Assembly: GCA_947588945.1 (NCBI GenBank)
Contig: CANPZY010000002.1
Location: 29,592 to 93,591 of the forward strand
Length of the DNA: 64,000 nucleotides
DNA from: an uncultured Clostridia bacterium
Lineage (GTDB): Bacteria; Bacillota; Clostridia; TANB77; CAG-508
Reading direction: 5' to 3'
The notes under the pieces are model-generated. The model was not told the origin of the DNA and ran no database searches. It worked only from the letters and a program-made list of their open reading frames with translations. Of this stretch, positions 1 to 64,000 are shown piece after piece; position 1 is the stretch's first letter, and the number at the start of each line of letters is the position of its first letter. The position numbers were made by a program, and so were the translations under genes.

Positions 1-91
1 TTATATAAAAATTTTACCAGGGGATAAAGTTAAGATAGAATTATCTCCATACGATTTAACAAAGGGAAGAATTACATGGAGAGCAAAATAA
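1..91 (+). CDS. infA: translation initiation factor IF-1, 3' end (partial, runs off the window start)
   Basis: Translation ends ...LPGDKVKIELSPYDLTKGRITWRAK*, the conserved IF-1 C-terminus; followed by rpmJ as in the canonical cluster. Confidence 0.85.
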   Translation, partial: YIKILPGDKVKIELSPYDLTKGRITWRAK

Positions 92-227
92 AATAAAAAG
101 TCTAATGTATTGAAGTGTGAAGTGAGGTGTAATGGACTTACATTTGACTTCACATATCAAACATTAGCAAAATAACGCTATTAATATAAAATAGTATTAT
201 AAAAAACAAAATAGGAGGTATACGAAA

Positions 228-341
228 ATGAAAGTAAGACCATCAGTAAAGAAAATATGTGACAAATGCAAAATAATAAAAAGAAAAGGTGTTGTTAGAG
301 TTATATGCGAAAATCCAAAGCATAAACAAAGACAAGGATAA
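228..341 (+). CDS. rpmJ: 50S ribosomal protein L36
   Basis: 37-aa product [37 protein letters not shown]; RBS AGGAGG 8 nt upstream; canonical position between infA and rpsM. Confidence 0.9.
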
Positions 342-624
342 TTTATTTTAGATATTAACACAAATCTAGCAAGCGGCTGATTTAGATTTGTGTTTATATA
401 TATTTTATCAATAATTTTTAAAGACTAGATAATCAAAAAATATATTTGCTATACCTTTCAAGTGAATATATTTTGTGGTTAAATAGTGCATTTCACCTTT
501 AAAAATTTAAGATAATAAAAATTTCATAAATAATGCAAAAACAAAAATTAAATAAAAAATTAAAACGAAAGAAAAATAATAAAATTTAAAGCTAAAATAA
601 AAACAAAAAGAAAGAGGTGTAAAA

Positions 625-999
625 ATGGCTCGTTTAGCAGGAGTTGATCTACCTAAGGAAAAAAGGATAGAAATTGGACTAACATATATTTATGGTATAG
701 GGCTAAAAAGTTCTCAAAAAATACTTAAAGAAGCAGGAGTTAATCCAGATGTTAGAGTAAAAGATCTTACATCAGAGCAAGAACAAGCAATAAGAAAAGC
801 AATGGATGGCTATGTTGTAGAAGGTGATTTAAGAAGAGAAGTTGCTTTAAATATAAAACAACTTATGGAAATGGGATGCTATAGAGGATTAAGACATAGA
901 AAAGGTCTTCCAGTTAGAGGACAAAGAACAAAAACAAATGCTCGTACAAGAAAAGGACCAAGAAAGTTAGTTAGTAGAAGCAAAGATAAAGAAAAATAA
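625..999 (+). CDS. rpsM: 30S ribosomal protein S13
   Basis: [26 protein letters not shown]... is the hallmark S13 N-terminus; GAGG RBS. Confidence 0.95.
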
Positions 1000-1078
1000 A
1001 AGTTTCTTAATGAATGAAAAAATTTTTCATTCATTAGAGAGAAAGTAATAAAGTAATTCTTAAGGAAGGAGAAAAAGA

Positions 1079-1477
1079 ATGGCTACTAAAAGTGGAACAA
1101 AGAAAACAACAAGAAGAAGAGTAATCAAAAATATAGAAACTGGAAAAGCACATATACATTCAAGTTTCAACAATACAATTGTTACAATATCTGATGCTCA
1201 AGGAAATACTATATCTTGGGCAAGTGCCGGAGAATTAGGTTTTAAAGGTTCAAGAAAGAGCACTCCATTTGCAGCAGGAGAAGTTGCAGAAACAGCAGCA
1301 AAAGCAGCAATGGAACATGGATTAAAAACAGTTGAAGTATATGTTAAAGGTCCAGGTGCAGGACGTGAATCTGCAATAAGATCATTACAAACAGCAGGAC
1401 TTGAAATTACATCAATAAAAGATGTAACACCAATTCCTCATAATGGATGTAGACCACCAAAAAGAAGAAGAGTATAA
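1079..1477 (+). CDS. rpsK: 30S ribosomal protein S11
   Basis: [18 protein letters not shown]...[12 protein letters not shown] is classic S11. Confidence 0.95.
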
Positions 1478-1586
1478 TTATATTTAATAAAATTGATAAT
1501 TTATTAGACGATATAAGTATAAATTAATAATTTGTCAAATTGATGAAAATATAGATTCTATTTAATAAATTGAAAGGAGAAATAAA

Positions 1587-2213
1587 ATGTCAAGATATAA
1601 TGACGAAGTGTGCCGTATCTGCCGTAGAGAAGGACAAAAGTTATTCTTAAAAGGCGAAAGATGTTATTCTGACAAATGTAGCATAAGCAGAAGAAATTAT
1701 GCTCCAGGACAAAACGGACAAAAGAAAGCAAAGCTTTCTGAATATGGTACACAATTAAGAGAAAAGCAAAAAACTAAGTCATTTTATGGTGTTGGAGAAA
1801 GACAATTTAGAAAATACTATAGTATGGCTACAAAAACAAAAGGAAAGACAGGTGAAGCTCTATTAGTTATATTAGAGAGCAGATTAGATAATGTAGTATA
1901 TAGATTAGGGTTCGCAAGTTCAAGAACACAAGCTAGAATGCTTGTAACACATGGAGCTTTTGATGTAAATGGAAAGAAAGTAAATATTCCATCTTATTTA
2001 ATCAAAGCAGGAGATGTTATTTCAGTTAGAGAAATAAAGAAAGATAATGGAACAGTAAAAGCAGCAGTTGAAGCAAATGAAGCTAGACCAGTTCCAACAT
2101 GGCTTGAAAAAGATACAGAAAAATTAACAGGTAAGGTTGTAAGATTAGCATCTAGAGAAGATGTAGACCTACCAGTAGAAGAGCATTTAATAGTAGAGCT
2201 TTATTCAAAATAA
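1587..2213 (+). CDS. rpsD: 30S ribosomal protein S4
   Basis: [26 protein letters not shown]... zinc-ribbon N-terminus followed by an S4 domain. Confidence 0.95.
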
Positions 2214-2263
2214 TAAGAATTTGTTTTGATTGTAATTTTATTAAATTATTTTAGGAGGTAAAA

Positions 2264-3211
2264 ATGATAGAATTTGAAAAGCCAAATATTAAGTGTGTAG
2301 AAATTGACAAAGTAAGAAACTATGGTAAATTTGTATGTGAACCATTAGAAAGAGGATATGGAATTACTATAGGAAATTCATTAAGAAGAATTCTACTATC
2401 ATCACTACCTGGAAGTGCTATAAAAAGTGTAAAAATAGAAGGAGCAGAACATGAATTTACTACAATACCAAATGTTGTAGAAGATGTTCCAGAACTAATT
2501 ATTAATCTTAAAATGGTAAGATTTAAATTAGATAAAAATGAAGAAAAAACACTTAGATTAGACTTTAAAGGTGAAGGTGAAGTTAAGGCTGGAGATATCA
2601 TTACTGATGGAACAGTAGAAATACTTAATCCTGACTTACATATTGCTACAGTATCTAAAGGAGGAAGTTTACATTTAGAAATGGTAGCAGATATGGGAAG
2701 AGGATACAATACTGCTGAAAAAAATAAAACACCTAATCAACCAATAGGAGTAATATCAATTGACTCAATATACTCACCAGTAAAAAAAGTAAACTATTCA
2801 GTAGAAAATACTAGAGTTGGTCAAATGGTTGATTATGATAAATTAACAATTGAATTATGGACAGATGGTAGCTTAGAACCTTATGAAGCATTAAGCTTAG
2901 CTGCAAAGGTTTTAACAGATCACTTAAGTTTATTTGTTGATTTATCAGAGGCCGCAAAGAATACTCAAATAATGGTTGAAAAAGAAGAAGATCAAAAGGA
3001 AAAAATACTTGAAATGCCAATTGAAGAACTTGAATTATCAGTAAGATCATTCAATTGCTTAAAGAGATCTGGAGTATCAACAGTAGGTGATTTAACAAAG
3101 AAAACAGAAAATGAAATGATGAAAGTTAAAAATCTAGGAAGAAAATCATTAGAAGAAGTAATTGAAAAATTACATGCATTAGATTTAGACTTAATGAAAG
3201 AAGAAGAATAA
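2264..3211 (+). CDS. rpoA: DNA-directed RNA polymerase subunit alpha
   Basis: [25 protein letters not shown]... N-terminal domain and helix-hairpin-helix C-terminal domain ([21 protein letters not shown]). Confidence 0.95.
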
Positions 3212-3277
3212 TTAGAAATACAGATTTGAAAATTTTGAATATAAAAAACAAAATCTTATAAAAAGGAGGGTAATAAA

Positions 3278-3799
3278 GTGGGAACTAGAAAACTAGGAAA
3301 AACTACAGATATTCGTTTATCAATGCTAAAAAATTTAACAACTGATTTAATCTGGCATGAAAAAATCGAAACAACGGAAGCTAGAGCAAAAGAAGTTAAA
3401 GCAGTAGCTGATAGTTTAATTGCATTAGCAGTAAAAGAAAAAGATAATTACGAAGAAATTGATGCAAAAGTTATAAAAGCAAAATTAGACAGTAAAGGAA
3501 ATAAGCAAACCGACCTTGTAAAAAGCAAGAATGGAAAAGAATTTCTTAAAGTTGTTAAAGAAGAAAAAACAGAGAAAAGACAAAAAGATAAACCATCAAG
3601 ATTAAACGCTAGAAGAAAAATGATGGCAAAATTAAATAAAGTAAAAGATAGTGATGGAAATAATATAGACTTAGCAGATAAATTATTTAATGTATTAGCT
3701 CCAAAATATGCAGATAGAGTTGGAGGATATACGCAAATAATTAGAAAAGGTGCTCGTAGAGGAGATTCATCTGAAATAGTAGTATTAAAATTAGTTTAA
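3278..3799 (+). CDS. rplQ: 50S ribosomal protein L17 with a ~60-aa lysine-rich internal insertion
   Basis: GTG start; N-terminus (RKLGKTTDIRLSMLKNLTTDLI.HEKIETTEARAKEV) and C-terminus (FNVLAPKYADRVGGYTQIIRKGARRGDSSEIVVLKLV) match L17; the central KEKDNYEEIDAKVIKAKLDSKGNK... segment is extra. Confidence 0.85.
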   Translation: MGTRKLGKTTDIRLSMLKNLTTDLIWHEKIETTEARAKEVKAVADSLIALAVKEKDNYEEIDAKVIKAKLDSKGNKQTDLVKSKNGKEFLKVVKEEKTEKRQKDKPSRLNARRKMMAKLNKVKDSDGNNIDLADKLFNVLAPKYADRVGGYTQIIRKGARRGDSSEIVVLKLV

Positions 3800-3812
3800 T
3801 TATAATAAAAAA

Positions 3813-3848
3813 GTTACTCTTAAAATTCATAAGAGTAATTTTTTTTTG
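3813..3848 (+). terminator. rho-independent terminator after rplQ
   Basis: Stem ttactctta / taagagtaa followed by a T9 run. Confidence 0.7.
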
Positions 3849-3974
3849 AAAATTTATAGTTTTAATTGCTAAATAAAAAATAATAATTTTTTATATTACT
3901 CTTTTATTTTTAAGAAAAATAGTTTAAAATATAAAAATGAAAAGTTTATAAAATAATAAAGAATAGGAGCAACA

Positions 3975-4229
3975 ATGAATATAAAATTTATTGCAGATTT
4001 GATTGATGATAAACTTGAACAAAATGAGAATTATGTTGTATTTACATTTTATGAATTAAGAATAAAACATAATTTAAATGAAGATGAGATAAGTAAATTT
4101 CTTGAATTAAGTAAAAATAGATTTGAAAATTCTAAGTATAAAGTTTACTTTACAGGTGATAAGTATATTTATCAAAATCAAGAAAAGATTGTGAAAGAAA
4201 ACGAACTATTAGTTGCAATCAAAAATTAA
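3975..4229 (+). CDS. hypothetical small protein (84 aa)
   Basis: ORF with an AGGAG RBS; no recognisable motif. Confidence 0.3.
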   Translation: MNIKFIADLIDDKLEQNENYVVFTFYELRIKHNLNEDEISKFLELSKNRFENSKYKVYFTGDKYIYQNQEKIVKENELLVAIKN

Positions 4230-4349
4230 TAATAATATTGTTGCAATTAAGATATGGTATAAAAATATTAAAAAATGAAATTATTAATTGTATAAAAAAA
4301 GCAACGATAATAAATTTATTTAAAAGAGTTTTTTAAAAGGGAAATAAAG

Positions 4350-5795
4350 ATGATTAAAGCAAAAGATAAAGAAAATTTGATTATAATAGGGATAATAACA
4401 TTACTTAGTGTAATACTATGTTTTAATTTTATTAAATTTCATACAGTACCAGACACTTATGATGTTCTTGCAAATAAACAAGAACAAAGTTTAGTTTTTT
4501 TCAAAGATGGTAGAATTATAACAGGTGCATATTTATGTTTAGGTTGTGCTTTAAATATACCTATACCAGTACTTACAGTCATATCAAGTATATTTGCAGT
4601 GATAAGTCAAATTATTGCAGTTTATATTATTTATAAAGCATTAATTCAAAAAGAGAATACAATTTTTGAGAAAGCTTTGGTTTTAATAGGAGCATTTGTA
4701 ACTATTTTCAATCCTATGAGTATAGAATATTTTGCGTATTTTGAGAGTGGAATAATTTGTTTCGGAAAATTATTATGCGTAATTGCAGGTAAAAAATTAA
4801 TACTAGATAATAAAACGTTTTTACCATTAGTTTTAATACTGCTTGCATCTATTTGTTATCAAGGAGTATTAAATGTATTTATAACAATATCAATATTGTT
4901 TGTGATTATGCAAAAAGATAAAACCTTTAAAGAGATAATGAAACAAATTTTTGGAATAGGGTATATTTGTTTAATAACATTATTTGTTATTATTATATTA
5001 ATAAAAGGTATAAATAATTTTTTAGGTGAAACTCAAGGAAGAATAGGAAGTTTTAATATACACAGAAATTATATATCATTACTTTCTTTATTAATTAGTT
5101 CATCACTTAAATTTGATTGGGATTTGTTTATAAAAAATTTTGTTCCGGTAACGTTAATTGTTACAGCAATAATATTATTAATTTTTAGAAAAAATAAAGA
5201 GCTATTTAAATATCTAGGAATAATTATTATTACACTTTTAGCTTGTACAGTTCCTATATTAATTCAAAGTTATCCAACAATGAGTGCTAGAACGGTATCA
5301 TCAATAGGATCACTTATAGGAATATCAATAATATGTTTAATTAAAAGTATAGAAAATGATAATAAAAGATTTAAACAAATTATAGTTATAGCTTTTTCAA
5401 TATGCATTTTTGGATTAAATTCATTTGGATATTTGAAAAATGGTGTAATGATAAATATATCAAATCGTTTAGAAAAAGAATATCTATTACAGATAGTAGA
5501 TGAAATTAAAGAATATGAGACTAAAGAAGGAAAAGAAATACACAATATTGCAATTTATTATAATTCAAAAAATAATTGTACATTTTGCAATTTTCCCAAT
5601 AATACATTTACTATAAAATCGCTTTATACAAGTTATGCTAGAGTTCAATCTATTGAATATTATCTAGGACATAAATTAAATGAAGTAAATGCAAATCAAA
5701 AATATATAAAGTATTTTCAAACAAAAAATTATGATAAATTTAAAGAAGAACAATTAATTTTTGAAGGAGATACATTACATTTGTGCGTGTTTTAA
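4350..5795 (+). CDS. polytopic membrane protein (481 aa), paralog of 54399..55877; possible GT-C-like fold
   Basis: About 10 predicted TM helices plus a C-terminal soluble region; the C-terminus EEQLIFEGDTLHLCVF matches the paralog's EEQLIFQDDTLHLCNY. Confidence 0.55.
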   Translation: MIKAKDKENLIIIGIITLLSVILCFNFIKFHTVPDTYDVLANKQEQSLVFFKDGRIITGAYLCLGCALNIPIPVLTVISSIFAVISQIIAVYIIYKALIQKENTIFEKALVLIGAFVTIFNPMSIEYFAYFESGIICFGKLLCVIAGKKLILDNKTFLPLVLILLASICYQGVLNVFITISILFVIMQKDKTFKEIMKQIFGIGYICLITLFVIIILIKGINNFLGETQGRIGSFNIHRNYISLLSLLISSSLKFDWDLFIKNFVPVTLIVTAIILLIFRKNKELFKYLGIIIITLLACTVPILIQSYPTMSARTVSSIGSLIGISIICLIKSIENDNKRFKQIIVIAFSICIFGLNSFGYLKNGVMINISNRLEKEYLLQIVDEIKEYETKEGKEIHNIAIYYNSKNNCTFCNFPNNTFTIKSLYTSYARVQSIEYYLGHKLNEVNANQKYIKYFQTKNYDKFKEEQLIFEGDTLHLCVF

Positions 5796-5827
5796 AAGAT
5801 AAATAACATGATTATTTTTTATTTAAT

Positions 5828-6003
5828 TAAAAAGATTAATAAAAAATAAATATATACAAAGTATAGCAAAATAAAGGTAATTATAAAAGTAAAAGAGATA
5901 TAAAAATTATTACAAAAATGTAAAGAAAATTAAGTATAAATTCTTGCAGAATCATTGAAATAAATGAACTACAAGAGTTTATACTTTTTTATTAATCTTT
6001 TTA
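5828..6003. promoter_or_regulatory. candidate invertible promoter switch P1: 19-bp inverted repeats (5828..5846 / 5985..6003) flanking a 138-bp spacer that holds a putative sigma-A promoter and a quasi-palindrome
   Basis: Left arm taaaaagattaataaaaaa and right arm ttttttattaatcttttta are exact reverse complements; the spacer carries ttcttgcagaatcattgaaataaatgaactacaagag (quasi-palindrome overlapping a TTGAAA...TATAC promoter-like site pointing toward 6128). Confidence 0.4.
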
Positions 6004-6127
6004 CTTAATAAAAAAAGATGGAAATGAAGTATTGTAATATACTAATTTAACACTTTATAAATAATAAGATTGATATAAATAATAAATATAAAAAGTTAAT
6101 AATAAAAAATAAGGAGAGAATCAAAGG

Positions 6128-7606
6128 ATGAGGAAAGTAAATTATAAGGAAAAAGGAATCACATTAATAGCATTAGTAATCACAATAATAATTCTATTAA
6201 TATTAGCAGGAGTAACGCTAACAACAGCATTGAGCCAAAACGGCTTATTTCAAAGAGCAAAAATAGCAGGAGAAAATTATAAAAGAGCAGAATCAGATGA
6301 GGCGGAAAAATTAGATGAATATTCAAGTGAGATTGATAAAATAATAAATGGAGAAGGAACATCATCATCAGAAGGAAAAATAAAGATAAATGAATTTTCA
6401 GTAAATGGAACAGATGTAACAGATGTACCTATTCCAGATGGCTTTGTACATGTAGGAGGAACGATAAACGACGGATATGTAATATCAGATGCACATCAAG
6501 ATGCAAACAAAGGAGCCGATTCAGATGAATTAATAGGAAATCAATTTGTGTGGGTACCAGTAAAACAAAATCAAAAAATAACATTAAAGGTGACAAGTGA
6601 GGAAGATATAACAAGTATAGTAGTAACAGATCCATATGGAAAAAAAATTTTAGAAAGAAATAATGAAGGAAAAAACTACAATAATGAAGAAATAGAGCCA
6701 ACAATAAATGGAGAATATAAAGTAAAAGTAACAACAAGTACAGGAGAGACAAGTAAATTATTAGAAGTATATAGTTTATATGCACAAAATTTTTGGATAA
6801 CGGAAAAATTAATTCTTGATTCAATTTTTGAAAGTATGAAAGCTATGGTAGAATCTCAGGGAGGAACAATAGAAGAACTTTTAGACGAAATGGATATGAC
6901 AAAAGAAGAATTAATAGAAGAATATATAGTCATGACTAAGAATGTAGAGAGCCTAGATGAATTTCTTGCAAAAATCAAAGCTCCAACTTTTTTCAAAGAA
7001 ACAGAAGATTATAAAACCAACGTAAATAAATACGGAGGATTTTATATAGGAAGATATGAGGCAGGAGTTTCATCAGCAGAAACAGATAGAACTGAATCAA
7101 GTAGTAATACGGAACAATTAGTAATACAAAAAAATAAATATGTCTATAATTATATATCATATGATGATGCATTAAATGAAGCACAAAAATATGCAACAAA
7201 TGTAGAAACAAATGCAAAAAGTTCATTATTAACTGGAGCAGCATGGGACAGAACATTAGGTTGGTTATATGAAACAGGAGATAAAACGATAGGAAAATTG
7301 ACAGTAGACAGTATGAGTTGGGGAAATTATAATGTTAATACTTTTTTTGAAAATACAGAAAATCCAAAAAAAACAGGAGAAAGTGAAAAAACAAAATCAA
7401 AAAATATATATGATTTAGCAGGAAATGTATCAGAATGGACTACAGAAGTCAATACCTCTGGAAGCGGTTGGCTTACTAGAGGCGGTATGGAGGGTGAAGA
7501 TGAAATTGTATCCGCTCGTGCAAATTTGCGCTCCTATTATGATTCCTCAAATAGAAAAACAAACATGGAAGTAGGTTTCCGCGTCGCTTTATATTTGTCG
7601 GACTGA
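6128..7606 (+). CDS. secreted pilin-like protein P1: prepilin-type leader/TM (KGITLIALVITIIILLILAGV) plus a C-terminal FGE-sulfatase-like C-type-lectin-fold domain
   Basis: N-terminus resembles a class III (type IV pilin) signal but with Ala at +5. The C-terminal domain has FGE-family motifs: ISYDDALNEAQKY, LLTGAAWDRTL, NIYDLAGNVSEWT, TRGG, VGFRVA. The last ~170 nt are GC-enriched. Confidence 0.7.
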   Translation: MRKVNYKEKGITLIALVITIIILLILAGVTLTTALSQNGLFQRAKIAGENYKRAESDEAEKLDEYSSEIDKIINGEGTSSSEGKIKINEFSVNGTDVTDVPIPDGFVHVGGTINDGYVISDAHQDANKGADSDELIGNQFVWVPVKQNQKITLKVTSEEDITSIVVTDPYGKKILERNNEGKNYNNEEIEPTINGEYKVKVTTSTGETSKLLEVYSLYAQNFWITEKLILDSIFESMKAMVESQGGTIEELLDEMDMTKEELIEEYIVMTKNVESLDEFLAKIKAPTFFKETEDYKTNVNKYGGFYIGRYEAGVSSAETDRTESSSNTEQLVIQKNKYVYNYISYDDALNEAQKYATNVETNAKSSLLTGAAWDRTLGWLYETGDKTIGKLTVDSMSWGNYNVNTFFENTENPKKTGESEKTKSKNIYDLAGNVSEWTTEVNTSGSGWLTRGGMEGEDEIVSARANLRSYYDSSNRKTNMEVGFRVALYLSD

Positions 7607-7888
7607 CAATGTGGAAGAATACAAGATCAAAAATGTGTGTAAAATGAAAATGTATTTTTTCTAACAAAAAATAGTAAAATTTATGATTTGATTAAAAGCA
7701 TCTCATGGATTTTACTATTTTTTTAATTTTTTCATAAAGCTTTTAATATATTCAACGCAATATTTTACTTTATTCGACATTTATTAATAAAAAAATTCCA
7801 ATTATATAATTGGAAAATAACAACTTAATCTAATATAGTCTTTGTAAAATACTAAAAATAGAATTTTAAATAAAATTATAGCAAATTA

Positions 7889-8096
7889 ATTAAGTAATAA
7901 ACTTAATAAAAATTTAGTATAGTCAAAATATATCATAAACCAAATAATTATACAAGTATAAAGAAAAAAATAATTAAAATTTTTTCTTTTTTTTATAAAA
8001 AATTTTCAAAAAAATTTTTAGTGATTTTATACTTATTTCAAGCATTATAGGATTTTAAAAGAAATAAATATTTTTTTATTAAGTTTATTACTTAAT
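7889..8096. promoter_or_regulatory. candidate invertible promoter switch P2: perfect 24-bp inverted repeats (7889..7912 / 8073..8096) flanking a 160-bp spacer with TTCAAA-N17-TATACT
   Basis: attaagtaataaacttaataaaaa and tttttattaagtttattacttaat are exact reverse complements; the arms are homologous to those of P1/P3/P4; the switch ends 68 bp upstream of the 8164 start codon. Confidence 0.45.
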
Positions 8097-8163
8097 AAAA
8101 ATATTATCAAATTATAGGTATATTAAGGAAATATACTTAAATATTAAGAAAAGGAGACTAAAG

Positions 8164-9756
8164 ATGAAGAAAGTAAATTATAAGGAAAAAGGAATCACAT
8201 TAATAGCATTAGTAATCACAATAATAATACTACTAATATTAGCGGGAGTAACATTAAATACAGCAATAAATCAAAATGGATTGTTTCAAAGAGCAAAGGA
8301 TGGAGCAGAAAAGTATATATTAGCACAGACAAAAGAAGAAGAAGTATTAAAAGAGTTAGAAAAATATATAGAAAGTGTAGGGAGTGAAGAAACAAATGGA
8401 AAATTCGAAAACAATGGAATAGACAAAACCCATGATGGAGCGAAATATGATCCGGTAGTAACAGATGATGGAATGTGGATAATATATAAAGATATAGATA
8501 CGAAGACAACAAAAGTAAATGTATATGTAGAATCAAAATATTATTATCCATCATTTGGACAATTTTATGTAGAAAAAGTTTGTTTGGCAGGAATCCTATG
8601 TAGTTATGGGTTACCGGTTTACAGTTTCTCTGACTTATCAGATTTTTATACGCAATTGATGATACTGAAATCCGAAGGAAGTTTAATATTTGATGAAGAT
8701 TATATAAGACAAAGAAAAGAAGAAATGAAAGTAGGAGTATTTTTTGAAGAATTATTAGAAAAAATGGGTGTAGATTTATATGACGCATATCAAGGGCTTG
8801 GAGAAATGATGATATCCGGGAAAGAAGATAACAATTTAGATGATTATATTAATGAACATGAAGAAGGAGAATTATTTTTAAATGGTATATCGTTGGCGAC
8901 GAGAAATAAACAACCAAATTTTTCTTATGAAAAATTAGAAACGACTTATAATAAGTTATATGGAGATAGAAAAGGTTTAGAAATACCAGAAAAAGAAAAA
9001 GAAAACACATATAAAATAAAATTACCAGATGGAAAAGAAGAAACAATAGATGGAACAGATTTATATAAAGCAAAATTTAGATATGTAACAACTAAAAATG
9101 AGAAAGTAGATATAGAAATAACCAAGAACGAGGATACACCACAAAAAATTACTTATGACAAAGTTAATAATATTAGTAATTGTATAGTAAAGGAAGAAGA
9201 ATACACATATACTTATAACTGTTTACCTTTTTTAGATGAGGGAAGTGGAGTTGGGATTTTTGATATAGAATCGATGATGAATGGAAATATAGATTACGAG
9301 AAAGTAGAAGACGGATTATTAAAATATAGATTTAACTTATGTGGATGGAATGTGAGTCGTAATGATATGGTTGAAGTTCTGTTTGATGGAGACGAAGAGA
9401 AATTAGAGGATTGGAAGTCTGTGAATACTGAATGCAAATACGTTGTTAATGATGAGCCTGTAACATGCATGGTTGGAACTTATTATGGGTCGACGTTAAA
9501 TTTTGATAGTATGAATATACCTGAGACAGTGGTTTACATGTTTGATACTTTTAGATCTTTTAATAATTATGGATCAAAAATAAAAGAGATTAAATTACCA
9601 AAGTCGTTAAAATATGGATCATATGTGTGTTATCCAAGTAAGAATATGAAATTTAAAATCTATGAGGGTTCGCTTACGAATAGCCCATGTTTTTTCGATG
9701 GTTATAAGCTAGAAGATATCGGGGGTAATGAGAATGATGTAGAGATATATAATTAG
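8164..9756 (+). CDS. secreted pilin-like protein P2 (530 aa) with a different C-terminal module
   Basis: First ~45 aa nearly identical to P1 and P4 (MKKVNYKEKGITLIALVITIIILLILAGVTLNTA...); the remainder is unrelated and Cys-rich. Confidence 0.7.
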   Translation: MKKVNYKEKGITLIALVITIIILLILAGVTLNTAINQNGLFQRAKDGAEKYILAQTKEEEVLKELEKYIESVGSEETNGKFENNGIDKTHDGAKYDPVVTDDGMWIIYKDIDTKTTKVNVYVESKYYYPSFGQFYVEKVCLAGILCSYGLPVYSFSDLSDFYTQLMILKSEGSLIFDEDYIRQRKEEMKVGVFFEELLEKMGVDLYDAYQGLGEMMISGKEDNNLDDYINEHEEGELFLNGISLATRNKQPNFSYEKLETTYNKLYGDRKGLEIPEKEKENTYKIKLPDGKEETIDGTDLYKAKFRYVTTKNEKVDIEITKNEDTPQKITYDKVNNISNCIVKEEEYTYTYNCLPFLDEGSGVGIFDIESMMNGNIDYEKVEDGLLKYRFNLCGWNVSRNDMVEVLFDGDEEKLEDWKSVNTECKYVVNDEPVTCMVGTYYGSTLNFDSMNIPETVVYMFDTFRSFNNYGSKIKEIKLPKSLKYGSYVCYPSKNMKFKIYEGSLTNSPCFFDGYKLEDIGGNENDVEIYN

Positions 9757-9786
9757 AAGAAAATTAAAATATAAAGGTAACAAAAA

Positions 9787-11025
9787 ATGACATTAATAAC
9801 GGAAATAATAAATTTTATAAATAAATTTTTTGGCTTTTTCAAAGTTGCAAATGGAGAAATGCATCCATATAATGATGATTTAGGATATGGAACGTTTGAA
9901 GATGCAAGGCATATATGGTGGATAGCAATAGTAATAATATTATCAATAGTTATGTACCAATATTGCAAAAAGAATAAAGAAAAAGGAAAAAAGCTAGTAA
10001 AATCAATAGTAATATTTGTGTTAGTGATAAGAATAGAATTACAAATAATAAAGTCAATAGTAGGTTGTTCATTACCATATGGAAGAGATTTAATACCGGG
10101 ACAGATGTGTACAATATTAATTTATCTTTTACCATTAATGATAATATTTGACTGGAAAAAAATAAGAACGCCAGTATGTATATTATCAATGATGGGAGCG
10201 ATAATGACGCTATTGATAAATGAATATTTTGATAGTAGATTTATGAGTTTTTATACAATAGAAGGAATATGGGCACATACAATGTTATTTGTAATACCAA
10301 TATCGTTGATAGGATTAGGAGAATTAAAATTAGAAGTAAAAAAGATATGGCAAATAATAGTAACAATGCTAATAATGATATTATGGGCAATATTCTTGAA
10401 TAAGGTTATGTTAAAAAATTATGAACCAAATTATTTTTACTTAGAGAAGAATATGTTACCGGGTAATCTAGGTGGGAAATATTTCTTTGGAATATATACG
10501 ATAATATTTTTTGTATTATTAGGAATAATATATATATTGCCAGTAATAATAAGAAAATTATCAAAAGTATTAATAAGAGGGAATGAAAAAATAAAGAAGA
10601 AAATAACAGTAATAGCAATAGTAAGTATATTAATAATAGCAGAGATATTAACAATAGGAGCAGAGACAAATAGAAAGACAAAAGTAAATGAAGAAGAGAA
10701 ACAGATAAATTTAGCAATATTATTAAGTATGGTAGAGAATAAATCACTAGATTTTAGAGAAGAGCAAATACAAGAAAGATTAGATAGTATAGTAGGAGAG
10801 AATAAAGTAGAAGTAAAAAAAGGAATAATAGGATTAAAAGTAAAATTTAAAGAGACAGGGAATAAATATAAAACAATAAATGCAAAATCAAATATAAAAG
10901 CGATAGTAATAAAAGGAAAGGTAAGAGAGATATTAAAATATATATTAGAAGCAATATTAATAGTAAATTTAATAATAGTGATATTTTTAATTTATAAAGG
11001 TAGAAAAGAAGTATATAAAGTATAA
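9787..11025 (+). CDS. polytopic membrane protein (412 aa), unknown function
   Basis: Multiple hydrophobic helices; lysine-rich C-terminal tail. Confidence 0.45.
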   Translation: MTLITEIINFINKFFGFFKVANGEMHPYNDDLGYGTFEDARHIWWIAIVIILSIVMYQYCKKNKEKGKKLVKSIVIFVLVIRIELQIIKSIVGCSLPYGRDLIPGQMCTILIYLLPLMIIFDWKKIRTPVCILSMMGAIMTLLINEYFDSRFMSFYTIEGIWAHTMLFVIPISLIGLGELKLEVKKIWQIIVTMLIMILWAIFLNKVMLKNYEPNYFYLEKNMLPGNLGGKYFFGIYTIIFFVLLGIIYILPVIIRKLSKVLIRGNEKIKKKITVIAIVSILIIAEILTIGAETNRKTKVNEEEKQINLAILLSMVENKSLDFREEQIQERLDSIVGENKVEVKKGIIGLKVKFKETGNKYKTINAKSNIKAIVIKGKVREILKYILEAILIVNLIIVIFLIYKGRKEVYKV

Positions 11026-11119
11026 AAAAGTAAAAGTTAAATTGATTAAAAAGAAATATAAATCCTTTATATTTGTGAGTATTTTAAAAGGATAAATAAT
11101 ATAATTATTTTTGTTTAAT

Positions 11120-11295
11120 TAAAAAGATTAATAAAAAATAAATATATACAAAGTTTAGCAAAATAAAGGTAATTATAAAAGTAAAAGAGATATAAAAATT
11201 ATTACAAAAATGTAAAGGAAATTAAGTATAAATTCTTGCAGAATCATTGAAATAAATGAATTACAAGGGTTTATATTTTTTTATTAATCTTTTTA
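11120..11295. promoter_or_regulatory. candidate invertible promoter switch P3: 19-bp inverted repeats (11120..11138 / 11277..11295), 138-bp spacer, ~95 % identical to P1
   Basis: Same arms as P1; the spacer contains ttcttgcagaatcattgaaataaatgaattacaaggg. Confidence 0.4.
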
Positions 11296-11428
11296 ATTAA
11301 TAAAACATATAGAAATAAAATTTTATAATGTATTGACTTAACACTGTATAAATAATAAAATTTGTATGATAATAAATATAAAATTTTACTGATTAAGATA
11401 AAAATACAAAAGAAGGGAAAGTTGAAAA

Positions 11429-13327
11429 ATGAGCAAAATTAAATTTATAAAAAAGAATCAAGATGAAAGTGGTATTACTTTAGTTGCATTAGTAGTTACT
11501 ATCATAATTCTTTTAATATTAGCAGGAATAACACTAAATGGAGCATTAAGTGCTAATGGACTATTTATAAGGGCAAAACAGGCTGCTGAAAAATATAAGA
11601 ATGCTGAAGAAATTGAAGAAGAACAATTGAGAGAAATTGAAAAACAACTTGACAACAAGAATTCTATAAATTCAGTTATTAAAGTAAAAGGTGTCGATTT
11701 TGACAGTAATGAATCAATAGGTAACTGGAAATTTAGTATATGTAAAGATAAAGAATGTCTTCAACCATTAGGAATCGATATTAAAGTTGGAGATAGTGGT
11801 GAAGCTGATTGTTCATCTCTTATAAAAGAAGCTGGTACCTATTATGTTGGTGTTACAGAACCTCCTGAATATAAAGATTTACCATTCGAATTATTTGAGT
11901 TTAACGTTGCAGATATAGAAGAAGAGCAAGATCTTGTTATTAAATTTAAAGGAGAAAGTTTGTCTGGAACAGGCCCATATCAAGGAACTTTCAATGGCTC
12001 AGATTCACCTGCCGAAAATACAGAATTTGATAAGAATGTTTCTTTACAAATCAGTTTTGGTGATTATGTTGAAATAAATCAATATAATTATTCTTCAAAT
12101 GGTAAAAAATTCTATCCTATAGATGACTCATATAGTTTAGCTCAAGAATTAAAGAATTCAAATTTTGAAATTGATTTTTATAAAATAGCTGAGTGGGATT
12201 CAGGCAAAAGTGAAGTTGTTTTAGATAATAATTTTAAAGACTTAAATAATGTTGATACATCTGATTTAGATACTGGTTCTACAATAGATCCTATTCTAAC
12301 AACAAGAATTAAAAATATAATAATAAAAAATAAATTGAAACCGACTGTTTCATATCAATATAGTGGTGAAAATATGTTACAATTAGAAAATGACACACAA
12401 CTAAAGAAGAAAGATTTCTACTTAATAGTACCACATGCTTCAAATAGTGAATTCGGAAAGGCATATACTAAATATTATGAAGTAGATTTTATACCTGCAA
12501 TTATTTCGTTTGTATATGCAAATGAAAATGGAGATAGTTTATATGATGTGTCTCTCGAAATAGATGCTGTAAATGCAAATAATATATTCTCTGATATTAA
12601 GATAGTTAATAACATAACAAATACTCCAGAAGGATCTTTTAAGACACAAGATTTTATATATGAAATTACTGCTGAACTTAATGGAGAGCATATGTATGAT
12701 GATATTATAGCAACTGAATGTGAAAATGAAGGAGAAAATACTTATTCAGCTGACAATTTGCCAGTTGGTTTAGAATATAGAATTTTCCCTTTATATTATG
12801 GAAATCAATGTTATCTTACTTCTGCAGATGAAGTAACAAGTGTAGTAATGAATGAAGAAGAAAACAATGTAGAATTCAATTTTGAATATTCTAATAATGG
12901 TAATAAAGATATATCTATACTTGAATATGAAGTTAAATATAACGATTATTACGAACAATGGGAAATTGAGTCACAAAATAGAAATCTTATAAATGATAAA
13001 ATTAATATAATTGATAATGGAGATGATTCAGAGAAAAATTCATTAAAAAGCATAGAAATAAAAAATACTGATTCAACTGATAAATATATCCGTTTTAAAA
13101 TCTTATCTTCACTAAATTTAGTATATTATTGTTCTGAGGAGGATAAATGGGTAAATAGTGATGAATTCTGGTATTATTCAAGCCAAGTTTCATCAAATGG
13201 CACAACTGGAAACTTACCTTTTGATATTTCTTTATCGGACTACGATGGACAACCATGTACTTATAATATAGTAATTATAGTAGAGTCAACAAATGCAGAT
13301 GATGAAGGAAATGCAAATTGGGAGTGA
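11429..13327 (+). CDS. secreted pilin-like protein P3 (632 aa)
   Basis: N-terminus ...DESGITLVALVVTIIILLILAGITLNGALSANGLFIRAKQAAEKYK is homologous to the P1/P2/P4 leader module; the C-terminal region is unrelated. Confidence 0.65.
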   Translation: MSKIKFIKKNQDESGITLVALVVTIIILLILAGITLNGALSANGLFIRAKQAAEKYKNAEEIEEEQLREIEKQLDNKNSINSVIKVKGVDFDSNESIGNWKFSICKDKECLQPLGIDIKVGDSGEADCSSLIKEAGTYYVGVTEPPEYKDLPFELFEFNVADIEEEQDLVIKFKGESLSGTGPYQGTFNGSDSPAENTEFDKNVSLQISFGDYVEINQYNYSSNGKKFYPIDDSYSLAQELKNSNFEIDFYKIAEWDSGKSEVVLDNNFKDLNNVDTSDLDTGSTIDPILTTRIKNIIIKNKLKPTVSYQYSGENMLQLENDTQLKKKDFYLIVPHASNSEFGKAYTKYYEVDFIPAIISFVYANENGDSLYDVSLEIDAVNANNIFSDIKIVNNITNTPEGSFKTQDFIYEITAELNGEHMYDDIIATECENEGENTYSADNLPVGLEYRIFPLYYGNQCYLTSADEVTSVVMNEEENNVEFNFEYSNNGNKDISILEYEVKYNDYYEQWEIESQNRNLINDKINIIDNGDDSEKNSLKSIEIKNTDSTDKYIRFKILSSLNLVYYCSEEDKWVNSDEFWYYSSQVSSNGTTGNLPFDISLSDYDGQPCTYNIVIIVESTNADDEGNANWE

Positions 13328-13518
13328 TTAGAAAATAATTATATAGTAAAAAAATGCATAAAACTTTTTATGCATTTTTTTTACTAATTTAATACTATAA
13401 TGTAGGTGTTACTATTTCTGATGAAAAAATAAAATCGATTAAAAAGAAATATACAAATCCTTGAAAAAATATATAAAAGATGATATTTTATATATAAAAA
13501 TATAGGAGGATAAAAGTA

Positions 13519-14890
13519 TTGGCAAAAGCAAAAACAGTATTTGTGTGTAGTGATTGTGGATATGAATCTCCAAAATGGCTTGGAAAATGCCCAGCATGTA
13601 ATGCTTGGAATACATTTTACGAAGAAAAAGTACAAGTTACAACATCATCTGGAACTAATGTAAAAATTAAGGAAAAAGCAAAACCACTTAACTTAAATGA
13701 AGTAAAAGGCGAAGAAGCAATTAGAACTAAGACTGGAGTTGAAGAATTAGACAGAGTTTTAGGTGGTGGAATTGTAAAAGGTTCACTGGTTTTACTTGGA
13801 GGAGAGCCAGGAATAGGAAAATCAACTCTTATTTTGCAGATTTGTGATAAAATAGGAACAGATGGAAAAGTGTTGTATGTATCTGGAGAAGAGTCAGCAG
13901 AACAGGTTAAGTTAAGAGCAGATAGACTTAATATAAAAAATGATAATATAATGTTTTTAGGAGAAACTGATATTGATGCAATTGAAGCAGAAATTTTAGA
14001 GATGAATCCAAAACTTGTTGTTATTGATTCTATTCAAACAATGTTTTCAAATGAAATTACATCAGCACCAGGAACGGTAAGCCAAGTTAGGGAGATTACA
14101 GCAAGAATAATGAAATGTTGTAAGCAAAACAAAATAACTACAATCATTATTGGTCATGTGACAAAAGATGGCAATATAGCAGGACCAAGAGTATTAGAAC
14201 ACATGGTAGATACAGTTCTTTATCTAGAAGGGGAAAGATTTTTTTCATATAGAATATTAAGAGGTGTAAAAAATAGATTTGGTTCAACAAATGAAGTTGG
14301 AATGTTTGAAATGCAAAATGAAGGAATGTGCGAGGTAACAAATCCATCTAAAATGCTTATTTCAGAAGAACAAGGACAGATCCCTCGGAACGGCAATAGT
14401 ATGTAGCTTAGAGGGAACAAGACCACTTTTAGTAGAACTTCAAGCATTAACCACACAGAGTTTTTATGGGATTCCTAAAAGGACAGGCAGTGGTATAGAT
14501 TTTAATAAAATTGCTTTATTAGTAGCTGTACTTGAAAAAAGAGCTCATTTAAGCTTAGGAAATCAAGATATATATTTGAATGTAGTAAGTGGTATGAAAA
14601 TAAATGAGCCAGCAATTGATTTAGGAATTGCATTAGTTATAGCGTCGAGTTTTAAAAATACATATATTTCAAAAGATACGGCTATAATAGGAGAAGTGGG
14701 TTTAACTGGTGAAATAAGAGCAGTAAATATGATAGAAAAAAGATTAAAAGAAGCAGAAAGACTTGGAATAAAAAAATGCATAATTCCAGAAAATAACAAA
14801 AAACACTTGAAAAATACTTATAAATTAGATATAATAGGTGTTAGAAATGTAAATGAAGCTTTGGATATTTGCTTTTTACGAAAGGAATGA
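13519..14890 (+). pseudogene. radA: DNA repair protein RadA, interrupted by a +1 frameshift (extra C at 14386)
   Basis: Zinc-finger CSDCGYESPKWLGKCPACNAWNT, Walker A GEPGIGKST and KNRFG motif, then ...ISEEQGQIP reads into a stop. The Lon-like C-terminus continues in the +1 frame as GTAIVCSLEGTRPLLVELQAL... Removing C14386 (in cctCgga) restores a single reading frame. Confidence 0.85.
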
Positions 14891-15948
14891 ATTTTAAAAT
14901 GGAAATTGTTGAAATTTTAAAAATGATAGCACCTGGTACTCAAATAAGAGAAGGACTAGAAAGCATTTTAAAAGCAAAGACAGGAGCATTAATTGTTATT
15001 GGTGATGGTGAAAAAGTTATGAGTATAGTTGATGGTGGATTTAATATAAATGTTGATTATTCACCTGCAAAACTTTATGAACTTGCTAAAATGGATGGAG
15101 CAATAATTTTAAGTGAAGACTTGAAAAAGATTTTATTTGCAAATGCCCAACTTATGCCTGATCCAAGTATTCCTACTACCGAAACTGGAACTAGACATAG
15201 AACAGCAGAAAGAGTAGCAAAAAAGACTAAAAATATAGTTATAAGTATTTCGCAAAGAAGAGAAATTATTACTATCTATAATGGAGAAGAAAGATATGTT
15301 TTAGAGGATACATCAAAAGTAGCAGCAAAGGCTAACCAAGCACTTCAAACAGTTGAAAAATATAGAAAAGTTTTTGATAATAAAATAAGTATGTTAAATG
15401 AATATGAATTCAACGATTTAGTAACAGTTCAAATAATTGTTGAAACATTGCAGAGAGCAGAAATGCTTATGAAGATTGCAGATGAAGTAAGGAAATCTAT
15501 TTATGAATTAGGAACAGAAGGTAGACTAATTGCAATGCAACTAAATGAATTAATTGACGGAGTAGAACGAGAAGAATTATTAATATTAAGAGATTATATC
15601 TGTAAAAAAGATGCATTAGATGCATATAAGAAAATAAGAAATCTAAGCATGGAAGATTTAATGAAACCAAATTTAATTGCATCAATTTTAGGAATAAAAG
15701 AAACAGACAATTATGATGAGATTACTATATATGCAAGAGGTTATAGAATTTTAAGTAAAATACCTAGAATGCCTGTAAATATTGTAGAGAATATAGTAAA
15801 AAGATTTAAAATATTTCAAAATCTACTTTCAGCTGACATTAATGAATTAGACAATGTTGATGGAATAGGAGAAGTAAGATCAAAGGCAATAGTACAGTCT
15901 TTAAAAAGAATGCAAGAACAATTTGTATTTGACAATATGATAATTTAG
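14869..15948 (+). CDS. disA: DNA integrity scanning protein DisA (diadenylate cyclase)
   Basis: Follows radA as is typical; DAC-domain motifs (DGAIIL, TGTRHRTAER) and a C-terminal HhH region. The true start may be ATG 14887. Confidence 0.85.
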   Translation: MLFTKGMNFKMEIVEILKMIAPGTQIREGLESILKAKTGALIVIGDGEKVMSIVDGGFNINVDYSPAKLYELAKMDGAIILSEDLKKILFANAQLMPDPSIPTTETGTRHRTAERVAKKTKNIVISISQRREIITIYNGEERYVLEDTSKVAAKANQALQTVEKYRKVFDNKISMLNEYEFNDLVTVQIIVETLQRAEMLMKIADEVRKSIYELGTEGRLIAMQLNELIDGVEREELLILRDYICKKDALDAYKKIRNLSMEDLMKPNLIASILGIKETDNYDEITIYARGYRILSKIPRMPVNIVENIVKRFKIFQNLLSADINELDNVDGIGEVRSKAIVQSLKRMQEQFVFDNMII

Positions 15949-16034
15949 TAGTATATTATTTTAGTAATTATTATTTATAACAAAAAGGTCATAGGCGACA
16001 CCATAAGCCTAAATACATAAAAAGGAATATAACA

Positions 16035-17009
16035 ATGAAAGAAAACAATAATAAAACAAATAAAACAGAAAAAGTAAAAAAAGAAGAAACAAGTAAAGTA
16101 AATTATTTTGCAATTGTAATTACAATAGTAGCTATGCTAATAGTTATTGCATTAATTGCTTATGTAGTAAATACAATTATTCTAAAATATACATATGTAT
16201 CTAAGAATCCAGTAGCAACTATAGAAATTAAAGATAAAGGAACTATACAAGTAGAGTTATATCCACAATATGCACCTAACACAGTTGCAAATTTTATAGC
16301 ATTAGCTAATAATGGTTTTTATAATGGATTAACATTCCATAGAACAATACCTGAATTTATGATACAAGGTGGAGATCCTAATGGGGATGGTACAGGTAAT
16401 GCAACTATAAAGGATTTAGTAAAAAATAATTTAGACAATTATAAAGAAGAAGTTACAGTAGATAATGAAAAAATTGAAGTTTATAAGATTTATGATAGAT
16501 ACTTCACAGAAGATTCAAATAAAGTAGATAAAACCTTTAAAAAGAATGGTAAAGATTATGTTATAGAAGATATAAATCAAAAGTATGTTATAAAAGGTGA
16601 ATTTATTATAAATAACTTTAATCAAAATACTTTAAAACATACTAGAAATATCATTTCAATGGCTAGATCAGATTATAGTTCAATATCAGGTTTAGCTACT
16701 AAAGGATATGATTCTGCTTCTTGTCAATTCTTTATAGTAACAGCAGATTCATCAAGTTTAGATGGTACATATTCTGCATTTGGTAAAGTTACATCTGGAA
16801 TGGAAATAGTTGATGAAATCTCAAATGTTGAGGTTGAAACTAGAGAAACAAATGATGAAAACTTGACTGCAGATAAGCCAGTAGATCCACCAGTAATAAA
16901 TTCAATTACAGTTGATACATTTGGTATTGATTATGGATTACCAGAGATACTAGAACCATTTGATTATTCTTCATATTTAATGTCACAATACGGTGGAAGT
17001 TCATATTAA
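16035..17009 (+). CDS. membrane-anchored cyclophilin-type peptidyl-prolyl cis-trans isomerase
   Basis: N-terminal TM; motifs [15 protein letters not shown] and [16 protein letters not shown]. Confidence 0.8.
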
Positions 17010-17115
17010 TAAAATATAATTTATAAATAAAAATTCTATAAAAGCTGTAAACTTTTATAGAATTTTTTATTTGAAATAATATTTTTTATAAAAAGCTAAG
17101 ATAAATAAAATTTAA

Positions 17116-17139
17116 GGTCAAGTGAAAAAGTAAATGCAA
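17116..17139 (+). repeat. copy 1 of a 24-nt intergenic motif GGTCAAGTGAAAAAGTAAATGCAA
   Basis: Identical 24-mer also at 26761; near-identical at 47778 and 56569; all intergenic. Confidence 0.6.
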
Positions 17140-17248
17140 CTTGTAAGAGAAAATAAAATTTAATAGTTATTTTTTTATAAAATAATTGAAAATAAAATAA
17201 AATGTTTATATAATATAAGAAAAAATACAGATAAAGAAGGAGAAAAAA

Positions 17249-18091
17249 ATGGCAGTAATAATTGATGGAAAAATGCTAGCAAAAGAAATAAGATTGAACT
17301 TAAAAAAACAAGTTGAAAAAGAAAATTTAAAGCCAAAATTAGCTGTAATATTATGTGGGGAGGATCCGGCATCTAAGGTATATGTACGTAATAAAAGTAA
17401 AGCTTGTGATGAGGTTGGAATAGAATTTAAAGAATATTTACTTCCAAATGAAACTACTCAGGAGGAATTAATAAGTTTAATAGACAAACTAAATAAAGAT
17501 AAAAAAGTAGATGGAATTTTATTACAGAGTCCTATCCCAAAAGGATTAAATATACAAGAAGCATTTGAAAGAATTTTACCAGAAAAAGATGTAGATGGAT
17601 TTAATCCATATAATGTAGGAAAATTAGCAATAGGTGAAGATGGTTTTGTTCCTTGCACTCCGCTTGGAATAATAAAAATGTTTGAAAAATATAAAATAGA
17701 TTTAGAAGGAAAAAAAGCTGTTGTTGTTGGAAGAAGCAATATAGTTGGAAAGCCAATGGCACAATGCTTGCTTTCAAAACATGCCACAGTTACAATTTGC
17801 CATTCGAGAACTAAAGAATTAGAAAAAGAATTAAAAGATGCGGACATAGTAGTTTCTGCAGTTGGAAAAAGAAATATTATAAAAGAGGATATGATAAAAA
17901 AAGGTGCAGTCGTAATTGATGTTGGTATGAATGTAAACGAAAAGGGAAAATTATGCGGAGATGTTGATTTTGAAAATATATCAAAAAAAGCATCATATAT
18001 AACACCAGTACCTGGTGGAGTTGGACCTATGACTATAGCTATGCTTATGAATAATGTCATTAAAGCACATAAAATAAAAATGAAAAAATAA
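17249..18091 (+). CDS. folD: bifunctional methylenetetrahydrofolate dehydrogenase/cyclohydrolase
   Basis: MAVIIDGKMLAKEIR..., motifs YVRNKSKAC and VVGRSNIVGKPMA. Confidence 0.9.
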   Translation: MAVIIDGKMLAKEIRLNLKKQVEKENLKPKLAVILCGEDPASKVYVRNKSKACDEVGIEFKEYLLPNETTQEELISLIDKLNKDKKVDGILLQSPIPKGLNIQEAFERILPEKDVDGFNPYNVGKLAIGEDGFVPCTPLGIIKMFEKYKIDLEGKKAVVVGRSNIVGKPMAQCLLSKHATVTICHSRTKELEKELKDADIVVSAVGKRNIIKEDMIKKGAVVIDVGMNVNEKGKLCGDVDFENISKKASYITPVPGGVGPMTIAMLMNNVIKAHKIKMKK

Positions 18092-18102
18092 AAGGATGTA
18101 TA

Positions 18103-20322
18103 ATGATTGCAGAGGTAATAATTAATAGTAGCGTAAAAACATTAAATAGAACATTTGATTATGAGATTCCCGAAAATTTAGATGTACATATCGGGACGAG
18201 AGTTTTTGTGCCTTTTTCAAGGAAAAAAGAATTAGAAGAGGGAATTGTTGTTGGAATAAAAGAAACCTCAGAATTTAAAGTAAAAGAAATTGCAGGACTT
18301 CAGGAAGAACAAATAAATGAAGATTATATTGAGCTTGCAAAATGGATGTCACACAGATATTTTTGTAATATATCAGACTGCTTGAAATTAATGTTACCAC
18401 CGGGAAGGACTTCAAAAAATATACTTAATAGAGTAAAGGAAAAGAGAGTAAATTTAGTAACTTTAGCAAAAGACGAAGATGAAATTTTGCAAGATATAGA
18501 GAGTGGAATAATAAAATCAGAGAAACAAAAAAGAGTTTTAGAGTTTTTGATAAATAATGGAAATGCTACTATTAGTGATATAGAACTTTTTACTGATGCA
18601 TCGAGTAGCATAGTAAAAACTCTTATAAAAAATAATTATTTAGAACAAAATAGTACTCAAATTGAAAGAAATCCATTTTTAAACAGAAAGATTGTGAAAA
18701 CTGTGGATTTAGAGCTTACAGATGAACAAAAAATTGCATACAATAATATTAAGGAGGATGGAAAATATTTATTATATGGAATAACAGGTTCAGGTAAAAC
18801 AGAAATATATTTAAGATTAATTGGAAAAATGCTAAAGCAAAATAAAAGCAGTATAATGTTAGTTCCAGAAATTTCACTAACTCCACAAACAGTTGATAGA
18901 TTTATTTCAAGATTTGGAGAAAAACATATAGCTGTTTTGCATAGTAAGTTATCAATTGGAGAAAGATATGATGAGTGGAATAAAATAAAATCAGGTGAAG
19001 CAAAAATTATTATAGGAGCAAGATCTGCTATATTTTCTCCAGCAGTTAATTTAGGGTTAATCATAATTGATGAAGAACATGATGAATCTTATCAATCAGA
19101 GATGACTCCTAGATATGATGCAAGGGAAGTTGCAGAATATATTTCAGAAAAGAAACATATTCCACTAATACTTGGAAGTGCTACACCAGATATGAATACT
19201 TTTTATAAGGCAAAAGAAGGAGATTATCAGTTATTAACTTTAAGCAAAAGAGCAAATAATTCAAAACTTCCAACAGTTGAGATTGTTGATTTAAGAGAAG
19301 AGTTAGCAAATGGTAATAAATCAATGATTAGCAAAAAGCTTTATGAAGAGATTAGAAAAAATATAGATAATAAAAAACAAACTATTTTATATTTGAATAG
19401 AAGAGGATTTTCGACATTTGTTATGTGCAGAGATTGTGGATATACTGTAAAATGTAAGAGATGCAACATTACTCTAACATATCATAAATATACTCATAAG
19501 CTAAAATGTCATTATTGCGGATATGAGCAAGATGAAGTAACAGAATGTCCAGAGTGCAAAAGCAAGAATATAAGATATTTTGGATCAGGTACACAAAAGT
19601 TAGAAGAAGAAATAAACAAATTATTTCCGGAAGCTACAACCATAAGAATGGATATAGATACAGTTTCTAAGAAAAATTCACACGAGCAGATTTTAAGCAA
19701 GTTTAGAGATGAAAATATAGATATTTTAATTGGTACTCAAATGGTAGTAAAAGGTCACCATTTTCCAAATGTTACATTAGTTGGAGTAATTGCAGCTGAT
19801 GGAAGTTTAAATATTGGTGACTTTAGAGCGAATGAAAAAACTTTTCAGATTTTAACGCAGGTTGCAGGTAGAGCTGGTAGAGAAAAGGATGAAGGAAGAG
19901 TTATAATTCAAACTTATAATCCTGATAATTATGCAATAGAATTTTCAAAATCACAAGATTATGATTTATTATATGACACAGAAATTGACATTAGAAAACA
20001 ATTGAAATATCCGCCATTTTGCGATATAATATTAATTGATATGTCAGCAAAAAATTTAAAAGAATTAAAAGATGTTTCAAAAAAAGTTCATGCTTATTTA
20101 AAAGATAGAGTTATAAATGAAAGGTTTGGAGTATTACTTTATAGTCCAGTACCTTCGCCAATTGACAAGATTAAAGATAGATACAGAATGAGGATAATAA
20201 TAAAGTGTAAGTATGATGATAGGATTAATAATTTGTTAAATGATTGTATGCAAGAATTTTATAAAATGAAAACATATACTTCAAGGATGGCAATAGAATT
20301 AAATCCAAACAATATGTTGTAA
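18103..20322 (+). CDS. priA: primosomal protein N' (PriA helicase)
   Basis: Walker A GITGSGKTE, DEEHD motif, Cys4 zinc motifs (CRDCGY...CKRCN...CHYCGY...CPEC). Confidence 0.9.
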   Translation: MIAEVIINSSVKTLNRTFDYEIPENLDVHIGTRVFVPFSRKKELEEGIVVGIKETSEFKVKEIAGLQEEQINEDYIELAKWMSHRYFCNISDCLKLMLPPGRTSKNILNRVKEKRVNLVTLAKDEDEILQDIESGIIKSEKQKRVLEFLINNGNATISDIELFTDASSSIVKTLIKNNYLEQNSTQIERNPFLNRKIVKTVDLELTDEQKIAYNNIKEDGKYLLYGITGSGKTEIYLRLIGKMLKQNKSSIMLVPEISLTPQTVDRFISRFGEKHIAVLHSKLSIGERYDEWNKIKSGEAKIIIGARSAIFSPAVNLGLIIIDEEHDESYQSEMTPRYDAREVAEYISEKKHIPLILGSATPDMNTFYKAKEGDYQLLTLSKRANNSKLPTVEIVDLREELANGNKSMISKKLYEEIRKNIDNKKQTILYLNRRGFSTFVMCRDCGYTVKCKRCNITLTYHKYTHKLKCHYCGYEQDEVTECPECKSKNIRYFGSGTQKLEEEINKLFPEATTIRMDIDTVSKKNSHEQILSKFRDENIDILIGTQMVVKGHHFPNVTLVGVIAADGSLNIGDFRANEKTFQILTQVAGRAGREKDEGRVIIQTYNPDNYAIEFSKSQDYDLLYDTEIDIRKQLKYPPFCDIILIDMSAKNLKELKDVSKKVHAYLKDRVINERFGVLLYSPVPSPIDKIKDRYRMRIIIKCKYDDRINNLLNDCMQEFYKMKTYTSRMAIELNPNNML

Positions 20323-20425
20323 TATAAGATGTTGTAAATTAATAATAAAGAATATTCATAAAACTTAAAATTAGTGAGAAATAATATAAATTTAACTTAA
20401 AATGATGTGCTGAAAGGAGAATTAA

Positions 20426-20908
20426 ATGGCATTAAGAGAAGTAAGAAAAGAAGGAGACGAAATTTTAAGAAAAAAATCAAGAAAAGTTGAAGTAATTGAT
20501 GATAAAATTAAAGAATTAATTAAAGACATGGATGAAACTATGCATTATTATAATGGTGTAGGAATTTCTGCTGTACAGGTTGGAGTTTTAAAAAGAGTCA
20601 TTGTAATTGACATTAATTATGATGGAACACCTTCTTTAATATTGATAAATCCAGAAGTTGTAAAAACAAAAGGAAGTCAAGAATGTCAGGAAGGATGTTT
20701 AAGTTTTCCAAATAAATTTGCAAAGGTCATAAGACCTAGTGAAGTTACAGTTAAAGCTTTAAATGAAAACGGAAAAAAGATTACAGTTAGAGGAAAAGGA
20801 ATTCTTGCAGAGGCACTTTTACATGAAATAGACCATTTAGATGGAATTCTTTTTGTTGATATAATGGAGCCGGGAACTCTTGAGTATATAGAAAATAAAG
20901 AAGACTAG
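20426..20908 (+). CDS. def: peptide deformylase
   Basis: Motifs GVGISAVQVG, EGCLSFP, HEIDHLDG. Confidence 0.9.
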   Translation: MALREVRKEGDEILRKKSRKVEVIDDKIKELIKDMDETMHYYNGVGISAVQVGVLKRVIVIDINYDGTPSLILINPEVVKTKGSQECQEGCLSFPNKFAKVIRPSEVTVKALNENGKKITVRGKGILAEALLHEIDHLDGILFVDIMEPGTLEYIENKED

Positions 20909-20973
20909 AAATTTAAAATAAAAAGTTTATAGGTGAAACTTAAAACCTAAATTTATTTATAAGGAAAAATCTA

Positions 20974-22008
20974 ATGAGAATAATTTTTATGGGAACACCA
21001 GATTTTGCACAAAAATCATTAAAGGCATTATATGAATCTGGAAATGAAATAATAGCAGTAGTTACAAATCAAGATAAACCAAAGGGAAGGGGAATGAAAT
21101 TAATAACATCCCCTGTTAAAGAATATGCATTAGAGAAAAATTTAAAGATTTATCAGCCAATAAAAATTAGAAAAAATGTTGATTTTATAAATGAGATTAA
21201 AAGTTTAAATCCTGATTTACTTTGTGTAGTAGCTTATGGAAAAATACTTCCTAAAGCATTACTAGATATTCCAAAATATGGAGCCATAAATGTTCATGGT
21301 TCGCTTCTTCCAAAATATAGAGGTGCTGCACCAATTCAATGGGCAGTATTAAACGGAGATAAAGAAACTGGAATAACTACAATGTTTATGGATGAAGGTA
21401 TGGACACAGGAGACATGATATTAAAAGAAAAAGTTCAGATAGGAGAAGATGAAACAACAGGAGAGCTATGGGAAAGGTTATCAAAGGTTGGAGCAAAACT
21501 TTTAGTTGAAACTGTAAATAAATTAGAAGAAGTAGTGCAAAACATCAAATTGACAAATGAAATTTTAGATGAGGATCAAAAAGAAAAATTAAAAGAAGAA
21601 GTAAAAAATAAAATAGGAGCAGAAAAACAAGAAGGAGAATTTACTATTGCACCAATGTTAGATAAAGAAATGGCCTTAATTGATTGGAATAAAAATGCTA
21701 AACAAATTAAAAATTTAGTAAGAGGATTAAATCCTATAATGGGTGCATATTCATTTTTAGAAGGCAAAAAAATAAAAATATGGAAAGTAAAAGAACTTGA
21801 AAAAATAGATGGAATCGCAGATGATAATATGCAAAATGGTGAGGTTGTAATCTCAGATAAGAAGAAAGGTTTATTTATAAAAACAGCAAATGGAATAATT
21901 GAGGTATTAGAGATTCAGGGTGAAAATGGCAAGAAAATGGATATAAAGTCATTTTTAAATGGAAATCAAATAAAAGAAAAAACAGTTTTTTCTGATAAAA
22001 TTTTGTAA
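20974..22008 (+). CDS. fmt: methionyl-tRNA formyltransferase
   Basis: MRIIFMGTPDFA..., NVHGSLLPKYRGAAPIQWA. Confidence 0.9.
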   Translation: MRIIFMGTPDFAQKSLKALYESGNEIIAVVTNQDKPKGRGMKLITSPVKEYALEKNLKIYQPIKIRKNVDFINEIKSLNPDLLCVVAYGKILPKALLDIPKYGAINVHGSLLPKYRGAAPIQWAVLNGDKETGITTMFMDEGMDTGDMILKEKVQIGEDETTGELWERLSKVGAKLLVETVNKLEEVVQNIKLTNEILDEDQKEKLKEEVKNKIGAEKQEGEFTIAPMLDKEMALIDWNKNAKQIKNLVRGLNPIMGAYSFLEGKKIKIWKVKELEKIDGIADDNMQNGEVVISDKKKGLFIKTANGIIEVLEIQGENGKKMDIKSFLNGNQIKEKTVFSDKIL

Positions 22009-22049
22009 AAAGCTTAGTATGACAAATAATATCTTTTCTTTTTAGGTAA

Positions 22050-22090
22050 AAATACCATCTAATAGTATTCTATTAGGTGGTATATTTTTG
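22050..22090. terminator. bidirectional hairpin terminator between convergent fmt and 22117..22728
   Basis: Stem accatctaatag / tattaggtggt followed by a T run. Confidence 0.5.
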
Positions 22091-22116
22091 ACTAAAAAGT
22101 ATTTGATTAATAAAAT

Positions 22117-22728
22117 TTACAAAAAAGCATTTAACTTATTTATATTATCTCTTTGGAATTTATTAAAGTCTTTTAGTAAATCAGTTGTGCTATCTTCTAT
22201 ACATAAATTACAATTTAAGATTTTTTGACATTCAATAACTCCCATAAGTGTTCCTTGTATCATCATTTCGGCAATATGAGAATTTGTACTATCTCTCAAA
22301 AGATTCATCTTTATTCCATAACAGCTCATCATTTTAGTGTATCTTGGGGTATCTTCTGGAATTTCTCCATATTTTTCAAAATGTTGATTTACTTGATGTA
22401 AAATGTTTGAGTATTGTGAATACATGGAAACAAGAAGCTTTTTCATTTCTTTGTCAGAAATTTTATTTGTTAAAAAAGATATACTACTCATACCCATTTG
22501 AGCAATTTTGCTAATTTCATTTAAAACAGCTAAATCAATATCGAAACAATTAAAGTCATCAGTTGAGTTACAAGACTCATTAGATTTCTTATTATCTGAA
22601 GATTCATCAGAAAGTTCAGGTTTTCTAGAATCAGTGATATTGTCAGATATATTGCTTTTCTTCTCATCCTCTTTTGAATCCATAGTGATATCTTCAGCGC
22701 TATTTTTGAGTGATTTATTCTTATCCAT
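22117..22728 (-). CDS. hypothetical acidic protein; possibly a coat-F-like helical protein
   Basis: 203-aa ORF with a Ser/Asp-rich N-terminus and a helical C-terminal half; assignment is weak. Confidence 0.35.
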   Translation of the reverse strand: MDKNKSLKNSAEDITMDSKEDEKKSNISDNITDSRKPELSDESSDNKKSNESCNSTDDFNCFDIDLAVLNEISKIAQMGMSSISFLTNKISDKEMKKLLVSMYSQYSNILHQVNQHFEKYGEIPEDTPRYTKMMSCYGIKMNLLRDSTNSHIAEMMIQGTLMGVIECQKILNCNLCIEDSTTDLLKDFNKFQRDNINKLNAFL

Positions 22729-22884
22729 AAAAAATTATCCTTTCTTTATTAAGTTAGAAAATAACCAAATAAAAATTTATTTATCATGTATTTTGCCCAT
22801 AATCTGAAAAAATATTATTGAAATAAGCAAAAAACTAGAGTATACTAAAAAAGAATAATAACAAAAAGGAGTAATCTTAAAAAA

Positions 22885-25800
22885 ATGGAATGGACCAAAG
22901 AACAAAAACAAGCAATTGAAAAAAATGGATCAAATATTTTAGTGTCTGCATCTGCAGGATCTCGGAAAAACTAGCGTATTAGTAGAAAGAATAATCAACA
23001 AAGTAATTAATCAAAAAATTGATATTGATAAACTTTTAGTTGTTACTTTCACAAATGCAGCAGCAAGTGAAATGAAGCAAAGGTTTTTAGATGCAATTTA
23101 CAAGAATATTGACAAAAATCCAGATGATGAGTATTTGCAAAAACAGATACTTTTATTAAATAGAGCTCATATTAGCACCATTCACTCTTTTTGTTTAGAT
23201 GTAATTAGAAATAATTTTTTTGAACTTGGAATTCCAGCAAACTTCAGAGTTGCAGATACAACAGAAATAAGCATAATGAAACAAGAAGTAATTGAGGATA
23301 TTTTTGAAAAGAAATATGAAGAAAATAATGAAGATTTTATAAATTTGTTAGAATTGTATACAACATATAAAAGTGATGACGCTTTAAAAGAAATTATTTT
23401 AAATATATATGAATTTACTAGATGTGTACCAAATCCAGAAAAATGGCTTGAAGAAAAAGTTGAATTATTAAATATAAAAGAAGAAGATTTTTTAAATACT
23501 ATCTGGGGTGAGATGTTATTTTCTAATGCAAAAAAATTAATAAATGATGCAATATCTAATCTTGAAATTTCAAAAAAAATACTTGAAGACCAGAGTGAAT
23601 TAGTAGATTGCATGGCTTTAGTAATGCAAGATTTTGATGATATATCAAGAATAAATACCGATACTTGGGATAATTTATATAAGGGAATATGTGACAAAGA
23701 ATTTGATAGGTGGTCAGGAAAAAGAAAATTTTCTTCTGAGGAAATTAATAAAATAAAAAATGATGCCAAAATATATAGAGATGAAGCAAAATCTTTAGTT
23801 GATTCAGAATTAAGAAACTTAATAAGTTGTACTTCAAAAGATGCAATAGAAGATATTAAAGCAATGTATCCAATTTTAAAATCAATAGAAGATTTAGTAT
23901 TAGATTTTTCAACTGAATTTGAGAGGAGAAAAAGAGAAAAAAATATTGTTGATTTTTCTGATATAGAGCACTTAGCTTTAAAACTTTTAATAGATGAAAG
24001 TGGAAAGAAAACAAAGATAGCAGAAAAATATAATTTTGAGGAAATAGATGTTGACGAATATCAAGATATTAACTTAATTCAAGAGAGTTTATTAAATAGT
24101 GTTTCTAACGGAAAAAATATTTTTATGGTTGGAGATGTAAAGCAAAGCATTTATAGATTCAGACAAGCAAGACCTGACTTGTTTTTAAGCAAATATGAAA
24201 AATATAAAAAAGATGACACTGAAGAAAATAACTTAAGCACTGATACTAAAATACAGCTTTATAGTAATTTTAGAAGTAGAGAAACAGTAATTAATTTAAC
24301 TAATCAGATATTTGAATGTATAATGAGCAAAGAATTAGGCGAAATGAATTATGATAAGGATGAATATTTAAACTTTGCCGGAACTTTTGATGAACCAAAA
24401 ATAGATTGTATAGCAGAGCTAAATGTAATAGAACTTGAAGATATGGATGGAGCACTAGATGAAACAAAAGAAAAAATTGATACTCAAGAAATAGAACCAG
24501 ATGCAGAGGATAGCGAAGATGAAGAACTTTTAGAAAAGTCAGTCTTAGAAGCAAGATTTACGGCTACAAAAATAAAAGAGTTAGTAGATAAAGGTTATAA
24601 TTACAAGGATATATCTATTCTTTTAAGAAGTCCTTCAAGCATTGCACCAATATATGAAAAAGAATTAATCGAGCAAGGCATACCTGTATTTTCAGATACT
24701 GCCTCAGAATATCTTGCATCAATAGAAATTGATACTATTATTTCAATATTGAAAATAATAGATAATCCACTTCAAGATATTCCTCTTGTAACTGTTCTAA
24801 GATCTCCAATTTTTAGCTTTAGTGAAAATGAATTAATGGAAATAAGACTTAACAAAACTAAAGTACCATTTTTTAGGGCATTGCAAGAAACAAAAACTGA
24901 CAAGGTAAAAAGATTTTTAAAACTACTAGATGAATGGAAAAAAGATGAAAAAGAATTACCTTTAGATGAATTAATTTGGAAAATATATTCACAAACCGGA
25001 TATTATCATTATGTAAGATTAATGCCTAACGGAAAATTAAGACAAGCTAATTTAAAAAAGCTATTTGAAAAAGCTAAAGATTATGAAAAGATTAGTTTTA
25101 AAGGGGTATTTAATTTCATTACATTTATCGAAAAAATTTCTAAAGAAAAATCAAGTATACAAGAAGCAAAGATAATTGGCGAAAATGATGATGTTGTCAG
25201 AATCATGAGTATACATAAAAGCAAAGGATTAGAATTTCCAATAGTATTTTTATGCGGTGTAGATAAACAAATGAATTTGAGAGATTTGAATGAAAAAATT
25301 GTTTTGGATCAAGATATTGGGATAGGTGTCAACTTAGTAAAAGATGGCTTAAATTACTCTACTTTAAGCAAAGAAGCAATTAAGATGAAAATGAGAAAAG
25401 AAGCTATCTCAGAAGAAATGAGAGTTTTATATGTAGCACTAACTAGAGCAAAAGAAAAATTGATTATCGTAGGTGCAGACAGAAAGGTAAATACAACTTT
25501 AGAAAAAAAGAAAGCTGAATTAGAAAAGTATAAAAGAATTGCTGGAATTAGTCCAAAATTAGTTGGAGACTATATAAGATACTTAGATTGGATTGAACTT
25601 GTATATTTATATAATCCAAGACTAAGCCTAAAATTAGATGTAATAGACAAAAATTCACTTATTAATTTAAAAAAGGAAAAGAGTGAAGAATTAGATGAAA
25701 TTAACTTTAATAGAAAAGTAGATAAAGAAAAATATAAAAAGGTTGATGAATTACTAAATTGGGAATATAAGTATAAAAATACTGTTGAATTGCCAAGCAA

Positions 25801-26422
25801 TGCATCTGTTACTCAATTAAAGGAAGAAAATCAGAATAAAGACGATAAAGAACTAGAACAAGGAAATGATGAAGTACAAAATTTATTTGTAAATAATTTT
25901 AACAATACTTTAGAATCTGATTATTTTGAGAATAAACATGATATAGAGATTAAAGGCGCAAGACTAGGAACTTTAATACATTTAGCTTTACAAAAAATTA
26001 GTATAACAACAAAAGATATTGAAAAATTAATTGAATCATTAAAAATTACTCAAGAAGAAAAAAATTCATTGAGGAAAGATAAATCTATTTTTGAAGATTA
26101 TATGAATTCTGAGCTTTTTGAGGATTTAAAACAAGCGAAAGAAATAAATAAAGAAAAACCTTTTTATATGAAAATACCTTATGAAGGTACAGAAGAAAAT
26201 GTTTTAGTACAAGGTGTTATTGATTTATATTATGTTGATAAAGATGATAAATTAATACTTGTAGATTATAAAACAGATAGAAATGTAAATGAGAAAGAAT
26301 TAATAGATAGATATAATTATCAATTAAGCTTATATAAGGAAGCGATAGAGAAATCTTTAAAGAGGAAGGTTGATAAAACATTAATATATTCAACTTATTT
26401 AGGAAAAACAATAGAATTATAA
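22885..26422 (+). pseudogene. addA: ATP-dependent helicase/nuclease subunit A (AddA), +1 frameshift inside the Walker A motif (extra C at 22963)
   Basis: MEWTKEQKQAIEKNGSNILVSASAGS then R K N stop. In the +1 frame GKTSVLVERIINKV...VVTFTNAAASEMKQR continues into the 1116-aa ORF (UvrD-like helicase plus C-terminal PD-(D/E)xK nuclease, VDYKTD). Removing C22963 (tctCgga) gives AGSGKT. Confidence 0.85.
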
Positions 26423-26494
26423 TAGATGATTTTTAAGTTAGATGATAAAGGCATGATAAAGATTATTAATAAAAAGAGGAGTTTTACATAAAAT

Positions 26495-26731
26495 ATGAGA
26501 ATAGACAAATTTTTAAAGGTATCAAGAATAATAAAACGTAGAACGATTGCTAATGAAGCAGCTGATAATGGAAGAATTTCAGTAAATGGAAGAGTTGTAA
26601 AACCAAGTTATGAAATTAAAATTGGTGATATTGTAGAGATAAGGTTTGGAAATAATACATCAAAATTTAAAATAATTGCTATTCCAAAAGGACAAAATTG
26701 CAATGCAAGTGAGGTAATAGAGCTATTGTAA
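26495..26731 (+). CDS. S4-domain RNA-binding protein (YabO/HslR-like)
   Basis: [49 protein letters not shown] is an S4 fold. Confidence 0.7.
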
Positions 26732-26760
26732 AGTGTAGATATGTATAAGCTTATATATTA

Positions 26761-26784
26761 GGTCAAGTGAAAAAGTAAATGCAA
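26761..26784 (+). repeat. copy 2 of the 24-nt motif GGTCAAGTGAAAAAGTAAATGCAA
   Basis: Exact copy; 450 bp upstream of P4. Confidence 0.6.
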
Positions 26785-26911
26785 TTTGTAGATATGCAAC
26801 AATTAATAATTACAATAAATTAAGTATAGAAATAAAATTTATAATGATATTGATTTATAAATTTTAATTATAAAATAAAATCATTAGAAAAATTATTTTT
26901 ATTTAATTAAT

Positions 26912-27086
26912 TTAAAAGATTAATAAAAAATAAATATATAATATATATAGCATAATAAAGTCAATTATAGAATAAAAAGAAATAAAAAAATATTACAAAA
27001 TTGTAAAGAAATTTAATTATAAACTCTTGCAAAATCATTGATATAAATGAATTGCAAGAGTTTATAATTTTTTATTAATCTTTTAA
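26912..27086. promoter_or_regulatory. candidate invertible promoter switch P4: 19-bp inverted repeats (26912..26930 / 27068..27086), 137-bp spacer with a perfect 12-bp palindrome overlapping TTGATA-N18-TATAAT
   Basis: Arms ttaaaagattaataaaaaa / ttttttattaatcttttaa; the spacer contains aaactcttgcaa-N18-ttgcaagagttt. Confidence 0.4.
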
Positions 27087-27209
27087 CTTAATAAAACATA
27101 TAGAAGTAAAGTCTTATAAAGTATTAACTTAATACTTTAAAAATAATAAAATTAATATAAATAATAAATATAAAAAAGCAAATAATAAAAAAGAAGGAGA
27201 AAGCGAAAG

Positions 27210-28394
27210 ATGAGAAAAGTAAATTATAAGGAAAAAGGAATCACATTAATAGCATTAGTAGTAACAATCATAATATTACTAATATTAGCAGGAGTAACAC
27301 TAACAACAGCATTGAGTCAAAATGGATTATTTCAAAGGGCAAAGATAGCAGGAGAAAAATATAAAGAATCAGAAGAAGATGAGACAGAAAAATTAAGGGA
27401 AGTAGAAAAAGAGATAGATAAAATAATAAATGGAGAAACTCCACCAGACCTACCAAATCCTCCAACGCCACCATCAGGCGGAATAGGAAGTAGTGACATA
27501 GCAGGAAATTTAAAAGAATATCAAGGAAAATATGTAGACATAGGTGTGGATATAAATGGAAATGAAAGTACAGCGGATGATTGGGAATTATTTTATGCAA
27601 CAGATGATAGAATATTTTTAATAGCAGCAGATTGTGTGCCAGTAACCAAACTAGGAGAGTGGAAGGTGATAGGAGAGAACGCAACAAATACTAATGGTTT
27701 CCAACAAGATTCTAGCAATACATATGATGTTTACTGGCCGAGTGGTCCTACGGCATTCTTAACTTTGCCAACAATAGACAACTTTTTGAAGACAGTAATG
27801 CATGAAGAATTTGATTTGTATCTAGTTAAGAAAAAATATAGTGGGATGGCGGTATCACAATTATTAAATACAAACGTATGGGATGAAATAAAAAATGAAG
27901 CAGATAAGGTGCATCCAGATTGTGTAGACTTTGCAATCGGAGGACCAACATTAGAGATGTGGTGTGCAGCATGGAATGAGGCAGTAGGAACAGATGATGC
28001 TACATTTAAACAAATACAACCAGACGGTTCTGGTGAAAATGGATATTGTGTAGGATGTACTGCAACGGGTAAGACTGAACAAAATAGTTTATATATGGAT
28101 GGAAATACGAGTGGACTAGAAAGTAATTTAACAACATTAGGAAATGATTATAAAACATTTTTCCCACACGTTGGCAGTGCTAAGTTGGGTGGAAGTTTGG
28201 GATATTGGTTGGCTTCGCCTTCCTCTGGCCACCTCGTTATGTCCTTGATGAGTGTCCGCTATGACGGCCGCGTGACCTACGCCGACTATAACGTCATCGG
28301 CTTTGGGGTTCGTCCGGTAGTTTCTCTACGATCTGGAGTCCAAATAGTAGAGAGGGCAGAACCGAAGAACATATACGACTTGGCGACTGAGTAA
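27210..28394 (+). CDS. secreted pilin-like protein P4 with a C-terminal DUF1566/C-type-lectin-fold domain that carries a DGR variable repeat
   Basis: Leader MRKVNYKEKGITLIALVVTIIILLILAGV, Pro-rich linker PPDLPNPPTPPSGG, then a C-terminus ...GYWLASPSSGHLVMSLMSVRYDGRVTYADYNVIGFGVRPVVSL whose DNA (28207..28325) matches the AAC-rich template repeat at 28824..28939 apart from substitutions at template adenines. Confidence 0.75.
   Translation: MRKVNYKEKGITLIALVVTIIILLILAGVTLTTALSQNGLFQRAKIAGEKYKESEEDETEKLREVEKEIDKIINGETPPDLPNPPTPPSGGIGSSDIAGNLKEYQGKYVDIGVDINGNESTADDWELFYATDDRIFLIAADCVPVTKLGEWKVIGENATNTNGFQQDSSNTYDVYWPSGPTAFLTLPTIDNFLKTVMHEEFDLYLVKKKYSGMAVSQLLNTNVWDEIKNEADKVHPDCVDFAIGGPTLEMWCAAWNEAVGTDDATFKQIQPDGSGENGYCVGCTATGKTEQNSLYMDGNTSGLESNLTTLGNDYKTFFPHVGSAKLGGSLGYWLASPSSGHLVMSLMSVRYDGRVTYADYNVIGFGVRPVVSLRSGVQIVERAEPKNIYDLATE
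28207..28325 (+). repeat. DGR variable repeat (VR) at the 3' end of P4
   Basis: A 17-nt identical 5' anchor (ggttggcttcgccttcc) and a shared 3' end (gggggttcg.ccggtag.ttct). In an 81-nt cleanly aligned stretch, about 16 of 19 mismatches fall where the TR has A (AAC versus GGC/CGC/GAC/TAC/GCC/GTC/ATC). Confidence 0.7.
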
Positions 28395-28454
28395 TTGGGA
28401 TAACGTTGATTGCATTCTGATAGGCCTCGTGTCCAACCGCGCTCCGATGTATAA

Positions 28455-28739
28455 AGCAATTTTATAGATAAAAAAGAAATAGAACTAAAAAATAGAATAA
28501 GAACAAATACTTATAATGTTTTAGAAATTGCATATGAAGCAAATATATTAGAAGATGTAGAATTAAAGAAACAATTAATTTGTAAAATAATAGCTAAAAT
28601 AAAAATAGTAGATTTCTTATTAAGTTTAAGCTATGATAAAAAATTAATAACTCAAAAAAAGTATATTAAATTAGGAGAAAGATTAGACGATATTGCTAAA
28701 TATGCAAATGGATGGTTAAAATCTTTCAAAAATGGATGA
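28455..28739 (+). pseudogene. avd: 5'-truncated accessory variability determinant (Avd, four-helix-bundle protein); no start codon
   Basis: Open frame ...NRIRTNTYNVLEIAYEANILEDVELKKQLICKIIAKIKIVDFLLSLSYDKKLITQKKYIKLGERLDDIAKYANGWLKSFKNG* matches the C-terminal helices of the Avd/TIGR02436 family; there is no Met and the N-terminal helix is missing; it abuts GC-rich sequence following the VR. Confidence 0.55.
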
Positions 28740-28823
28740 TATTTTTGAATAGTATTTTATGGGGCATGGTTGTATGGACTCGTTTGAGTTGCGTTAATTT
28801 TTGATTGCGCGTGTGATTTAGTT

Positions 28824-28939
28824 GGTTGGCTTCGCCTTCCGCTAACAACTCTAACAACTTGATGAATGTCAACTATAACGGCAACGTGAACAACAACGAC
28901 TGTAACAACAACAACTTGGGGGTTCGCCCGGTAGATTCT
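28824..28939 (+). repeat. DGR template repeat (TR), AAC-codon rich
   Basis: gctaacaactctaacaacttgatgaatgtcaactataacggcaacgtgaacaacaacgactgtaacaacaacaacttgggggttcgcccggtagattct contains 17 AAC codons and is collinear with the VR. Confidence 0.7.
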
Positions 28940-29227
28940 GAAAAATTTTGGTTGTGTAGACCATTTGTTGCACAAGAGAAGCTTCAGTTCAGAAACAAAC
29001 CGTTGTCCTTTAGTACAGATTTAAAATCGCTGTGCTATAAATAAAAATAGATAAATATGTTTGTTAGTAGGTATTTACCGAAGGGGAGCATTATTTTAGC
29101 ACTATTTTATCTAGTAATCAGTTTAGATTGCTAGTTTTTTATTTGCTTTTTATTTTATTGTTACTTAAATCTTAATTCTTCTAAATGTTTGTAACATATC
29201 ATACTGCTAACAAGACTATTAATAGGC

Positions 29228-29803
29228 TCAATACCGAGAATAATATAAGTATCTTTTCTTCTTTAATCTTCTGTTTACGGTTCTATATTTTGCATATCTA
29301 CCACGACTATTTCTACCAACAAAAATAAAATTATTTGTATTTTTAAAAATCCTTGTTTTTCTATTTAATTTTAATCCATCTTTTTCTAAAAATATTTTTA
29401 ATTGTTCTAAGCAATATTTTAAGTATGATTTAGATTGATGAAAAAGTAAGAAATCATCTTGATATCTGACATAATACTTTATTTTTAGTTCTTCTTTTAT
29501 AAAATGATCCATATCATTTAAGTAAAATATAGCTAAAACTTGGCTTGTCATATTACCGATACTAAGGCCTTCATCATCACTATCAATTATATTAAATACT
29601 ATATTTAGTGCATCTTTGTCTTTTATTCTAGTTTTTAACTTCTTTTTTAAAATATCATGGTCAATACTTGCAAAGAATTTACTTATATCTGCTTTTAAAA
29701 TATAATAATCTTTATATTTTATTTTACATTTTGGTAAAAAGATGGAGATAAGAAAATGGAGAGAATTTATATAAACAGAGAATGTTGTATAGCCTACACT
29801 GTA
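29228..29803 (-). pseudogene. DGR-type reverse transcriptase, 5'-truncated (fingers motifs 1-2 missing), opposite strand to the TR
   Basis: Minus-strand open frame ...YILKADISKFFASIDHDILKKKLKTRIKDKDALNIVFNIIDSDDEGLSIGNMTSQVLAIFYLNDMDHFIKEELKIKYYVRYQDDFLLFHQS...LKLNRKTRIFKNTNNFIFVG shows RT motifs 3/A, B, C (YxDD as RYQDDF) and the thumb. A stop lies 5' of the KADISKFF region and no RT-like sequence is found further upstream in any frame. Confidence 0.75.
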
Positions 29804-29989
29804 TTAGCATTACATGAAATTTTTTGTAGTTCAAAAAAAAGAAAAAACACTAAAAGATGTTATATCTGAAATTAGAGTCATGTTTGAATTATATACTGAT
29901 GAAAATGAACTAATGAAATTAGCAGAAGATATATTAAAAAAAGAAGGAAAAATAAAGTAATAATAGATAGAGAGTGTGAAAAAATTGGA

Positions 29990-30160
29990 ATGACAATAGA
30001 AGAATGTGCTGCATATTTGGGAGTGAGTAAACAATTGGTTGCAGAACTTGTAAAGTTAGATGATTTTCCTTGTATAAAATTTAAAAGGCGAATTCTAATA
30101 AATAAGCTTGGACTAAATGAATGGATGAATAATAATATTGGAAAATTTCTTGATTATTAA
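29990..30160 (+). CDS. excisionase/AlpA-family helix-turn-helix protein (56 aa)
   Basis: MTIEECAAYLGVSKQLVAELVKLDDFPCIKFKRRILINKLGLNEWMNN is an Xis-type HTH. Confidence 0.55.
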   Translation: MTIEECAAYLGVSKQLVAELVKLDDFPCIKFKRRILINKLGLNEWMNNNIGKFLDY

Positions 30161-30253
30161 AAAAATTTTTTCTCAAATTGTTTTAGTAAAATTCGATTTA
30201 TATAATTATTATATATTCCACAAGTCACAGTTTTACTAAAACGTTCTAAAGAG

Positions 30254-30695
30254 GTGATTTTAGTGAATAAAGAAGATGGTGACATAAAAATTATAAATAC
30301 GAAATCAGGTGATAAGAAAAGAAGAAATAAAGGTGAAGGAACAATTAGAAAAAAAGGTAATACTTATGAAGGCAGAGTTACAGTAAAAATACAAGAAAAA
30401 TCAAAGCAAATTTCTATATGTAATCGTGATAAAAGAATTCTTATAAAAAATAACTTAGAACCATATATTATGAAAGAAAACAAAATTAATAATCTAGAAG
30501 ATTTAATAGGTAAAAATGTATTTTTAACAAGTAATCCTAGGTCATGCTAGTATAGAAATGACAGAAAGATATACGCATTTAGTAGATGATTTAGATATAG
30601 AAGAAATGGAGAAATTACAAAACTTATATGACAAAAAATTGAAGACATTTTATAATGAAAAGGAACTTTGTGAAATATGTGGAGTTGTAGCATAA
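30254..30695 (+). pseudogene. tyrosine integrase remnant: N-terminal arm-binding domain joined directly to the extreme C-terminus (internal deletion/frameshift)
   Basis: The N-terminal frame GEGTIRKKGNTYEGRVTV is an Int_Tn916/AP2-like arm-binding motif. A different frame from ~30540 encodes LGHASIEMTERYTHLVDD..., the catalytic-Tyr C-terminal motif of tyrosine recombinases. The whole catalytic core in between is absent. Confidence 0.6.
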
Positions 30696-30988
30696 AATAA
30701 AGGGAAGATAAAGTGAAGAATAAAATTTTAAAAATAGAAGAAAGAGAATCGTTAAAAAGAAGCCAAAATAATAATATGATGTGTATACTTTGTGGAGATT
30801 TTGGTATATTAGATAAGCTAATATTAAAGTAAAATATTTGAAAAGGAGAGATGTCTTTTAAATAGATATTTCTCTTTTTTTGAATCTTAATTTGACAGAA
30901 TAAAAATAAATTTTTATAATTAAACTATATTAATTTAGGTTAAGGAGAAAGGGATTAATCAATTAAATAGATTAATATTTCTATATAA

Positions 30989-31897
30989 TTGATTGTACGA
31001 AAAAATATGCTAGAAAAATGTAATGTATGTCCAAGAAATTGTAAAGTTAATAGATTAAAAGGAGAAATAGGCTTTTGCAAATGTGATGATAAAATAAAAT
31101 TAGCACTAGTTTCTATACATAAGTTTGAAGAACCTTGCATTAGTGGAAAAAATGGTTCTGGAACAATTTTTTTTAGCAATTGTAATTTAAGATGTATATA
31201 TTGTCAAAACTATGAAATAAGTCAAGAAGGGGTTGGAAAAGAAGTATCTATCCAAAGATTAGCGGAGATTTTTATTGAGCAACAAAATAGAAATGTCAAT
31301 AATATAAATCTAGTAACGCCAACAATGTATATTTATCAAATAATAGAGGCTATAAAAATTGCAAAAGAAAATGGATTAAAAATTCCTATTATATACAATT
31401 CAAATGGATATGAAAATATAGAAACGATTAAGGCTTTAGATGGATACATTGATGTATATTTGCCAGACTTAAAATATTTTTATGATGAAATAGCAATAAA
31501 ATATTCAAGTGCACCAAATTATTTTGATATAGCAACTAAAGCAATACAAGAAATGTATAGACAAGTTGGAAAAGTAGAACTTGACCAAAATGGTATTATA
31601 AAAAAAGGAGTGATAATAAGACATTTGATCCTTCCAAACCATATACAAAATTCAAAAAATATTTTAAAATGGATAAAAGATGATATGCCAAATGGTGTAT
31701 TTGTAAGTATAATGGCTCAATATTTTCCAACATATAAAGCAAAAGAAGATAATTTTTTAAACAGAAAAGTTTCAAGAAAAGAATATAATGAGATACAAAA
31801 TTATATTTATAAAATTGGATTAGAAAATGGATATATACAGGATTTAGAAGATTGCGAAGAAGGATATGTACCAAATTTTAATTTAGAAAATGTATAG
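30989..31897 (+). CDS. radical SAM domain protein (PflX/activating-enzyme-like)
   Basis: CNVCPRNC...GFC N-terminal Cys motif plus the radical SAM motif SNCNLRCIYCQN. Confidence 0.7.
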   Translation: MIVRKNMLEKCNVCPRNCKVNRLKGEIGFCKCDDKIKLALVSIHKFEEPCISGKNGSGTIFFSNCNLRCIYCQNYEISQEGVGKEVSIQRLAEIFIEQQNRNVNNINLVTPTMYIYQIIEAIKIAKENGLKIPIIYNSNGYENIETIKALDGYIDVYLPDLKYFYDEIAIKYSSAPNYFDIATKAIQEMYRQVGKVELDQNGIIKKGVIIRHLILPNHIQNSKNILKWIKDDMPNGVFVSIMAQYFPTYKAKEDNFLNRKVSRKEYNEIQNYIYKIGLENGYIQDLEDCEEGYVPNFNLENV

Positions 31898-32083
31898 AAG
31901 AAATAAAATCGTATAAAATATTTTTAACAATATAAAAAAATAGTGAAAATATGCAATATTGTGCAATAAAAAATAATGTAATAAAAATGTAATAAAAAAA
32001 TAAGCAAATTATATTGATAAAAAAAAATTAATGTAGTATATTAAAGATATATATTACTGGAAAAAACAAAGGAGGAACAAGAT

Positions 32084-32323
32084 ATGGAAGAAAATGAATC
32101 AAAAGAATATACAAAAGTTCCAGCGAAGGTTGGTATGTGGTCAAGTTTTAAGAGCTATTGGTTACAACCTATAGTTGTAGAGTTAACACCTTATCAAAAG
32201 AAAATATTTAAAGAAGTAAGTGACTTTTGGAATCAAGAAGTTTACTATGATAAAGGATTTCATTTAAGACCAAGACAAGATTTTGCACAACCAGCTGAAC
32301 CAGAAGTAAATGTAATGTTATAA
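32084..32323 (+). CDS. hypothetical protein (79 aa)
   Basis: Strong RBS AAGGAGG; no recognisable motif. Confidence 0.3.
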   Translation: MEENESKEYTKVPAKVGMWSSFKSYWLQPIVVELTPYQKKIFKEVSDFWNQEVYYDKGFHLRPRQDFAQPAEPEVNVML

Positions 32324-32332
32324 ATATATTAA

Positions 32333-33592
<1,260 letters not shown>

Positions 33593-33597
33593 ATAAA

Positions 33598-33640
33598 AAA
33601 GAAGGGTCCTATAAAAATAGGATACCTTCTTTTTTTTATG
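33598..33640. terminator. bidirectional rho-independent terminator between gapA and the convergent SPFH gene
   Basis: Stem gaagggtcctat / ataggataccttc followed by a T9 run. Confidence 0.75.
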
Positions 33641-33659
33641 TATATTATATAATTTACTA

Positions 33660-34592
33660 TTAATTATCATTATGAGCTTTATTTTCTTTATTTTCATTTT
33701 TGTCTTTTACGCTTTCAGCTAGAGCACCAAGACTTGCTAAACTTGAAGTAGCTTCAAATGGAATAAATACTTTGTTAGCATCACCATTTGCAACATCTTG
33801 TAAGGTTTCTAGAGATTTTAATTGTACTAGAGTTTGACTTGGATTTGCCTTCATCATAGCACCATAAACCATTTTAACTTCATCTGCTTTAGCTTCTGCA
33901 ACTCTTCTTATAGCATCTGCATCTCCGGCAGCTCTTCTAATTTTAGCCTCTCTATCAGCATCAGCTTGAAGGATAGCAGCTTCTTTTTCACCTTGTGCTT
34001 TAAGAACAGCAGCTTGTCTTTCACCCTCAGCTTGAAGGATTGCAGCCCTTTTATTTCTTTCAGCATTCATTTGTTTTTCCATTGCATCTCTAATATCTTG
34101 TGGTGGTGTAATATCTTGAATTTCAACTCTCTCAATTGTACATCCCCACTTGCTAGTTGCTTCATCAAGAATTGCTCTTAATTTATCATTAATGATGTCT
34201 CTTGAACTAAAAGTTGAATCTAAATCCATTTTACCAATTAAATCTCTCATTGTTGTAACAGAAAGATATTCTATACCTTTCTTTAAACTTTGAATTTCAT
34301 AAACTGCTTTTGATGGATCAACTACCTTATAAAATACAACCGTATTAATTTTAATAGTAACGTTATCTTTAGTGATAACCTCTTGAGGAGCTATATCTAA
34401 GGTTTGTTGTTTTAAACTTACAATACTACGAACATGATCAACAAATGGAATTATTATTGTTAAACCAGCATCTGCAACTTTATGAAATTTTCCTAATCTC
34501 TCTATAATATATACTTCAGATTGTCTAACTATTTTTATACTTAGTGCTAAACAAATTATAACTAATATAATCAATATGATTAAAAACCACAT
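33660..34592 (-). CDS. SPFH/band-7 (stomatin/flotillin-like) membrane protein
   Basis: N-terminal TM, an SPFH core (VRQSEVYIIERLGKF...), and a coiled Ala/Glu/Gln-rich repeat region (AAILQAEGERQAAVLKAQGEKEAAILQA). Confidence 0.8.
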   Translation of the reverse strand: MWFLIILIILVIICLALSIKIVRQSEVYIIERLGKFHKVADAGLTIIIPFVDHVRSIVSLKQQTLDIAPQEVITKDNVTIKINTVVFYKVVDPSKAVYEIQSLKKGIEYLSVTTMRDLIGKMDLDSTFSSRDIINDKLRAILDEATSKWGCTIERVEIQDITPPQDIRDAMEKQMNAERNKRAAILQAEGERQAAVLKAQGEKEAAILQADADREAKIRRAAGDADAIRRVAEAKADEVKMVYGAMMKANPSQTLVQLKSLETLQDVANGDANKVFIPFEATSSLASLGALAESVKDKNENKENKAHNDN

Positions 34593-34800
34593 AGATTAAA
34601 CCTCCTTAATTAAAACTAAAATAATTATATCATATTTTTAGCAAAAAATAAAGAGTTTTTTGTAATATTACGAGATAATATTACAAAAAAATTACAGATA
34701 TATTAAATTATAGAAACAATGAGAAAATTTATTGCTTAAAAAAGGTAAAAGTTATAAAATGAAAAAGATTAATAAATAATTATTTAGGGAGGATTATAAA

Positions 34801-35757
34801 ATGGCAACATTAAATCCATTAGAGAAAAAGGCACGTTCATCTTTTATAAAAGGATTATTAATTTCAGGACTTATAGGAGTAATAATAATAGCATTATTGG
34901 TATTATGGATATTTAAATTAAATGGACAAGAGAAAGAAAGGATAGCAGCCCAAAAAACAGTAGTAGTCTTAAAGGCAGAAGTAAAATCAGGAGAAGAAAT
35001 AACTTCTGATATGTTATCAACTCAACTAGCAAATGCAGAGGTAGCAACATCTGGAGCTATAACAATGGGACAATTCAGCGAATTATCTGAAATTACAGAT
35101 GAAGCAGGAAATTTAATTCCAGTTAAAGTTTTAGCAAAAATTGATATTCCAGCAAAAAGTATATTAACTGCAGATATGATTTCAACTGAAGAAGAGGTTG
35201 TTACAGATGACTTAAGAGAGCAAGAATATAATATGATAGTGCCAATTACAAACCTAGAAAGTGGAGATACAATAGATATAAGGCTTAGATTACCTAGTGG
35301 AGAAGATTATATAGTTATTTCAAAGAAGAAAGTAACACTAACTGATTTAGGAGGAGTGTATTCAACAGAAACATTACTACTAAATGTTACAGAAGAAGAA
35401 ATCTTAACAATGAGTGCAGCAATAGTTGACGCATATCAAATATCGGGAAGTAAATTATATGCAACTAAATATACTGATCCTGGACTTCAAGGAAAAGCAT
35501 CTTCGACTTATGTACCATCACAAGCAACAGTAAGGTTAGTAGATACAGATCCTAATATACTTTCAACTGCAAGAAATGAATTAATTAATAGATATAATAA
35601 TACTTATTCACAATATAGACAGGGTGTAAATGATGCTTTGGGCGCAATTGATGAATCAATTAAATCATCTGGAATACAATCAAATACTGAGTCAGAAATT
35701 GCAACACAAGAAGCAGAAAGAAAAACGTATCTTGAATCAGTTTATGGGGTAGAATAA
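34801..35757 (+). CDS. CpaB/RcpC-like (SAF-domain) pilus assembly protein, tentative
   Basis: Single N-terminal TM, then a beta-rich region with a VVLKAEVKSGEEITSDML segment resembling the SAF domain of CpaB; heads the Tad-like locus. Confidence 0.4.
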   Translation: MATLNPLEKKARSSFIKGLLISGLIGVIIIALLVLWIFKLNGQEKERIAAQKTVVVLKAEVKSGEEITSDMLSTQLANAEVATSGAITMGQFSELSEITDEAGNLIPVKVLAKIDIPAKSILTADMISTEEEVVTDDLREQEYNMIVPITNLESGDTIDIRLRLPSGEDYIVISKKKVTLTDLGGVYSTETLLLNVTEEEILTMSAAIVDAYQISGSKLYATKYTDPGLQGKASSTYVPSQATVRLVDTDPNILSTARNELINRYNNTYSQYRQGVNDALGAIDESIKSSGIQSNTESEIATQEAERKTYLESVYGVE

Positions 35758-35786
35758 TATTATAAATATAGAAAGGATAGATAAAA

Positions 35787-36470
35787 TTGGAGCAAATAGG
35801 ATTTATTGGAACTTATGATAAAAAAGACTTACTTCTTAACATTGCTAGAGTATTAATGAATTTTAATAAAAAAGTTTTAATAGTTGATGCAACAACTACG
35901 CAAAGATTAAGATATGTTGTTCCAAGAATTGAAAATGCACAAGGAAACACTTATATAAGTGAATATATAGAGATTGATGTAGCATTGGGATTTATGAATT
36001 ATAATGGGATAATGCAATATTTAGGGCATGGATTAAACTATGACATAATCTTAGTTGACACAGATAATATCCAAACCTTCAATTCATTTATGCTACCTAA
36101 TTCTGCAAAGAACTTTTTTGTAACATCTTATGACGAATATGAATTACAAAGAGGATTAGAAGTTTTTAGATTCCTACAACAACAGATGGAAATATATAAA
36201 GTTATATATTCAGCAAATATTAACAACAAAGAAGATGATTATCTAAATCATTTAGTTGAAGGAACTAATGTTACATGGAAAAAAGAGAAAGTTGAATTTG
36301 CAGACACAATTAATGATAGAAAGGCTACGTTAGAAAACCAATTAACCAAAGACATTATATTAAAAAATTATACATCAACTTATAAAGACAGTTTAGAATA
36401 TTTAATTTCATTAATGGTTGGTGAATACATCAATCAATCAGACATAAGAAGAATGATAAAAAAAATGTAG
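35787..36470 (+). CDS. degenerate ParA/MinD-fold protein (CpaE/TadZ-like), TTG start
   Basis: GFIGTYDKKDLLLNIARVL...LIVDATT: P-loop-like fold without a canonical Walker A. Confidence 0.35.
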   Translation: MEQIGFIGTYDKKDLLLNIARVLMNFNKKVLIVDATTTQRLRYVVPRIENAQGNTYISEYIEIDVALGFMNYNGIMQYLGHGLNYDIILVDTDNIQTFNSFMLPNSAKNFFVTSYDEYELQRGLEVFRFLQQQMEIYKVIYSANINNKEDDYLNHLVEGTNVTWKKEKVEFADTINDRKATLENQLTKDIILKNYTSTYKDSLEYLISLMVGEYINQSDIRRMIKKM

Positions 36471-36488
36471 AAAGGACTTAATTAAAAA

Positions 36489-37334
36489 ATGTCAATTATA
36501 ACATTTGTAAATAAAGACATGAAAGAGAGTGGACAAACACTTTCAGTTGCTGCAATTGCAACACTCATGGCTATAGAACATAATTATAGAATACTAGTTA
36601 TTTCTACAGATTTTAATGATAAAACAATGGAAGAATGTTATTTTAATAGCACAGGTGGAAAATTTAGAAATCCTTATTCAAAGTCACTTAATGCAGATAT
36701 TGCAAATGGACTAGAAGGGTTAATAAGAATGTTCGCAAGTAATAGGGCGGATAAAGAAGTCATTAGAAGCTATACAAGGCCTATTTTAAAAGATAGATTA
36801 GATATTTTGCAACCACCAAAAACTACAGATTTTAAGGAATATTTAAACATTTCAACATATTTTTCACAAATAGCAGATGTAGCAAATACAGCATATGACA
36901 TGGTCTTAGTAGATTTATCAAATAAAGTTCCTGAAGAAAATGCTAGAAAACTTATGGATATTTCTTCGCTAGTAGTTGTAGGACTTAACCAAAATATGAA
37001 ATCTATGATAAATTTTGAACTTCTAAAAAAAGAAGATGAATTTTATAGAAGAACCAATGTATTAATAATTATTGGAAAATATAATCTACATTCTAAATAT
37101 ACTGCAAAAAATATAGGAAGATTCTTAAAAGAAAAAAACGTTCCTATTGTAGTACCATATAGCATACTTTTTGCAGATAATTGCTCAGATGGAAAAATTT
37201 TAGATTACTTTTTATCATTACAGACTTTAGGAAGTGGGAATACTAAAAATTTATATTTTTGTTCACAGGTTAGAGAAGCTGTTGAAAAAATAGATTATTT
37301 AAGACAAGCATATGAATTTGGACTAAATAAATAA
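36489..37334 (+). CDS. degenerate ParA/MinD-fold protein (CpaE/TadZ-like)
   Basis: ITFVNKDMKESGQTLSVAAIATLMA...ILVISTD: same fold, non-canonical P-loop. Confidence 0.35.
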   Translation: MSIITFVNKDMKESGQTLSVAAIATLMAIEHNYRILVISTDFNDKTMEECYFNSTGGKFRNPYSKSLNADIANGLEGLIRMFASNRADKEVIRSYTRPILKDRLDILQPPKTTDFKEYLNISTYFSQIADVANTAYDMVLVDLSNKVPEENARKLMDISSLVVVGLNQNMKSMINFELLKKEDEFYRRTNVLIIIGKYNLHSKYTAKNIGRFLKEKNVPIVVPYSILFADNCSDGKILDYFLSLQTLGSGNTKNLYFCSQVREAVEKIDYLRQAYEFGLNK

Positions 37335-37390
37335 TAATACTTAAGATAAATAAAAAAACAAACAGAGGGAGAAAGGAGCATTACGAAATT

Positions 37391-39302
37391 ATGTTAGTCA
37401 ACCTTATAATTATTGCAGTAATTTTATTTGCAATTTATGCATTAATAAAAAGAAACATAAAAAAGACTCAAGATGCAGAAGTAGAGGAAAATGTTGTTGT
37501 TGATGATAAAACATATACTTTAGAAATGATGATGAATTTCATTAAAAAGAGACTAGATGAAATTACTAAAGTAAACCTTTACGATTTAGGTCTTTCAGAA
37601 GAAGAGTTAAAAAGAAGAAAGAATAAAAAATATGAGTTAAAAAAGGCCTTAAAAGGTTGTACATATGGAGACGTTAATGATAAAAAATATGTAAAAGAGC
37701 TTATATTTGATTTACTTATTAAAGAATATGGAGTTGATGAAACTAATGTATCAAAAGCAATACCATTTGATGTTCCATCTCTTTTAACTCCACAAGATAA
37801 ATTTGATATAATAATTTTTATGTATAAAAAAGACTTTGGATATGAAGCTCTAACCCAACTTATAAAAAAATATCACTTAGCAGAACTTAAATATACATCA
37901 GGAGATGCAAAACCATCATATGTTATTACTCCAGAAGAAATAAGTGATATTTATGAAAAAGAAAACTTTAATTTAACATTTGAAGATAAATTAATGGTAG
38001 TTGTACAAAGAATATACCAAAGATATAAGGGATATAGTTCAATAGATGAAGTAAGAGATATGAATATAGATGGTGTATCTGGTGGTGTATCTGGATTACC
38101 AGAAAGCTTCTTAAGCCAGGTTGCACAAACAGACAGTAGTTACTTAAACCAAGTTATGGATCATAAAGTTCCTCGTGCTTGTGATAGTATATGGATATTC
38201 TTCCAAGGTAAATCAATACGTTTAGCATTTCTATCATTTGGAACAGAAGCAGAATTAAAAAGAGTTTGCCAGAATATTTACAAATATAATAACCCAGGAC
38301 AATTATCAGACACAAATGGTTATAAAATCAATGAAATGAAAGATGGTTCTCGTGTCGTAGTTGTAAGACCATCATTCTCAGAAACATGGGCATTCTTCGT
38401 AAGAAAGTTCGACGTAAAGAGAGCAACACTAGAACAGTTAATTACAATACCAGGAAAAGAAGATACAATAGATTTATTAAAATACTTAGTAAAAGGAGCA
38501 AGAATTATATCACTTACTGGTGAGCAGGGTTGTGGTAAAACAACAATGCTTATGGGTATGATAGAAAATATATATGAAACAATGAACATTCGTGTTCAGG
38601 AAACTGCATTCGAGCTTCACTTAAGAAAAATATATCCAACTAGAAATATACTTACATTTAGAGAAACAGATACAATTTCAGGACAACAAGGTCTTGATGT
38701 TCAAAAGAAAACCGATGGTTCTGTAAACATAATTCGGAGAGGTTGCAACAGACCCCGTAGCATCTTGGATGATTCAAGCTGCCCAGGTTGCATCTAAATT
38801 TACATTATTTACTCACCACGCTAAGACATTTCCAAACTTAGTTACAGCATTAAGAAACTCAATGCTTAGAAATGGTGACTTCACTAATGAAATTGTTGCA
38901 GCAGAACAGGTTGTACAAGTTCTTAACTTTGATATACATTTAGTTAAAGACTTTAAAGGAAACAGATATATTGAAAGAATTACAGAATGTATCCCACTAG
39001 AAGATGTAAATGACTATACATTTGACCATCAAAAAGAGAAAACATTAGAAGGAAAATTTGAAAAATTTGTTGATAATACAACTAGATATTATACTAAGGA
39101 AACAAACAAAGAATTATTTAAATATGTAAATATTCTTGAATATCAAGATGGTGCCTATGTTATTACAAATAAAATATCAGACCATAACTTACAAGAAATG
39201 TTACTTAATATGGATGATACTGATGCTACTGCATTTAAAGAGTTTGTTAGTAGAAAATGGGGCGTTAGATTTAATGATATAGGACAAGTTGTAAAGAACT
39301 AA
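37391..39302 (+). pseudogene. membrane-anchored VirB11/CpaF-family secretion ATPase, +1 frameshift (extra C at 38735)
   Basis: N-terminal TM; Walker A LTGEQGCGKTTMLMGM; ...TDGSVNII then frame loss. The +1 frame continues GEVATDPVASWMIQAAQVASKFTLFTHHAKT, which parallels CpaF [31 protein letters not shown]. Removing C38735 (attCgga) restores one frame. Confidence 0.75.
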
Positions 39303-39345
39303 AAAATATAAAAATAATTAAAGATAAGGAGGTGGAGCTTTAAAA

Positions 39346-41419
39346 GTGAGCACAAATGTATTAATAATTTTTGTTCGGAATAGCTGCAATATTATTATTT
39401 GGAATAGTATTCTTGTACCTTGGATTAAAGAAAAGAATGAGAAATGAAGACGTAATGAGAATAGAAAAACTTAGAAAAGGTACAGAAGAGAAAAGCTTTT
39501 CTAGTGATGTATTCTATCAAAAATTATATATAAAATTTTTAAAGACTCCATTTATAAAAAGATATTTATTAAAAATAAGGCGTAGACTTGAAATAAATAA
39601 CTTAGACGATGAATTTATTACAAGACAAGATAGTGCTAAAATTGTATTTAAAGCATTACTTATTATCATTCCATTAACTATACTAGTAATTGTTATTACA
39701 AATAAAAACTTATTATTAATGTCTATAATACTTGTATTTGAATTATTTATAGTAGACTCATTTTCTGATGGAATGGTAGATAAATTAGATAATAACCTAT
39801 TAATACAACAAATTGACTTTTTTGCATCAATGAGACATGCTTATCATGAAACAAATATGGTTGGAGAAGCAATTTATTCAACTGCTCAAGATACAGAAAA
39901 TGTTGAAATGTCAAGACAAGCAGAAAAAATTTATGAAATATTAAATTCACAAGACCCAGAAACAGAACTTGAAAAATATTATGATATTGCACCAAATAAC
40001 TATATAAAAGAATTTGCTGGAATTTCATATTTAACTCAAGAGTTTGGTGATAGAAGAGTTGATGGAGCTTCACTTTATTTAAAAAACTTAGAAAATATTA
40101 CGCAAGAAATGCAGATTGAAATATTAAAAAGGGATAAATTAAATTATACATTTCAAAGTTTATCAGTAATATCAATTATTCCAATGCTTTTATTAGAGCC
40201 ACTTAAGAGTTGGGCTATATCAAATTTCTCATTTACAAAAAACTTTTATGAGGGCAAACAAGGTCTAATAGTACAAATACTTATTATGCTTGCAACCTTT
40301 ATTTGTTATATTTTAATAAGAAAATTAAAAGATAATGGTTCAGTAAAAAAGGTACAAGATGAACAAAATCCTTGGCAAGCAAAATTATATGAAAAACCAT
40401 TTGTGAAAAAGTTTGTAGATCAATTTATTCCTAAAGAAGGAACAAAAGAGCGTAGAAAATTAAGAAATTTACTTAAAGATTCAGCATCTAAAACAAAAAT
40501 TGAATGGCTTTATATTAATAGAATTTTAATTACTATTGCAGTATTTTTAGGGTCTCTGATATTCTTTTTTGCATTACATAAAATTCAAATTAATTATATT
40601 TATACTCAGCCAACAACTGATTATGATCTGATAGGTGAGATGTCAGCTAAAGAAACTGTTACAGCTATGGCGAAAACAAAAATGCATAATGCAATACTTG
40701 ACAAAATGAAGGGAAATAGGCATGCAACTTTAGATGATGTTATAAAAACAATGAAAAAATCAAAAGAGTATAAAGATGCATCAGAAGAAGATATTGAAAA
40801 AGAGGCACCTACTATTTTAGAAAAATTGCAAACAATTAATTCAGAATATTTGCAATGGTTTGAAGTATTAATGGCAACTTTATTTTCACTTATTGGATAT
40901 GCATCTCCAATATTACTATTGAAATTCCAAGTAAGAATGAGACAGATGGATATGGAAGATGAAGTTATGCAATTCCAGACTATTATCATGATGCTAATGA
41001 GACTAGAGAGAGTTGACGTTGAGATGATTCTAGAATGGCTTGGAAGATATGCCGATATATTTAGAGAACCAATAAATAAATGTTTAAATAACTATGAAAG
41101 TGGTGCATGGGAAGCATTAGAAGAAATGAAAGAAGATGTATCATATCAAGAGTTTATAAGAATAATAGAAAGCTTGCAAACAGCAGTAGAAAAAGTTCCA
41201 ATAAAAGAAGCATTTGATGAACTTGATGCTGATAGAGATTATTATAGAGACAAGAGAAAAGAATCAAATGAAAGATTAATTAAGAGAAAAGGTATGATAG
41301 GAAAAGCAATTGGATTTACACCTATGGTATTAGTATTTGTTGGATATCTAGTTGTTCCACTTGTATTAATAGGAATGACGAGTATGTCATCATCATTCGA
41401 TTCAATGTCTAATCTATAA
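39346..41419 (+). pseudogene. large polytopic membrane protein (fused TadB/TadC, GspF-like, tentative), +1 frameshift 30 nt after a GTG start (extra C at 39376)
   Basis: RBS AAGGAGGTG sits 8 nt before GTG 39346; that frame stops after 33 codons, while the 682-aa ORF continues in the +1 frame from gttCgga; deleting C39376 joins VSTNVLIIFV-GIAAILLFGIV... Confidence 0.5.
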
Positions 41420-41478
41420 TAATATTAAATAAATCAATTCTATAAAAAATATTGATTGTATTGTGAAAGGAAACAATA

Positions 41479-42024
41479 ATGGAAAATGCATCTAAGGCAA
41501 TAATAATGGCTGGAGGAATACTAATTGCTCTACTTGTTGTATCTACACTAATAATTGGCTGGAATAGAATAACAGATTATCAAAGAGTAGAGGAAGAAAG
41601 TGAAACATTAGAGCAATTAGCTAAATTTAATAAAGAATTTGAATCATATAATAAAGGTGTTGTTAGAGGCTATGAACTTATTTCTTTATTTAATTTAGCA
41701 CAAGATACTAATGAAAGATATAGTGAAGATGAAGGATTTAAAAATTTAGAAGTATTTGTGAAATTTTTAAAAAATACTACAGTTGTTATCAATAGTGGAG
41801 ATGAAAAAGCACAAAAAAAGCTTACAGCAGGTTATATAGATTTATCAGTTTTTATAAAAGACTATTATAATTATTCTATTGAACATGGACAAACAGATTA
41901 TTCAAAAATATTTAAAGAATCATATTTTCAATGTGATAGAACTGAATATGATGGAGAAGTTGAAGGAAAAGGATCAGGAAGAATCCAAAAGCTTTACTTC
42001 ACTCAAATAGAGAGAATAAATTAA
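41479..42024 (+). CDS. putative (pseudo)pilin-like secreted protein, paralog 1 (leader MENASKAIIMAGGILI)
   Basis: Conserved N-terminal MENASKA(L/I)I(I/M)AG plus a hydrophobic helix shared by four adjacent genes. Confidence 0.45.
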   Translation: MENASKAIIMAGGILIALLVVSTLIIGWNRITDYQRVEEESETLEQLAKFNKEFESYNKGVVRGYELISLFNLAQDTNERYSEDEGFKNLEVFVKFLKNTTVVINSGDEKAQKKLTAGYIDLSVFIKDYYNYSIEHGQTDYSKIFKESYFQCDRTEYDGEVEGKGSGRIQKLYFTQIERIN

Positions 42025-42078
42025 ACTTTCTAGAAAATATAAAATTTACCAAGTAAAATAAAAATTGGAGGAAGATAA

Positions 42079-42648
42079 ATGGAAAATGCCTCAAAAGCTC
42101 TGATTATTGCAGGGGAAGTATTAATAGGCATAATGGTACTAACTTTAATGATATATATTTTTAGTGCATTTGGAAATTTTTCTTCTAATATGCATGAAAG
42201 TATGGTAAAATCACAAATAGCACAATTTAATGAAAACTTTTTTACTTATGAAAATAGAACTAATATTACAGCAACAGAAATTGTAACAATAATTAATTTT
42301 GCAAAGCAATCAAACGATTCTAGAGAATTAACAAGAAATGAAAGAACTTCAGAATACTATGTAAGAGTATTTATAGATGATGTAGATGTATTTAATAATA
42401 CAAAATACATATCTAATGATTATGACTATAATGAAGGATTAACAGAAGTTTTAAATAATTTTATAAAAAATAATAATACGAGCTACTTTAGTTGTAATGC
42501 TTCCCTTGAAAAAAAAGGAGATAATTTGCAAGTAAATTACGATAAATATACAAATGATATTGTTGTACAAGAAAAAACAGGTTTAGTTAATGAAATACAC
42601 TTTCATAAAATAGATGAAAATATTATCTCTATTCCAAAAAGTTTTTAA
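42079..42648 (+). CDS. putative (pseudo)pilin-like protein, paralog 2 (MENASKALIIAGEVLI)
   Basis: Same leader. Confidence 0.45.
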   Translation: MENASKALIIAGEVLIGIMVLTLMIYIFSAFGNFSSNMHESMVKSQIAQFNENFFTYENRTNITATEIVTIINFAKQSNDSRELTRNERTSEYYVRVFIDDVDVFNNTKYISNDYDYNEGLTEVLNNFIKNNNTSYFSCNASLEKKGDNLQVNYDKYTNDIVVQEKTGLVNEIHFHKIDENIISIPKSF

Positions 42649-42699
42649 ATTAAATTATTGCATTTAAAAATTTTTAATGATATAATTAAAGGGATTTTT

Positions 42700-43125
42700 A
42701 TGAAGAAAATATCAATAATTATTTTATGTATAATAGCAATTATTTCAGGCGTAGCTTATGGATTTGCCAATTATAAAGCTAAACAAGGTGAAAGAAATAT
42801 AAATAATTCAATATATGCTAATTTATATGAAAAAGATATAAATGGAAATGATTTAGCAACAATAATAAATAAAACACTTGATAATAATGAAAAAAATAAT
42901 ATAGAAAAAGATGAAAATGGTATATATAAAGATAACAACAAAAATTCAATAAAAATAGAAATAAAATTTAAACAAAGTGATAATATAATATCAATAGAAA
43001 AAATTTATAATAGTAAAATTTCTAGGTTTATTGAACTTTATGGACAAGTTATGTTTAAATGTACAAAAATAGAATATCATACAAAAACTAAATTAGTGAA
43101 ATACTTATATTTTGAAGAAATTTAA
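42700..43125 (+). CDS. small secreted protein with signal peptide (MKKISIIILCIIAIISGVAYG)
   Basis: Start chosen at the internal ATG with a signal-peptide-like N-terminus. Confidence 0.35.
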   Translation: MKKISIIILCIIAIISGVAYGFANYKAKQGERNINNSIYANLYEKDINGNDLATIINKTLDNNEKNNIEKDENGIYKDNNKNSIKIEIKFKQSDNIISIEKIYNSKISRFIELYGQVMFKCTKIEYHTKTKLVKYLYFEEI

Positions 43126-43217
43126 ATTTAGATATTAAGTTTTGTCTTACTAAAGACGAATTATAAAATGATAAAATATCATATAATTTTTAATAATCAA
43201 AGGAGGAAATTTTTAAT

Positions 43218-43691
43218 ATGGAAAATGCGTCAAAAGCTTTAATTATAGCAGGAGCAATTTTAATTTCAATTTTACTTATAGGATTAGGAGTAGGTGTTTA
43301 TCAAATGGCAGCAGGAACTACAAAAAGTGCTAACCTAGATTCAAAAGCAGCACAAGCACAAAATAGTCAATTTGAAGATTTGTTTGGAGCAAGAAAATCA
43401 GCTGCAGATGTAAAAAATCTTATGACATTAGTTAGAAATAATAATATTACTGGAAATACAAAAGATGAGCAAGTAGAAATTCATGTTCTTTACAATGGTA
43501 CAGAGAGTACTCCTTCAGGGGTATCAAAATTGGTAAAGGCAGGTAAAACATATTGGGTTAATGTAGAAAATGATAATGCTTGGGATGGAAAAGGTGACGA
43601 TGAATCAATTACTAAAGATTCAGAAGCATATTATGACACAGGATATCTTAGAGTAATAAGTATTTATGAAGGAGAACATGAATCGGAGTAA
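43218..43691 (+). CDS. putative (pseudo)pilin-like protein, paralog 3 (MENASKALIIAGAILI)
   Basis: Same leader; RBS AGGAGG. Confidence 0.45.
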   Translation: MENASKALIIAGAILISILLIGLGVGVYQMAAGTTKSANLDSKAAQAQNSQFEDLFGARKSAADVKNLMTLVRNNNITGNTKDEQVEIHVLYNGTESTPSGVSKLVKAGKTYWVNVENDNAWDGKGDDESITKDSEAYYDTGYLRVISIYEGEHESE

Positions 43692-43719
43692 TAATAATGC
43701 TTTTTAGAGGAGCTTAATT

Positions 43720-44544
43720 ATGGAGAATGCAACAGATGCGTTAAAGATGGCGGCAGCAATATTAATTTTCATTGGTGCACTTTCATTAGCATTGATTGGT
43801 TTTACAAGAGCAACGCAAACTGCAGGAAGTGTACTATCTAAGTCAAAAGTAGAATATTATAATACTGAAAATATTAGAGTATCAGAGAATAGAATAGTTG
43901 GTATTGAAACGATTATACCAACTCTATATTCGTATTTTAAAGAAGGTTATACAATAGTTTTTTATAGAGGGTCTGTTGATGAAAATAATGATTTAGTATC
44001 AAATATATCACCACTTACGCTTTATTATTCAGAAGCACTTCCATCAAGATTAGTATTATCAACACTTAGGAATGAAGGCGATGTCTCATATAGAGCAACT
44101 CAGGATGGAAAGAATATTTCAAGAGCAATATATGGAATAGATGCAAATGACGAAGATACAAGACAAGAGCCATGGCTACATGACGAAATACACGCTAAAT
44201 ATTTTATACAATCATTAATAAATAATACACCAGAAATGTCAAAATATGATATGTCTAGAAAAAAATCTGTAGCTATAAATAAACAAGAAGACAATAAATT
44301 AACATTAAATTTTGATTTTAATGGAGGATTAATAAATAGATTAGGATCAAGCATTTCAAATGCCAAAGATGCTATGTTTATTGAAAGAATTGGTACTTAT
44401 AATCAAGTAATATACGATGGAGATCAAACGGCATCAGTTGATAGTTCAATTATTGAATTTTCAAATAATGAAGTTATGCAAAATAATGAGGGAACACAAA
44501 AGAGAGTTATCCAATATATTTATATAGGAAATAAAACAAGATAG
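43720..44544 (+). CDS. putative (pseudo)pilin-like protein, paralog 4 (MENATDALKMAAAILI)
   Basis: Related leader. Confidence 0.4.
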   Translation: MENATDALKMAAAILIFIGALSLALIGFTRATQTAGSVLSKSKVEYYNTENIRVSENRIVGIETIIPTLYSYFKEGYTIVFYRGSVDENNDLVSNISPLTLYYSEALPSRLVLSTLRNEGDVSYRATQDGKNISRAIYGIDANDEDTRQEPWLHDEIHAKYFIQSLINNTPEMSKYDMSRKKSVAINKQEDNKLTLNFDFNGGLINRLGSSISNAKDAMFIERIGTYNQVIYDGDQTASVDSSIIEFSNNEVMQNNEGTQKRVIQYIYIGNKTR

Positions 44545-44596
44545 TTTTAAAAAAGATAACAAAAAATATTTATAGATGTAAAAATAGGAGGTTCTT

Positions 44597-45118
44597 ATGA
44601 ATGATTCAGTTATGACTGTTTTAGCAATATTTTTAGCAGCAATATTAATGTTTATATTTCCTTTAATGTCTACTGCTGATAGAAGTGATGATATTTCACA
44701 ACAAATAGTACAAGCTGAAACAACAGAATTTGTTGATAAAATTAGGTCAACAGGAAAAATAACAAATGATAATTATGAAGCTTATAGTCAAGCAGTAACA
44801 GCAACAGGAAATTCATTTGAAATAGAAATGCAAGCTTCAATTCTAGATGAAAATTCTAATAAAAAGACAACACAAGCATCTGCACAAAAAGTTGGAGAAA
44901 ATTATTCTTATAGTGAATATACTTCTCAAATCTTAGATAAAATTGAAAATGAAGGTCAATATAAATTAAAAGCAGGAGACTTTGTATCTGTTTCTGTAAA
45001 AAATACAAACAAAACAATTTCACAGATACTTAAAAACTTTATGTATAGAGTTACAGGAAATGATAATTATGTAATTGCAGCAAGACATTTTGGAACAGTT
45101 AATGTTACAGCTAATTAG
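44597..45118 (+). CDS. N-terminally hydrophobic small protein (MNDSVMTVLAIFLAAILMFIFPL)
   Basis: Fifth small leader-bearing protein in the locus; RBS AGGAGG. Confidence 0.4.
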   Translation: MNDSVMTVLAIFLAAILMFIFPLMSTADRSDDISQQIVQAETTEFVDKIRSTGKITNDNYEAYSQAVTATGNSFEIEMQASILDENSNKKTTQASAQKVGENYSYSEYTSQILDKIENEGQYKLKAGDFVSVSVKNTNKTISQILKNFMYRVTGNDNYVIAARHFGTVNVTAN

Positions 45119-45130
45119 ATAAATATTTAT

Positions 45131-45213
45131 ATCGCATAATTTTAGTAAAATAATTGAAAAAAAATAGATTGCATAATTTTAATCAAAAAAAAATAGATTA
45201 CATAATTTTAGTC
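45131..45213 (+). repeat. tandem direct repeats (2.5 x ~28 bp) upstream of spoIVB
   Basis: atcgcataattttagtaaaataattg / aaaaaaaatagattgcataattttaatc / aaaaaaaaatagattacataattttagtc. Confidence 0.6.
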
Positions 45214-45355
45214 AAGTAAATAAAAATAAAAAAGATGGTTATTATAATTATATAATAACTATTTTTTTATGCACTTTAAATCAATCTTTTCATAAAAAAA
45301 TTGATTAGTATCTAAAATGTATAATTATGAAAAAAGTTTTCTAATTTGAAGGAGA

Positions 45356-46417
45356 ATGATAAAGATGAAAAATAAAATAAGTAAAAAAATCATAGCTATA
45401 TTAACAATAATTTTATTTTTTAATTATACACTTGTATTAAGTACTACTAATAAAATGTATTTGGAAAGTGTAAGTTCAACTGGAGAGAGAAGAGTAAATC
45501 TCATAGGAAGGACAATAGGATTAAAATTATATACAGATGGAGTATTAGTAGTGGGAATGTCGGAATTTGAGGGAATAGATGGACAAATGTATGAACCTTA
45601 TAAAAATTCGGGAATAAAAGAAGGAGATATGATAAAAACAATTAATGGAAAAGTAATTTCCAATACAGATGAATTAGTAGACATAATTAATGAAAGCGAT
45701 GGACAAGATGTATCAATTAGGTATCAAAGAGAATCAGAAGAAATATATACAACAATTAAACCAGTAAAAGGAGAACAAGGAGATTATATGCTTGGATTAT
45801 GGGTTAGAGATGCAGCAGCGGGTTTAGGGACATTAACGTATTATGAAGAAGCAACATCAAGTTTTGCAGCTTTAGGGCATGGGATAAATGATGTAGATAC
45901 AAATAAATTATTAAATATTTCAAATGGAGAATTAGTAACAGCTCAGATAATATCGATTGTAAAAGGTCAAAAAGGGAAACCGGGAGAAATAAGGGGTACA
46001 ATAGATAATTCAATAAGTATAGGAAATATTGAAGTAAACTCTGAGATAGGAGTATATGGAAAAGTAACAAATTTTGATTATATAAATAAAGTAAAATTAG
46101 AAGAAGTACCAGTAGCTGCTAGAAATGAGATTGAAGAAGGAAAAGCAACAATTATGTGTCAGTTAACAAATGAAGATAAAGTTCAAAATTATGAAATTGA
46201 AATTAGGAAAATATATAGATTAAACTATACAGATAATAAAAGCATGCTTATAAAAGTAACAGATGAAAAATTAATAGAAAAAACAGGAGGAATAATACCA
46301 GGAATGAGTGGAACTCCAATCTTACAGAATGGAAAATTTGTAGGAGCAATCACAAATGTACTATTGAATGATCCAACTCAGGGATATGCAATTTTTTCAG
46401 ATATGATGCTACAATAG
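45356..46417 (+). CDS. spoIVB: stage IV sporulation protein B (SpoIVB signalling serine peptidase, S55)
   Basis: N-terminal TM, PDZ-like region, S55 motifs GIGTLTYYE and GMSGTPILQNGKFVGAITNV. Confidence 0.85.
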   Translation: MIKMKNKISKKIIAILTIILFFNYTLVLSTTNKMYLESVSSTGERRVNLIGRTIGLKLYTDGVLVVGMSEFEGIDGQMYEPYKNSGIKEGDMIKTINGKVISNTDELVDIINESDGQDVSIRYQRESEEIYTTIKPVKGEQGDYMLGLWVRDAAAGLGTLTYYEEATSSFAALGHGINDVDTNKLLNISNGELVTAQIISIVKGQKGKPGEIRGTIDNSISIGNIEVNSEIGVYGKVTNFDYINKVKLEEVPVAARNEIEEGKATIMCQLTNEDKVQNYEIEIRKIYRLNYTDNKSMLIKVTDEKLIEKTGGIIPGMSGTPILQNGKFVGAITNVLLNDPTQGYAIFSDMMLQ

Positions 46418-46426
46418 ATAAAAAAT

Positions 46427-46458
46427 TTAAGGCAAGAAAATTAGCCTTAATTTTTTTT
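46427..46458. terminator. rho-independent terminator after spoIVB
   Basis: Stem ttaaggc / gccttaa followed by a T8 run. Confidence 0.65.
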
Positions 46459-46891
46459 ATGATTTTTTGGAATAATGATGTTTCCCTTATTAGTAGTATT
46501 ATTCTTTGATACTTCAAAGGTTAAATTATCTTTAACTTCAGATATCTCTAAATCTTTAGAATGTCCTTTTACAATTTCAATTTTATTGCTCTTTTTGCTT
46601 TCTTTTTCTTCCATGTCAATTAATTCCTTTCTAAATTGTTTTTGAAAAATATTAAATAGCAATAGTGAAAATTTTTTCTCTTTTTTAAAACTAGATTAAT
46701 ATTAGCATAAATAAATATAAAAATCAAGATTGTAAATAAGCATTACCAATAAAAATATTAAAGTGTGAAGGAAAATGATATTTTGAACTTTAAATTAAAA
46801 TTAGTATATGATATAATTCAAAACAATAAAAGATATATAAAGAAAGGAGAAATTCGTATAAGAGTTATAAAAATTATACGAATAAAGTAAT

Positions 46892-47545
46892 ATGGAAGTT
46901 TCAGCATCAATTTTAAGTGTTAAAGAAGAAGAGTCTGTTCATACATTTTATAGGCTAGAATTAGCAAAAGTTGATTATTTTCATATAGATGTAATGGATG
47001 GAAAATTTGTTGAAGAAGATTCTCAGGAAGAAATGAAAAAATATGCAGATAATCTAAAAAATATAACAAATATCCCACTAGATGTTCATTTAATGGTAGA
47101 TAACGTAAAAAAATATGTAGATATTTTTTCTCCAAATGAACCAAGATGCATAACTTTTCACTTTGAGGCAGTAAAAGATAAAGAAGAAATTATGGAATTA
47201 ATAAATTACATAAAACAATTTTCAAAAGTAGGAATTTCAATAAAACCAGAAACTAAAATTGAAGAAATATATGATTTTTTACCTTATGTTCATAATGTAT
47301 TAGTAATGACTGTAGAACCTGGAAAAGGTGGACAAGAATTAATTCCAGAAACAATAGAAAAAATTAAAACATTAAAGAAATATATTGAAGAAAATAATTT
47401 AGATACTGAAATTGAAGCAGATGGTGGAATAAATCTTTCTAATATAAATGAATTAAAGAATGTTGGAGTAGATATTGCGGTAGTAGGTACGGCGCTAATT
47501 GAAGCAAAAGATTATAAATATATGGTAAATAAATTAAAAGAATAA
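46892..47545 (+). CDS. rpe: ribulose-phosphate 3-epimerase
   Basis: Motifs SILSV, HIDVMDGKFV, PLDVHLMV, the GG... loop and VVGTALI. Confidence 0.8.
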   Translation: MEVSASILSVKEEESVHTFYRLELAKVDYFHIDVMDGKFVEEDSQEEMKKYADNLKNITNIPLDVHLMVDNVKKYVDIFSPNEPRCITFHFEAVKDKEEIMELINYIKQFSKVGISIKPETKIEEIYDFLPYVHNVLVMTVEPGKGGQELIPETIEKIKTLKKYIEENNLDTEIEADGGINLSNINELKNVGVDIAVVGTALIEAKDYKYMVNKLKE

Positions 47546-47604
47546 ATTAAATAATTAAATAAAAAAAAAAAAATAAAAAAATAAATAAATAAATAAAAAT
47601 ATTA

Positions 47605-47690
47605 TAATTCTTTGTGGTTTGCTGTCGCTAGCTGAAATTAACATTTCAGCGCTCCATTCGCGCACTTCGTGCTTGGTCGCTGCGCACCAC
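47605..47690. other. GC-rich structured intergenic element of unknown nature
   Basis: tttgctgtcgctagctgaaattaacatttcagcgctccattcgcgcacttcgtgcttggtcgctgcgcaccac: an 8-bp perfect hairpin (gctgaaat/atttcagc) and a GCGCAC direct repeat, lying in an otherwise A/T-homopolymer intergenic region. Confidence 0.4.
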
Positions 47691-47777
47691 TTTAGAATTT
47701 TAATATTTTTATTTATTTTAATGTATTAATATTTTCATTAAATGAAAAGTAAATAAAATACTATATTAATATTTTTT

Positions 47778-47799
47778 TCAAGTGAAAAAGTAAATGCAA
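47778..47799 (+). repeat. copy 3 of the intergenic motif (TCAAGTGAAAAAGTAAATGCAA)
   Basis: 22 of 24 nt; 200 bp upstream of pgk. Confidence 0.55.
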
Positions 47800-48003
47800 T
47801 TTTATATTAATATTTTACTGATTTAACATAAAAAAGTCTTGAAAACTTTATATTTTTAATATACAATTATAATGATTTAAAATATGGAAATAATTGATTT
47901 ATACAGTTTTAGTGAAACTATATTTTAAAGGTTTATGGGTAGCCTAAAAACCTAAATATTATAGATAAGGAGATTTGCATAAAATATTATGCAATAAAAA
48001 ATT

Positions 48004-49191
48004 ATGGATAAAAAAACTGTTAAAGATTTAAATGTAGTAGGAAAGAAAGTGCTAGTAAGATGCGACTTTAATGTGCCATTAAATGAAAACAAGGAGATTA
48101 CTGATAAAACTAGAATTATAGCGGCACTTCCAACAATAAAATATTTATTAGAGAATAATGCAAAGGTTATTTTATGTTCACATTTAGGTAGACCAAAAGG
48201 TGAATTTAATATGGATTATTCACTAGAGCCAGTGGCAAGAGAGCTATCTAATCAATTAGGAATGAATGTACCTTTAGCAAAAGATGTTACAGGTGACAGT
48301 GCAAAAGAACTTGCGCAAAATCTAAAAGAAGGAGAAGCAATGCTTCTTGAAAATGTTAGATTTGATCCAAGAGAGGAAAAAAATGATGATACTTTAAGTC
48401 AAGAGTTTGCTTCACTTGCAGAGTTATATGTAAATGATGCATTTGGAACTTGCCATAGAGCACACTCATCAACAGCTGGAGTTGCAAAATTTTTACCATC
48501 TGCTTGTGGATTTTTAATTGAAAAAGAATTAGAACATTTAGGTGGTGCTTTAAATAATCCAAAAAGACCATTTGTAGCTATTTTAGGTGGTAAAAAAGTA
48601 TCAGATAAAATAGGAGTTATAGATAATTTATTAGAAAAAGTTGATACTCTTCTAATTGGTGGAGGAATGGCATATACATTTTTTAAAGCAAAAGGTTACA
48701 ACATAGGAAACTCAATTTGTGAAGATGATAAACTAGATTTAGCAATGAGTTTACTAAAAAAGGCAGAAGAAAAAGGTGTAAAAATGCTTTTACCTGTTGA
48801 TAATGCAATAGGAAAAGAATTTGACAATAATACAGAAAAGATGGTAGTAAAATCAAATGAAATTCCAGATGGATGGCAAGGATTTGATATAGGACCTGAA
48901 ACAATTAAGCTTTATGAGGAAGAGTTAAAAAATGCTAAGACAATATTATGGAATGGACCTATTGGAGTATTTGAATTAGAAAAATTTGCAGTTGGTACAA
49001 ATGAGATAGCTAATTTCTTAGCTAATCTAAATGATTGTACAACAATAATTGGTGGAGGAGATTCTGCTGCTGCAATTACAAAAGCAGGTCTAGCAGATAA
49101 AATGACTCATATATCAACAGGTGGAGGAGCTTCTTTAGAGTTTATTGAGGGAAAAGTTTTGCCAGGAATTGAATGTATAGAGAACAAATAA
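48004..49191 (+). CDS. pgk: phosphoglycerate kinase
   Basis: [11 protein letters not shown], the GG..SDKI... hinge, and other conserved motifs. Confidence 0.95.
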
Positions 49192-49329
49192 TATATATAT
49201 AGAAATTTATATAAAAGTAAAAAATAACTAAGGTTAAGGCAAATATATAAAGTTTATAAAAGTTCCTATAGGATAAAAAATAAAATAAAAAAAGATGTAT
49301 TTTAAATAAATATATACAAGGAGAAAAAT

Positions 49330-50073
49330 ATGAGAAGAAAAGTAATGGCTGGAAATTGGAAAATGAATATGCTACCTAATGAAGCAATAAAATTTATAGG
49401 AGACTTAACTCCATTAGTAAAGGATTCAAAACCAGAAGTAATTATATGTGCACCATTTACTGATTTGTTTTATACATTACTTAGTTGTCAAGATACTAAT
49501 ATTCATGTAGGAGCACAAAATATGCACTGGAAAGAATCAGGAGCATATACTGGTGAAATTTCAGCAGAAATGTTAAAAGTAATAAATGTTGAATATGTAA
49601 TAATAGGACATTCAGAAAGAAGGCAATATTTCAATGAAACAGATGAAACTGTTAATTTAAAAGTAAAATCAGCACTTAAAAATGGCCTAAAACCAATAGT
49701 TTGTGTAGGTGAAACTTTAGAGCAAAAAGAAGCAGGAAAAACTATAGAAGTAATTACATCACAGACTGCAAAAGCACTAGAAGGCTTGACAATAGAAGAT
49801 TTAAATAATACAATTATTGCGTACGAGCCAATATGGGCAATTGGTACAGGAAAAACAGCAACATCAGAAGATGCAAATGAAAGTATAAAAGAAATTAGAA
49901 AAGAAGTTCTAAATAAGTTTGGAACAGATGATATAACGATACTATACGGTGGAAGCGTTAAAAAAGAAAATGCAAAGGAATTATTTACGACATCAGATAT
50001 AGATGGCGGATTAGTTGGTGGAGCGAGTTTAGATGCAGACACATTTAGTAAAATTGTTAATTATGATTTGTAA
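49330..50073 (+). CDS. tpiA: triose-phosphate isomerase
   Basis: AGNWKMN, IIGHSERR, AYEPIWAIGTG. Confidence 0.95.
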   Translation: MRRKVMAGNWKMNMLPNEAIKFIGDLTPLVKDSKPEVIICAPFTDLFYTLLSCQDTNIHVGAQNMHWKESGAYTGEISAEMLKVINVEYVIIGHSERRQYFNETDETVNLKVKSALKNGLKPIVCVGETLEQKEAGKTIEVITSQTAKALEGLTIEDLNNTIIAYEPIWAIGTGKTATSEDANESIKEIRKEVLNKFGTDDITILYGGSVKKENAKELFTTSDIDGGLVGGASLDADTFSKIVNYDL

Positions 50074-50094
50074 ATAAAAAGAAAGAAGGAAAAA

Positions 50095-51627
50095 ATGAGT
50101 AAAGAACTTACGATGTTGGTAATATTAGATGGCTTTGGTAAAAATCCAGATAAAGAAGGAAATGCCATAGCAAATGCAACAAAGCCAAATATTGATAAGC
50201 TAATGATGGATTATCCAACAGCAGAAATACAAGCAAGTGGAAGAGCAGTAGGACTTCCAGAAGGTCAAATGGGAAATTCAGAGGTTGGTCATACAAATAT
50301 TGGAGCAGGAAGAATTGTATATCAAGATTTGACTAGAATCACAAAATCAATAGAAGATGGAGATTTTTTCAGTATACCAGAATTAGTAGAAGCAGTAGAA
50401 AATTGTATAAAAAATGGAACTAAACTTCATATTATGGGCTTAGTATCTGATGGCGGAGTTCATAGTCATGAAAGACATTTATATGGATTACTTGAGCTTG
50501 CTAAAAGAAAAGGTCTAGAGAATGTTTTTGTACATTGTTTTATGGATGGAAGAGATACTTTGCCAGCATCAGGCGAAGGTTATATTATGAAACTAGAAGA
50601 AAAAATGGAAGAAAAAGGAGTAGGAAAAATAGCATCAATTTCTGGTAGATTTTATAGTATGGATAGAGATAAAAGATGGCAAAGGACTCAAAAGTGCTAT
50701 GATGCATTAGTATATGGAAAAGGAGAAAGAGCTTCATCTGCAGTTCAAGCAATAGAAAGTTCATATCAAAAAGAAACATTTGATGAATTTGTTGAACCAA
50801 CTGTAATATATAGTGGAGAAAAGCCAGTTGCAACAATAGAAGATGGGGACTCAGTAATATTCTTTAACTTTAGACCAGATAGAGCAAGACAAATAACTAG
50901 AGCACTAGTAGATCCAGATTTTAATGAATTTGAAACAAAAAAATTAAAATTAAAATTTGTATGTATGACGCAATATGATGAAACAATGCCAAATGTTAAA
51001 GTTGCATTTAAACCGGAAGTTTTAAAAAATACATTTGGAGAATATATTAGTAAAAAAGGATTAAAACAATTAAGAATTGCAGAAACAGAAAAATATGCTC
51101 ATGTAACATTTTTCTTTAATGGTGGAGAAGAAAAGCAGTATAAGGGAGAAGATAGAATTTTAATACCATCTCCTAAAGTAGAAACTTATGATATGAAACC
51201 AGAAATGAGTGCTTATGAAGTAACTGATAAAGTAGTAGATGCAATTAATTCAGAAAAATACGATAGCATAATATTAAATTTTGCAAATCCAGATATGGTC
51301 GGACACACAGGAAGCTTAGAAGCAGCAGAAAGAGCAGTAGAAGCAATTGATGAATGTGTAGGAAAAATAATAAATGCATTATCAAAGCATAATGGAAAAG
51401 CATTAATTACAGCAGATCATGGAAATGCAGAACAAATGATAGATTATAAAACAGGTGAACCATTTACATCACATACAACAAATCCAGTTCCAATAATTTT
51501 ATATGGAATGGAAAATGTAAAAATAAAAGATGGTAAATTAGCAGACTTAGCACCTACAATGCTTGATATGATGGGATTAGAAAAACCAGAAGAAATGACA
51601 GGAGAAAGTTTGCTAGTAAGGGAGTAA
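50095..51627 (+). CDS. gpmI: 2,3-bisphosphoglycerate-independent phosphoglycerate mutase
   Basis: [28 protein letters not shown]. Confidence 0.95.
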
Positions 51628-51633
51628 AAAACT

Positions 51634-52182
51634 TTGCAAAGATTAGATAGTAGAATATATAATGATATATATAATACACTGATAAATTTAATTCCTGAAA
51701 AATGGGAAAAAATATGTTTATATGCAACTGTTATAGGTGGATTAAAAGGGGAAATGTATTTTTACTATTTCCCCAAAAAATTAATAAAAACAAAACCAGT
51801 AAATTGTTATGAAATAGCAAATAGGTTTGGGTTAGATGAAAATACATATAACGAAGAGATTTCAAAATTATATACAAAAGTAAGGAATTTAAAACAATTA
51901 ATAAGACAAAATTGGACAAATGTAACAATTAGTGTTGATAAAAAGTTTTTTAATGCAGAATATCGCTTTGATAATCTTATAAATTCGAGATATAGTGATG
52001 AAGAAAGGCATTTAATATGGTGCTATAGATATTTAAATACACCAATAGAGAGTTTAAGTAAAAAAGATCAAAATTTGATTTTATCATATAAGGAAAATAG
52101 TAATATAAAACCTATAATATTTGTAGAGGAAATAACAAATTTGGAAAAGTTAGAAGTAAAGAATCCAATATTAAAAGTTTAA
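51634..52182 (+). CDS. YezG/DUF600-like immunity-type protein (orphan), TTG start
   Basis: NTLINLIPEKWEKICLYATVIGG...EMYFYYFP parallels the YezG-family IPEEWEKVYLYAEV...YFYY signature. Confidence 0.45.
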   Translation: MQRLDSRIYNDIYNTLINLIPEKWEKICLYATVIGGLKGEMYFYYFPKKLIKTKPVNCYEIANRFGLDENTYNEEISKLYTKVRNLKQLIRQNWTNVTISVDKKFFNAEYRFDNLINSRYSDEERHLIWCYRYLNTPIESLSKKDQNLILSYKENSNIKPIIFVEEITNLEKLEVKNPILKV

Positions 52183-52266
52183 AAATTAAATCAATTGTAA
52201 TATTATTAATTGTTACAAATTATAATAAGAAAGGAGAGTCGTATAAATTATATACGAGAAAAGCAA

Positions 52267-52959
52267 ATGGAATATTCAGAAGAAATAGAAAATATGTGTG
52301 TAGTAAAAAAAGGAGTAGATCATGGACCAGCACCAATACCAGAAGAGGGAAAATGGGTAAAGGCAAAAGAAATAAAAGATATATCTGGATTTACTCATGG
52401 AATAGGATGGTGTGCACCACAACAGGGATGTTGCAAGCTTACATTAAATGTTAAAGACGGAATAATTGAAGAAGCATTAGTTGAAACAATAGGATGTTCT
52501 GGAATGACACATTCAGCAGCAATGGCAGGAGAAATATTAATAGGAAAAACAATTCTAGAAGCATTAAATACAGACTTAGTTTGTGATGCAATAAATACTG
52601 CAATGAGAGAGTTATTTTTACAAATTGTTTATGGTAGAAGTCAATCAGCATTTTCTGAGGGAGGACTTCAAATTGGAGCAGGACTAGAAGATTTAGGAAA
52701 AGGACATAGAAGTCAGGTTGGAACAATTTATTCAAGTAAAATAAAGGGTCCAAGATATCTAGAACTTGCTGAAGGGTACATAACAGAAATAGGATTAGAT
52801 AGTGATAATCAAATAATAGGCTATAAATATGTAAACTTAGGAAAAATGATGGAAAATATAAAAAAAGGAATAGAACCATTAGAAGCTATAGAAAAAGCAT
52901 CTGGAAAATACGGAAGATTTGATGAAGCTGTAAAAAAGATTGACCCAAGACAAGAATAA
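52267..52959 (+). CDS. Cys-rich protein, possibly a NifU-like partner of the GGGtGRT protein
   Basis: GWCAPQQGCCKL...IGCSGMTHSAAMAGE motifs; adjacent to a GGGtGRT gene. The functional call is weak. Confidence 0.3.
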   Translation: MEYSEEIENMCVVKKGVDHGPAPIPEEGKWVKAKEIKDISGFTHGIGWCAPQQGCCKLTLNVKDGIIEEALVETIGCSGMTHSAAMAGEILIGKTILEALNTDLVCDAINTAMRELFLQIVYGRSQSAFSEGGLQIGAGLEDLGKGHRSQVGTIYSSKIKGPRYLELAEGYITEIGLDSDNQIIGYKYVNLGKMMENIKKGIEPLEAIEKASGKYGRFDEAVKKIDPRQE

Positions 52960-52996
52960 TAAAGAGAAAATAGCATATAAGGAGATGGAATAATTA

Positions 52997-53251
52997 ATGC
53001 AATTTAAACAAAAATTTAGTTTGGATGATATTAATAGATTATTACAACAAGAAGAAATAGTTAACAAAGATGAAAGAAAATTAATAATAGACAATATGAA
53101 TGTATTGCCACCAAGTGAAATTATTAAATTAATTGCTTATATGAAAAATGTGCGTAGTGTTGAATATTTAAAAAAGAAAATTATTCCAAATTTAAGGCAT
53201 TTGAATGATGAAAAAGATGACGATAAAGATAATGATGATTTAGAATTATAA
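52997..53251 (+). CDS. small acidic hypothetical protein
   Basis: ORF with a GGAGATGG RBS and an Asp-rich tail. Confidence 0.3.
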   Translation: MQFKQKFSLDDINRLLQQEEIVNKDERKLIIDNMNVLPPSEIIKLIAYMKNVRSVEYLKKKIIPNLRHLNDEKDDDKDNDDLEL

Positions 53252-53304
53252 TAAAAAAAATAAATTATTATAATAATTTGAGGATAAAAAAGGAGAAATT
53301 AAAT

Positions 53305-54306
53305 ATGTCAGTAACATTTGAAAGTTATGAAAGAAGAATAGATCAAATAAAGCCAGTAATGGAAAAGTATGGAATTAGAGATTTCGAAGATGCATTAGAT
53401 ATATGCAAAGAAAAAGGATTTAATCCTTATGATATGGTAAAAGAAGTTCAACCAATTTGTTTTGAAAATGCATGTTGGGCTTATACTCTAGGAGCAGCAA
53501 TTGCAATAAAAAAAGGTTGCACAAAAGCATCAGAAGCAGCAAAGGCAATAGGAGAAGGACTACAAGCTTTTTGTATACCAGGATCTGTTGCAGATGATAG
53601 AAAAGTAGGATTAGGACATGGGAACTTAGCATCAATGCTACTTAGTGAAGATACAAAATGTTTTGCATTTTTAGCTGGACATGAAAGTTTTGCAGCAGCA
53701 GAAGGGGCAATAGGAATTGCAAAATCAGCAAATAAAGTAAGAAAAGAACCTTTAAGAGTAATATTAAATGGACTTGGAAAAGACGCAGCACAAATTATTT
53801 CGAGAGTAAATGGTTTTACTTATGTAAAAACAGAATTTGACTTTTTCAGTGGTAAAGTAAATGTTGTAGAAGAAATAGCATATTCAAATGGAGAAAGATC
53901 AAAAGTTAGATGTTATGGTGCTAATGACGTTAGAGAAGGTGTTGCAATAATGCATTTAGAAGATGTTGATGTTTCAATAACAGGTAACTCAACAAACCCA
54001 ACAAGATTTCAACATCCTGTAGCAGGTACATATAAAAAAGAAAGAATAGAGCAAGGAAAAAAATATTTCTCAGTTGCAAGTGGAGGAGGAACAGGTAGAA
54101 CTTTACATCCAGATAATATGGCAGCAGGACCTGCATCTTATGGAATGACTGATACAATGGGAAGAATGCACTCAGATGCTCAATTTGCTGGTTCATCATC
54201 AGTTCCAGCACATGTTGAAATGATGGGATTAATTGGAATGGGAAATAACCCAATGGTTGGAGCAACTGTACAAATTGCAGTTGCTGTAGAAGAAGCTATG
54301 AAATAA
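53305..54306 (+). CDS. GGGtGRT-family protein
   Basis: Contains the family signature SGGGTGRT; RBS AAGGAG before ATG 53305. Confidence 0.65.
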   Translation: MSVTFESYERRIDQIKPVMEKYGIRDFEDALDICKEKGFNPYDMVKEVQPICFENACWAYTLGAAIAIKKGCTKASEAAKAIGEGLQAFCIPGSVADDRKVGLGHGNLASMLLSEDTKCFAFLAGHESFAAAEGAIGIAKSANKVRKEPLRVILNGLGKDAAQIISRVNGFTYVKTEFDFFSGKVNVVEEIAYSNGERSKVRCYGANDVREGVAIMHLEDVDVSITGNSTNPTRFQHPVAGTYKKERIEQGKKYFSVASGGGTGRTLHPDNMAAGPASYGMTDTMGRMHSDAQFAGSSSVPAHVEMMGLIGMGNNPMVGATVQIAVAVEEAMK

Positions 54307-54398
54307 ATAAAATATTGCTTATTATATGTGATAGTATAGTAAGCAATATTTTAACTTTATTATATTTTTTTTTGTTTATAATTTATAAATTATTTTTA

Positions 54399-55877
54399 TT
54401 AATAATTACACAAGTGCAAGGTATCATCTTGAAAAATTAATTGTTCCTCATTAAAGTAATTCCAATCTTGTTCACTAAAATTTGATTTAATTTCATCATC
54501 ATTTGGAACAGATATTAGATTTCTATTCATATAAAAATTAATAATTGCAGATGCAGACCAATCATGCGCAAAAGCTTTAATATTCATGTCTTTAATACAT
54601 TTTATATCATCATAAGAATATTTTGAATTTTTGTCATTATAAATTGAAATTTTTGTAATAATGTTTCCTGTTTCTTTTTCGTAATTAGTGATAAGTTCTT
54701 CAATTTGACTTGTAATTTCCTTATCTTCAATATTAACTTTATAATTATCTATTGTATACATAGTAAAGTATATATATTGAATTAGTAAAAATATACAACT
54801 AGATACAAGAATAATTTTTACTTCTTTATTGTCAATTTTCATAATACTTGAAAAATAAATTAACAAGAGTCCAAGTATTGATGTAAAAGCATAAGTACTT
54901 CTTGCAGTAAACCAAACTTCGTTTGTACTTTGTAATAATTGTGGAGCTATAGTGAAAAATATAGTTCCAACTAAAATATAAAAAATACCAAGTATATATA
55001 AGAATTTTTGATTTTTAGTTTCAAATGATTTTATAATCTTGCATATTCCATATATTATTAAAGCTGTCAAAAATATGAAAAATAAGTATTTTGGAAATAA
55101 ACCATAATTGCTAAAAATCATTTCTTTGATACCAGCATATATTTTTGAAATTGATTCACTTAAAACAATTTCTCCACTAACCCTTGAATTTCCATAAATA
55201 AATTTTACTGTTAAAAAATTAATAATTGCAGGTATTCCATAAACTAAAGCAACTACAATATTATTAAGTATAAAATTTTTTATATTTTTAGAATATTTTA
55301 TAACATATATTAAAGAAATTGCTACAAATATAGCTACTGTACCTTGATAGCAAAAGTTTGCAATTAACATACAAATAATACTAAAAAAAATGCACTTTTT
55401 ATTTCCTTCAAAAAAATTTCTTAAGGAATCAACTGCTAAAATACAAAGCAATACAGAAAGCATCATAATTCCTTTTTCAATGTAAAAAAATAGTTCAATT
55501 GAAAAAATATTTATAACAATTAAAATAGATGCAATTACACAAATAATATCACTCTTAATATCTTTTTTTAGAAGTTTGAATAATTTATATAAACTAAATA
55601 ATGTACAAATGATTGCTAAAATATAAGAGATAACATAAGTTTTTATAAATCCAAAATGTAAAATATTAATTAAAAGATAAAAAAAGAGCCCGGTGACAAT
55701 TCTACCAGATTGAAAAAAATTTGCTATACTTTCATTTAAAGGTTGTCCAAAAACAAAATAAGTATCTGGAGCATATTGGATAACACAATACATTCCAAAG
55801 AAAATAAGAGTAGTGATAGCAAAAATATAAAATTTTGTATCTGTAAATATTTTCTTTAACATAAAAACCTCTTTCAA
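54399..55877 (-). CDS. polytopic membrane protein (492 aa), paralog of 4350..5795
   Basis: Same architecture and conserved C-terminus (EEQLIFQDDTLHLCNY). Confidence 0.55.
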   Translation of the reverse strand: MKEVFMLKKIFTDTKFYIFAITTLIFFGMYCVIQYAPDTYFVFGQPLNESIANFFQSGRIVTGLFFYLLINILHFGFIKTYVISYILAIICTLFSLYKLFKLLKKDIKSDIICVIASILIVINIFSIELFFYIEKGIMMLSVLLCILAVDSLRNFFEGNKKCIFFSIICMLIANFCYQGTVAIFVAISLIYVIKYSKNIKNFILNNIVVALVYGIPAIINFLTVKFIYGNSRVSGEIVLSESISKIYAGIKEMIFSNYGLFPKYLFFIFLTALIIYGICKIIKSFETKNQKFLYILGIFYILVGTIFFTIAPQLLQSTNEVWFTARSTYAFTSILGLLLIYFSSIMKIDNKEVKIILVSSCIFLLIQYIYFTMYTIDNYKVNIEDKEITSQIEELITNYEKETGNIITKISIYNDKNSKYSYDDIKCIKDMNIKAFAHDWSASAIINFYMNRNLISVPNDDEIKSNFSEQDWNYFNEEQLIFQDDTLHLCNY

Positions 55878-56111
55878 TATTAATTCAATTTCATATTATC
55901 AATATATACACATATTATTTTAGTTTGTCAAATGATAATTTTTTGATTAAGTAATATGAGAGTAATTTTATATATTTTTACAATAATTTGTTCGATTTGC
56001 TTGATTTTTATAAAAAAATGTTATATATTGGTAAATATAGGAAATGACAAAAAACAGATGTGGCTTTGCCACCAATTTTTACGAATCTTCGTAGGAAAGG
56101 TGGTGATGTTT

Positions 56112-56225
56112 ATGTTTAAAGTAATACTATTTTTTTTAATCTCATTCATAATATCTTTAACATTAAACGTTGCCTTAGCTGCAGTTCTATATAAGAACTG
56201 GGTTGATAAGCAACTACATAAATAA
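56112..56225 (+). CDS. small hydrophobic peptide (37 aa; candidate type I toxin or small membrane protein)
   Basis: MFKVILFFLISFIISLTLNVALAAVLYKNWVDKQLHK. A strong RBS GGAAAGGTGGTG abuts the start; two small hairpins lie in the leader (gtggctttgccac, tacgaatcttcgta); a hairpin terminator follows. Confidence 0.35.
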   Translation: MFKVILFFLISFIISLTLNVALAAVLYKNWVDKQLHK

Positions 56226-56227
56226 AA

Positions 56228-56268
56228 AAGACTCACATCTGTATTTTGCTAGGTAGATGTGAGCTTTC
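56228..56268 (+). terminator. hairpin terminator after the small peptide gene
   Basis: Stem ctcacatct / agatgtgag followed by a T-rich tail. Confidence 0.4.
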
Positions 56269-56428
56269 TCAAACTATTTGGCAAAACCACGTTTGTGGAA
56301 TTGTCATTTCCTATGTTTATTATACATAGATTATTTAATTTTGTCAAATGTTATTTTTTCAATAATTTAAAATATTCTATGAAAAAGATGTTTTTAAAGA
56401 ACACTAAATCCCATAAAAACACCAAGAT

Positions 56429-56503
56429 TGGTTGGGGTAGTAAGATTCGAACTTACGCATCGATGGGTCAGAGCCATCTGCCTTACCGCTTGGCTATACC
56501 CCA
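56429..56503 (-). tRNA. tRNA-Gln (anticodon CUG), CCA encoded
   Basis: Minus-strand read: TGGGGTATAGCCAAGCGGTAAGGCAGATGGCTCTGACCCATCGATGCGTAAGTTCGAATCTTACTACCCCAACCA. Acceptor stem tggggta/tacccca, T arm gtaag-ttcgaat-cttac, anticodon loop CTCTGAC. Confidence 0.85.
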
Positions 56504-56568
56504 GTAAATACTGTTAAAAATAATAACATACTTTTCTAAATTTTACAAGGTTTTAAAAATAAAAATAT

Positions 56569-56592
56569 GGTCAAGTGAAAAAGTAAAACATC
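56569..56592 (+). repeat. copy 4 (variant) of the intergenic motif: GGTCAAGTGAAAAAGTAAAACATC
   Basis: First 19 nt identical to copies 1-2. Confidence 0.5.
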
Positions 56593-56797
56593 AAAAAAAT
56601 TATAAAAGGGATAGAAATTAAGTAAAATTTTCTGTATAATTAAGAATAAATAATTAAGATTTTGCATAAAGTAATAAAAAGAATATTAGGAGGGCAAAAA
56701 AATTTTTTACTTAGGATGTTTTGTAGGATTTATATTAGGAGCTAATATTGGAGTTATACTTTATGCATGTGTTTTAGTAGGAAAAAAGGAGAAATAA

Positions 56798-57598
56798 ATG
56801 GACAAGATAGTAGAATCGACCAAATTGCAGAAAGATATTGATAAGCTTCTAATAGCAAAAGTTTTAGATAAGTTAAAAATTGTACAAGCTAAAAATAGAG
56901 TTGAAAATACTGACTTTTTAGATTTAGCACAAAAAAGTATTGTAGAGGAAATTTTGAATAAAAGAAAAGATGAAAATTATCTTTTCTTTGGTGGATATAA
57001 GCAAGCAGAAAGAACAATGCTTGTTTTAATTCCTTTTGAAACGTCTAATGAAAACAATGATAAAATATTTAGCAATATAATGTCTGCTATAAGAGTAAGT
57101 TTACCAAAAGAATTGATAGGAAAGTATGAACATAAGTCTTATTTAGGAGCAATAATGAAGTTAGGAGTAAAAAGAGAAAAGATAGGAGACATATTAGTTA
57201 GAGATGATGGAGCAGATATAATAATCTCAAGTGAAATAGAAAAATTTTTAATTAATAGTTTAGGTACTTTAACAAGATTTCAAAAGGCAAAAATTGAAAA
57301 AATTAATTTAGAAGATATAAATTACATAGAAAAAGAAAAACAGATTATAAAGATAAATGTTCCCTCAATGAGATTAGATGCAATAGTTGGAGAATTAGCA
57401 AAAGTTTCTAGAAGTGATGCAAATAAATACATAGAGCAAGAAAGAGTTTTTGTAAATTTTAAGCTAGAACTTAGAAATTCAAGGACAATAGAAGAAAATA
57501 CAATCATTACAATAAGAGGAAAAGGAAGATTTACTATTTCTAAAATTTTAGGAGAAACAAGAAGCAAAAGAATAAATTTAGAAGTAGAAAAGTGGTAA
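56798..57598 (+). CDS. YlmH-like S4-domain RNA-binding protein
   Basis: C-terminal S4 fold RLDAIVGELAKVSRSDANKYIEQERVFVN; size and architecture match YlmH. Confidence 0.55.
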   Translation: MDKIVESTKLQKDIDKLLIAKVLDKLKIVQAKNRVENTDFLDLAQKSIVEEILNKRKDENYLFFGGYKQAERTMLVLIPFETSNENNDKIFSNIMSAIRVSLPKELIGKYEHKSYLGAIMKLGVKREKIGDILVRDDGADIIISSEIEKFLINSLGTLTRFQKAKIEKINLEDINYIEKEKQIIKINVPSMRLDAIVGELAKVSRSDANKYIEQERVFVNFKLELRNSRTIEENTIITIRGKGRFTISKILGETRSKRINLEVEKW

Positions 57599-57725
57599 AA
57601 ATAAAATTAAAAAGAATAAAAATTATAGAGTTGGCAATAATTTCAATAAATAATATGAGGTTTATTAATATTAAGTTAATAAAAATTATATAGAAAGGAG
57701 ATAAGCTAACAAGCTTAATAAAATT

Positions 57726-59003
57726 ATGAAAGAAATGCCAATTCAAAAAATAGAAGGAAGTCAAGTATTTGATTCAAGAGGTAATCCGACTGTAGAGGTA
57801 ACAGTTACTTTAGAAGATGGAACTCAAGGCACAGCAAAAGTACCGTCAGGAGCTTCAACTGGAAGTTTTGAGGCTGTAGAACTTAGAGATGGAGATTTTA
57901 GAGTTTATAATGGTTACGGAGTTTCAAAAGCTGTGGATAATGTTAATAAGAAAATAGCAAAAGTGCTTATTGGGCAAGATGCTTTCAATCAAATTAATAT
58001 TGATAAAGCAATGATAAAATTAGATGGGACTGAAAACAAATCTAAAATAGGAGCAAATGCTATATTAGGAACATCATTAGCAGTTGCAAGAGCAGTAAGC
58101 AATAGTATGAATATTCCACTTTATAGGTATTTAGGTGGAGTTGCAGGAAATACAATTCCGGTTCCGATGATGAATATTTTAAATGGTGGAAAACATTCAA
58201 GTAACAATTTAAGCATTCAAGAATTTATGATAGTGCCAGTAGGAGCAGAAGATTTTAAAGAATGTATGCAGATGTGTGTGGAAATATATCAGGTTTTAAA
58301 AGAAATTTTAAAACAAAAAGGATTGTCTATTGCAGTTGGAGATGAAGGAGGTTTTGCACCAGATTTAGAAAATGATGAACAAGCTATTGAACTTATTTTA
58401 GATGCAATAGAAAAAACAGGATTAAAAAAAGAGAAAGATGTAAAATTAGCACTAGATATTGCAAGTTCAGAAATGAGAGATGCTGCAAAAAAGATTGAAA
58501 AAGAAGGATATTATTTTTGGAAAAGTGATAAGTATAGAACAAAAGATGAAATGATAGAGTACATTATTAAACTTACTGAAAAATATCCAATAATGTCAGT
58601 TGAAGATGGTTTAGCAGAAGAAGAATGGAAAGAATGGAGAGAGCTTACAACCAAAATCGGAAGAAAGGTTGATTTAGTTGGAGATGATTTATTTGTTACA
58701 AATAGAAATAGATTAGAAAAAGGAATTAAAAATAGAGTAGCTAATTCGATTTTGATTAAACCAAATCAAATAGGAACTTTAACTGAAACGCTAGAAACCA
58801 TAAAACTAGCTAAAAATAATGGATACAAAACAATTATTTCACATAGATCAGGAGAAACTGAAGATACATTTATAGCAGATTTAGCAATTGCTGTAAATGC
58901 GAGTCAGATAAAAATGGGAGCTCCTTGTAGAAGCGAAAGAGTGGCAAAATATAATAGAATATTAAATATTGAAAAAGAGCTAAATATGGAGTATAATATA
59001 TAG
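57726..59003 (+). CDS. eno: enolase
   Basis: [43 protein letters not shown]. Confidence 0.95.
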
Positions 59004-59054
59004 GCATAATTTTATAATTATTTAGAAAAAATTTAAGTTGTATATAAAAAATAA

Positions 59055-60467
59055 ATGGAAGGTATAAAACAAGAAATGAAAGTACACTTTATAAGTCTTG
59101 GCTGTAAAACTAATCAATATGAATCTAATGCAATGGAACAAAGTTTTATAAAAAAAGGCTATGAAATAGTAGATGAAAAAGAAAAAGCAGATATATATGT
59201 AATAAATACTTGTAGTGTAACAAATATTGCGGAAAGAAAATCGAGACAATTTTTAAGAAGAGCAAAGGCTATAAATCCAGATGCTATAGTTATAGCATCT
59301 GGATGTTATGCGCAAGTAGCCAAAGAAGAAATATCTAAGATTAAAGAAGTAGATTTAGTTTTAGGAATAAATGAAAAAAATAAAATAGTAGAAATAATAG
59401 AAGATTATTTAAAAAGTTCATATGCAAGTGCAAGTGCAATTGTGACTGATGTAATGCATAAAAATGAATATGAAGAATTTGGAATAATAACTTATACAGA
59501 AGTAACTAGAGCAGTTATAAAAATCCAAGATGGATGTGATAGATTTTGTACATATTGTATTATTCCTTATGCAAGGGGAAAAGTTAGAAGTAGACAGCCC
59601 GAAAATATTATTTCAGAGATAAAAGAAATTGCAAAAAAAGGAATTCAAGAAGTAGTACTTACAGGAATTCATATTGCCTCTTATGGAAAAGATTTTAGTG
59701 AAGATGATACAAAAAAATATAGAGAATTATATGGATATAATGATACATATGAAAGATTTGATCTGAAAGAAGATTTACAAACCGGTGGATTTAGATTAAT
59801 TGAACTTTTAGAACAAATTAATAAAATAGATGAGATAAAAAGAATTAGATTGGGTTCAATTGAGCCAAAATTAATTACAGAAGAATTTGTAAATAGATTA
59901 TCAAAATTAAAAAAGATATGTCATCATTTTCATCTTTCATTGCAAAGCGGATGTAATGAAACTTTGAAAAGAATGAATAGAAGGTACACAGTAGAAGAAT
60001 TTGAAAATATTTGTAAAATACTTAGAAAAGCTTATCAAGATGTAATACTTACAACAGATATAATAGTTGGATTTCCAAATGAAACAGATGAAGAATTTGA
60101 AAAGACTTATAACTTCTTAGAAAAAATAAATTTTTACAAAATGCATATATTTAAATATTCTCCTAAGAGAGGTACAGTTGCAGAAAAAATGGATAATCAA
60201 ATTGATGGTAATCTTAAAGAAATTAGAAGTCAAAAATTAATTGAATTATCTAATAAAAATCAGAAAGAATATAATCAAAGTTACATAGGAAAAGAAGTTT
60301 CAGTTCTATTTGAAGAAAAAGATAAAGATGGATATTATAAGGGACATACAGATAATTATATGTTAGTAAAAGTAAAAACAGATAAGAATTTAGAAAATAT
60401 TATATGTAATGTAAAAATAGTTGAAAATGCAGGATTAGAATTAATAGGAAAAGTTAATAATACCTGA
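59055..60467 (+). CDS. mtaB: MiaB-like tRNA methylthiotransferase (MtaB)
   Basis: MTTase N-terminal domain (FISLGCKTNQYES...INTCSV), radical SAM CDRFCTYC, and a TRAM C-terminus. The start may be ATG 59079. Confidence 0.8.
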   Translation: MEGIKQEMKVHFISLGCKTNQYESNAMEQSFIKKGYEIVDEKEKADIYVINTCSVTNIAERKSRQFLRRAKAINPDAIVIASGCYAQVAKEEISKIKEVDLVLGINEKNKIVEIIEDYLKSSYASASAIVTDVMHKNEYEEFGIITYTEVTRAVIKIQDGCDRFCTYCIIPYARGKVRSRQPENIISEIKEIAKKGIQEVVLTGIHIASYGKDFSEDDTKKYRELYGYNDTYERFDLKEDLQTGGFRLIELLEQINKIDEIKRIRLGSIEPKLITEEFVNRLSKLKKICHHFHLSLQSGCNETLKRMNRRYTVEEFENICKILRKAYQDVILTTDIIVGFPNETDEEFEKTYNFLEKINFYKMHIFKYSPKRGTVAEKMDNQIDGNLKEIRSQKLIELSNKNQKEYNQSYIGKEVSVLFEEKDKDGYYKGHTDNYMLVKVKTDKNLENIICNVKIVENAGLELIGKVNNT

Positions 60468-60564
60468 AATAATTAAAATATGATAATGTAATTTGAATAG
60501 AAAAAATAAATTATAAAAATGATAAAATAATAAAATAGTATAAATTAGAAAAGTAATAAAAAGC

Positions 60565-61254
60565 TTGAAAGGAATAAAAATGCCTAGAACAAAATTAAAT
60601 GATAGAAAATTACCGGTTTATACAAGAGGAGAAGAGATATTTAATATGGTATCTCATATTGTAGGTGGAAGCATTGGAATAATTGGAATGATTATTTGCT
60701 TGGTATTATCTATAATCCACAAAAGTGGATATGGAATACTTACAAGTATAATATATGGAATTTCAATGATATTTTTATATACAATGTCTAGTGTTTATCA
60801 TGGATTAAAGCCTACAAGAAAAGCGAAGAAAGTAATGCAAGTATTAGATCACTGTACCATTTATGTATTAATAGCTGGAACGTATACGCCAATTTTATTA
60901 TGTTCAATAAGATTAGTAGATCCAGCACTTGCGTGGAGTATGTTTGGAATAGTATGGATTATAGCAATAGTAGGAATAACACTAAATGCAATAGATTTAA
61001 AGCAATATAAAGTTTTTTCTATGATTAGTTATTTGCTTATGGGATGGTTAATTGTATTTAGAATAGATATATTATACCAAGCTATAGGAAGAACTGGTAT
61101 GCTTTTAATTTTGTTTGGAGGAATAACTTATACTGTAGGAACAGTCCTTTATGGACTTGGAAGAACTAAAAAATATATGCATTCAGTATTTCATTTGTTT
61201 GTGGTACTGGCAACATTGCTTCAAATGATTGCAATAGTTTTATATGTAGTTTAA
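60565..61254 (+). CDS. hemolysin III-family (PAQR) membrane protein
   Basis: Seven TM helices with conserved His residues (HIVGG, YHG, HCTIY, HSVFH). The start is probably ATG 60580. Confidence 0.8.
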   Translation: MKGIKMPRTKLNDRKLPVYTRGEEIFNMVSHIVGGSIGIIGMIICLVLSIIHKSGYGILTSIIYGISMIFLYTMSSVYHGLKPTRKAKKVMQVLDHCTIYVLIAGTYTPILLCSIRLVDPALAWSMFGIVWIIAIVGITLNAIDLKQYKVFSMISYLLMGWLIVFRIDILYQAIGRTGMLLILFGGITYTVGTVLYGLGRTKKYMHSVFHLFVVLATLLQMIAIVLYVV

Positions 61255-61403
61255 AAAATTTAATGTAAAATATTTACATAAATACAAAGTCTGTGATATA
61301 ATTAAAATGTTAAATTATGAGTTATAGGTAAACTTCCAAAACCTAAATAATAAAGGAGAAAAGAATAAATTAATAAATATTTATTAATTTATAGTATATA
61401 TAA

Positions 61404-63155
61404 ATGAAGGCAATAGAAATTAGAAATAAATACTTAAATTTTTTTAAAAATCATAATCATAAAATAATACCAAGTGCACCATTAATACCAGAAAATGACC
61501 CATCTGTATTATTTACAACTGCTGGAATGCAACCATTAGTACCATATCTTTTAGGACAAAAACATCCAGAAGGAACAAGACTTACAGATTATCAAAAATG
61601 TCTAAGAACAAACGATATAGATGAAGTAGGAGATAATAGACATCTTACATACTTTGAGATGCTTGGAAATTGGTCATTAGGAGATTATTTTAAAGAAGAG
61701 TCAATAGCAATGAGTTATGAATTTCTAACAAAAGAATTAGGAATTCCAAGTGAAAAGATATCAGTAACTTGTTTTAAAGGTGATGAAGATTGCCCTAGAG
61801 ATACATTAACAGCAGAATGTTGGAAAAAACAAGGAATACCAGATGAAAGAATATATTTTTATGGAAAAGATGACAACTGGTGGATTGCAGGAGAAGAAGG
61901 ACCATGTGGACCAGATACAGAAATGTTTTATGATACAGGAAAAGAGCCTTGCGGACCAGATTGTCAGCCATCATGCGATTGTGGAAAATATGTTGAAATC
62001 TGGAACAATGTATTTATGGAATACTTAAAAAAAGATGGAAAATACACAAAACTTTCTCAGCAAAATGTTGATACTGGTTTAGGATTAGAAAGAATGACAA
62101 TGCTTTTAGAAGGAAAACAAACTCCGTTTGATACAGAAATTTTTAAGCCAATAATGGACAAGATACAAGAATTAGCTAAGAAAGATGATATTGCAAGTAG
62201 AAGAATTATTACAGAACATCTTAGAGCAAGTATAATGATAGTTGCAGATGGTGGTAGACCAAGCAACATAGATAGAGGATATATTTTAAGAAGACTTATT
62301 CGTAGAATGACAAGACAAATGAATAAAATAGAAGTTGACTTAAAAGAATTACCTAATTTAATAGCATTAAATATAGAAACTTTAAAAGAATTATATCCAG
62401 AATTACTTGATAAAAAAGACATGATAACAGAAGTTATAGTTACAGAAAAAGATAAATTTGAAAAAACTTTAGTTCGTGGAGAAAGAGAATTCAGTAAAGT
62501 TGTAGAAAAAATTAAATCACAAGGAAAAGACACAATTGATAGTGAAAACATATTTAAACTTTATGAAACATATGGATTTCCACCAGAAGTTAGCAAAGAT
62601 TTAGCAGAAGAAAATGAACTTAAAGTAAATATGGAAGAAGTAGACAAGCTATTTAAAGAACATCAAGAAAAATCAAGACAAGGAAGTGTGCAAAAATTTA
62701 AAGGTGGCTTAGCAGGAACCGGTGAAATGGAAATAAAATATCATACAGCAACACACCTTTTAAATGCTGCATTAAAGCAAGTTATAAATAAAGACGTACA
62801 TCAAAAAGGATCAAATATTACAGCAGAAAGAATGAGATTTGATTTTAGCTGTGACCATAAATTGACAGATGAAGAAAAGAAACAAACAGAAGATTTAGTA
62901 AATAAATGGATTAAAGAAGATATAAATGTTACAGTTGAAACAATGAAAAAAGAAGATGCAATAAAATCAGGTGCAGAATGTATGTTTATAGAAAAATATC
63001 CAGATGATGTTACAGTTTATTCAATAGGTGATGTATCAAAAGAATTATGCGGTGGACCACATGTAAAACATACAGGGGAGCTTGGACATTTTAAAATTAT
63101 AAAAGAAGAAGCAAGTTCTAGTGGTGTAAGAAGAATAAAAGCAATATTAGAATAG
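61404..63155 (+). CDS. alaS: alanine--tRNA ligase-like protein, short form (583 aa; catalytic plus editing-like region, lacks the C-terminal domain of full-length AlaS)
   Basis: FTTAGMQ, LRTNDIDEVGD, FEMLGNWS motifs; HTATHLL and CGGPHV editing-domain motifs; ends ...SSGVRRIKAILE. Confidence 0.65.
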   Translation: MKAIEIRNKYLNFFKNHNHKIIPSAPLIPENDPSVLFTTAGMQPLVPYLLGQKHPEGTRLTDYQKCLRTNDIDEVGDNRHLTYFEMLGNWSLGDYFKEESIAMSYEFLTKELGIPSEKISVTCFKGDEDCPRDTLTAECWKKQGIPDERIYFYGKDDNWWIAGEEGPCGPDTEMFYDTGKEPCGPDCQPSCDCGKYVEIWNNVFMEYLKKDGKYTKLSQQNVDTGLGLERMTMLLEGKQTPFDTEIFKPIMDKIQELAKKDDIASRRIITEHLRASIMIVADGGRPSNIDRGYILRRLIRRMTRQMNKIEVDLKELPNLIALNIETLKELYPELLDKKDMITEVIVTEKDKFEKTLVRGEREFSKVVEKIKSQGKDTIDSENIFKLYETYGFPPEVSKDLAEENELKVNMEEVDKLFKEHQEKSRQGSVQKFKGGLAGTGEMEIKYHTATHLLNAALKQVINKDVHQKGSNITAERMRFDFSCDHKLTDEEKKQTEDLVNKWIKEDINVTVETMKKEDAIKSGAECMFIEKYPDDVTVYSIGDVSKELCGGPHVKHTGELGHFKIIKEEASSSGVRRIKAILE

Positions 63156-63308
63156 ATTTGTTATAAAAATAAAAAGATAATAATATTGTAAATATACTGT
63201 ATAAATTAAAAATGCAATAATAGAATAAAAATATTGTATAAATTAAGATGCAATGATAGAATAAAGATATTATAAAAATACTGTATTAGATTAAATTTAG
63301 GAGGAAAA

Positions 63309-63986
63309 ATGAGAGAAAAAAAATTCAATAAAGTATTAACTATTATATTAGTAATTGTTGTAATAGCAATCTTTATAATTATAGGATTTTGGGGATATGA
63401 TTTATATCAAAGATATTATATAAATACGTCAGCAAATGAATATTTAGAGCAAGAATTTAGTACTAATAGAATAAGAGTTCCAAGAAATACTACAGTTGAA
63501 GAAGAAGTACAGAATGTATCATTAAATATAGATGTTAATGAAATTGAAAGCAATAATTCAACAACAAGTAATAGAGTGGCAAAACAAACTTATAAAGGTT
63601 ATGCAGTTTTAGGAAGAATTGAAATTCCAAAAACTAAAGTTAATTATCCAGTTTTAGATAGAACATCAGATGCATCAATGAAAGTGTCAGTTGGTGTATT
63701 GTATGGTGTAGGATTAAATGAAATCGGAAACACAGTTATTGCTGGACATAATTATAGAAACGGAACATTTTTCTCAAATAATAAAAATTTACAAAATGGA
63801 GATTTAATATATATTACAGATCTTACAGGAAGAAGAATAAAATATACAATATATAATGTATATGAAACATCATCAAGTGATTTTGAATATGCAACGAGAG
63901 ATACAGCTGGTAAAAGGGAAATATCATTAACTACTTGTACAGCAGATGTAAATGCAAGATTAGTAATATGGGCAAGAGAAGATTAG
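63309..63986 (+). CDS. sortase family transpeptidase
   Basis: N-terminal TM, catalytic His (IAGHNYRNG), and the TLTTCT active-site Cys motif. Confidence 0.8.
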   Translation: MREKKFNKVLTIILVIVVIAIFIIIGFWGYDLYQRYYINTSANEYLEQEFSTNRIRVPRNTTVEEEVQNVSLNIDVNEIESNNSTTSNRVAKQTYKGYAVLGRIEIPKTKVNYPVLDRTSDASMKVSVGVLYGVGLNEIGNTVIAGHNYRNGTFFSNNKNLQNGDLIYITDLTGRRIKYTIYNVYETSSSDFEYATRDTAGKREISLTTCTADVNARLVIWARED

Positions 63987-64000
63987 AGAATCTATAACTT

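Follow-up and report, generated by a model that had tools for sequence, protein, structure and literature searches.

A published Tad-like gene cluster and its copy in the window

In the uncultured gut order TANB77, a "pilus gene cluster" has been described in 122 of 129 species (Nat Commun 2024, PMC11680825, Table 1). The cluster comprises a CpaB-like protein, two ParA/TadZ-like proteins, a CpaF/TadA-like ATPase anchored by a transmembrane (TM) helix, a TadC+TadB-like fusion of about 690 amino acids (aa), and small one-TM "pilin-like" proteins, and the same study concluded that it is Tad-like (PMC11680825). In the window analyzed here (the whole 64-kb stretch of DNA), the list of open reading frames (ORFs) contains an unbroken run of genes on the plus strand between positions 34801 and 45118, which confirms the gene order given by the original prediction (Table 1). 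Since this run matches proteins 927 to 937 of PMC11680825 gene for gene in order, sizes, and TM pattern, its Tad-like reading has already been published. Judged by this correspondence, the window carries a single species' version of the TANB77 cluster. The original description was thus borne out in its gene order and had to be revised in its details of the ATPase, the Walker A motif, and the small proteins; it also overlooked that the large last gene of the cluster ("938") is missing from the window locus. To our knowledge, filaments made by this cluster have never been observed, and its TANB77 hosts are uncultured.

As a new result of this analysis, the same machinery is recognized from gene content and order well outside TANB77, in Paenibacillus, many Clostridia, and other Firmicutes. 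The genes for the CpaB-like protein, both ParA-like proteins, the ATPase, the platform, p6, and the 938-like protein keep their order in Paenibacillus, Cohnella, Tumebacillus, Alkaliphilus, Thermoclostridium, and Peptococcaceae. We give a probability of roughly 0.6 to the reading that the products of the locus form a type IV filament machine of the Tad type (type IVc-like), in a monoderm version that has diverged strongly.

Table 1. Features of the locus and related features of the window
Feature	Position	Strand	Remarks
P1-P4	6128-7606, 8164-9756, 11429-13327, 27210-28394		prepilin-like N termini
Four ATATTACA-like boxes, probable regulator-binding direct repeats	34665-34708	+	starts 34665, 34678, 34689, 34700; spacing 13, 11, 11 bp
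Predicted sigma-A/sigma-70-type promoter	34732-34760	+	-35 TTGCTT, 17-nt spacer, -10 TAAAAT
Ribosome-binding site	34787-34792		GGGAGG
CpaB/RcpC-like bitopic protein, 318 aa	34801-35757	+	one TM helix (residues 19-37) and SAF domain; protein 927 of PMC11680825
ParA/MinD-fold protein 1, 227 aa, TadZ-like	35787-36470	+	degenerate Walker A (G..DKSD); protein 928
ParA/MinD-fold protein 2, 281 aa, CpaE-like	36489-37334	+	Walker lysine absent (GQ.GTT); protein 929
CpaF/TadA-family ATPase, interrupted	37391-39302	+	N-terminal TM helix, N-terminal extension of ~260 aa; ORFs 37391-38797 and 38769-39302
Polytopic membrane protein, presumed platform (TadC-like + TadB-like fusion), 682 aa	39371-41419	+	TTG start; seven hydrophobic segments
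p1, small one-TM protein, 181 aa	41479-42024	+	N terminus MENASKAIIMAGG
p2, small one-TM protein, 189 aa	42079-42648	+	N terminus MENASKALIIAGE
p3, 141 aa from ATG	42700-43125	+	signal-peptide-like N terminus MKKISIIILCIIAIISG; without MENASKA motif; protein 934
p4, small one-TM protein, 157 aa, candidate major subunit	43218-43691	+	N terminus MENASKALIIAGA
p5, one-TM protein, 274 aa	43720-44544	+	variant N terminus MENATDALKMAAAILIF
p6, one-TM protein, 173 aa	44597-45118	+	N terminus MNDSVMTVLAIFLAAILMFIFPL
Intrinsic-terminator-like hairpin, then U-run	45229-45268	+	between cluster and spoIVB
spoIVB	from 45356

Core proteins of the machine

The CpaB-like SAF protein proposed for the start of the run was confirmed, weakly in the window protein itself (Pfam SAF, E of 8e-4; TIGR03177 pilus_cpaB, E of 3e-5; both weaker than the cut-off) and also at the family level, where SAF was matched in 21 of 31 homologs (best E of 3.5e-14) and ChapFlgA in 15 of 31. 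A profile search of the PDB returned FlgA (4.6e-5) and RcpC (0.6). The next two proteins had been described as ParA/MinD-like without a canonical P-loop, and Walker A is indeed intact in neither. Their likeness to MinD/ParA is present at the profile level only, with the family profile of the first matching MinD (4v02; E of 8.5e-6) and that of the second a ParA-family protein (3ea0; E of 9.5e-6); G8 and D34 are the only invariant residues in the family of the first.

The assignment of the ATPase to the VirB11/CpaF family held, with a family profile that scores best on CpaF (E of 1.8e-25, versus 5e-12 for FlaI and 2e-10 for PilT) and a CpaF match of the repaired, 636-aa protein (E of 1e-7). The N-terminal TM segment is found in 93 of 110 family members, and 41 diverse members show no variation at the G and K of Walker A, the "GE" Glu, or one His of the His box. 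The sequence GEQGCGKTT, originally regarded as a noncanonical Walker A, fits the canonical GxxxxGK[ST], and the family shows G.QG.GKTT. Moreover, the gene is not the single 640-aa ORF that had been assumed: a 1-base insertion near position 38735 (AACATAATTCGGAGAGG in the window versus AACATCATCGGTGAGG in relatives), just ahead of the Walker B "GE," splits it into ORFs of 468 and 177 aa. Homologs with 81 to 94% identity are intact (633 to 650 aa), the identical frameshift occurs in two other assemblies (L084 and L085), and substitutions in the window lineage number 44 synonymous versus 10 nonsynonymous. By these sequence comparisons, the frameshift is real and recent.

The presumed platform protein is polytopic, as predicted, and close to the expected length of about 690 aa, with its hydrophobic segments located by scan. 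Pfam T2SSF matched none of 33 platform homologs, no PDB sequence matched the protein, and a sequence repeat between its halves was not detectable (hhalign probability of 0.9%). For its counterpart, protein 931, structural homology to TadC and TadB has been reported (PMC11680825). Our AlphaFold2 (AF2) model is weak (pLDDT of 62), and Foldseek returned local matches to the cytoplasmic domain of EpsF/OutF (GspF) with probabilities of up to 0.97 but E values above 1; the alignments of this pLDDT-62 model cover about 120 columns, with TM scores of 0.60 to 0.64 and an rmsd of 3.7 to 4.0 Å.

Small proteins and their N termini

Where four small proteins with a shared leader and a fifth one had been counted, there are six. 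Three carry the exact MENASKA start (181, 189, and 157 aa) and one, of 274 aa, begins with the variant MENATDALKMAA, while the remaining two have either a signal-peptide-like (MKKISIIILC, 141 aa) or a hydrophobic N terminus (MNDSVMTVLAIF, 173 aa). The ORF of p3 opens at a TTG at position 42658; read from the later ATG (42700), p3 has 141 aa, and the gene call in L084 is also of 141 aa. It is conserved in TANB77-type loci only, and its counterpart, protein 934, is entered as "signal peptide" in PMC11680825. At the position of p5, the loci of Paenibacillus, Tumebacillus, and Alkaliphilus have counterparts of 128 to 131 aa. Among the small proteins, p6 is conserved best across Firmicutes, with phmmer matches in almost all of 80 loci (E to 1e-24 in distant hosts); in 32 members of its family, neither TadE nor any other pilin Pfam domain was matched, and p6 had no PDB sequence match.

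A further new observation, made by sequence pattern, is that the product of the gene after the platform begins with M-x-N-[AS]-x-K-A-[LI], a conserved motif. The pattern M.N[ASTG].[KR][AG][LIVM] is found in 100 ORFs just 3' of the platform gene (51 of 80 loci) and in 2 other ORFs among approximately 7,450. In this set, conservation of N3 and A7 reaches 100%, with K in 96% and R in 4% at position 6; in 68 p4 sequences, M1, E2, N3, A4, S5, K6, A7, and L8 are all invariant, and outside TANB77, Glu2 is not conserved, position 2 being G, D, or S. The layout of M-x-N-[AS]-x-K-A/[LI] is that of an archaeal-type class III signal, with Lys/Arg at -2, a small residue at -1, and a hydrophobic one at +1. 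In agreement with the original prediction, the small proteins lack the G/XXXXEY motif of Flp pilins and exceed these in size, with much larger globular domains (130 to 250 aa); they also lack a Glu at +5.

For p4, 6,724 homologs were found; the 120 top-scoring ones that were listed carry no Pfam domain, and 68 homologs show no pilin Pfam domain. Its AF2 model (pLDDT of 76.5) consists of an N-terminal helix (residues 2 to 33) and an alpha/beta domain, joined by a low-confidence linker, unlike the continuous long alpha-1 helix of pilins, and has no significant match among PDB folds (best E of 0.64). The MENASKA proteins are candidate pilins and, on this model, may or may not be true ones. The absence of a prepilin peptidase from the locus, as originally noted, holds for the window, where Peptidase_A24 matched none of the scanned ORFs, and for 83 related loci, none of which has such a peptidase within 10 kb, so that processing of the small proteins is unsupported.

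A rival reading takes these proteins as parts of a Tad-derived membrane complex that forms no pilus, in which the MxNAxKA proteins would remain bitopic in the membrane/wall zone or build a short, piston-like pseudopilus for secretion, DNA uptake, or envelope remodeling rather than adhesion. Such a complex would agree with the missing pilin fold match and pilin Pfam signal, the size of the globular domains, the lack of a linked peptidase, and the membrane-tethered ATPase, which is atypical among pilus extension motors; moreover, monoderm Tad-like and Com systems can serve DNA uptake. However, paralogous subunits accompanied by the minor-subunit-like p5, p6, and 938 in a fixed order correspond to the major-plus-minor layout of type IV filaments, the near-invariant N terminus favors specific recognition, as in pilins, and no candidate genes for secreted cargo or DNA translocation (e.g., ComEA or ComEC) were found beside the inspected loci by inspection of N termini, as distinct from a profile search. 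We consider a complex without a pilus rather unlikely.

Alternatively, the machine might assemble or export P1 to P4, the large proteins with prepilin-like N termini encoded elsewhere in the window, as the original prediction suggested. Their N termini are of the PilD type (KG/ITLIALV) with subthreshold N_methyl matches, no other type IV filament machinery was found in the 64-kb window, and P-like genes lie near the cluster in two loci (L049 and L021). However, P1 to P4 are located 7 to 28 kb away amid unrelated housekeeping genes, prepilins of the G/[FIV]TLI type are normally those of PilB/PilC- or ComG-type systems rather than CpaF-type ones, and in many genomes the machine and its own small proteins are conserved with no P1-P4-like gene within 10 kb. 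With linkage outside the window seen in those two loci only, whereas the cluster's small proteins travel with the machine, this role is very doubtful.

Promoter, terminator, and neighborhood

Upstream of the first gene, we predict a conserved sigma-A-type promoter, preceded by 11-bp-spaced repeats and followed by a ribosome-binding site; this arrangement is also new in this analysis. Across 18 aligned TANB77-type loci, the invariant positions are TTG in the -35 element and T, A, A, and T in the -10 element (consensus, TTGATT-17-TAAAAT), together with the TTAC cores of two boxes; the third and fourth boxes are degenerate. A promoter scan of the single sequence is uninformative in such AT-rich DNA (80 sites versus 88 expected). 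When as many as 2 mismatches are allowed, the pattern of two boxes has three matches in the window versus 0.62 expected, two of them at the operon's upstream repeats. At the opposite end, the terminator-like hairpin folds with -15 kcal/mol (z of -6.9, as good in 0 of 200 shuffles), and L023 has a corresponding hairpin (z of -5.6).

The gene directly 3' of the locus is spoIVB, as predicted (Peptidase_S55, E of 4.5e-79). This neighbor had been taken as a hint of a sporulation-linked role; the locus would then encode a forespore or mother-cell envelope machine coregulated with spoIVB. The adjacency does recur in 18 or more TANB77-type loci, and endospore-forming Firmicutes genera account for many of the named hosts. 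However, the cluster has no spoIVB within 10 kb in Paenibacillus, Cohnella, Tumebacillus, Alkaliphilus, or other distant hosts, and in TANB77 the neighborhood is conserved more broadly on both flanks (HAD or SPFH, cluster, spoIVB, murC), with spoIVB inverted in L075. The adjacency is thus TANB77-only synteny, which makes the link to sporulation weak, and with a terminator in front of spoIVB and a sigma-A-like promoter consensus that fits none of the sigma-E, F, G, and K consensus sequences, such a role is not supported and appears highly improbable.

Proposed working of the machine

The original interpretation held in part. Its atypical Tad/CpaF-like machine, in which TadZ-like ParA proteins accompany a TadB/TadC-like fusion as the platform, is supported, in agreement with an ATPase family profile that prefers CpaF; the sporulation link and the P1-P4 role are not. 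In the working proposed here, which is modeled on Tad/CpaF systems, a hexameric CpaF-like ATPase would power the fused TadC+TadB-like platform while being anchored, unusually, in the membrane through a TM helix at its N terminus, the CpaB-like SAF protein would form an extracytoplasmic collar, and the two catalytically degenerate ParA/MinD-like proteins may position or scaffold the machine. Its substrates would be the cluster's own bitopic small proteins, which would be pulled from the membrane by the hydrophobic helix at their N terminus to be stacked as a fiber or short pseudopilus, with p4 or p2 as candidate major subunit, p5 and p6 as putative minor subunits, and "938" as a large tip protein in most species, presumably lost in the window's clade. 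Their N terminus may either be processed by an unlinked A24 peptidase or be recognized directly as an unprocessed start. A regulator bound to the 11-bp-spaced ATATTACA repeats would control the sigma-A-type promoter of the operon, whose transcription would end before spoIVB. With its motor gene disrupted directly ahead of the Walker B glutamate, the machine is probably nonfunctional in the strain studied here.

The locus is a member of a published pilus gene cluster

The ORF map of the window places a tightly packed run of genes at this locus, with no compositional break, GC content being about 27% throughout the window. A cluster of 10 to 14 genes described in 122 of 129 TANB77 species (PMC11680825; Nat Commun 2024;15:10726), whose reference proteins 927-938 come from HRGM_Genome_2725 (CAG-245 sp000435175), shares the same gene order, with near-identical protein sizes and TM patterns. 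In that report, 928 and 929 are assigned to the ParA-like COG1192, the first half of 931 is identified by structural homology as TadC and the second as TadB, and for 932-937, each with a single TM helix or else a signal peptide, no homology could be found. The 621-aa 938, TadE/PilV-like in part, is presented there as a "minor pilin" that stimulates dendritic cells via TLR4, and the cluster without its ATPase as essentially exclusive to TANB77. The window copy differs in lacking the large last gene, 938, and in carrying a frameshifted ATPase gene. The match is otherwise gene for gene, so that the Tad-like interpretation of the locus, which is supported, was already in the literature; the original prediction was largely right about the genes and their order but missed the frameshift. 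The main text of PMC11680825 mentions neither a leader motif nor a prepilin peptidase, promoters of the kind described below, or sporulation. Beyond the published cluster, the new elements are modest: a Firmicutes-wide range that includes cultivable hosts, a conserved N-terminal motif without a linked peptidase, a conserved promoter with a putative operator, and defects at the strain and clade levels.

Close homologs of the ATPase (81 to 94% identity, 633 to 650 aa) are intact and abundant in gut metagenomes, some of them on contigs of 1.6 to 1.8 Mb. In a relative whose ATPase is 83% identical, the genes stand in the same order and end with one of 542 to 564 aa. The closest loci belong to uncultured Clostridia MAGs, Candidatus Merdicola, and Clostridium sp. 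CAG:575; a GC content of about 27% and the sizes of the homolog-bearing contigs would fit a host in TANB77.

Features of the cluster and of its surroundings in the window, with counterparts from PMC11680825
Feature	Coordinates (strand)	Product	Remark	Published counterpart
Whole gene run	34801-45118 (+)			
CpaB-like one-TM protein	34801-35757 (+)	318 aa	weak SAF/CpaB signal	927, 358 aa, CpaB
Soluble ParA-like protein 1	35787-36470 (+)	227 aa		928, 231 aa, TadZ
Soluble ParA-like protein 2	36489-37334 (+)	281 aa		929, 280 aa, CpaE
ATPase	37391-39302 (+)	636 aa	after frameshift repair	930, 640 aa, one TM helix, TadA/CpaF
Platform	39371-41419 (+)	682 aa	polytopic	931, 693 aa, eight TM helices
Six small proteins, p1 to p6 in gene order	41479-45118 (+)	181/189/141/157/274/173 aa		932-937, 165/170/143/146/237/178 aa
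Adjacent direct copies	45160-45215		spacer after last cluster gene	
P1-P4	6128-7606, 8164-9756, 11429-13327, 27210-28394	394-632 aa	paralogous	
radA/sms	13519-14890	295-aa and 104-aa ORFs	first ORF ends 14406; other frame from ~14390; second ORF at 14576-14890	
107-aa ORF	29228-29551 (-)	107 aa	RVT_1, E 2e-7	
gap	32447-33592			
pgk-tpi-gpmI	48004-51627			
YezG-like immunity protein	51634-52182		E 6e-21	
Sortase	63309-63986		runs to window end	

A recent break in the motor gene and a clade-level loss of 938

The ATPase had been predicted as a single 640-aa ORF; it is in fact split into ORFs of 468 and 177 aa, and removal of one base near position 38735 restores the full-length protein. The inserted base lies directly before the Walker B "GE," where the window reads AACATAATTCGGAGAGG and 12 relatives read AACATCA-TCGGTGAGG, and an identical insertion is found in two further assemblies, which come from different samples. 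ATPase substitutions in the window lineage amount to 44 synonymous and 10 non-synonymous changes, which marks the break as recent; ratios in the other cluster genes are similar. The conserved gene radA/sms is apparently interrupted as well, its conserved continuation (..GTAIVCSLEGTRPLLVELQAL..) lying in a different frame from its N-terminal ORF. With this second frameshifted conserved gene, the window would contain either several real strain frameshifts or indel errors of assembly.

No homolog of 938 (about 540 to 620 aa, one TM, with a TadE/PilV-like N-terminal quarter) was found in the whole window by phmmer or tblastn. The gene is also missing from the closest relatives (loci L023, L041, and L043), being present in most other loci. 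Given that the ATPases of these three relatives are intact, the absence of 938 represents a clade-level loss and is by itself no sign of decay. The TadE/TadF component of Tad systems was not found in the window: TadE is matched by none of 32 homologs of p6, and 938, the sole TadE-like protein reported in PMC11680825, is absent.

Family-level profiles recover several diverged Tad-like components

Single-sequence searches of the window proteins against Pfam and NCBIfam returned almost nothing above cut-off. The CpaB-like protein matched SAF (E 8e-4) and TIGR03177 pilus_cpaB (3e-5), both below cut-off, the ATPase alone matched T2SSE at E 9e-4 with 18.4 bits against a cut-off of 24.9, and the two ParA-like proteins were without any Pfam family above cut-off, one of them giving a sub-threshold spurious match. 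These nearly blank results called for family-level alignments and, as judged from sequence, mark the machine as a very diverged system.

The best solved relative of the repaired ATPase is CpaF (E 1e-7), and a profile built from 41 diverse family members ranked CpaF first (8rkd, 1.8e-25), followed by FlaI (5e-12), archaeal GspE (9e-12), and PilT (2e-10). The Walker A glycine and lysine, the glutamate of "GE," and one His-box histidine are invariant in these 41 members, and 93 of 110 family members have an N-terminal TM segment. The Walker A sequence GEQGCGKTT, previously regarded as non-canonical, fits the standard GxxxxGK[ST] P-loop, with G.QG.GKTT in relatives. The CpaF/TadA-family ATPase of Tad systems is thus present by profile and catalytic residues, though its reading frame in the window is broken. 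The SAF domain characteristic of CpaB/RcpC was likewise recovered, in 21 of 31 members of the CpaB-like family (best 3.5e-14); in a PDB profile search the family matched FlgA at 4.6e-5 and RcpC at 0.6. Both ParA-like proteins show the ParA superfamily membership and atypical Walker A of TadZ/CpaE: the first matches MinD (8.5e-6) with a consensus G..DKSD in which the second glycine is gone, and the second matches ParA (3ea0, 9.5e-6) with a consensus GQ.GTT in which the Walker lysine is absent. Canonical TadZ has an extra N-terminal receiver-like domain, for which both proteins would be too short.

The platform protein escaped the sequence searches: T2SSF was matched by none of 33 homologs in Pfam, a PDB profile search yielded no sequence match, and alignment of the two halves with hhalign gave no sign of internal duplication. 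A structural model from a shallow alignment (at least 70% identity; pLDDT 62) gave local Foldseek matches to several structures of the EpsF/OutF cytoplasmic domain (probability up to 0.97, TM 0.60 to 0.64, rmsd 3.7 to 4.0 Å, E >1). On so weak a model, these matches make the protein a presumed platform, in line with the TadC/TadB assignment made in PMC11680825.

A conserved N-terminal leader in the small proteins

Three of the six small proteins (181, 189, and 157 aa) begin with exactly the same leader, MENASKA, while the 274-aa protein begins with MENATDALKMAA, the 173-aa protein with MNDSVMTVLAIF, and the 141-aa protein with a signal-peptide-like sequence. The 157-aa protein, p4, has 6,724 homologs, and none of the 120 best listed carries a Pfam domain. 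Its residues 1 to 8 are invariant across 68 sequences, and its AF2 model (pLDDT 76.5) shows a helix from residue 2 to 33, a weak linker, and an alpha/beta domain, for which the best Foldseek match in the PDB reached only E 0.64. Pfam searches found a pilin domain neither in 68 homologs of p4 nor in 32 homologs of the 173-aa p6, and TadE in none of the latter; for p6, a PDB profile search was also empty. The p4 homologs gave weak sub-threshold Pfam matches to the archaeal N-terminal families SoxE_N, DUF515, and DUF7288, and the Flp processing motif G/XXXXEY is absent from all six small proteins. These proteins are candidate pilins by context and topology.

The leader itself is closely tied to the machine. 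Just after the platform gene, 100 ORFs distributed over 51 of 80 loci show the pattern M.N[ASTG].[KR][AG][LIVM], against only 2 among some 7,450 other ORFs. For the family this gives M-x-N-[AS]-x-K-A-[LI]: in all 100 ORFs, N3 and A7 do not vary, K or R fills position 6, and L, I, or V fills position 8. One reading of these N-termini, that of a leaderless pilin with Glu2, was ruled out: outside TANB77, position 2 is taken by G, D, or S, so that Glu2 is not conserved and cannot stand in for the Glu5 of pilins. Archaeal class III signals follow the rule [KR][GA]/hydrophobic, and the K-A/[LI] layout fits signals of this type as a sequence pattern. As originally predicted, no prepilin peptidase was found in or near the locus: the window ORFs scanned contain no match to Peptidase_A24, the family of TadV, and in none of 83 loci is there a hydrophobic ORF with the A24 motif G.GD.K at a distance of up to 10 kb.

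Outside the cluster, the four large proteins P1-P4 have the common N-terminus M(R/K)KVNYKEKG/ITLIALVITIIILLILAGVT, which resembles a prepilin cleavage/methylation site with Ala in place of Glu at +5 and matches Pfam N_methyl below threshold; one of them also has a weak sub-threshold FGE-sulfatase-like match at its C terminus (E 6e-4). Such N-termini would imply that the genome also encodes a PilD/ComC-type peptidase at some site. The proposal that the cluster is the machinery for P1-P4 found no support, given their PilD-type N-termini and the lack of systematic linkage to the machine, P1-P4-like genes occurring near the cluster only in loci L049 and L021.

Promoter, terminator, and genomic neighborhood

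To the extent that 18 aligned TANB77-type upstream regions allow, the cluster appears to be preceded by a sigma-A-type promoter with an upstream direct-repeat putative operator. In all 18 regions, two ATATTACA boxes are invariant and one or two more are degenerate, at a spacing of about 11 bp; the regions also share a TTGATT-like -35 element with invariant TTG, a 17-nt spacer, a TAAAAT -10 element, and a GGAGG ribosome-binding site. A promoter scan of the single sequence was uninformative at 27% GC. A strong hairpin followed by a U-run (-15 kcal/mol, z -6.9) separates the last cluster gene from spoIVB and has a counterpart in L023. Ahead of this hairpin, the spacer after the last cluster gene contains two adjacent direct copies of AAAAATAGATT(G/A)CATAATTTTA(A/G)TCAA.

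Downstream of the cluster, spoIVB is present in at least 18 TANB77-type loci and in none of the distant hosts. Within TANB77, synteny extends to both flanks (HAD or SPFH, cluster, spoIVB, murC), with spoIVB inverted in one locus (L075). We read the adjacency to spoIVB as lineage synteny without functional coupling. The sporulation-linked role originally suggested by this adjacency is not borne out, considering the sigma-A-like promoter, the terminator before spoIVB, and the missing spoIVB linkage outside TANB77. A mobile-element or T4SS reading was rejected, since the chromosomal synteny is conserved and the window ORFs scanned include no relaxase, VirB4, or VirD4.

In the window, gap and pgk-tpi-gpmI, which are usually contiguous in Firmicutes, are separated by about 14 kb containing an SPFH gene, the cluster, spoIVB, and rpe. 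Because L023, L041, and L043 have murC rather than rpe-pgk downstream of spoIVB, the window genome has a local rearrangement. Further features of the window include a YezG-like immunity gene directly after gpmI and a sortase gene, both unrelated to the cluster, and a 107-aa ORF resembling a fragment of a group II intron/retron-type reverse transcriptase.

The machine extends across the Firmicutes

An exhaustive search for full-length long-form ATPases retrieved, at E <1e-30, 370 clusters defined at 50% identity, with 32 to 54% identity to the query. A scan of species-representative genomes with an alignment of 11 ATPase sequences as the query found loci in many Paenibacillus species, Cohnella, Tumebacillus, and Marinicrinis, as well as in Alkaliphilus, Thermoclostridium, Peptococcaceae, Vallitalea, Pseudoflavonifractor capillosus, Anaerocolumna, and numerous Clostridia MAGs; all hosts found in the scan are Firmicutes. 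The order CpaB-like gene, both ParA-like genes, ATPase, platform, p6, and a 938-like gene of 320 to 350 aa is kept in these loci. The first gene after the platform encodes the N-terminus MGNAQKALVMAAG in Paenibacillus and Tumebacillus, MDNSVKAILIGAS in Alkaliphilus, MENATKAIIIGAS in Peptococcaceae, and MNNAQSALKVAAG in other Paenibacillus. Thus, whereas PMC11680825 describes the cluster as near-exclusive to TANB77 except for the ATPase, the whole machine is found here in other Firmicutes.

More diverged versions occur in P. capillosus (L006), Vallitalea (L004), and Anaerocolumna (L007-L008), at 8000-17800. Their small one-TM proteins, four to six in number, have different N-termini (MGDDLSTGAKIGIGLVIL, MEGEMGTGARIAIALIVL), and their ParA-like genes mostly went undetected by phmmer with the window proteins, apart from one weak match in L004. 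This divergence suggests that the family comprises several sub-types.

Relationship to Tad and archaeal systems

The machine resembles Tad/Flp/Cpa type IVc systems in its CpaF-clade ATPase, its SAF-domain CpaB-like protein, its ParA/MinD-like TadZ/CpaE analogues with defective Walker A, its presumed platform with a putative GspF-like cytoplasmic domain (from the weak model), and its downstream set of small, N-terminally hydrophobic proteins. It departs from them in that the ATPase carries a TM anchor of its own plus an N-terminal extension of about 260 aa, the presumed TadB/TadC fusion is invisible to Pfam T2SSF, and there are two short ParA-like proteins. Moreover, a Flp-type pilin is absent, the subunits instead being 130 to 270 aa with globular domains; there is no TadE Pfam signal, TadV is absent from the locus, and a secretin is absent, as expected in a monoderm. 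With archaeal type IV pili (Epd, Aap, and Ups; substrates of PibD/FlaK/EppA), the small proteins share the K-A/[LI]-hydrophobic layout with no Glu at +5, along with the weak sub-threshold matches to archaeal N-terminal families. They differ in that the ATPase family is much nearer to bacterial CpaF (92 bits) than to FlaI/archaeal GspE (48 bits) and in that all hosts found are Firmicutes.

It is tempting to speculate, with a probability of roughly three in ten, that the cluster is no peculiarity of TANB77 but the TANB77 branch of a class of type IV filament machines that spans the Firmicutes and has so far gone undescribed. Such a class would combine a CpaF-like motor anchored in the membrane, a fused platform, a pair of dead ParA-like proteins, and subunits with a 7-residue M-x-N-A-x-K-A leader. 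This leader would be either a class III signal of the archaeal style, processed by an unlinked peptidase, or peptidase-independent.

Implications for TANB77 and for the wider family

In PMC11680825, the cluster is proposed as a molecular link between TANB77 abundance and the response to anti-PD-1 therapy, acting through 938 on TLR4. In light of this proposed link, it is of practical importance how the machine operates and in which strains it is functional. For the use of the cluster as a biomarker, it matters that some TANB77 lineages have lost 938 and that the motor gene is broken in at least one strain. The presence of the same machinery in the cultivable Paenibacillus, Tumebacillus, and Alkaliphilus makes tests of fibre formation and subunit recognition possible there, unlike in the uncultured TANB77. 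If the cluster does belong to a distinct Firmicutes-wide class, the machine could lie close to the archaeal-to-bacterial root of the Tad lineage, and it could be studied directly in cultivable Paenibacillus species.
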